Below, piece by piece: positions 1-36,911 of a stretch of 36,911 bases of DNA (positions are counted from its first letter, which is position 1; every line of letters begins with the position of its first letter). The DNA is from a virus (Duplodnaviria; Heunggongvirae; Uroviricota; Caudoviricetes). The stretch lies in IMG/VR virus record IMGVR_UViG_2531839667_000007. The stretch is one strand, 5' to 3'. The notes below the pieces were generated by a model. It did no database searches. It was not told the DNA's origin and saw only the letters and a list, made by a program, of their open reading frames with translations. The translations under genes were made by a program, and so were the position numbers.

Positions 1-810
1 TGCCGTCAATGTTCCGGCATCCACATCACCAGGCCAGAGAGCGTAGGCCAGTTCGTCATCCAGTGTTTTCCATGTCTGCTTGTATTCGCGATGAATGGCA
101 GCAATGACCGGGCTGATTTTTCCTGTTGAATTTTCAGTGTGCTGTTGATTGGCTCTGGCGCGGGCGAGATCAACAACAGACGTGTATTTTCCGGTTTCCT
201 TGCGTTCACCTTCGCGACGTTTTTTCCAGATGCGCATCTCTGCCTGAATTTCGGGCCATTTGGCACCAGGCTTACATTTATGCTTAACCCACCCGATGGC
301 ATGCAGCTTAAGCTCCGGATACATGGCGTTAACTTCTGGCATTTTCATCAACGCTTCAACGATATGTCCGTCGAATGTTGCCATGTCTTCCTGCAACAGT
401 TCCTGCGCGCTAATCACCATATCAACGGTGATGTTTTCACATGTGTCGAACTTAACCATGACAGCGTTCTGTACTTCAGGGGCCAGCTTGTCAAAAGTGA
501 CGTTCATAGGATCTGATTCAGTCTCAACCGGGACAAAGGAAGCAGACTCCTCATCCCAGCGGTTTTCCTGCATAAATTCAGCATCCCAGGAATCGAGGGC
601 AGGGCGGGGTATACCGGGTTTATCCTCGCAAACAAGAAATTTATAAGCGCAGTCCTGAGCAGCCGGATAATGTTCCAGGAATTGCCAGTGAAATTTTGCG
701 CGGGCGCGACGTTCATCACCGGCTTCAATGGCTGTGGCTACAGGTTTAGCGCCTTCTTGTTTTATTGCCTGTTCGTCCGGAATGGCAGCGCAAATAAAGA
801 CTTTACTCAT
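1..810 (-). CDS. hypothetical early-region protein, partial (3' end beyond window start)
   Basis: Own minus-strand translation from ATG (complement of 808-810) with GAGG Shine-Dalgarno gives 270 codons with no stop down to position 1 (MSKVFICAAIPDEQAIKQEG...GDVDAGTLTA); absent from ORF track because no stop lies in the window; family not recognised. Confidence 0.55.
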   Translation of the reverse strand, partial: MSKVFICAAIPDEQAIKQEGAKPVATAIEAGDERRARAKFHWQFLEHYPAAQDCAYKFLVCEDKPGIPRPALDSWDAEFMQENRWDEESASFVPVETESDPMNVTFDKLAPEVQNAVMVKFDTCENITVDMVISAQELLQEDMATFDGHIVEALMKMPEVNAMYPELKLHAIGWVKHKCKPGAKWPEIQAEMRIWKKRREGERKETGKYTSVVDLARARANQQHTENSTGKISPVIAAIHREYKQTWKTLDDELAYALWPGDVDAGTLTA

Positions 811-903
811 TTTGTTTTAACCTCATGACAGATTTAAGGGTGAACAAATCCCTGCCATTGCTGGCATATAAGAATGAAATCGGATGTTTATTACGGAACT
901 GTT

Positions 904-1104
904 TTAAAGACCTGCCGGGATTTCGTTATTATCCTGGTGAATAACTTTATCGACCGGGTAACAGTTACCGGGAATTTTCTGTTCGGTTGCTGCAGTCACA
1001 CACTCCTGCATTGTCCTGTGAACACTGACTGCAATATCAACTGGCTCTCCGGAAACAAGAAAAACTGTCAGAACAAGTGCAAATGCTGTATTCATTGCCA
1101 GCAT
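904..1104 (-). CDS. small hypothetical protein with signal-peptide-like hydrophobic N-terminus (66 aa from internal Met of track ORF 904..1149)
   Basis: Track ORF; N-terminus MLAMNTAFALVLTVFLVSG is hydrophobic; start choice uncertain, weak SD. Confidence 0.3.
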   Translation of the reverse strand: MLAMNTAFALVLTVFLVSGEPVDIAVSVHRTMQECVTAATEQKIPGNCYPVDKVIHQDNNEIPAGL

Positions 1105-1280
1105 CCTTTTTGTATCGGACGTAAACGGGCCAGCATTGAAAGAATGCATATTTTATTTAATAACTCCCGTTCGTGTTTTCTCTTGTTAATGGCATCTTCA
1201 GTAAATACAGGGTTACTGATAGTGACACCAATTTCAAAACAACCTTCAGACGTATTAACGTTTGGTAATAACGTTTCCAT
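1092..1280 (-). CDS. small hypothetical early protein (62 aa, METLLPNVNTSEG...)
   Basis: Internal ATG of track ORF 1092..1385 preceded by GAGGA at 7-nt spacing on minus strand. Confidence 0.35.
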   Translation of the reverse strand: METLLPNVNTSEGCFEIGVTISNPVFTEDAINKRKHERELLNKICILSMLARLRPIQKGCWQ

Positions 1281-1848
1281 TATCGCGTCCTCAACAATGA
1301 ATTTTGTGATGCGGTGCCTGGTGCCTCCAGGTGACGTTAACCAGTTAACAATTAACGCCGGATACAGAGAATCCACCCATAACACTGTTTTTGGTTTTAA
1401 CTGTTCCGCGTGCGCTCAGCCGCATTCACCACATCACAAAATTCACTTTAAAAAGGGCGGCAGAGCAGTCACGGAGTAAAACTGATACCGCCAAACGTCA
1501 CCAGAAAATTGATAACAGAGGGCGTTGCAGCGGGGTTGTCACTTAAGCGTATGGTCAACCTGACAACCCGGTGTCCTCAACGGGGGAAGGAATAACCCCG
1601 CCATACTTACCGCCGCGCCATTTCGCGGATTGCCACAACCGGAAGCGCACGGTCGACGAAAATTTAACGACAGGCTATCTATGAACCAGCTACCTCGCCG
1701 TGCGCTTTCGCGTTATGGTCTGACTTTTCAGGGAAATATCCTTTCAGTAAACTGTCAATGCCGGATGCTCACCCGTGTCCGGCGCACGCACTCCACCTCA
1801 CCCGTGGAGAACTCCTTAATTACTAACCTTAGCTTTGTTGATTAGCTA

Positions 1849-2067
1849 CTAACGCGGGTATGTAATCATTCTGGCAATGCTTAATGCCGCTGCTTTTTCC
1901 AGATTGGTGATATCCTGCTCCAGAGCGGACAGATTTTCAGCCTGCTTAGCCCTGGCTTCATTGGCCCATTTCAAATCCTGCGCTGCATTAATTTTCTGGC
2001 GCATCCACTCATAAAGTTCATCATCGGTATAGTCTGGCGCGATGATGACGGGTTCTCGTTTCTGCAT
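1849..2067 (-). CDS. small hypothetical early protein (72 aa)
   Basis: Track ORF; ATG preceded by GAGGA at 6-nt spacing; tightly packed with neighbouring minus-strand ORFs. Confidence 0.5.
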   Translation of the reverse strand: MQKREPVIIAPDYTDDELYEWMRQKINAAQDLKWANEARAKQAENLSALEQDITNLEKAAALSIARMITYPR

Positions 2068-2096
2068 ACTGATTCCTCGCGGTGCTGTTTCGCTTA

Positions 2097-2225
2097 TCAG
2101 CCGTTAGATTTTGCCGAACTGGAAAGCGCCTGTTTAAATTCGTTGAAGCCGAGAGCTTCTTCGCCGTCGGCAAGACCTTCGAAGTATTCTTCGTAAGCCT
2201 TTTCCATGATTGTGTCGAAATCCAT
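2097..2225 (-). CDS. small acidic hypothetical protein (42 aa, MDFDTIMEKAYEEYFEGLADGEEALGFNEFKQALSSSAKSNG)
   Basis: Own translation; ATG with AGGTGA SD at 5-nt spacing, 1 nt after the stop of the upstream ORF; below track length cutoff. Confidence 0.35.
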   Translation of the reverse strand: MDFDTIMEKAYEEYFEGLADGEEALGFNEFKQALSSSAKSNG

Positions 2226-2226
2226 A

Positions 2227-2382
2227 TCACTCACCTGAGTTTCTTTCCAGCCAGCGACGGGCACCATTTTCGGTTTTAAACGTTTTGCTTTTGGTATACG
2301 TCATCGCGGTGAATGTGCCGTCCTGGTTGGGAAACACGCCGTACACCAGAGATTCGTTGTTGCCAAGACCGATAGTATCCAT
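2227..2382 (-). CDS. small hypothetical protein, first gene leftward of the immunity region (51 aa from MDTIGLGNNE; alternative start at 2463)
   Basis: Track ORF 2227..2463; internal ATG preceded by GAGG at about 5-nt spacing; no arginine-rich N-like motif. Confidence 0.4.
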   Translation of the reverse strand: MDTIGLGNNESLVYGVFPNQDGTFTAMTYTKSKTFKTENGARRWLERNSGE

Positions 2383-2567
2383 GTTGACCTCATTTCCCCT
2401 TAACGCCGGGGTAGCGGAACAAAAACCTGCTGCATAGTTATTAAAGTTGAACCCTGCCGTCATGTTCTTACGCCTCGGGCTGGCTACTTAACCCCTGACC
2501 ACTGCCTGGTAACTCGAAGTATTGCCCTGCGTTCTGCGGGACGGGGTGGGTTGGTATGAAAGGAAGG

Positions 2568-2606
2568 ATACCCACGGGTATTTAAAAAGTAAATACCCGT
2601 GGGTAA
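2568..2606. promoter_or_regulatory. left operator region: two 14-bp palindromic sites ATACCCACGGGTAT (2568-2581) and ATACCCGTGGGTAA (2593-2606), candidate OL
   Basis: Near-perfect inverted repeats 25 bp centre to centre, just 3' of the repressor gene, matching two related sites on the other side of the repressor. Confidence 0.5.
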
Positions 2607-2648
2607 TTTTTTTGATGTGTCTTAACTGGTGACTGGTTGTTTGGTGAG

Positions 2649-3068
2649 TTATGATGCGTTTTGTGCTTTCTTTTTACGGATTTCTTCGTAGATCATATTG
2701 TAATACTGTTTTTTCTCTTCAAGAGTTTTTAATAAGTTATCCGCTTCACTTTCTGGCAGTTCGTCTAAGAGATCTAAAAAAATACGTTGTCGTGGCGTTA
2801 GAACCCTTGTTTCATAATTGGAGGCTGTGTTCGTTGATGATGAAACGATACCATCCATCCATCCCCGGGGTAACCCAAAGGACTCTTCTATAATCTCCAC
2901 CATATCATCAGCGATCCGTTTTTTTCCTTTTTTCCCCTCTGGGTACAACATTCTTGATACATAAGAAGGCTCGCGACCGATCTTTCTGGCCACGTTAACC
3001 GCTTTACCATCGCATTTCTCATCACGAATTTTGATGAGTTGTTGTCGTCTAAATTCATATTTGTCCAT
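2649..3068 (-). CDS. phage repressor (cI analogue), short HTH protein without LexA-like S24 peptidase domain
   Basis: 139 aa, HTH-like segment GKAVNVARKIGREPSYVSRMLY; divergent from cro-like gene; flanked by repeated operator-like sites. Confidence 0.75.
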   Translation of the reverse strand: MDKYEFRRQQLIKIRDEKCDGKAVNVARKIGREPSYVSRMLYPEGKKGKKRIADDMVEIIEESFGLPRGWMDGIVSSSTNTASNYETRVLTPRQRIFLDLLDELPESEADNLLKTLEEKKQYYNMIYEEIRKKKAQNAS

Positions 3069-3074
3069 AGGTAA

Positions 3075-3144
3075 ATAATAGATGCGATTACCGCAAGGTA
3101 AACAACCTAGGGGTATTGACTTTTGTTTACCTGTGGGTATTCTT
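3075..3144. promoter_or_regulatory. right operator/promoter region: sites ACCTAGGGGTAT (3105-3116) and ACCTGTGGGTAT (3129-3140); candidate PR -35 TTGACT (3116-3121) and -10 ATTCTT (3139-3144); candidate leaderless PRM with -10 TATTAT on minus strand (3075-3080)
   Basis: Operator-like repeats share ACCY-NN-GGGTAT core with the left sites; promoter hexamers read from sequence, not verified. Confidence 0.45.
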
Positions 3145-3168
3145 TACTGTGTTTACTAAGGAGTAGCT

Positions 3169-3450
3169 ATGGAAGAATTAAGAATATTTCTCAATTCTCT
3201 TTCGTCAGATGAACAGCGTATGTTTGCATGTGAGTGTGGTACTAGCATCGGTTATCTAAGAAAGGCATTGAGTAAAGGTCAAATCTTAGGGGCATCGTTA
3301 TGTGTCCTTATTGAGCGAGCCAGTAATGGTGAAGTTACACGTCAGCAACTAAGGCCTTTTGATTGGATGAATATTTGGCCCGAGCTGGAAGATACCAAAA
3401 CGTTAACACAACCACTTACTAGGAGCTTGATTCATGAAAATCAAGCATGA
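3169..3450 (+). CDS. Cro-like early regulator (YdaS-like HTH protein)
   Basis: 93 aa, divergent from repressor, AAGGAG SD 5 nt upstream; resemblance to Rac-prophage YdaS family is from recall. Confidence 0.65.
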   Translation: MEELRIFLNSLSSDEQRMFACECGTSIGYLRKALSKGQILGASLCVLIERASNGEVTRQQLRPFDWMNIWPELEDTKTLTQPLTRSLIHENQA

Positions 3451-3859
3451 ACACATCCGCATGGCGATGAATGCCTGGGCGCGTCCTGATGGCGAAAAAG
3501 TTCCAGCAGCTGGAATAACCCAGGCTTATTTTGAGTTGGGTATGACGTTTCCTGAACTGTATGACGACAGCCATCCGGAAGCCCTGGCTCGCAATACCCA
3601 GAAAATTTTCCGCTGGGTAGAGAAAGACACCCCTGATGCAGTTGAAAAAATTCAGGCGTTGTTACCAGCGATCGAAAAGGCAATGCCACCTTTGCTGGTG
3701 GCCAGAATGCGCAGCCACAGTTCAGCTTATTTTCGGGAGCTGGTGGAGACGCGGGAGCGATTGGTGAGAGACGCTGATGATTTTGTCGCAGTGGCAATCG
3801 CCGGTTTCAATCAGATGAACCGTGGTGGCCCGGCAGGAAATGCTGTGGCAGTACATTGA
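3434..3859 (+). CDS. YdaT-like protein (CII-position regulator of Rac-type prophages)
   Basis: 141 aa starting MKIKHEHI, as recalled for Rac YdaT; overlaps the cro-like gene end; AGGAG SD. Confidence 0.65.
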   Translation: MKIKHEHIRMAMNAWARPDGEKVPAAGITQAYFELGMTFPELYDDSHPEALARNTQKIFRWVEKDTPDAVEKIQALLPAIEKAMPPLLVARMRSHSSAYFRELVETRERLVRDADDFVAVAIAGFNQMNRGGPAGNAVAVH

Positions 3860-3930
3860 CTGACAATAGCCATATCGAATCGCTTCCGGCAACTCGTGAG
3901 TAAAAAGATTCGGTATCAGAAGAGGTGAGT

Positions 3931-5001
3931 ATGGCTAACGCTTGGCTCAGATTATGGCATGACATGCCAAATGACCCTAAGTGGCGAACAATTGCCAGGG
4001 TGTCAGGGCAGCCAATTGCAACAGTGATGGCAGTGTATATCCACCTCCTGGTGAGCGCGTCACGAAATGTCACGCGAGGTCACATTGATGTCACGACAGA
4101 AGATTTGGCAAGTGCGCTCGACGTGACAGAAGAGGTAATTGATTCAATTTTGCAGACGATGCAGGGGCGGGTACTTGATGGTGATTTAATCACTGGATGG
4201 GAAAAACGCCAGGTGCTTAAAGAGGACAACGGCAATATTTCGCAAACCGCAAAATCTCCTGCAGAGCGCAAGAGGGCGCAGCGAGAGAGGGAAAGAAAGC
4301 GGGAACAAAATGGCGATTGTCACGGCGCGTCACGAAATGTCACGCACATGTCACGACGAGTCACGACAGATAAAGATACAGATAAAGATACAGATCAAGA
4401 AGATCAAAACACTATGGTCCATGGCGTAAAAAACGCCACGAACCAGGCAGGGGATGTTCAGACCGTCAATCTTGGTCAGCCAGCAGGCACGACACCGGAA
4501 GCCGATTCAGCGTATGCGCTGAAAGCCGATTCGGGCGCTGTGCAGCAGGTGATGACCGCAAGGCCGGAGCAATCACACCAACTGCAGCAGCCTGAAGCCG
4601 ATTCCGCCATTCTGCGGGAAGCCGATCGGGTAGTCCCGGAAAACACCGGGCAGTCTGTGGGACGAGTGGATTATCCGGATGTGTTCGAACAGGTCTGGCG
4701 GGAGTACCCGTTGCGTGCCGGAGCAAACCCGAAGAAATCCGCTTTCAGTGCCTGGAAGGCCAGATTACGCGAGGGGGTGCCACCAGAGGCCATGCTGGAT
4801 GGCGTGAGGCGTTACGCAAGATACTTGGCGGCTACCGGGAAAACGGGAACGGAATTTGTTCAGCGAGCGACGACGTTTTTAGGACCGGACCGGAATTTTG
4901 AGAACCCCTGGTTGCTCCCGGTAAGCGGTACGAACAACCAGCGTTGCGTGAATCACATTTCTGAACCAGATACCGAAATTCCACTGGGCTTCAGGGGGTA
5001 A
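3931..5001 (+). CDS. replication initiation protein (lambda O analogue) with internal iterons
   Basis: 356 aa from ATG 3931 (SD AGAAGAGG); position after cro/CII-like genes; contains two clusters of GTCACG direct repeats. Confidence 0.65.
   Translation: MANAWLRLWHDMPNDPKWRTIARVSGQPIATVMAVYIHLLVSASRNVTRGHIDVTTEDLASALDVTEEVIDSILQTMQGRVLDGDLITGWEKRQVLKEDNGNISQTAKSPAERKRAQRERERKREQNGDCHGASRNVTHMSRRVTTDKDTDKDTDQEDQNTMVHGVKNATNQAGDVQTVNLGQPAGTTPEADSAYALKADSGAVQQVMTARPEQSHQLQQPEADSAILREADRVVPENTGQSVGRVDYPDVFEQVWREYPLRAGANPKKSAFSAWKARLREGVPPEAMLDGVRRYARYLAATGKTGTEFVQRATTFLGPDRNFENPWLLPVSGTNNQRCVNHISEPDTEIPLGFRG
4059..4095. repeat. iteron cluster 1: GTCACG/GTCACA at 4059, 4069, 4079, 4090 (about 10-bp phasing)
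   Basis: Direct repeats read from sequence inside the replication gene; encode ASRNVTRGHIDVTT. Confidence 0.55.
4319..4390. repeat. iteron cluster 2: GTCACG at 4319, 4329, 4339, 4350, 4360 followed by AT-rich tandem ACAGATAAAGAT x2 (candidate origin)
   Basis: Direct repeats at helical phasing then AT-rich tandem repeat, as in lambda ori inside O. Confidence 0.55.
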
Positions 5002-5041
5002 GTGTTGATTTCTGGTCATGAGGTAATTTTCAGGAGGACTT

Positions 5042-5464
5042 GTGGCAAAAGTTTTTACACAAGAAGAGCGAGAAAAAATTAAAGGGCAGGTTGTTGAACT
5101 CGTACGCCAGAGTGGGCGTGAGACGTTACGGCAACTGGAAGTCAAGACAGGTGCGACAAGATATCTGATGAGCGTTCTCGCAAGAGAGCTGGTTGCCAGC
5201 GGCGATGTATACAACTCTGGTTACGGGTTGTTCCCGTCTGAACAGGCGCGTAAGGACTGGCAAAACGCCCGCAAAAAACTCTCAAGGGCAAATCTGAAGA
5301 AACCATCTGTGGTTGATCCTGACCTTATCTGGTCATTACCAGACGGAGAAATACGCCGCTACGACAGGCGTCAAAACATAATCTGTAGCGAGTGCCGGAA
5401 GAGCGAAGCTATGCAGCGTGTACTGGCTTTCTATCAGGGTAATTTTCAGAAGGTGCTGTTGTGA
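5042..5464 (+). CDS. hypothetical protein at the lambda P position (140 aa, GTG start)
   Basis: Track ORF; GTG start 4 nt after AGGAGG; not DnaC-like or lambda P-like by eye; C-terminal CSEC motif. Confidence 0.55.
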   Translation: MAKVFTQEEREKIKGQVVELVRQSGRETLRQLEVKTGATRYLMSVLARELVASGDVYNSGYGLFPSEQARKDWQNARKKLSRANLKKPSVVDPDLIWSLPDGEIRRYDRRQNIICSECRKSEAMQRVLAFYQGNFQKVLL

Positions 5465-5569
5465 GCCAAATTAACAATCGGAACTTCGTGAAGAGAAAGC
5501 ATAATCCAAATCTGAATAATTAAGTTCAGCACTGTAAATAAAATTTAATCCTTAACTGGAGGTATATCT

Positions 5570-5683
5570 ATGTCAAATACACAGAAAATTATTAACACTG
5601 AAAAATATAACGAGTGGGTGAAAAATTCTCTGAGCAGATTTTTAAAATTACTGGCGACGAGAATGTGGCAAAAAATGAATTAG
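5570..5683 (+). CDS. small ORF (37 aa, MSNTQKIINTEKYNEWVKNSLSRFLKLLATRMWQKMN)
   Basis: Own translation; ATG 7 nt after GGAGG; AT-rich segment. Confidence 0.3.
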   Translation: MSNTQKIINTEKYNEWVKNSLSRFLKLLATRMWQKMN

Positions 5684-5813
5684 AACCGTGGACACCTGAA
5701 GGAAACGCACCAAATTATTGCTGGTGGGAGGTTGATCCGGTTGATGCTGCAAATGAAGCCATGAGTTACCACAACGATTAATGTCGGGAGGCCGCCCGAA
5801 AGGGCGGTAAGAA

Positions 5814-6032
5814 ATGACTACATTATTCAGAAAAGAATATCCGCAAAAAAGTAGGGCGACAGAATTTTTGTTTCTCATTCTGTTTATCGTATTGATGATA
5901 CCGATATCCCCTCTAATTTTTGTCTGGGCAATCGGGAAAATAATTGAGCCAGTTACTGAATTGTATACCGACGTTGTATGGGCGTCGTTCAACACACTGC
6001 ACAATAAAATTAATCCGTATAAGGAAAACTGA
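5814..6032 (+). CDS. small predicted membrane protein (72 aa)
   Basis: Track ORF; hydrophobic stretch FLFLILFIVLMIPISPLIFVWAIG; SD-like AAGGGCGG lies inside hairpin 5792-5807. Confidence 0.4.
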   Translation: MTTLFRKEYPQKSRATEFLFLILFIVLMIPISPLIFVWAIGKIIEPVTELYTDVVWASFNTLHNKINPYKEN

Positions 6033-6033
6033 T

Positions 6034-6297
6034 ATGGCAACTTTGACAAAAAAAGAACGGGCATGGTTGAACGAATTACAGGAAGTTCTTGATCGCTGTC
6101 CATCACCGAAAAAAATTGGCTTTTACACCATTGGCGATAAAAGCATTTACCTGTATGACCTACGCCGCATGGATGAAATCATGGAGGCTCTTGATAATCG
6201 TTCGTCGATGGATTGGTGTGTTGCTGTTCATGATATGAATGCAGGGTTTGATGAAAAGATTTTGTTCCCCTCATCAGTTGAAAGCACTGCGGGTTAA
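6034..6297 (+). CDS. hypothetical protein (87 aa from MATLTKKERAW)
   Basis: Internal ATG of track ORF 5944..6297, AAGGAAAA SD. Confidence 0.5.
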   Translation: MATLTKKERAWLNELQEVLDRCPSPKKIGFYTIGDKSIYLYDLRRMDEIMEALDNRSSMDWCVAVHDMNAGFDEKILFPSSVESTAG

Positions 6298-6307
6298 GGA
6301 GTAACAC

Positions 6308-6961
6308 ATGACCACTATTACCAAAGAACGTATTGAATTGTTCATTAAAAATCCGCTTGAAAACGGGCTTACCCGTGGTGAACAAATGGAACTGGCACGG
6401 ATTGCGCTGGCATCGCTGGAAGCAGAGCCGGTGGCAAAGATTATAGCTCATTACCCATTAGGAGTTGACGTAGGCAAACAAAAGTTCGTACAGGCCATTG
6501 GAGAGCTTCCTGACTTTGGCGGATATCTATTTGCCGCCCCTCCAGCGCCGATAGTGCCGGAAGAAATGTATTGGCAGGATGCGCCAGTTGAAGGCAGCAG
6601 CAAAGCGGCTGCATACGCTACAGGCTGGAACGATTGCCGCGAAGCCATGCTTCAGTCCGGAAACTTTCGGGAAAATAAAGATTCGTCAACCAATAATTTT
6701 CGGAAAATCCCGGAAGCGTCAACCAGCTCTCCGGTAACTCCGGCTCTTCTGCCTGGTGGTTTCACCATTGAGGATGCGAAGGATTTACATGAAGACCTGG
6801 TGCGCAGCCACATAAGCCAGGCTTTAAGTAGCGAAAAGATGAAAAAGAAAGATCGCGATGCTGATTTGCGTTGGATCCATGGCGTTATAGTTCAGGCAGC
6901 GTGGTTTGTGAAAGCATCACTGGAAGCGTTGCCTGAACTGTCGCAGGAGGTGAATCAATGA
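6308..6961 (+). CDS. hypothetical phage protein (217 aa)
   Basis: Track ORF; ATG after TAAGGAG; family not recognised. Confidence 0.6.
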   Translation: MTTITKERIELFIKNPLENGLTRGEQMELARIALASLEAEPVAKIIAHYPLGVDVGKQKFVQAIGELPDFGGYLFAAPPAPIVPEEMYWQDAPVEGSSKAAAYATGWNDCREAMLQSGNFRENKDSSTNNFRKIPEASTSSPVTPALLPGGFTIEDAKDLHEDLVRSHISQALSSEKMKKKDRDADLRWIHGVIVQAAWFVKASLEALPELSQEVNQ

Positions 6962-7041
6962 CCTGGCCTGAGGCATTCACAACGGTAGGAATTGCGATGG
7001 CGGTGACGCTGGTGGTGTATTCGATTTGCCGCTGGGGATAA
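6958..7041 (+). CDS. small hydrophobic peptide (27 aa, MTWPEAFTTVGIAMAVTLVVYSICRWG)
   Basis: Own translation; ATGA start/stop overlap with upstream gene, CAGGAGG SD at 7 nt. Confidence 0.3.
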   Translation: MTWPEAFTTVGIAMAVTLVVYSICRWG

Positions 7042-7048
7042 AAACGGT

Positions 7049-7076
7049 TTGCGGGAAAAGGAGAGTTAAGTAGAAT
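7049..7076 (+). promoter_or_regulatory. candidate promoter of the hok-like mRNA (-35 TTGCGG 7049-7054, -10 TAGAAT 7071-7076)
   Basis: Hexamers with 16-bp spacer placing the start near 7083, where the 5' element complementary to the mRNA 3' end begins. Confidence 0.35.
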
Positions 7077-7252
7077 TGCTGCGGGTGCTTGAGGCTATCT
7101 GTCTCAGGCATGAACACCAAAAGGCAGATAGAGAAAAGCCCCAGTTAACATTACGCGTCCGGCAAGACGCTTAACATTAATCTGAGGCCATATCTATGCT
7201 CTACACACGTAGGTTAGCCTCTTACGTGCCGAAAGGCAAGGAGAAGCAGGCT

Positions 7253-7408
7253 ATGAAGCAGCAAAAGGCGATGCTTATCGCCCTGATCGTCATCTGTTTA
7301 ACCGTCATTGTGACGGCACTGGTAACGAGGAAAGACCTCTGCGAGGTACGACTCCGAACCGGCCAGACGGAGGTCGCTGTCTTCACAGCTTACGAACCTG
7401 AGGAGTAA
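7253..7408 (+). CDS. hok: Hok/Gef family type I toxin (51 aa)
   Basis: MKQQKAMLIALIVICLTVIVTALVTRKDLCEVRLRTGQTEVAVFTAYEPEE aligns with plasmid R1 Hok along its length; strong SD AAGGCAAGGAGAAG; in-frame upstream ATG at 7196. Confidence 0.8.
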   Translation: MKQQKAMLIALIVICLTVIVTALVTRKDLCEVRLRTGQTEVAVFTAYEPEE

Positions 7409-7478
7409 GAGACCAGGCGAGGGAGAAATCCCTCGCCACCTCTGATGAGTCAGGCATCCTCAACGCACCCGCACTTAA

Positions 7479-7503
7479 CCCGCTTCGGCGGGTTTTGTTT
7501 TTT
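7479..7503 (+). terminator. rho-independent terminator of the hok-like transcript
   Basis: CCCGC-TTCG-GCGGG hairpin followed by TTTTGTTTTTT. Confidence 0.6.
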
Positions 7504-7575
7504 CCTGGCATTCTGGTTTACAATTCGCACGTCAGCCTGAACACCTGACACCTGCTGCGCCAGCAGAGAAAACAG

Positions 7576-16137: not shown

Positions 16138-16344
16138 ATGGAAAAAATCACAACGGGTGTGTCATACACCACGTCAGCGGTGGGGACGGGATACTGGTTA
16201 CTGCAGCTGCTGGACAAAGTCTCTCCGTCCCAGTGGGTGGCGATAGGTGTGCTGGGGAGTCTGCTGTTTGGCCTGCTGACGTATCTGACTAACCTGTATT
16301 TCAAAATCAGAGAGGACCGTCGTAAGGTGGCGCGGGGAGAGTAG
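16138..16344 (+). CDS. S: holin, phage 21 S-like class II pinholin (68 aa)
   Basis: [33 protein letters not shown]...[20 protein letters not shown] resembles S21 pinholin as recalled; GGAGA SD. Confidence 0.8.
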
Positions 16345-16599
16345 TCGATGAATAAACAATACGAACTGGTTGTAAAATGAATATTTCTAACTGAAAAAAC
16401 GTTCCATGAGGTGAGAAAAGGTCACAGGCAATCAATAACAGGACGTGATGAAAGACCCTTGCATTTGTGCGCTTTCTCTTTAGATAGCAGCAGATACTGA
16501 AAATCTGAGTTGTCGGGGAGTCAGGGATACAGCTGTGCAAGAGTTGGTCATTGTGATTCCATTGAAATCCTGTATGCCATGAAGGGCAGGATTTTATGG

Positions 16600-16914
16600 C
16601 TACCTGAGCTTTGGTGATAGTAAGTTGAAAATTCGCATTTTTTGCTGACATGCGTAACGAGAATCCCATAAGCAGGGAGGACTTAATTCTTCATTAACCC
16701 ATGCGTTGATATTATGTTTCAGCCGTTGAAGCATCAGCGGTGTTAATGTTGTGGTAATAATATCCAGCGTTTTATGTGAGATCTTACCGTAAGGGTCTGC
16801 AAGAATGCTGCTTGTTGCTTCGTTATTATCTGCCATCAGAAGAAGTAACTCTGATTTAACGTTTTCTGTCATTAGTTGTAAAAATCTTCTGCGCAAACTT
16901 TCTTTACTGTTCAT
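16600..16914 (-). CDS. hypothetical ORF antisense to the lysis operon, between holin and endolysin
   Basis: Track ORF (104 aa) in an AT-rich insert; no convincing SD at any candidate start; may be non-coding. Confidence 0.25.
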   Translation of the reverse strand: MNSKESLRRRFLQLMTENVKSELLLLMADNNEATSSILADPYGKISHKTLDIITTTLTPLMLQRLKHNINAWVNEELSPPCLWDSRYACQQKMRIFNLLSPKLR

Positions 16915-17031
16915 TTATATGGCTTCATTTGTTGTAATCTGCTGCGTCTCAAGGGATATGTTTATGAGAGCGACCATGAGTGTTGGATTATATACCTAAC
17001 ATATCAAGGGATTAGAAATCGATAAATCCCC

Positions 17032-17565
17032 ATGAACGAAAAAATAAAATACGGCCTGTCGGCTGCCGTTCTGGCGCTGATTGGTGCAGGTGCTTCTGCG
17101 CCTGAAATCCTCGACCAGTTTCTGGATGAAAAGGAAGGTAACCACACCATGGCATACCGTGATGGTGCGGGGATCTGGACCATCTGCCGTGGTGCCATTC
17201 TGGTGGATGGTAAGCCTGTTATTCCTGGCATGAAGCTGTCAAAGGAAAAATGCGACCGGGTTAATGCCATCGAACGTGACAAGGCGCTGGCATGGGTGGA
17301 GAAAAACATCAAAGTGCCGCTGACCGAACCCCAGAAAGCGGGGATCGCGTCATTCTGTCCGTACAACATTGGCCCCGGTAAGTGCTTCCCGTCGACGTTT
17401 TATAAACGAATTAATGCAGGCGATCGAAAAGGTGCCTGTGAGGCGATTCGCTGGTGGATTAAGGACGGTGGCAGAGACTGCCGTATTCGTTCAAACAACT
17501 GTTACGGTCAGGTATCCCGTCGTGACCAGGAGAGCGCGCTGGCGTGCTGGGGTATCGACAGATAA
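17032..17565 (+). CDS. R: SAR endolysin (T4-lysozyme-like, phage 21 R-type)
   Basis: 177 aa; Gly/Ala-rich hydrophobic N-terminus GLSAAVLALIGAGASAP; E-x8-D-x5-T catalytic spacing in EGNHTMAYRDGAGIWT. Confidence 0.85.
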   Translation: MNEKIKYGLSAAVLALIGAGASAPEILDQFLDEKEGNHTMAYRDGAGIWTICRGAILVDGKPVIPGMKLSKEKCDRVNAIERDKALAWVEKNIKVPLTEPQKAGIASFCPYNIGPGKCFPSTFYKRINAGDRKGACEAIRWWIKDGGRDCRIRSNNCYGQVSRRDQESALACWGIDR

Positions 17566-17655
17566 GCAGAATATTTTGCTGAAAAATAAGGCATGGCCAC
17601 GCGGGCGGATAACACGAAATCCTGCGAACTGGCGAAACGTAAGTGAATAAAAGTA

Positions 17656-17696
17656 AAAACCCCGTTTGTTGGCACCAAGCGGGGTTTTGTGTTTCT
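17656..17696 (+). terminator. terminator-like hairpin between endolysin and Rz
   Basis: ACCCCGTTTG / CAAGCGGGGT stem with one mismatch, then TTTTGTGTTT; A-rich upstream. Confidence 0.4.
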
Positions 17697-17721
17697 GACC
17701 TTGAGTAAGGCAAGGGAGAAC

Positions 17722-17904
17722 ATGGCGAAGTATAAACGAATTCTGTTGAGGTTGACCATGAAAAACGGCCTTGAACTGAAAGCGCCTGTAACTGATGACA
17801 TCAGCAGAGCACTGGCTTTTGCCATTAAGTGGGTGGCGGTCGGTGTTGCTGTGTCCCCGATGCTGTATGGGCTGGCAAAACTGGTCATTGCGTTGAAATC
17901 GTGA
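17722..17904 (+). CDS. small predicted membrane protein (60 aa, [11 protein letters not shown]...)
   Basis: Internal ATG of track ORF 17689..17904, AAGGGAGA SD; hydrophobic C-terminal half. Confidence 0.4.
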
Positions 17905-17918
17905 AGGGAGGATTAAGC

Positions 17919-18050
17919 ATGTCAGACAAACTCATAACGCTGGCGAAGATCCTCTGTGTAATTGTCGGCATTTCATTTTCACTAATGCTGGTTGCTCTTT
18001 TTCTTTCCATGGCCTGGATGATGTTGTCTTCGTCGGGGTTGCTGGGGTGA
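17919..18050 (+). CDS. small hydrophobic peptide (43 aa, [43 protein letters not shown])
   Basis: Internal ATG of track ORF 17829..18050, GAAGGGAGG SD at 7 nt; single predicted TM helix. Confidence 0.35.
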
Positions 18051-18061
18051 ACATAAACCGA

Positions 18062-18520
18062 ATGCTTTCCGCGTTTATCGTTATTCTGCTGGTGGCCTGT
18101 GGTGCGCTGTGGATGGCAACAGACCATTACCGTGATAACGCGATTACCTACAAAGCGCAGCGCGATAACAAAGCCAGTGAACTGAAGCTGGCGAACGCAA
18201 CCATTACTGATATGCAGGTGCGCCAGCGCGATGTTGCTGCGCTCGATGCAAAATACTCGAGGGAATTAGCCGATGCGAGAGCTGAAAATGAAACTCTTCG
18301 CGCTGACGTTGCCGCTGGTCGTAAGCGCCTGCGGATCAACGCCACCTGTCCAGGCTCCGTGCGTGAAGCCCCCACCACCTCCGGCGTGGATAATGCAACC
18401 GGCCCCCGACTGGCAGACACCGCTGAACGGGATTATTTCATCCTCAGAGAACGGTTGATGACAATGCAGAAGCAGGTGGGAGGGGCGCAGGAATATATCC
18501 GCACTCAGTGTATTAACTAG
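18062..18520 (+). CDS. Rz: Rz i-spanin (alternative GTG start 18047)
   Basis: N-terminal TM then [32 protein letters not shown]... closely matching lambda Rz. Confidence 0.85.
18288..18458 (+). CDS. Rz1: Rz1 o-spanin lipoprotein, embedded in the +1 frame of Rz
   Basis: [17 protein letters not shown] has lipobox LVVSAC; proline-rich PPPPPAW; wholly inside Rz. Confidence 0.75.
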
Positions 18521-18543
18521 TATTTTTGTTATCCGGAGAATGC

Positions 18544-18768
18544 ATGAAGAAATTACAGGTAACCGTAAAGCCTCTTCAGGGAACAATTCTGTTCCGTATT
18601 TTGCAGCGTGGTCGTGTTCTTGTTGAAGGTTCGTTCAGTGGTAAATGTATGCAATTACACTCCCGGACCTTTCAGGTGAATGCCACGAATGAAGAGCTAA
18701 CCGTTGAGTGTACGATGAATACCGCTAAATGCCGCATGGTATCCGCTGCATTACAGCCAGTGTGTTGA
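18544..18768 (+). CDS. hypothetical late protein (74 aa from MKKLQV)
   Basis: Internal ATG of track ORF 18526..18768 with GGAGA SD at 6 nt; not Bor-like. Confidence 0.45.
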   Translation: MKKLQVTVKPLQGTILFRILQRGRVLVEGSFSGKCMQLHSRTFQVNATNEELTVECTMNTAKCRMVSAALQPVC

Positions 18769-19124
18769 GCGACCTTATTATCCATGCGCGGTATTGTCGC
18801 CGTATTCCCGCATTAACAGAGACCGCAGCCCGACCGGGAGACTCCTCTGTGCGAGTGTGCGGGGATAATCAAAAACGATACACACCGGGGTTTACCGCGT
18901 TAACGGAGCGCGGCGTTGTCCCCTCATAGTCGCATGTCCGGTGCGATGGTGGAAGAAGCCGGATGTTTATCACTATTAATTGATGACACAGAAATGGATT
19001 CATTGAATTTCAGCACGTTTTTGTATTCGTGTTATTGAACATCTGTTTATTTTACTTTTAACATATTGATAATAAAAAGAGCTGTAAATCTTTAGATGAG
19101 TCGATTTTGTCCGGGGAAGTTCAA

Positions 19125-19265
19125 ATGGATTTTATGCTGACGGTTTCTGGTGTGGTTATCCTGTCCATTGCTTATACTGCAGATAAATATGGCTGCCATT
19201 TGTTATCACGTATTGGCGCTTATTGTTCGTTGATGCTGATTTTCTCGTCGCTTTTTTTTGAGTAA
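19125..19265 (+). CDS. small predicted membrane peptide (46 aa)
   Basis: Own translation MDFMLTVSGVVILSIAYTADKYGCHLLSRIGAYCSLMLIFSSLFFE; below track cutoff; AT-rich region. Confidence 0.3.
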   Translation: MDFMLTVSGVVILSIAYTADKYGCHLLSRIGAYCSLMLIFSSLFFE

Positions 19266-19397
19266 GTTATATTAATTATAACAAATAATTTTCTGTGTTA
19301 TTTTTTCAGGCTATCCCGTCAGAGGGGAAGCCTGTACTGCCGGGGAGCGAATGGAAAACTGATGTGTCCGGTAACTGCGTGTTCTGTGAACACCATG

Positions 19398-19583
19398 TTA
19401 CTTAATTATGTAATTCATACCCGAACTCTCTGTTGACAGCCTTCTTCTGCAGGCTTCAATAACCCACGCTGAAAAGTTTCCTGAACCTTTCAGATCAAGA
19501 GCGATGTTAATTTGTTCAATCATCTGGTTTGGAAATCGGATGTTGCGGGTTGTTGTTCTGCGGGTTCTGTTCTTTGATGACAT
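19398..19583 (-). CDS. Arc/MetJ-type ribbon-helix-helix DNA-binding protein (61 aa)
   Basis: RNIRFPNQMIEQINIALDLKGSGNFSAWVIEACRRRL fits the Arc-like RHH pattern; GGGGA SD; transcribed opposite to late genes. Confidence 0.55.
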   Translation of the reverse strand: MSSKNRTRRTTTRNIRFPNQMIEQINIALDLKGSGNFSAWVIEACRRRLSTESSGMNYIIK

Positions 19584-19789
19584 AATGTTTCCCCATATTC
19601 AGTGTTGCTGATTTGTATTATCTGAAGTTGCTTTTACGTTAATTTGACGCAGATCAATTAATACGATACCTGCGTCATAATTGATTATTTCTCGTGGTTT
19701 GATGGCGTACACACATGTTGTGATAAACCTTATATAGATGATAATCATTATCATTTCGTGGGTCCTTTCCGGCGATCCGACCGGTTACG

Positions 19790-19801
19790 GGGCGGCGACC
19801 T
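19790..19801. other. cosN cohesive-end site (GGGCGGCGACCT)
   Basis: 45 nt from 19790 are identical to the left-end sequence of phage lambda as recalled (GGGCGGCGACCTCGCGGGTTTTCGCTATTTATGAAAATTTTCCGG), about 185 bp before the small terminase gene. Confidence 0.8.
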
Positions 19802-19835
19802 CGCGGGTTTTCGCTATTTATGAAAATTTTCCGGG

Positions 19836-19940
19836 ATCCATGTCCGGTTTCTCTGCAAGTTAACTATATGAAAAATATAAAAACAGGCTGTCCGTGAACC
19901 GGACATGTGCAAAAAACGGACATGTAAACCGGACATGACC
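19836..19940. repeat. cosB-like array of CGGACATG repeats (direct at 19900-19907, 19917-19924, 19930-19937; inverted at 19839-19847)
   Basis: Repeats read from sequence between cosN and the small terminase gene; differ from lambda R sites. Confidence 0.55.
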
Positions 19941-19984
19941 GGTTTTGTGCTGATTGTGAGGTAAGAGTTTTTGCGAGGTGAGGA

Positions 19985-20494
19985 GTGGCTACGCAGACTG
20001 AAGTTGCCAGGCATTTGAGTCTGACCGATCGCCAGCTTCGCAGATTGCAGAAATTACCGGGTGCCCCGGTCTCGAATAAGCGAGGGCAACTGGATCTGGA
20101 TGCCTGGCGCGATTTTTACATATCGTATCTGAGAAGAAGTAAAAACGATGTGCCTGATGGCGATAGCGAAGAAGACTATGAAGAGAAATTGCTTATTGCC
20201 AGATGGGAACTGACAGCAGAACAGGCTGTTACACAGCAGTTAAAAAATGAGGTGTCAAAAGGAAAACTGATTGACACCGGGTTCTGTATTTTTGCCCTCA
20301 GTAAGCTGGCAATGGCGTTATCCAGTACGCTTGATTCCATCCCTTTATCCATGCAGCGACAGTTTCCTGATTTAACACCGCGCCATCTTGACCATCTGAA
20401 AACCCTTATTGCTAAGGGGGCAAATCAGTGTGCGCGGGCAGGGGATAAATTACCGGATTTACTTGATGAATATATCAGAGCAACAACTGAATAA
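19985..20494 (+). CDS. nu1: terminase small subunit (Nu1-like, divergent N-terminal DNA-binding region)
   Basis: C-terminal half matches lambda Nu1 (...SIPLSMQRQFPDLTPRHLDHLKTLIAKG...); GTG start after GAGG; overlaps large terminase start. Confidence 0.85.
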   Translation: MATQTEVARHLSLTDRQLRRLQKLPGAPVSNKRGQLDLDAWRDFYISYLRRSKNDVPDGDSEEDYEEKLLIARWELTAEQAVTQQLKNEVSKGKLIDTGFCIFALSKLAMALSSTLDSIPLSMQRQFPDLTPRHLDHLKTLIAKGANQCARAGDKLPDLLDEYIRATTE

Positions 20495-22394
20495 TATGAT
20501 GAGCGCTGTCACAACTGCATTACAGCCCCTGATAAGGGCATTGCCGGTGACGCCAGTTGAATGGGCTGATCAAAATTATTATCTGCCTAAAGAATCTTCA
20601 TATGGTGAGGGCGAATGGAAAACGCTGCCATTCCAGATCGCCATCATGAACAGCATGGGGAATGATCAGATCCGCACTGTTAATCTGATTAAATCTGCCC
20701 GTGTTGGCTATACAAAGATGTTGCTGGGGGTGGTCGGGTATTTTATTGAGCATAAATCCCGAAACAGTCTGCTTTTTCAGCCCACGGATTCTGCCGCTGA
20801 AGATTTTATGAAGTCTCACGTGGAGGCGACGATTCGGAACGTGCCATGCCTGAAAGACCTTTCCCCATGGCTGGGTCGTAAACATCGTGACAATACTCTC
20901 ACGCTGAAACGCTTTTCATCGGGCGTCGGTTTCTGGTGCCTGGGCGGCGCTGCCGCCAAAAACTACCGTGAAAAATCCGTGGACGTGGTCTGTTATGACG
21001 AGCTTTCCTCGTTCGAACCGGATGTTGAAAAAGAGGGTTCGCCAACCCTGCTGGGGGATAAACGTATTGAGGGCTCTGTATGGCCAAAATCCATTCGCGG
21101 CTCGACGCCTAAAATCAAAGGCTCCTGCCAGATCGAAAAAGCCGCTAACGAGTCGGCACACTTCATGCGTTTTTATGTGCCCTGTCCGCACTGTGGGGAG
21201 GAGCAGTATCTGAAATTTGGCGATGATGCCTCGCCTTTCGGTCTTAAGTGGGAGAAGAATAAGCCAGAAAGTGTTTTCTACCTTTGTGAGCATCATGGCT
21301 GTGTGATCCATCAGTCTGAGCTTGACCAGAGTAACGGGCGGTGGATCTGTGAAAACACGGGCATGTGGACCCGTGACGGCCTGATGTTTTTCAGCGCCCG
21401 GGGTGATGAAATTCCGCCGCCGCGCTCCATCACTTTCCATATCTGGACGGCGTACAGTCCGTTCACCACCTGGGTACAGATTGTCTATGACTGGCTGGAT
21501 GCACTGAAAGATCCCAACGGCCTGAAAACCTTTGTGAACACCACGCTGGGCGAGACCTGGGAAGAGGCCGTGGGCGAAAAACTCGATCACCAGGTGCTGA
21601 TGGATAAGGTTGTGCGTTACACGGCGGCGGTGCCTGCCCGGGTGGTTTATCTGACGGCGGGCATTGACTCGCAGCGAAACCGTTTTGAGATGTATGTCTG
21701 GGGATGGGCTCCGGGAGAGGAAGCCTTTCTGGTGGATAAAATCATCATTATGGGGCGTCCCGATGAGGAAGAGACGCTGTTACGTGTGGATGCGGCGATC
21801 AACAAAAAATACCGCCATGCAGACGGAACCGAAATGACCATTTCCCGTGTCTGCTGGGACATCGGGGGGATCGATGGCGAAATCGTTTATCAGAGGTCAA
21901 AAAAACACGGTGTTTTCCGGGTGCTGCCGGTAAAAGGCGCATCTGTCTATGGCAAGCCGGTGATCACCATGCCAAAAACCCGCAATCAGCGGGGCGTGTA
22001 TCTGTGTGAAGTGGGGACGGACACCGCAAAAGAAATTCTCTATGCCCGTATGAAAGCCGATCCCACGCCTGTGGATGAAGCCACGTCGTATGCCATCCGT
22101 TTTCCTGATGATCCGGAGATTTTTTCGCAGACAGAGGCGCAGCAACTGGTCGCGGAAGAGCTTGTGGAGAAGTGGGAAAAAGGAAAGATGCGTCTGCTGT
22201 GGGATAACAAAAAGCGGCGTAACGAAGCGCTGGACTGCCTGGTGTATGCCTACGCGGCATTACGTGTGTCCGTGCAACGCTGGCAGCTTGATCTGGCTGT
22301 ACTGGCAAAATCCCGGGAAGAAGAGACGACCCGGCCAACCCTGAAAGAACTGGCAGCGAAGCTGTCCGGAGGAGTGAATGGTTACAGTCGCTGA
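20466..22394 (+). CDS. A: terminase large subunit (lambda gpA-like)
   Basis: 642 aa from MNISEQQ; long colinear similarity to lambda gpA including WADQNYYLPKES and KNYREKSVDV. Confidence 0.95.
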   Translation: MNISEQQLNNMMSAVTTALQPLIRALPVTPVEWADQNYYLPKESSYGEGEWKTLPFQIAIMNSMGNDQIRTVNLIKSARVGYTKMLLGVVGYFIEHKSRNSLLFQPTDSAAEDFMKSHVEATIRNVPCLKDLSPWLGRKHRDNTLTLKRFSSGVGFWCLGGAAAKNYREKSVDVVCYDELSSFEPDVEKEGSPTLLGDKRIEGSVWPKSIRGSTPKIKGSCQIEKAANESAHFMRFYVPCPHCGEEQYLKFGDDASPFGLKWEKNKPESVFYLCEHHGCVIHQSELDQSNGRWICENTGMWTRDGLMFFSARGDEIPPPRSITFHIWTAYSPFTTWVQIVYDWLDALKDPNGLKTFVNTTLGETWEEAVGEKLDHQVLMDKVVRYTAAVPARVVYLTAGIDSQRNRFEMYVWGWAPGEEAFLVDKIIIMGRPDEEETLLRVDAAINKKYRHADGTEMTISRVCWDIGGIDGEIVYQRSKKHGVFRVLPVKGASVYGKPVITMPKTRNQRGVYLCEVGTDTAKEILYARMKADPTPVDEATSYAIRFPDDPEIFSQTEAQQLVAEELVEKWEKGKMRLLWDNKKRRNEALDCLVYAYAALRVSVQRWQLDLAVLAKSREEETTRPTLKELAAKLSGGVNGYSR

Positions 22395-22584
22395 ACTGCA
22401 GGCGCTGCGTCAGGCGCGCCTTGATTTATTAACCGGTAAACGGGTGGTGTCTGTCCAGAAAGATGGTCGCAGAATTGAATATACGGCGGCTTCTCTGGAT
22501 GAGCTTAACCGGGCGATCAATGATGCGGAGTCGGTACTGGGGACAACCCGGTGTCGCCGTCGTCCGCTGGGAGTGAGATTATGA
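22378..22584 (+). CDS. W: head-tail joining protein (lambda gpW-like)
   Basis: 68 aa; TGKRVVSVQKDGRRIEYTAASL matches lambda gpW. Confidence 0.9.
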   Translation: MVTVAELQALRQARLDLLTGKRVVSVQKDGRRIEYTAASLDELNRAINDAESVLGTTRCRRRPLGVRL

Positions 22585-24173
22585 AACGAACGCCTGTCCT
22601 GATTGATGTGAACGGCGTTCCGCTTCGTGAGAGTCTCAGCTACAACGGGGGCGGTGCAGGATTTGGCGGGCAAATGGCTGAGTGGTTGCCACCGGCGCAG
22701 AGTGCCGATGCGGCCCTGCTGCCCGCGTTGCGTCTGGGGAATGCCCGGGCAGATGATCTGGTGCGCAATAACGGGATAGCGGCCAATGCGGTGGCTCTGC
22801 ATAAGGATCACATTGTCGGGCATATGTTTCTGATCAGCTACCGTCCGAACTGGCGCTGGCTGGGGATGCGGGAGACCGCAGCAAAAAGCTTTGTCGATGA
22901 GGTGGAGGCGGCCTGGTCGGAATACGCCGAAGGGATGTCTGGCGAGATCGACGTGGAAGGAAAACGCACGTTCACGGAATTTATCCGTGAAGGTGTGGGC
23001 GTTCATGCGTTTAACGGCGAAATCTTTGTGCAGCCGGTCTGGGATACGGAAACCACGCAGTTATTCCGTACGCGTTTTAAAGCCGTGAGTCCGAAACGGG
23101 TGGACACGCCTGGACACGGTATGGGGAACCGTTTTCTGCGGGCCGGTGTGGAGGTCGATCGATATGGCCGTGCCGTCGCGTACCATATCTGTGAGGATGA
23201 TTTTCCGTTCTCTGGTAGTGGACGATGGGAACGGATCCCGCGTGAACTTCCCACCGGGCGTCCGGCCATGCTGCATATTTTCGAGCCGGTGGAGGACGGG
23301 CAGACCCGTGGGGCTAATCAGTTTTACAGCGTCATGGAACGGCTGAAGATGCTCGATTCCCTGCAGGCAACACAGCTTCAGTCGGCCATAGTGAAGGCGA
23401 TGTATGCAGCGACGATTGAAAGTGAACTTGATACCGAAAAGGCCTTTGAATATATCGCCGGCGCGCCACAGGAGCAGAAGGATAATCCGCTTATTAATAT
23501 TCTGGAGAAGTTTTCCAGCTGGTATGACACGAATAACGTGACACTGGGCGGTGTCAAAATTCCGCACCTTTTCCCTGGTGATGATCTGAAACTACAGACT
23601 GCGCAGGATTCAGACAATGGATTTTCTGCGCTTGAACAGGCGCTGCTGCGGTATATCGCCGCCGGTCTTGGCGTTTCCTACGAACAGTTGTCCCGTGATT
23701 ACTCGAAGGTCAGTTACTCAAGTGCCCGCGCCTCCGCCAATGAGTCGTGGCGCTATTTTATGGGGCGGCGAAAATTTATTGCGGCCCGGCTGGCCACGCA
23801 GATGTTTTCCTGCTGGCTGGAAGAGGCACTTCTTCGGGGGATTATTCGTCCGCCACGGGCACGTTTTGATTTTTATCAGGCGCGATCAGCCTGGTCACGG
23901 GCAGAGTGGATTGGTGCCGGAAGAATGGCCATTGACGGGCTCAAGGAAGTCCAGGAATCAGTGATGCGCATTGAGGCCGGACTGAGCACGTATGAGAAAG
24001 AGCTGGCGCTGATGGGCGAGGATTATCAGGACATTTTCCGCCAGCAGGTCAGGGAATCTGCTGAGCGGCAAAAAGCCGGACTCTCACGTCCGGTGTGGAT
24101 AGCGCAGGCGTATCAGCAGCAGATAGCGGAGAGTCGTAGGCCGGAAGAGGAGACAACACCACGTGAGACGTAA
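22581..24173 (+). CDS. B: portal protein (lambda gpB-like)
   Basis: 530 aa from MKRTPVLID; extensive similarity to lambda gpB; ATGA overlap with W. Confidence 0.95.
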   Translation: MKRTPVLIDVNGVPLRESLSYNGGGAGFGGQMAEWLPPAQSADAALLPALRLGNARADDLVRNNGIAANAVALHKDHIVGHMFLISYRPNWRWLGMRETAAKSFVDEVEAAWSEYAEGMSGEIDVEGKRTFTEFIREGVGVHAFNGEIFVQPVWDTETTQLFRTRFKAVSPKRVDTPGHGMGNRFLRAGVEVDRYGRAVAYHICEDDFPFSGSGRWERIPRELPTGRPAMLHIFEPVEDGQTRGANQFYSVMERLKMLDSLQATQLQSAIVKAMYAATIESELDTEKAFEYIAGAPQEQKDNPLINILEKFSSWYDTNNVTLGGVKIPHLFPGDDLKLQTAQDSDNGFSALEQALLRYIAAGLGVSYEQLSRDYSKVSYSSARASANESWRYFMGRRKFIAARLATQMFSCWLEEALLRGIIRPPRARFDFYQARSAWSRAEWIGAGRMAIDGLKEVQESVMRIEAGLSTYEKELALMGEDYQDIFRQQVRESAERQKAGLSRPVWIAQAYQQQIAESRRPEEETTPRET

Positions 24174-25668
24174 TCTTTCACACATTATTGCCGCAGCATT
24201 CAATGAACCGCTGCTTCTGGAGCCCGCCTATGCGCGGGTTTTCTTTTGCGCGCTCGGGCGCGAGATGGGGGCAGCAAGTCTTTCGGTACCACAACAGCAG
24301 GTACAGTTTGATGCTCCCGGAATGCTGGCTGAAACGGACGAGTACATGGCCGGAGGTAAACGACCGGCCCGTGTTTACAGGGTGGTGAACGGTATTGCTG
24401 TACTGCCGGTGACCGGCACGCTGGTGCACCGGCTGGGTGGTATGCGGCCATTTTCCGGAATGACAGGCTATGACGGTATTGTCGCCTGTCTTCAGCAGGC
24501 AATGGCGGATAGCCAGGTGCGGGGCGTACTGCTGGACATTGACAGTCCGGGCGGGCAGGTCGCCGGCGCGTTTGACTGCGCTGACATGATTTACCGCCTC
24601 CGTCAGCAGAAGCCGGTCTGGGCACTGTGCAATGACACGGCCTGCTCTGCAGCCATGCTGCTGGCGTCGGCCTGCTCCCGACGGCTGGTTACCCAGACAT
24701 CCCGTATCGGCTCTATTGGCGTGATGATGAGCCATGTCAGCTATGCCGGTCATCTGGCGCAGGCCGGTGTTGATATCACGCTGATTTACTCAGGGGCGCA
24801 CAAGGTGGATGGCAATCAGTTTGAAGCGTTGCCGGCAGAGGTTCGCCAGGACATGCAACAGCGCATTGATGCGGCGCGCCGGATGTTTGCTGAAAAAGTG
24901 GCGATGTATACCGGTCTGTCTGTTGATGCCGTCACGGGAACAGAGGCCGCCGTTTTTGAAGGTCAGTCCGGCATTGATGCCGGGCTGGCGGATGAATTAA
25001 TCAATGCGTCGGATGCCATCAGTGTGATGGCCACGGCGCTGAACAGTAATGTCAGAGGAGGCACTATGCCGCAATTAACTGCAACGGAAGCCGCCGCGCA
25101 GGAGAACCAGCGAGTGATGGGGATCCTGACATGCCAGGAAGCGAAAGGACGTGAACAGCTTGCCACGATGCTGGCAGGACAACAGGGCATGAGCGTTGAA
25201 CAGGCCCGGGCGATTCTGGCCGCGGCGGCACCACAGCAGCCGGTGGCATCCGCGCAGAGTGAAGCCGATCGCATTATGGCGTGTGAAGAAGCGAAAGGTC
25301 GTGAACAACTGGCGGCAACGCTGGCGGCGATGCCGGAGATGACGGTGGAAAAAGCCCGCCCGATCCTGGCTGCTTCACCGCAGGCGGATGCCGGACCCTC
25401 ACTCCGTGATCAGATCATGGCACTGGATGAGGCAAAAGGGGCTGAGGCTCAGGCTGAACAGCTGGCTGCCTGCCCGGGAATGACTGTGGAGAGCGCCCGG
25501 GCTGTGCTGGCTGCGGGATCAGGTAAGGCAGAACCGGTCTCTGCATCCACAACCGCCATGTTTGAACGTTTCATGGCGAATCATTCACCGGCAGCGGTAC
25601 AGGGTGGCGTGCCACAGACGTCAGCAGACGGTGATGCGGACGTGAAAATGCTCATGGCCATGCCATGA
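24163..25668 (+). CDS. C: head maturation protease / minor capsid protein C with in-frame Nu3-like scaffold region
   Basis: 501 aa, GTG start; N-terminal two thirds match lambda gpC (S49/ClpP-like); C-terminal part has three tandem copies of a scaffold-like motif. Confidence 0.9.
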   Translation: MRRNLSHIIAAAFNEPLLLEPAYARVFFCALGREMGAASLSVPQQQVQFDAPGMLAETDEYMAGGKRPARVYRVVNGIAVLPVTGTLVHRLGGMRPFSGMTGYDGIVACLQQAMADSQVRGVLLDIDSPGGQVAGAFDCADMIYRLRQQKPVWALCNDTACSAAMLLASACSRRLVTQTSRIGSIGVMMSHVSYAGHLAQAGVDITLIYSGAHKVDGNQFEALPAEVRQDMQQRIDAARRMFAEKVAMYTGLSVDAVTGTEAAVFEGQSGIDAGLADELINASDAISVMATALNSNVRGGTMPQLTATEAAAQENQRVMGILTCQEAKGREQLATMLAGQQGMSVEQARAILAAAAPQQPVASAQSEADRIMACEEAKGREQLAATLAAMPEMTVEKARPILAASPQADAGPSLRDQIMALDEAKGAEAQAEQLAACPGMTVESARAVLAAGSGKAEPVSASTTAMFERFMANHSPAAVQGGVPQTSADGDADVKMLMAMP

Positions 25669-25704
25669 AGCCAGTGCTGACCATCAACAGGAGGTTTTTA
25701 CAAT

Positions 25705-26052
25705 ATGGTGACGAAAACTATCACTGAACAGCGTGCGGAAGTACGTATTTTTGCCGGTAATGATCCGGCTCATACCGCCACAGGCAGCAGCGGGATTTCC
25801 TCGGCAACACCGGCACTGACGCCCCTGATGCTGGATGAGGCCACCGGGAAACTGGTGGTCTGGGACGGACAAAAAGCCGGTAGTGCGGTTGGCATACTGG
25901 TACTGCCGCTTGAAGGCACAGAGACGGTGCTGACCTATTACAAGTCGGGGACCTTTGCGACGGAGGCAATCCGCTGGCCTGAAAGTGTGGATGAACACAA
26001 AAAGGCCAACGCCTTTGCCGGCAGTGCCCTGAGTCACGCGGCGCTGCCGTAA
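25705..26052 (+). CDS. D: head decoration protein (lambda gpD-like)
   Basis: 115 aa; DPAHTATG...TPLMLD...YYKSGTF matches lambda gpD. Confidence 0.9.
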   Translation: MVTKTITEQRAEVRIFAGNDPAHTATGSSGISSATPALTPLMLDEATGKLVVWDGQKAGSAVGILVLPLEGTETVLTYYKSGTFATEAIRWPESVDEHKKANAFAGSALSHAALP

Positions 26053-26109
26053 CACGTTATCAGGCCACCGCGGTGGCCTGACTGATTTCTGAATGAAAGG
26101 AACTGATTT

Positions 26110-27138
26110 ATGGGATTGTTTACGACCCGCCAGTTACTCGGTTATACCGAACAAAAAGTGAAATTTCGTGCGCTGTTTCTGGAGCTGTTTTTCCGCCGTA
26201 CGGTGAATTTCCATACCGAAGAGGTGATGCTGGACAAAATTACCGGAAAAACGCCGGTGGCGGCCTATGTTTCCCCGGTTGTTGAAGGAAAAGTGCTGCG
26301 TCATCGTGGTGGTGAAACCCGCGTGTTACGTCCGGGCTACGTCAAGCCGAAACACGAATTTAATTACCAGCAGGCGGTTGAGCGTCTTCCCGGTGAAGAT
26401 CCGGCTCAGCTGAACGACCCGGCCTACCGTCGTCTGCGTATCATCACTGATAACCTCAAACAGGAAGAGCACGCCATTGTCCAGGTGGAAGAAATGCAGG
26501 CGGTGAATGCCGTGCTGTATGGCAAATACACGATGGAAGGAGACCAGTTCGAGAAAATTGAGGTCGATTTTGGCAGGTCGACGAAGAATAACATCACTCA
26601 GGGTAGTGGTAAGGAGTGGTCAAAACAGGATCGTGACACGTTCGATCCTACACATGATCTTGACCTCTACTGCGACCAGGCCAGCGGTCTTGTGAATATT
26701 GCCATTATGGACGGTACCGTCTGGCGTCTGCTGAATGGCTTTAAATTGTTCCGCGAAAAACTGGATACCCGTCGCGGCTCTAATTCGCAACTCGAAACAG
26801 CGGTGAAAGACCTGGGCGCGGTGGTGTCCTTCAAAGGGTATTACGGCGATCTGGCCATTGTGGTGGCAAAAACGTCTTATGTGGCAGAGGACGGTACCGA
26901 AAAACGTTATCTGCCTGAGGGCTCGCTGGTCCTGGGGAATACGGCAGCAGAGGGCATTCGTTGCTATGGTGCCATTCAGGATGCGCAGGCGTTGTCCGAA
27001 GGTGTGGTGGCCTCTTCCCGTTATCCGAAACACTGGCTGACGGTAGGGGATCCCGCCCGTGAATTTACCATGACGCAGTCCGCGCCGCTGATGGTGTTGC
27101 CGGACCCGGATGAGTTTGTGGTGGTACAGGTGAAATAA
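26110..27138 (+). CDS. E: major capsid protein (lambda gpE-like)
   Basis: 342 aa; colinear similarity to lambda gpE. Confidence 0.95.
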   Translation: MGLFTTRQLLGYTEQKVKFRALFLELFFRRTVNFHTEEVMLDKITGKTPVAAYVSPVVEGKVLRHRGGETRVLRPGYVKPKHEFNYQQAVERLPGEDPAQLNDPAYRRLRIITDNLKQEEHAIVQVEEMQAVNAVLYGKYTMEGDQFEKIEVDFGRSTKNNITQGSGKEWSKQDRDTFDPTHDLDLYCDQASGLVNIAIMDGTVWRLLNGFKLFREKLDTRRGSNSQLETAVKDLGAVVSFKGYYGDLAIVVAKTSYVAEDGTEKRYLPEGSLVLGNTAAEGIRCYGAIQDAQALSEGVVASSRYPKHWLTVGDPAREFTMTQSAPLMVLPDPDEFVVVQVK

Positions 27139-27189
27139 TCCGTGAGCGGGGGCGAAATGCCCCCGTGTCTTTTTTCACAGGGGGATGAT

Positions 27190-27564
27190 ATGGCAACGAA
27201 AGAGCAAAATCTGAAACGGCTTGATGAACTGGCCCTGATTCTGGGGCGTGAGCCGGATATATCCGGGAGTGCCGCAGAGATAGCGCAGCGGGTGGCAGAA
27301 TGGGAAGAGGAAATGCAGTCATCCGGCGATGATGTACAGGTTATGAATATGGATATCCGGGAGAGGGAAAACGCGGCTCATGATGTTCGTGAGGAAACAT
27401 CCGGCGCGTTAACGCGCATCAGAGTTCTGACCTGCCTCCATCTCTGTGGCGTTGATGGTGAAACGGGGGAATCCGTTGAGCTTGCGGATGTTGGTCGGGT
27501 GATTCTGATTATGTCCTCAGATGCAAAAACACACGTTGATGGTGGAATGGCTGTTTATGCGTGA
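27190..27564 (+). CDS. FI: DNA packaging protein FI-like
   Basis: 124 aa from MATKEQ; position and partial similarity to lambda FI. Confidence 0.75.
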   Translation: MATKEQNLKRLDELALILGREPDISGSAAEIAQRVAEWEEEMQSSGDDVQVMNMDIRERENAAHDVREETSGALTRIRVLTCLHLCGVDGETGESVELADVGRVILIMSSDAKTHVDGGMAVYA

Positions 27565-27910
27565 TTTTCAGAATGCCTTTGATGCCGCCCTTGCCGGGGT
27601 GGACAGTACGATTGTTGAAGTGATGGGCATCAGTGCGCAGTTCACCTCCGGTGCACAGCGTGGCGGCGAAGTTCAGGGGGTTTTTGACGATCCGGAGTCG
27701 CTGGGTTTTGCCAGTAGTGGGATCCGTATTGAAGGAAGCAGTCCGTCATTATTTGTGCGGACGGATACGGTTCGTGCCGTGCGGCGTGGTGACACGTTGA
27801 CCATTAATGGTGAGACGTTCTGGGTGGATCGTGTTTCTCCGGATGACGGGGGCAGTTGTTATCTCTGGCTGAACCGTGGGCAACCACCCGCAGTTAACCG
27901 GCGACGATAA
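27557..27910 (+). CDS. FII: head-tail connector FII-like
   Basis: 117 aa from MRDFQNAF; C-terminus FWVDRVSPDDGGSCYLWL...PPAVNRRR matches lambda FII. Confidence 0.85.
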   Translation: MRDFQNAFDAALAGVDSTIVEVMGISAQFTSGAQRGGEVQGVFDDPESLGFASSGIRIEGSSPSLFVRTDTVRAVRRGDTLTINGETFWVDRVSPDDGGSCYLWLNRGQPPAVNRRR

Positions 27911-27924
27911 ACGCAGGGTGAATT

Positions 27925-28500
27925 ATGGCGATAAAAGGGCTTGATCAGGCGATTGAAAATCTGAGCCGGGTTCGTAAAAACGCCATTCCGTCGGCTTCAG
28001 CAATGGCTATTAACCGCGTGGCTACAACGGCGATTAATCAGTCTTCATCACAGGTTGCCCGGGAGACCAGGGTGAGCCGGAAACTGGTAAAGGAACGGTC
28101 CAGACTGAAACGGGCGACGGTCAGAAATCCGAATGCCAAAATTATCGTTAACCGCGGTGATCTCCCTGCTATTAAGCTGGGGATCAGGATGCTTGGTCAT
28201 CGTCCGAACAGCATACTTAAAGCCGGTCAGCATCGTTATCAGCGGGCATTCATCCAGCGATTAAATAATGGGCGCTGGCATGTTATGCAACGTTTGCCAG
28301 AAGCCCGGTATGCGAAGGGCAATGACGATAAAGGAAGGAAAAAGCGTAATCGTCTTCCCATTCAGGTGGTTAAAATTCCGATGGCGGCCCCACTGAAGCA
28401 GGCTTTTGATGAGAACGTTAACCGTATCCGGCGAGAACGTCTGCCAAAAGAACTGGGCTATGCGTTGAAACAACAACTAAGGATTGTGATAAAGCGATGA
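27925..28500 (+). CDS. Z: minor tail protein Z
   Basis: 191 aa; MAIKGLDQAIENLSR...[19 protein letters not shown] matches lambda gpZ. Confidence 0.9.
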   Translation: MAIKGLDQAIENLSRVRKNAIPSASAMAINRVATTAINQSSSQVARETRVSRKLVKERSRLKRATVRNPNAKIIVNRGDLPAIKLGIRMLGHRPNSILKAGQHRYQRAFIQRLNNGRWHVMQRLPEARYAKGNDDKGRKKRNRLPIQVVKIPMAAPLKQAFDENVNRIRRERLPKELGYALKQQLRIVIKR

Positions 28501-28892
28501 AACATACTGATATCCGTGCTGCAGTGCTGGATGCACTCGAGCAGCATGAACACGGGGCGACGCTGTTTGATGGTCGCCCCGCTGTTTTTGATGAGGCGGA
28601 TTTTCCGGCAATTGCTGTTTATCTCACCGGCGCTGAATACACGGGCGAAGCGCTGGACAGCGATACCTGGCAGGCGGAGCTGCATATTGAAGTTTTCCTG
28701 CCTGCTCAGGTGCCGGATTCAGAGCTGGATTCGTGGATGGAAAGCCGGATTTATCCGGCGATGAGTGCGATCCCGGCACTGTCAGGCCTGATTACCACGA
28801 TGGTTACGCAGGGCTATGAGTATCGTCGTGATGACGATATGGCGTTATGGAGTTCTGCTGATTTGACTTATTCCATTACATACGAGATGTGA
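28497..28892 (+). CDS. U: tail terminator protein U
   Basis: 131 aa; near-identical to lambda gpU over most of its length. Confidence 0.9.
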
Positions 28893-28899
28893 GGACGAT

Positions 28900-29652
28900 A
28901 TGCCAACACCAAATCCTCTGGCACCGGTAAAAGGTGCCGGTACCACCCTGTGGGTTTATAACGGTCAGGGTGATGCCTATGCAAACCCGTTGTCAGACGA
29001 TAACTGGCAGCGACTGGCACAGGTAAAGGATCTGACGCCGGGCGAGATGACGGCAGAACCCTACGATGATAACTACCTGGATGATGAAGACGCGGACTGG
29101 ACTGCGACCGGGCAGGGGCAGAAGTCTGCAGGAGATACCAGTTTTACGCTGGCCTGGAAACCGGGAGAAGAAGGTCAGAAAGGGCTTATAGGCTGGTTTG
29201 AAAGCGGGGATGTGCGGGCCTATAAAATCCGTTTCCCGAACGGCACGGTGGATGTGTTCCGTGGCTGGGTCAGCAGTATCGGTAAGGCCGTAACGGCGAA
29301 GGAAGTGATCACCCGTACGGTGAAAGTGACCAACGTGGGTAAACCTTCTGTGGCGGAAGAACGCAGCGAAATTACGCCGGTCACTGCGATTAAGGTGACG
29401 CCGACATCTGGTACGGTGGCAAAAGGGAAAACAACAACCCTGACGGTTTCTTTTGAGCCGGAAAGTGCAACCGACAAAACGTTCAGAGCGGTTTCCGCCG
29501 ATCCGTCAACGGGAACCATTGCTGTGAAAGATATGGCGATCACTGTGACGGGGGTTAAGGCTGGAAAAGTGAGTATCCCCGTGATTTCCGGTAATGGTCA
29601 GTTTGCCACGGTAGCTGAAGTCACCGTTACTGAAGCGGGCGCTGCAGGGTAA
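28900..29652 (+). CDS. V: major tail tube protein V
   Basis: 250 aa; strong colinear similarity to lambda gpV. Confidence 0.95.
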
Positions 29653-29665
29653 ACGGAGGTAATAC

Positions 29666-30097
29666 ATGTTTCTGAAAACCGAACAATTTGAATATAACGG
29701 TGTGTCCGTCACGCTTTCCGAGCTGTCTGCGCTGCAGCGTATCGAGCATCTTGCCCTGCTGAAACGACGGGCAGAACAGGCTGAAGCCAGCGGTAACCTG
29801 CAGGTGAGCGTGGAAGACCTTGTCAGAACCGGCGCGTTTCTGGTGGCGATGTCCCTGTGGCATAACCATCCACAGAAAACGGAGTCAACATCAATGAATG
29901 AGGCTGTGATGCAGATCGAACAGGAGGTGCTCACCACCTGGCCTGCTGATGCCATTGCCCGGGCGGAAGACGTGGTGTTGCGTCTGTCCGGGATGAGCGG
30001 GGCTGTTCATGTGGATACGGATATCACCGAAGTGGCGAAAAATAACGCGCTTACTGATGATGATTTTTCTGCGGGAAAGTCTTCGACGGCGAGCTGA
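29666..30097 (+). CDS. G: tail assembly chaperone G
   Basis: 143 aa; MFLKTEQFEYNGVSVTLSELSALQRIEHLALLKR matches lambda gpG; ends just after slippery heptamer. Confidence 0.9.
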   Translation: MFLKTEQFEYNGVSVTLSELSALQRIEHLALLKRRAEQAEASGNLQVSVEDLVRTGAFLVAMSLWHNHPQKTESTSMNEAVMQIEQEVLTTWPADAIARAEDVVLRLSGMSGAVHVDTDITEVAKNNALTDDDFSAGKSSTAS

Positions 30098-30537
30098 ATT
30101 TTGCCCTCAGACTGGCGCGAGAGATGGGGAGGCCTGACTGGCGCGCCATGCTTGCCGGGATGACATCCACCGAATATGCCGACTGGCGACATTTTTACCG
30201 CACGCATTATTTTCAGGATACCCAACTGGATATGCATTTTTCCGGGCTGATGTACGCTGTACTCAGCCTGTTTTTTTGCGATCCGGATATGCATCCCTCT
30301 GATTTCAGTCTGCTTGTCCCCCGGCATGAGGAAGAGCAGGTGGAGAGGCTGGATGAGGACAAAATGCTGATGCAGAAAGCGGCAGGACTTGCCGGAGGCG
30401 TCCGGTTCGGTGGGGACGGAGGGGGCGATATTTTATCGTCTGCGGATGTGGCGGATGTCATGGTGGATGATGCCGCATTAATGATGGCTTCAGCGGGGAT
30501 TCCAGGAGGTGTGAGATATGTCCCAGCCGGTTGGTGA
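29666..30537 (+). CDS. T: tail assembly chaperone G-T fusion made by programmed -1 frameshift at GGGAAAG (30073-30079)
   Basis: Slippery heptamer at the end of G; the -1 frame stays open to 30537 and overlaps the H start, as in lambda. Confidence 0.8.
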
Positions 30538-33097
30538 TCTTATTATTGACCTGAGTCTGGATGCGGTCCGTTTCGATGAGCAGATGAGCCGGGTAAGGCG
30601 TCATTTTTCAGGACTGGATACTGACGCCAGAAAAACCGCCGCTGCTGTTGAACAGGGCCTGAGCCGTCAGGCGCTGGCTGCGCAAAAAGCCGGGATTTCC
30701 GTCGGACAGTATAAAGCGGCCATGCGCACCCTGCCCGCACAGTTTACGGATATCGCCACGCAGCTTGCCGGTGGTCAGAATCCCTGGCTGATCCTGCTGC
30801 AACAGGGCGGTCAGGTGAAGGACTCCTTCGGCGGGATGATCCCCATGCTCAGGGGGCTTGCCGGTGCGATCACCCTGCCGATGGTCGGGGTCACCTCGCT
30901 GGCGGTGGCGACAGGTGCGCTGGCGTACGCCTGGTACCAGGGGGATTCCACGCTTTCAGCGTTTAATAAAACCCTGGTTCTTTCCGGTAATCAGTCCGGA
31001 CTGACTGCCGATCGCATGCTGACGCTCTCCAGAGCCGGACAGGCCGCAGGGCTGACGTTTAACCAGGCGAGTGAGTCACTGGCAGCCCTGGTGAATGCCG
31101 GTGTGCGTGGTGGTGAACAGTTTGATGCGATCAACCAGAGTGTTGCGCGTTTTGCGTCTGCATCCGGTGTGGAGGTGGATAAAGTCGCTGAAGCCTTCGG
31201 GAAGCTGACCACTGATCCGACGTCGGGACTGATGGCGATGGCGCGCCAGTTCCGTAACGTGACGGCAGAACAGATTGCGTATGTTGCACAGCTGCAGCGT
31301 TCCGGTGATGAGGCCGGAGCCTTACAGGCGGCGAACGATATCGCCACGAAAGGCTTTGATGAGCAGACCCGCCGTCTGAAAGAAAACATGGGGACGCTGG
31401 AGACCTGGGCGGATAAAACAGGGAAGGCGTTTAAATCGATGTGGGATGCCATTCTGGATATCGGTCGTCCGGAATCCTCAGCGGATATGCTCGCCAGTGC
31501 GCAGAAGGCATTCGATGAGGCGGATAAAAAATGGCAGTGGTACCAGAGCCGGAGCCAGCGTCGGGGAAAGACCGCCTCTTTCCGTGCCAACCTTCAGGGC
31601 GCATGGGATGACCGTGAAAATGCCCGTCTGGGGCTGGCGGCGGCAACGCTGCAGTCGGATATGGAAAAAGCCGGTGAACTGGCGGCAAGGGATAAGGCTG
31701 AGCGTGACGCGTCACAGCTGAAATATACCGAAGAGGCACAGAAGGCGTATGAACGGATGCTGTCGCCGCTGGAGAAATATACCGCCCGTCAGGAAGAACT
31801 GAATAAGGCCCTGAAAGACGGAAAAATCCTGCAGGCGGATTACAACACGCTGATGGCGTCGGCAAAAAAGGATTATGAGTCGACGCTGAAAAAGCCGAAA
31901 CAGTCCGGCGTGAAGGTGTCTGCGGGCGATCGTCAGGAAGACAGTGCTCATGCTGCCCTGCTGACGCTTCAGGCTGAACTCCGGACGCTGGAGAAGCATG
32001 CCGGAGCAAATGAGAAAATCAGCCAGCAGCGCCGGGATTTGTGGAGGGCGGAGAGTCAGTTCGCGGTACTGGAGGAGGCGGCGCAACGTCGCCAGCTGTC
32101 TGCACAGGAGAAATCCCTGCTGGCGCATAAAGATGAGACGCTGGAGTACAAACGCCAGCTGGCTGCACTTGGAGACAAAGTTACGTATCAGGAGCGCCTG
32201 AACGCGCTGGCGCAGCAGGCGGATAAATTCGCACAGCAGCAACGGGCAAAACGGGCCGCCATTGATGCGAAAAGCCGGGGGCTGACTGACCGGCAGGCAG
32301 AACGGGAAGCCACGGAACAGCGCCTGAAGGAACAGTATGGCGATAATCCGCTGGCGCTGAATAACGTCATGTCAGAGCAGAAAAAGACCTGGGCGGCTGA
32401 AGACCAGCTTCGCGGGAGCTGGATGGCAGGCCTGAAGTCCGGCTGGAGTGAGTGGGAAGAGAGCGCCACGGACAGTATGTCGCAGGTAAAAAGTGCAGCC
32501 ACGCAGACCTTTGATGGTATTGCACAGAATATGGCGGCGATGCTGACCGGCAGTGAGCAGAACTGGCGCAGCTTCACCCGCTCCGTGCTGTCCATGATGA
32601 CAGAAATTCTGCTTAAGCAGGCAATGGTGGGGATTGTCGGGAGTATCGGCAGCGCCATTGGCGGGGCTGTTGGTGGCGGCGCATCAGCGTCAGGCGGTAC
32701 AGCCATTCAGGCTGCTGCGGCGAAATTCCATTTTGCGACCGGGGGATTTACGGGAACCGGCGGCAAATATGAGCCAGCGGGGATTGTTCACCGTGGTGAA
32801 TTTGTCTTCACGAAGGAGGCAACCAGCCGGATTGGCGTGGGGAATCTCTACCGGCTGATGCGCGGCTATGCCACCGGTGGTTATGTCGGTACACCGGGCA
32901 GTCTGGCTGACAGCCGGTCGCAGGCGTCCGGGACGTTTGAGCAGAATAACCATGTGGTGATTAACAACGACGGCACGAACGGGCAGATAGGTCCGGCTGC
33001 TCTGAAGGCGGTGTATGACATGGCCCGCAAGGGTGCCCGTGATGAAATTCAGACACAGATGCGTGATGGTGGCCTGTTCTCTGGAGGTGGACGATGA
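30518..33097 (+). CDS. H: tail tape measure protein H
   Basis: 859 aa; AGGAGG SD; colinear with lambda gpH (853 aa). Confidence 0.95.
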   Translation: MSQPVGDLIIDLSLDAVRFDEQMSRVRRHFSGLDTDARKTAAAVEQGLSRQALAAQKAGISVGQYKAAMRTLPAQFTDIATQLAGGQNPWLILLQQGGQVKDSFGGMIPMLRGLAGAITLPMVGVTSLAVATGALAYAWYQGDSTLSAFNKTLVLSGNQSGLTADRMLTLSRAGQAAGLTFNQASESLAALVNAGVRGGEQFDAINQSVARFASASGVEVDKVAEAFGKLTTDPTSGLMAMARQFRNVTAEQIAYVAQLQRSGDEAGALQAANDIATKGFDEQTRRLKENMGTLETWADKTGKAFKSMWDAILDIGRPESSADMLASAQKAFDEADKKWQWYQSRSQRRGKTASFRANLQGAWDDRENARLGLAAATLQSDMEKAGELAARDKAERDASQLKYTEEAQKAYERMLSPLEKYTARQEELNKALKDGKILQADYNTLMASAKKDYESTLKKPKQSGVKVSAGDRQEDSAHAALLTLQAELRTLEKHAGANEKISQQRRDLWRAESQFAVLEEAAQRRQLSAQEKSLLAHKDETLEYKRQLAALGDKVTYQERLNALAQQADKFAQQQRAKRAAIDAKSRGLTDRQAEREATEQRLKEQYGDNPLALNNVMSEQKKTWAAEDQLRGSWMAGLKSGWSEWEESATDSMSQVKSAATQTFDGIAQNMAAMLTGSEQNWRSFTRSVLSMMTEILLKQAMVGIVGSIGSAIGGAVGGGASASGGTAIQAAAAKFHFATGGFTGTGGKYEPAGIVHRGEFVFTKEATSRIGVGNLYRLMRGYATGGYVGTPGSLADSRSQASGTFEQNNHVVINNDGTNGQIGPAALKAVYDMARKGARDEIQTQMRDGGLFSGGGR

Positions 33098-33423
33098 AAA
33101 CCTTCCGCTGGAAAGTGAAACCCGGGATGGATGTGACATCGGCTCCTTCCGTCAGGGAGGTGCGCTTTGGTGATGGCTATTCCCAGCGTGCGCCTGCCGG
33201 GCTGAACGCTGACCTGAAAACGTACAGCGTGACGCTGTCTGTCTCCCGTGAGGAGGCCACGGCGCTGGAGTCGTTTCTGGCTGAGCACGGGGGCTGGAAG
33301 GCCTTTCTGTGGACGCCGCCTTATGGTTACAGGCAGATAAAGGTGACCTGCGCAAAATGGTCGTCGCAGGTCAGTATGTTGCGTGTTGAGTTCAGCGCAG
33401 AGTTTAAACAGGTGGTGAACTGA
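33094..33423 (+). CDS. M: minor tail protein M
   Basis: 109 aa; near-identical to lambda gpM. Confidence 0.9.
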   Translation: MKTFRWKVKPGMDVTSAPSVREVRFGDGYSQRAPAGLNADLKTYSVTLSVSREEATALESFLAEHGGWKAFLWTPPYGYRQIKVTCAKWSSQVSMLRVEFSAEFKQVVN

Positions 33424-34121
33424 TGCAGGATATCCGGCAGGAAACACTGAATGAATGCACCCGTGCGGAGCAGTCGGCCAGCGTGGTGCTCTGGGAAATC
33501 GATCTGACAGAGGTCGGTGGTGAACGTTATTTTTTCTGTAATGAGCAGAACGAAAAAGGTGAGCCGGTTACCTGGCAGGGGCGGCAGTATCAGGCATACC
33601 CCATTCAGGGGACAGGATTTGAACTGAACGGCAAGGGCAGTGCTGCCCGTCCGACACTGACGGTTTCTAACCTGCACGGCATGGTCACGGGGATGGCGGA
33701 AGACCTGCAGAGTCTGGTCGGCGGAACGGTGGTCAGGCGTAAGGTTTACGCCCGTTTTCTGGATGCGGTGAACTTCGTCAACGGAAACAGCGACGCCGAT
33801 CCGGAGCAGGAGGTGATCAGCCGCTGGCGCATCGAGCAGTGCAGCGAACTGAGTGCGGTCAGTGCCTCCTTTGTGCTGGCCACACCGACGGAAACGGATG
33901 GTGCTGTTTTTCCGGGGCGTATCATGCTGGCCAACACCTGCACCTGGACCTATCGCGGTGATGAGTGTGGTTATCACGGTCCGGCTGTCGCGGATGAATA
34001 TGACCAGCCGACGTCCGATATCACGAAGGATAAATGCAGCAAATGCCTGAGCGGCTGTAAGTTTCGCAATAACGTCGGCAACTTTGGCGGCTTCCTTTCC
34101 ATTAACAAACTTTCGCAGTAA
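33423..34121 (+). CDS. L: minor tail protein L
   Basis: 232 aa; colinear similarity to lambda gpL. Confidence 0.95.
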   Translation: MQDIRQETLNECTRAEQSASVVLWEIDLTEVGGERYFFCNEQNEKGEPVTWQGRQYQAYPIQGTGFELNGKGSAARPTLTVSNLHGMVTGMAEDLQSLVGGTVVRRKVYARFLDAVNFVNGNSDADPEQEVISRWRIEQCSELSAVSASFVLATPTETDGAVFPGRIMLANTCTWTYRGDECGYHGPAVADEYDQPTSDITKDKCSKCLSGCKFRNNVGNFGGFLSINKLSQ

Positions 34122-34125
34122 TCCC

Positions 34126-34869
34126 ATGACACAGACAGAATCAGAGATTCTGGCGCACGCCCGGCGATGTGCGCCAGCGGAGTCGTGCGGCTTCGTGGTG
34201 AGAACGCCGGAAGGGGAAAGATATTTTCCCTGCGTGAATATCTCCGGTGAGCCGGAGGCGTATTTCCGGATGTCGCCGGAGGACTGGCTGCGGGCAGAGA
34301 TGCAGGGTGAGATTGTGGCGCTGGTCCACAGCCACCCCGGTGGTCTGCCCTGGCTGAGTGAGGCTGACAGGCGGCTGCAGGTGCAGAGCGATTTGCCTTG
34401 GTGGCTGGTCTGCCGGGGTGAGATTCATAAATTCCGCTGTGTGCCGCATCTTACCGGGCGGCGCTTTGAGCACGGGGTGACGGACTGTTACACGCTGTTC
34501 CGGGATGCTTATCATCTGGCGGGGATTGAGATGCCGGACTTTCATCGTGAGGATGACTGGTGGTGTAACGGTCAGAATCTCTATCTTGACAATATGGAGG
34601 CGACTGGTTTTTACCGTGTCGCACTGACAGAGGCGCAGCCTGGCGACGTGCTGCTGTGCTGCTTTGGTTCATCGGTGCCGAATCATGCCGCCATTTACTG
34701 TGGTGACGGCGAGCTGCTGCACCATATTCCTGAACAACTGAGCAAACGAGAGAGGTATACCGACAAATGGCAGCGACGCACACACTCCCTCTGGCGTCAC
34801 CGGGCATGGCGCGCATCTGCCTTTACGGGGATTTACAACGATTTGGCCGCCGCATCGACCTTCGTGTGA
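34126..34869 (+). CDS. K: tail assembly protein K (NlpC/P60 and MPN-like domains)
   Basis: 247 aa from MTQTES; near-identical to lambda gpK. Confidence 0.9.
   Translation: MTQTESEILAHARRCAPAESCGFVVRTPEGERYFPCVNISGEPEAYFRMSPEDWLRAEMQGEIVALVHSHPGGLPWLSEADRRLQVQSDLPWWLVCRGEIHKFRCVPHLTGRRFEHGVTDCYTLFRDAYHLAGIEMPDFHREDDWWCNGQNLYLDNMEATGFYRVALTEAQPGDVLLCCFGSSVPNHAAIYCGDGELLHHIPEQLSKRERYTDKWQRRTHSLWRHRAWRASAFTGIYNDLAAASTFV

Positions 34870-36911: not shown

What the first reader, a model, noticed from the sequence alone, without database searches (positions are those of the whole stretch)
19790..19984. Hybrid cos site: lambda-identical cosN joined to a different cosB repeat set
The first 45 nt from 19790 match the lambda left end, then the sequence diverges into a set of CGGACATG repeats (three direct, one inverted) where lambda has its R sites. 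The small terminase keeps a lambda-like C-terminus but has a different N-terminal DNA-binding region. This is a recombinant packaging-specificity module.
Basis: partly seen in the sequence, partly recalled or inferred. Interest (0 to 1): 0.45.

Follow-up and report, generated by a model that had tools for sequence, protein, structure and literature searches.

The report
Prophage cos site, alternative recognition repeats
This is the DNA-packaging start site (cos) of a lambda-like E. coli prophage: its cutting site is the same as phage lambda's, but the adjacent docking repeats and the matching DNA-binding domain of the small terminase belong to a different recognition type that is very common yet, in the literature I could search, undescribed.

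Summary
Window 19790-19834 is identical to lambda bases 1-45, and lambda's right end aligns up to 19789, so this is an annealed cos. Similarity to lambda stops at 19835. Four copies of CGGACATG follow, one inverted and three direct; no shuffle reached four copies in 100 nt (0 of 200).

The repeats sit where lambda and phage 21 have their R boxes. The layout is R3 (bp 50-60), an IHF-like site, an inverted R2 (bp 108-118) and a distal copy. The 59-bp R3-to-R2 spacing holds in all relatives that keep both boxes. The box sequence changes in step between R3 and R2, and with residue 20 of the small terminase recognition helix.

This is an ordinary lambda-type packaging mechanism in a probably fourth, uncharacterised specificity class. 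It occurs in at least 1139 of 5426 complete E. coli genomes. Binding and cleavage are inferred, not shown.

The parts
19760..19766 (+). cosQ (GGGTCCT), the packaging-termination subsite, 30 nt upstream of the first base of the cohesive end.
   Evidence: It is identical to lambda's at the same distance from the end. GGGTCC is conserved in almost all relatives examined. Its role is taken from PMC4669245.
19790..19801 (+). cosN core, the predicted 12-nt cohesive-end sequence GGGCGGCGACCT. Nicks are predicted before 19790 on the top strand and after 19801 on the bottom strand.
   Evidence: It is identical to lambda bases 1-12, and lambda's right end aligns up to 19789. The nick positions are inferred by homology and have not been mapped.
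19802..19834 (+). Conserved spacer between cosN and cosB. It is identical to lambda bases 13-45 and contains the I2-type sequence TATGAAAATTTTC.
   Evidence: Searches show the lambda identity. The ...TATGAAAATTTTC motif is kept in relatives whose cosB differs. Phage 21's record annotates I2 at the equivalent place.
19839..19849 (+). R3-type box CATGTCCGGTT (bp 50-60 from the cohesive end). It is the inverted copy and the predicted critical small terminase site that positions the large terminase on cosN.
   Evidence: locate it. It sits at bp 48-51 in every relative with this small terminase type. Its sequence covaries with R2 and with small terminase residue 20. Lambda's R3 lies at bp 50-65 (PMC9026076).
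19861..19873 (-). I1-type candidate IHF site TTTCATATAGTTA (bp 72-84), inside an A+T-rich stretch between R3 and R2.
   Evidence: It matches WATCAANNNNTTR with 2 mismatches. That is not significant on its own: 272 matches in the window against 290 expected. Support is positional. Phage 21's I1 is annotated at bp 72-86, and the relatives L019 and L021 carry a perfect AATCAATTGGTTA at the same place.
19897..19907 (+). R2-type box AACCGGACATG (bp 108-118), in the opposite orientation to R3.
   Evidence: locate it. The R3-to-R2 start-to-start spacing is 59 bp in all relatives that keep both boxes, although the sequence between them diverges. Its variable bases track those of R3 within each locus.
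19914..19924 (+). Middle direct copy AAACGGACATG (10 of 11). It is probably a decaying or accessory copy.
   Evidence: In close E. coli relatives the CGGACATG core reads CAGACATG, TAGACATG, TAGATATG, TAGACACT or TGGGCATG. It is absent from Salmonella, Citrobacter and Klebsiella relatives.
19927..19944 (.). Distal R1-type site. It is the direct copy AACCGGACATG (19927-19937, bp 138-148) overlapped by an inverted 10-of-11 copy CATGACCGGTT (19934-19944), giving the near-palindrome AAACCGGACATGACCGGTTT.
   Evidence: locate both copies. The copy in the R2 orientation, 30 bp after R2, is kept in the E. coli and Enterobacter lineages even where the inverted half is lost.
19985..20494 (+). Small terminase gene (169 aa, GTG start, preceded by GAGGTGAGGA at 19975-19984). 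Residues 1-55 form a winged helix-turn-helix DNA-binding domain with its recognition helix at residues 15-22. Residues about 61-169 form the Nu1-type core and the large-terminase-binding end.
   Evidence: RefSeq annotates the same ORF as 'terminase small subunit' in a related prophage of strain 2013C-4465 that is about 97% identical over this region.
20466..22394 (+). Large terminase gene (642 aa), with gpA ATPase and nuclease domains. The first 27 or so codons have no detectable similarity to phage 21's. The rest is 95% identical to phage 21 gp2.
   Evidence: Pfam gives GpA_ATPase 3.9e-55 and GpA_nuclease 6.4e-71.

Best explanation
The region 19760-19984 is the cos site of a lambda-like (phage 21-type head) prophage and works as lambda's does.

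Proposed mechanism. Dimers of the small terminase's N-terminal winged-helix domain bind the R boxes: R3 at bp 50-60 and the oppositely oriented R2 at bp 108-118. These two boxes are brought face to face by an IHF-type bend in the A+T-rich stretch between them. The copy at bp 138-148 acts as an accessory site. This anchors the large terminase, which is bound through the small terminase's C-terminal end, on cosN. There it makes staggered nicks that give the 12-nt 5' cohesive end GGGCGGCGACCT starting at 19790. cosQ at 19760 serves termination of packaging.

What differs from lambda, 21 and N15 is the recognition pair: the box CATGTCCGGTT and a diverged DNA-binding domain. The element is therefore most likely a separate packaging specificity.

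Shown here: the sequence anatomy, the homology, the fold, and the conservation and covariation patterns. Inferred: binding, bending, nick positions and the separateness of the specificity.
For: - Cos identity. Bases 1-45 are identical to lambda, and lambda's right end with cosQ aligns up to 19789.
- Repeat cluster. It exceeds chance, with 0 of 200 shuffles reaching four copies.
- Genes downstream. A Nu1-family small terminase and a gpA-family large terminase follow directly. The head genes are 97.3% identical in DNA to phage 21's.
- Positions. R3 is at bp 50-60, against lambda's R3 at bp 50-65. R2 is inverted. The centre-to-centre R3-R2 spacing is 59 bp, against 58 bp in lambda and 21 (PMC9026076).
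- Conservation. In Klebsiella, Salmonella, Citrobacter, Enterobacter and other E. coli relatives the flanking and intervening DNA diverges. R3, R2 and their spacing stay.
- DNA-DNA covariation. The boxes change together within a locus. ATGTCC pairs with ATGTCC, ATTTCC with ATTTCC, and ACTTCC with ACTTCC.
- Protein-DNA covariation. All 9 domain variants with Arg20 have a TGTC box. All 23 variants with Asp, Asn, Ser, Thr, Lys or Gln at residue 20 and a recognisable box have TTCC. Parsimony gives at least 3 independent switches. In the MAFFT alignment A3 the same column is Arg in phage 21 (box CATGTCGG) and Asn in lambda and phi80 (box CGTTTCC). The varying base is the box position that is bp 56 in lambda and 21, a known specificity determinant (PMC4669245).
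- Evidence that phages with this module are viable. The GenBank phage collection holds five records named Escherichia phage PhiR12_x, with laboratory E. coli strains in the host field. They carry the same cosB and small terminase: 95.7% DNA identity, 98.2% protein identity.
Against: - No experiment bears on this class. I found no paper on small terminase binding, IHF dependence or end mapping for it.
- The IHF-like site in this window has 2 mismatches, which is not significant on its own.
- Aligned by box sequence, the R3/R2 pair lies about 3 bp nearer to cosN than in lambda and 21. In lambda, shifts of more than 1-2 bp are harmful (PMC4669245), so the geometry cannot be exactly lambda's.
- The conserved distal copy has R2's orientation, not R3's as in lambda and 21.
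- Published genetics for lambda and 21 assign discrimination at bp 56 to residue 24 (and residue 20), not to residue 21. My residue-20 pairing is a correlation only.
- This particular prophage carries an IS3-family insertion upstream of its lysis genes, so this copy may not be inducible.
Confidence: 0.85

Rival explanations
1. The cos is as described, but the specificity is not separate. The box is close enough to phage 21's (CATGTCCGG against CATGTCGG) that phage 21 terminase and this terminase cross-package each other's DNA. The class would then be a diverged allele of the phage 21 specificity.
For: The boxes share CATGTC and GG. Both recognition helices have Arg in the covarying column and share the R-x-[IL]-x-R-[WL]-Q pattern. 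The large terminase body and the head genes are of phage 21 type. There is a precedent for unexpected cross-recognition: N15 terminase packages lambda DNA (PMC4669245).
Against: The DNA-binding domains are only 18% identical and BLAST cannot align them. The box carries an extra C and a conserved GGTT tail that phage 21 lacks. The box lies 3 bp nearer to cosN. The small terminase C-terminal end and the large terminase N-terminus were exchanged together with cosB, as expected for a self-contained specificity cassette.
Confidence: 0.15
2. Only the R3 box matters, giving a simple cosB like N15's. The three downstream copies are duplication remnants that contribute nothing to packaging.
For: Distant members of the same small terminase family have only a box, often the tandem TTCCGGTTCCGG, right after the spacer, with the gene start within a few tens of nt. 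The middle copy is visibly decaying among E. coli relatives. Salmonella and Citrobacter relatives lack the third copy. In lambda, R3 is the critical site (PMC9026076).
Against: R2 is kept at a fixed 59-bp distance from R3 in all enterobacterial lineages that keep both boxes, despite divergence of the DNA between them, and R2 tracks R3's sequence changes. That is hard to explain without selection on R2. The third copy is kept at a fixed 30 bp from R2 in several lineages.
Confidence: 0.1
3. The repeats are not terminase sites. They are binding sites for another regulator, or hairpin or terminator elements that control read-through into the late operon.
For: The consensus scan reports two weak terminator-like hairpins that overlap the R3 and R2 boxes. 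Four were found in 19300-20200 against 1.0 expected. The distal site is a near-palindrome.
Against: The stems are only 5-6 bp, and they are not kept in relatives such as L023, which lacks the first CCGG. What is conserved is the box sequence, its orientation and its spacing, not the pairing. The box covaries with a residue of the small terminase recognition helix. The position matches the R sites of lambda and 21. No Rfam family matches the region.
Confidence: 0.03
4. The element is a relic. The cos sequence is intact, but this prophage is defective and the site is never used.
For: An IS3-family ISEc48-like element is inserted at about 14451-15797, upstream of the holin and lysis genes. It is absent from the otherwise 99.85% identical left part of the prophage of strain 2013C-4465. 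That related prophage carries several pseudogenes.
Against: The small terminase, the large terminase and all large head and tail ORFs from 19985 to the window end are open. Sequences 98-100% identical to this cos segment, over 99-100% of it, head the list of complete E. coli genomes that carry it. A defective prophage's cos can still be cut in trans by a co-resident prophage of the same specificity, and genomes hold up to 8 matching places. This rival concerns the activity of this copy, not what the element is.
Confidence: 0.1

Closest known systems
Phage lambda cos (cosQ-cosN-cosB with R3-I1-R2-R1) and gpNu1/gpA terminase
   Same: cosQ, the 12-nt cohesive-end sequence and the next 33 bp are identical. 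R3 starts at bp 50. R2 is inverted relative to R3, about 58-59 bp away, with an A+T-rich IHF-type stretch between them. The small terminase has the same domain order and the same winged-helix fold. The large terminase is of the gpA family.
   Different: The box is CATGTCCGGTT rather than CGTTTCC(G/T)TTCT. The DNA-binding domain is 20% identical in MAFFT and not alignable by BLAST. The small terminase core is 46% identical and the large terminase 66%. The boxes lie about 3 bp nearer to cosN. The conserved distal copy is oriented like R2, not like R3. There is one extra, degenerate copy.
Phage 21 cos and gp1/gp2 terminase (the second documented lambda-like specificity)
   Same: The large terminase is 95% identical, and the head operon from window 20548 is 97.3% identical in DNA. 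cosQ and cosN are the same. The boxes are related (CATGTCGG against CATGTCCGG), with G at the specificity position and Arg in the same helix column. I1 sits at the same coordinates, bp 72-86.
   Different: cosB, the whole small terminase gene and the first 27 or so codons of the large terminase gene are replaced. DNA identity there is about 50%, and 57-93% up to about 20970. Small terminase identity is 40% over residues 64-166 only, and 18% in the DNA-binding domain.
N15 / Monarch group (third documented specificity; simple versus complex cosB with the same recognition helix)
   Same: The same contrast exists inside this family. Enterobacterial members have a complex cosB (R3-I1-R2, with or without R1). 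Distant members have only a proximal box close to the gene start. One Citrobacter relative even carries N15's cohesive-end variant GGGCGGCGTCCG.
   Different: The box and the recognition helix are unrelated to N15's. The N15 small terminase aligns only over residues 64-164, at 44%.
PICI cos sites and Rpp proteins (E. coli chromosomal islands that redirect lambda-type terminase)
   Different: Here the winged-helix domain is part of a full-length small terminase that carries its own Nu1 core and C-terminal end. The locus is a complete phage head-tail operon, not an island. R2 and an IHF-type site are present, whereas PICI cosB has none.

Membership tests
Lambda-like cos phages (12-nt 5' cohesive ends related to lambda's) | A cohesive-end sequence with strong identity to GGGCGGCGACCT, flanked as in lambda. 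| tested here: met
   It matches 12 of 12 bases, plus 33 further identical bases. Lambda's right end aligns up to the junction.
Lambda-like cos phages (12-nt 5' cohesive ends related to lambda's) | A conserved 7-bp cosQ upstream of cosN. | tested here: met
   GGGTCCT lies at 19760-19766, at the same distance as in lambda.
Lambda-like cos phages (12-nt 5' cohesive ends related to lambda's) | A gpA-family large terminase and a Nu1-family small terminase encoded directly downstream. | tested here: met
   Pfam gives GpA_ATPase 3.9e-55 and GpA_nuclease 6.4e-71. Phage_Nu1 scores 1.5e-18 but covers residues 61-150 only.
Lambda-like cos phages (12-nt 5' cohesive ends related to lambda's) | Virion DNA actually ends at cosN with 12-nt 5' overhangs. 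| not testable with these tools
   This needs end mapping of packaged DNA. The PhiR12 records are not deposited starting at cos.
Complex cosB (R3-I1-R2-R1) as in lambda, 21, phi80, Gifsy-1, Monarch | A proximal R3 box at about bp 48-65. | tested here: met
   The box is at bp 50-60 here and starts at bp 48-51 in relatives.
Complex cosB (R3-I1-R2-R1) as in lambda, 21, phi80, Gifsy-1, Monarch | An R2 box in the opposite orientation to R3. | tested here: met
   The inverted copy is at bp 108-118. The spacing is a fixed 59 bp across relatives, against 58 bp in lambda and 21.
Complex cosB (R3-I1-R2-R1) as in lambda, 21, phi80, Gifsy-1, Monarch | An IHF site (I1) between R3 and R2. | tested here: inconclusive
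   The window has a 2-mismatch match at bp 72-84, which is not significant alone. Some relatives have a perfect consensus at the same place. Phage 21's I1 is annotated at bp 72-86.
Complex cosB (R3-I1-R2-R1) as in lambda, 21, phi80, Gifsy-1, Monarch | An R1 box oriented like R3. | tested here: inconclusive
   The conserved distal copy (bp 138-148) is oriented like R2. A 10-of-11 copy in R3's orientation overlaps it (bp 145-155) but is lost in several relatives. One relative, L196, has a perfect R3-oriented distal copy.
Complex cosB (R3-I1-R2-R1) as in lambda, 21, phi80, Gifsy-1, Monarch | The small terminase N-terminal winged helix-turn-helix domain binds the R boxes. | not testable with these tools
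Lambda packaging specificity | R boxes CGTTTCC(G/T)TTCT and the gpNu1 recognition helix. | tested here: not met
   No such box lies in 19835-19984. The DNA-binding domain is 20% identical.
Phage 21 packaging specificity | R boxes C(A/G)TGTCGG and the gp1 recognition helix. | tested here: not met
   The box has an extra C and a different tail, and lies 3 bp nearer to cosN. The DNA-binding domain is 18% identical. Functional cross-recognition has not been tested.

The most novel reading that the evidence does not exclude
This cosB and small terminase pair defines a fourth lambda-like packaging specificity, after lambda, 21 and N15, and is one of the commonest among E. coli prophages. Within the family, specificity is set largely by a one-residue, one-base-pair code. 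Arg at residue 20 of the recognition helix goes with G at box position 4. Asp, Asn, Ser or Thr at that residue goes with T. The same code separates phage 21 from lambda. Under this reading, prophages that share a head-gene backbone are partitioned into groups that do not package each other's DNA. The several same-type prophages in one pathogenic E. coli genome can package and mobilise one another.
Probability: 0.5. Interest if true: 0.45.

Novelty: new member of a known kind. Interest (0 to 1): 0.3.

Why it matters
Packaging specificity decides which co-resident prophages, defective prophages and satellites can be packaged by which terminase. It therefore affects how virulence-gene-carrying lambdoid prophages are mobilised and how they recombine.

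The searchable literature documents only three lambda-like specificities: lambda, 21 and N15 (PMC4669245). The class found here is in at least 21% of complete E. coli genomes, with up to 8 matching places in one genome, and in 475 IMG/VR contigs. It appears to have no experimental description.

The natural covariation table gives ready-made predictions for how a winged-helix small terminase reads its site. The table links box variants ATGTCC, ATTTCC and ACTTCC to residue 20 as Arg, Asp or Asn.

The mechanism itself is not new.

Tried and rejected
- The IHF consensus scan is uninformative at 2 mismatches: 272 found against 290 expected.
- The extra box-like 11-mer at 18933-18943 (1 mismatch) could have been a remote R site. 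I rejected this because relatives read CTCGTCCGGTG or CCAGTCCGGTG there and it does not follow their own box type.
- The minus-strand ORF 19814-20014 (66 aa; a 'hypothetical protein' is annotated under cosB in the PhiR12 records) is rejected as a gene. The region carries insertions, deletions and non-coding-type divergence among relatives.
- Terminator-like hairpins are weak and not conserved.
- The first scans of genome contigs and viral contigs returned mainly near-identical E. coli copies or very distant members. The informative intermediate relatives came from the look-up of encoding contigs and from re-querying with divergent homologues.
- Three Feiss-laboratory papers could not be read: Sippy 2015 (PMC5006951), Feiss 2015 Virology (PMC4461450) and Vahanian 2017. 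Prior mention of this class in them cannot be excluded.
- No paper describing the PhiR12 phages was found.

Full report
**What is there**

Window 19790-19834 is base-for-base identical to the first 45 bases of phage lambda, and the first mismatch is at base 46. Lambda's last 190 or so bases align to window 19590-19789 and end exactly at 19789, with the 7-bp cosQ GGGTCCT at 19760-19766. The window therefore holds a joined cos site in prophage order: lysis genes upstream (lysozyme 17032-17565, Rz 18047-18520) and terminase genes downstream.

The search against the phage collection shows that lambda-type similarity (89%) covers 19600-19834 and then stops. From 19835 the sequence carries CGGACATG once inverted (19839-19846) and three times direct (19900-19907, 19917-19924, 19930-19937). 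The unit is really 11 nt, CATGTCCGGTT / AACCGGACATG. Three copies are perfect and the middle one matches 10 of 11. An overlapping inverted 10-of-11 copy at 19934-19944 makes the last site a near-palindrome. Four copies of one 8-mer within 100 nt never occurred in 200 dinucleotide-preserving shuffles of the window; the maximum was three.

**The genes next to it**

The ORF at 19985-20494 has a GTG start preceded by GAGGTGAGGA and encodes 169 aa. It matches Pfam Phage_Nu1 only over residues 61-150. Small terminases of lambda, phi80, 21 and N15 align only from residue 64-73 onward, at 40-47% identity.

The large terminase (20466-22394, 642 aa) has the gpA ATPase and nuclease domains. It is 95% identical to phage 21 gp2 but 66% identical to lambda gpA. 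Window 20548-27725 is 97.3% identical in DNA to the phage 21 head operon.

A sliding comparison with phage 21 gives three zones:
- about 50% identity from 19842 to 20552;
- 57-93% from 20553 to about 20970;
- 97-100% in the 30-nt windows from 20970 to 21299, where the comparison ends.

Relative to phage 21, the exchanged block is therefore cosB, the entire small terminase gene and the 5' part of the large terminase gene. These are the parts known to carry DNA recognition and the contact between the two terminase subunits. The small terminase's C-terminal 40 residues bind the large terminase (PMC9026076). That the large terminase N-terminus is the partner is established knowledge from the lambda/21 hybrid work, which I did not re-read here.

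**The N-terminal domain**

It is therefore the same winged helix-turn-helix fold as gpNu1's DNA-binding domain, at 16-20% sequence identity.

**Comparative anatomy**

I collected loci that encode this 'MATQ-type' small terminase from Klebsiella, Salmonella, Citrobacter, Enterobacter, other E. coli and distant proteobacterial contigs.

The enterobacterial loci share one layout:
- cosQ;
- cosN, with variation in bp 7-12 as the literature describes;
- the spacer ...TATGAAAATTTTC;
- a box ending in TCCGGTT at bp 48-51;
- an A+T-rich stretch that in some loci holds a perfect IHF consensus (AATCAATTGGTTA);
- the same box inverted.

The R3-to-R2 distance is 59 bp in every locus that keeps both boxes, although the DNA between them is not conserved. 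In lambda and 21 the equivalent centre-to-centre distance is 58 bp.

A third copy 30 bp beyond R2, in R2's orientation, is kept in the E. coli and Enterobacter lineages. It is missing in the Salmonella and Citrobacter relatives. The middle copy of the window is degenerate in most E. coli relatives, including the PhiR12 phages. Distant members have only a proximal box, often the tandem TTCCGGTTCCGG, close to the gene start. This parallels the published contrast between Monarch (complex cosB) and N15 (simple cosB) (PMC4669245).

**Covariation**

Within each locus, R3 and R2 carry the same variable bases: ATGTCC, ATTTCC or ACTTCC. Across loci, the base at box position 4 follows residue 20 of the recognition helix.
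- All 9 distinct domain variants with Arg20 have TGTC.
- All 23 variants with Asp, Asn, Ser, Thr, Lys or Gln and a recognisable box have TTCC.
- Two variants have no recognisable box.
- Parsimony on a domain tree gives at least 3 independent switches.

Some 'both' calls arise because the regular expression also hit the TTTTCCGG of the spacer.

In the MAFFT alignment A3 the same column is Arg in phage 21, whose boxes are CGTGTCGG and CATGTCGG. It is Asn in lambda and phi80, whose boxes are CGTTTCC.... Box position 4 corresponds to bp 56 of lambda and 21, a documented specificity base pair (T:A in lambda, G:C in 21; PMC4669245).

This is the strongest non-experimental evidence that the repeats are small terminase sites. 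It is a correlation among related sequences. The published genetics assign discrimination at bp 56 to residue 24 (and residue 20), not residue 21.

**Mechanism**

The best explanation is the lambda mechanism with a different recognition pair.
1. Dimeric winged-helix domains dock on R3 and the inverted R2 across an IHF-type bend. The distal copy is accessory.
2. The large terminase, held by the small terminase's C-terminal end, nicks cosN to give the 12-nt cohesive end starting at 19790.
3. cosQ serves termination of packaging (framework from PMC9026076 and PMC4669245).

Three differences from lambda and 21 need noting:
- By box alignment the R3/R2 pair lies about 3 bp nearer to cosN.
- The conserved distal copy is oriented like R2.
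- There is an extra, decaying copy.

**Is it 'hybrid'?**

It is, in the sense of a cassette exchange on a phage 21-type backbone. However, identical cosQ and cosN with a different cosB is the ordinary condition of lambda-like phages; lambda and 21 themselves share them (PMC4669245). Relatives of the same class carry spacer variants like those of lambda or of phage 21. The 45 identical bases therefore reflect constraint by the large terminase rather than a recent cross with lambda.

**Prevalence and novelty**

The cos segment 19780-20000 is found at 80% coverage or more in 1139 of 5426 complete E. coli genomes, with up to 8 matching places per genome. Relatives of the small terminase occur in 475 IMG/VR contigs. 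Five GenBank phage records, PhiR12_1, _2, _2_star, _4 and _5, carry the module at 95.7% DNA identity.

The literature I could search lists only the lambda, 21 and N15 specificities (PMC4669245, 2015; PMC9026076, 2022). I found no description of this class. Three relevant Feiss-laboratory papers are not in the library.

I rate it a new member of a known kind. The mechanism is ordinary. The specificity class is very common but uncharacterised, and it comes with a useful natural covariation series.

Noticed in passing
window 14451-15797 (ORFs 14494-15375 and 15333-15761, minus strand): An IS3-family element is inserted here (orfA HTH_Tnp_1, orfB rve; 99.3% identical to elements annotated as ISEc48-family). 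It is absent from the otherwise 99.85% identical left part of the prophage of strain 2013C-4465. It lies upstream of the holin and lysis genes, so it may interrupt late transcription and make this prophage copy defective.
   Followed up: partly
window 1455-1506 (-), 7083-7258 (+), 11829-12018 (+): Three known small RNAs of cryptic lambdoid prophages pass Rfam gathering scores: DicF, sok (the antitoxin of a hok-type toxin) and STnc100. The related annotated locus has dicB, ydfC and hokD at the matching places.
   Followed up: no
window 11503-11752: A three-tRNA cluster lies downstream of a DNA methyltransferase gene (10404-11453). ARAGORN calls the first tRNA Met (CAT), whereas RefSeq annotates the equivalent gene in the related prophage as tRNA-Ile. 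The others are Arg-TCG and Arg-TCT.
   Followed up: no
loci L033, L200, L204, L242, L245, L248, L011 (upstream of the small terminase start): Distant members of the same small terminase family, from non-enteric contigs, keep cosQ and a cosN-like segment. They have only a proximal, often tandem box (TTCCGGTTCCGG), and the gene starts a few tens of nt later. This is a 'simple' cosB, analogous to N15 against Monarch.
   Followed up: partly
loci L019-L032, cosN region: The cohesive-end sequence varies among relatives of this class: GGGCGGCGACCT, GGGCGACGCGCT, GGGCGGCAGCGT, and N15-like GGGCGGCGTCCG in Citrobacter. Most changes fall in bp 7-12, as described for lambda-like phages (PMC4669245).
   Followed up: no
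window 19763-19772: The bases just after cosQ read CCTTTCCGGC. They resemble the T-type box (ATTTCCGGT) used by relatives of this family. Phage 21's record annotates an 'R4' box at the equivalent place. I did not test whether this has any meaning here.
   Followed up: no
window 18933-18943 (-): An isolated 10-of-11 match to the R box (CACCGGACATG) lies about 850 bp upstream of cosN. It is not conserved and does not covary in relatives, so it is probably chance.
   Followed up: yes
window 19398-19583 (-): A small ORF (61 aa, Pfam DUF3950; YlcI/YnfO family in RefSeq) lies immediately upstream of cos on the opposite strand. It sits between the lysis genes and cosQ.
   Followed up: no
window 19739: There is a mosaic joint. 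Similarity to the PhiR12 phages (95.7%) begins at 19739, just upstream of cosQ. The 140 bases before it are lambda-like instead.
   Followed up: partly

Follow-up and report, generated by a model that had tools for sequence, protein, structure and literature searches.

The window analysed here (the whole stretch of viral DNA, 36,911 nucleotides) carries the head module of a phage 21-type lambdoid prophage, and the protease/scaffold gene of this module, the homologue of lambda C/Nu3, contains three tandem copies of a domain that is present only once in lambda. These copies coincide with the Tri boxes of phage 21 gene 5/6, and we consider it probable that they are three-helix interaction modules that arose by old tandem duplication. 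The triplication itself is already known, as it was annotated decades ago in the phage 21 head protease/scaffold gene. What is added here is the predicted fold of the domain, its single-copy norm in the family, the age of the triplication and the existence of rare variants with two or four copies.

The features of the locus are listed in Table 1. In the list of open reading frames, the start of gene 5 overlaps the end of the portal gene. The gene 5 product matched the Pfam model Peptidase_S49 with 121.4 bits against a cutoff of 24.9 (E = 4e-35), the head maturation protease family phrog_53 (E = 3.5e-229) and crystal structures of SppA (PDB 3rst, E = 2.8e-16). Ser162, located in the segment TACSAAM, was aligned with Ser166 of lambda gpC and with the serine in the GSMAASGG segment of B. 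subtilis SppA, and this serine is the one that we take to be catalytic in gpC and SppA. The preliminary description of this DNA, made from the letters alone, had identified the gene as a lambda C/Nu3 homologue; the S49 match, a full-length alignment with gpC and the position between the portal and the decoration/major-capsid genes all agree with that identification.

The C-terminal region of the protease is encoded a second time by the nested gene 6, whose ATG corresponds to Met302 of the gene 5 frame and is preceded by a Shine-Dalgarno sequence. The equivalent signals in lambda are AGGAGG and an ATG at Met309 (nt 5342). Judged from these sequence signals, gene 6 is a Nu3-type gene, predicted to be translated from an internal start and co-terminal with the protease gene. 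Its product matched the head scaffolding protein family phrog_8399, and both GenBank records of phage 21 list it as a CDS ('gp6' in M81255.1 and 'scaffolding protein' in OL657228.1, where gene 5 is named 'capsid protease/scaffolding protein'). The gene order portal - 5/6 - shp - major capsid is that of phage 21, and the major capsid protein encoded by gene 7 is presumed to be the partner of the scaffold.

Table 1. Features of the gene 5/6 locus and its neighbours, with positions in the window
Feature	Position	Strand	Details
Portal gene (lambda B homologue)	22551..24173	+	61% identity to lambda gpB
Gene 5 (lambda C homologue), prohead protease with C-terminal scaffold region	24163..25668	+	501 aa, GTG start
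Peptidase S49 (SppA-like) catalytic domain, aa 146-293	24598..25041	+	PF01343
Shine-Dalgarno sequence GAGGAGG of the nested scaffold gene	25055..25061	+	From the sequence; annotated as gene 6 RBS in M81255.1 and OL657228.1
Nested in-frame gene 6 (Nu3 homologue), scaffolding protein	25066..25668	+	200 aa, co-terminal with gene 5
Repeat 1, aa 305-358	25075..25236	+	Contains GenBank 'Tri1 box', 25133-25236
Repeat 2, aa 366-407	25258..25383	+	Contains GenBank 'Tri box', 25273-25383
Repeat 3, aa 413-455	25399..25527	+	Contains GenBank 'Tri3 box', 25414-25527
C-terminal tail, aa 456-501	25528..25665	+	One predicted helix, STTAMFERFMANHS, nt ~25543-25584
shp (lambda D homologue), head decoration	25705..26052	+	115 aa; ORF, with shp at the matching place in M81255.1
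Gene 7, major capsid protein (lambda E homologue)	26110..27138	+	342 aa, 61% identity to gpE (341 aa)

Gene 5 was 98.6% identical to gene 5 of coliphage 21 (M81255.1, OL657228.1) over 1506/1506 nt, so that the two genes differ only as alleles do (~1.4%). Phage 21 has the same nested gene with its RBS, and the neighbours, namely the portal, shp and major capsid genes, are the same as well. The relationship is confined to one part of the prophage: the head-tail part alone matches phage 21 (~93%), whereas the early and late regions differ. The record M81255.1 ('Bacteriophage 21 head gene operon') contains, within gene 6, three repeat_region features that are noted as 'function unknown; putative' and designated 'Tri1 box', 'Tri box' and 'Tri3 box'. 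In the window these boxes fall at aa 324-358, 371-407 and 418-455, which are the motifs quoted in the preliminary description, and they translate to CQEAKGRE...AAAAPQ, IMACEEAKGRE...AASPQ and IMALDEAKGAE...AAGSGK, respectively. No mention of the Tri boxes or of the sequence analysis of the phage 21 head genes was found in the literature searched, and the prior description rests on the GenBank feature table of M81255.1. The source paper of that record is presumably Smith & Feiss, Gene 1993.

The three copies are similar to each other well beyond expectation. Their EAKG anchors are located at aa 326, 376 and 423, giving spacings of 50 and 47 aa, and the pairwise local BLOSUM62 scores were 107 for repeats 1 and 2, 83 for repeats 1 and 3, and 102 for repeats 2 and 3. 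Composition-preserving shuffles scored approximately 25 ± 5, corresponding to z = 12-18 for the repeat pairs, and none of 1000 shuffles reached the observed score. The region is rich in Ala, the sole point in favour of reading the repeat as a chance similarity of Ala/Gln/Glu-rich low-complexity sequence. We dismiss that reading almost entirely given the shuffles; moreover, the copies are in register and their specific conserved pattern is common to hundreds of relatives. Thus the claim of three tandem copies of a motif of approximately 40 aa stands, the quoted peptides being present and the copies being 40-50 aa long. The turn in repeat 3 is degenerate in the phage 21 type, where EAKGAE replaces EAKGRE and the Arg is lost.

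In the nucleotide sequence, hardly any trace of the repeat is left: Tandem Repeats Finder found no tandem repeat, and a DNA repeat search recovered only 12-nt seeds that were 150/153 nt apart. When placed in register, the copies had 57-67% nucleotide identity, and the same codon was used for under half of the identical residues. The repeat is therefore a feature of the protein.

We then compared the protein with lambda gpC (439 aa, L001 4418-5737), with which it aligns along the whole length. The two proteins share the S49 domain, the aligned serine, the Shine-Dalgarno sequence and ATG of the nested gene, the three-helix motif and the gene order, and their C-terminal tails are similar. They differ in the number of motif copies. 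Both the pairwise alignment and a repeat HMM gave a single copy in gpC, at aa ~358-397, and the HMM matched three times in the 501-aa protein. Repeat 1 is the positional orthologue of the lambda copy and clusters with the lambda-type single copies. In lambda the motif is preceded by a low-complexity linker that is 34 aa longer than that of the window protein. The length difference between the proteins, which had been put at about 60 aa and amounts to 62 aa (501 vs 439 aa), is explained by two extra units (~97 aa) minus the 34 aa by which the linker between protease and repeat 1 is shorter. As was also proposed, all three repeats lie within the Nu3-like scaffold part, inside gene 6; the span of 25100-25500 given for them was essentially right, except that the third copy extends ~27 nt beyond it. 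Another capsid geometry was considered as the cause of the longer scaffold and rejected, since the major capsid protein is 342 aa long compared with 341 aa for gpE and is 61% identical to it.

To describe the domain itself, we used structure prediction. A single-repeat AlphaFold2 model, for which 27 repeat copies were aligned, had a pLDDT of 90.7 and a pTM of 0.74, with helices at residues 3-18, 27-34 and 41-50. The model of the 200-aa scaffold (pLDDT 70, pTM 0.27) showed three helical units of moderate confidence, with helices at 66-71, 80-87 and 94-103 in repeat 2 and at 113-118, 127-134 and 141-151 in repeat 3; the units were separated by low-confidence linkers and had no fixed mutual arrangement. 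Each repeat is thus predicted to be a small three-helix bundle, joined to the next by a flexible Pro/Ala/Gln-rich linker. Purified lambda Nu3 is said to be largely disordered, reportedly in work by Medina et al. in 2011, which sits uneasily with a confidently folded domain. Across the 27 copies, which came from diverse proteins, eight columns were invariant and six near-invariant, and these positions make up the hydrophobic core and the E-A-K-G-R-E turn between helices 1 and 2. The turn is probably exposed and is likely to be a functional surface.

A Foldseek search against viral models recovered this domain also in S49 proteases of other phages, one of them a cyanophage (TM 0.86-0.89). In the gpC family, protease and scaffold have their C-terminal region in common, and the repeat domain is its core, the part that is conserved and predicted to be folded. 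Neither Pfam nor NCBIfam holds a model for it, and a PDB sequence search with the Nu3-like part gave no relative. Foldseek with the whole 200-aa model against the PDB gave nothing either, as is expected for loosely linked domains with such a low pTM. A helix-hairpin-helix assignment (PF00633, 'LAxxPGMTVExAxxIL') was rejected, as it reached 13 bits against a Pfam threshold of 24 and was marginal in 1 of the 27 copies.

The tail that follows repeat 3 contains one predicted helix (model residues 160-173), which corresponds to a family-wide 'LDxAM' element. In a tail alignment of 96 family members, this helix was located ~53 aa from the C-terminus across the family; in the single-copy proteins, the distance from the end of the motif to the C-terminus had a median of 53 aa. 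The tail helix (AMFERFMA; ALDRLMQ in lambda) resembles helix 1 of the repeats. Furthermore, each unit of core and linker ends in a short helix of the pattern D-(R/Q)-hydrophobic-M, of which the tail helix looks like an orphan copy. The duplicated unit was probably core plus linker plus short helix.

Next, we considered how widely the triplicate form is distributed. The 603-nt scaffold region was present in 1870 of 5426 complete E. coli genomes (about a third), including those of EDL933 and Nissle 1917, at most 5 times per genome, and at least 80% of it was covered in one piece in 1870 of 1875 E. coli records. Close relatives were encoded in 430 IMG/VR stretches. All of the 82 close relatives in which copies were counted (80 viral contigs and 2 phage 21 records) had three. 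In the wider family, relatives of the whole protein numbered 31,102 when 1.84 billion representatives were searched exhaustively with HMMER. Of the best 150, the 129 that were full-length, each representing a 50%-identity cluster, were used to count copies. One copy was found in 97 of them (~75%), and none was detectable in 30. An intact triplicate occurred in one (P0093, 59% identical), and P0092 scored two copies but is a truncated 382-aa member of the query's own lineage. The single copy is thus the usual and ancestral state in the gpC family.

The triplication is old. Repeats 1, 2 and 3 each cluster with the repeat at the same position in three-copy proteins that are ~60% identical overall and mostly from Salmonella, and the triplication therefore predates that divergence. 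Together with the low nucleotide identity between copies, these positional orthologues in Salmonella prophages point to an ancient event. Copy number also varies in nature. Word-indexed homologue searches gave mostly gene fragments, and one of them pointed to variants with two and four copies. In-register deletions leaving two copies were found as rare natural variants (P0015, P0019 and P0021, the last representing 3 sequences), and repeat 2 was partly deleted in the rare variants P0009 and P0011 (the latter representing 53 sequences). P0028, of an E. coli lineage, has four copies, the second and third of which share 82% identity; this state looks like a separate and more recent expansion. Given these variants, the exact copy number may not matter. 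Among close alleles, the ratio of nonsynonymous to synonymous polymorphisms was ~1:1 in the repeats and 16:70 in the protease, indicating weaker constraint on the repeats.

Given that the Tri-box domain is common to protease and scaffold, is conserved and is predicted to be folded, it most probably serves as a module for protein-protein interaction, holding scaffold and protease in the assembling prohead. We propose that an old in-frame tandem duplication of a unit of ~47-50 aa would have produced the three copies of the phage 21 lineage. The domains would bind the scaffold, and the protease with the same C-terminus, to the inner face of the shell and/or to each other. With three modules, the phage 21 scaffold would be trivalent, whereas that of lambda would be monovalent. 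The partner that is bound may be the capsid, the portal or another scaffold molecule. At maturation, the protease would then degrade the whole C-terminal region, as happens in lambda, where gpC is reportedly the protease that removes the scaffold at that stage (Medina et al., in 2010, are said to have described this). The remark in the preliminary description that the triplication may alter the interaction of scaffold or protease with the capsid is reasonable. Correct assembly of the lambda shell and incorporation of the portal depend on the scaffold Nu3, which may be degraded by C (PMC3224144).

A competing explanation, which we hold to be possible although clearly the less probable, is that the three-helix domains self-associate (scaffold with scaffold, and protease with scaffold) while the conserved tail contacts the shell, the triplication altering scaffold polymerisation and not capsid avidity. 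It is usually through the extreme C-terminus that the capsid is bound in other scaffold/protease systems. Since the tail with its 'LDxAM' helix is also conserved across the family, it could be the tail that binds the capsid, and the three-helix domain could bind something else. The likeness of the tail helix to repeat helix 1, with its D-(R/Q)-hydrophobic-M pattern, would permit docking of helices between molecules, and Nu3-Nu3 and C-Nu3 interactions were reported in lambda (PMC3224144). However, the most conserved and probably exposed feature, the EAKGRE turn, is located in the domain and not in the tail. The two-hybrid interaction between E and Nu3 of lambda (PMC3224144) does not map domains and speaks for neither reading.

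It is rather unlikely, in our estimate, that the two extra copies are neutral, that is, a tolerated expansion of a flexible region that spread by drift or hitch-hiking in a successful prophage lineage while one copy does the work. This would be in keeping with the natural variants in which repeat 2 is deleted or truncated, with the four copies of the separate P0028 lineage, with the missing Arg in repeat 3 and with purifying selection that is weaker in the repeats than in the protease; the capsid and portal partners also match those of single-copy lambda in size. On the other hand, the residues that determine the fold and the turn were kept in all three copies across lineages that are ~60% identical, all 82 close relatives have three copies, as do >99% of the E. 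coli records, and the duplication is old and yet without a decayed copy. Finally, it is very improbable that the repeat acts as DNA or RNA, through protein-binding sites (such as the CII-type patterns of the minus strand) or as a substrate for recombination: two matches to ttgynnnnnnttgy are annotated inside gene 6 in OL657228.1 and in-register deletions between repeats do occur (P0021), but the CII annotations are bare pattern matches, the copies have diverged in nucleotides with randomised codons, a DNA-level tandem repeat is undetectable and conservation sits at the amino-acid level.

Other assembly systems offer points of comparison. In phage Mu, the protease and scaffold genes I and Z are nested. 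The protease and scaffold of P2 are specified by one gene, gpO, an arrangement like that of lambda (PMC8508860). P2 gpO and Mu I/Z follow the same logic as gene 5/6, with a protease and a scaffold that have the C-terminal assembly domain in common, although the protease families differ. We know of no repeat of the Tri-box domain in P2 gpO or Mu I/Z. The scaffolds of P22 and phi29 dock on the capsid protein via small helical modules (PMC3185693, PMC11922011). The helix-loop-helix coat-binding domain of the P22 scaffold, and likewise phi29 gp7, is a small helical module near the C-terminus with a basic turn and presumed electrostatic docking; this is an analogy in the way of working only, and a comparison with the repeat domain found neither sequence nor structural similarity. 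Tandem three-helix modules also occur in bacterial surface proteins, namely staphylococcal protein A domains, GA albumin-binding modules and Ebh/Embp repeats; these had no detectable homology (6-18% identity) and belong to unrelated biology, and the likeness is of a kind common to three-helix bundles.

A bolder proposal, which we put forward as speculation with a low chance of being right, is that the Tri-box domain is a family-wide and uncurated 'Nu3 module', serving as the encapsidation/assembly signal of S49 prohead proteases and scaffolds. The LDxAM tail helix would dock on the module of a neighbouring molecule, giving head-to-tail polymerisation, and copy numbers from 1 to 4 would tune valency and kinetics. 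If this were true, the Nu3 module could be used as a portable tag for loading cargo into lambda-like capsids.

For genome annotation these results carry little weight, as the gene belongs to a phage of a textbook lineage and the annotation of its repeats goes back to the sequencing of the phage 21 head operon. What interest is left lies in the domain, as the function of the Tri boxes is listed as unknown and the apparent core of lambda-type scaffolds is without a Pfam or NCBIfam model or a solved structure. Lambda with one copy and phage 21 with three, with capsid proteins of equal length that are 61% identical, constitute a natural experiment on scaffold valency in T=7 assembly.

We compared the nested start of the scaffold gene in phage 21 (gene 6, the Nu3 homologue) with that of lambda. 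In RefSeq NC_001416, lambda nu3 is annotated at 5132..5737 with a product of 201 aa, and no convincing Shine-Dalgarno (SD) sequence was found in the sequence upstream of this start. The counterpart of the phage 21 gene 6 start is lambda Met309 at nt 5342, whose ATG is preceded by AGGAGG, and initiation there gives a Nu3 of 131 aa. Because the SD and the ATG are conserved in lambda and phage 21, sequence comparison favours this shorter product over the annotated one. As shown in the table, the complete phage 21 genome record OL657228.1 also annotates two CII binding sites inside the scaffold gene, one of which falls inside repeat 2; these annotations are bare pattern matches.

As judged from sequence matches, the prophage in the window is a mosaic. 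The two parts differ (window 1-20000 against 20000-36911): the match to phage 21 (~93%) was limited to the head-tail part, from ~20.5 kb onward, and the left 20 kb matched other lambdoid prophages; the best E. coli match points there to replication, methyltransferase and exonuclease functions and to one IS/integrase-core ORF. Three clustered tRNA genes (Met-type CAT, Arg-TCG and Arg-TCT) were also detected, and the STnc100, sok and DicF matches all sit in the early/regulatory part of the prophage.

Features located in the window
Feature	Position	Strand	Basis
DicF antisense RNA	1455-1506	-	Rfam gathering-level match
sok antitoxin RNA (hok/sok-type module)	7083-7258	+	Rfam gathering-level match
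Three-tRNA cluster	11503-11752		ARAGORN and Rfam
STnc100 sRNA	11829-12018	+	Rfam gathering-level match
Strong SD GAGGAGG and gene 6 start	25055-25068	+	Sequence
CII pattern ttgynnnnnnttgy	~25071-25084	-	OL657228.1 annotation
Three-helix Tri-box domain (three copies)	25075-25527		
CII pattern ttgynnnnnnttgy	~25305-25318	-	OL657228.1 annotation
Conserved tail helix AMFERFMA	25543-25584	+	Sequence comparison with lambda gpC tail

Natural copy-number variants of the repeats were found among the homologues: four copies are present in one E. coli lineage (P0028), two copies have arisen via in-register deletions (P0021, P0019 and P0015), and repeat 2 is partial through an internal deletion in P0009 and P0011, the latter representing a cluster of 53 sequences that bear a 19-aa deletion. 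The tail helix, equivalent to ALDRLMQ in lambda and LDxAM in the family consensus, is similar to the first helix in repeats 2 and 3 (ADRIMA and RDQIMA, respectively), and this likeness suggests that an 'orphan' helix-1-like segment already lay behind the domain in the ancestral single-copy protein. The three-helix Tri-box domain (~50 aa) is single-copy in about 75% of gpC-family representatives (n = 129), and it was found also in the S49 protease of a cyanophage. Since Pfam and NCBIfam hold no model for it and no solved structure of it was found, the Tri-box domain is a candidate for curation as a new family.
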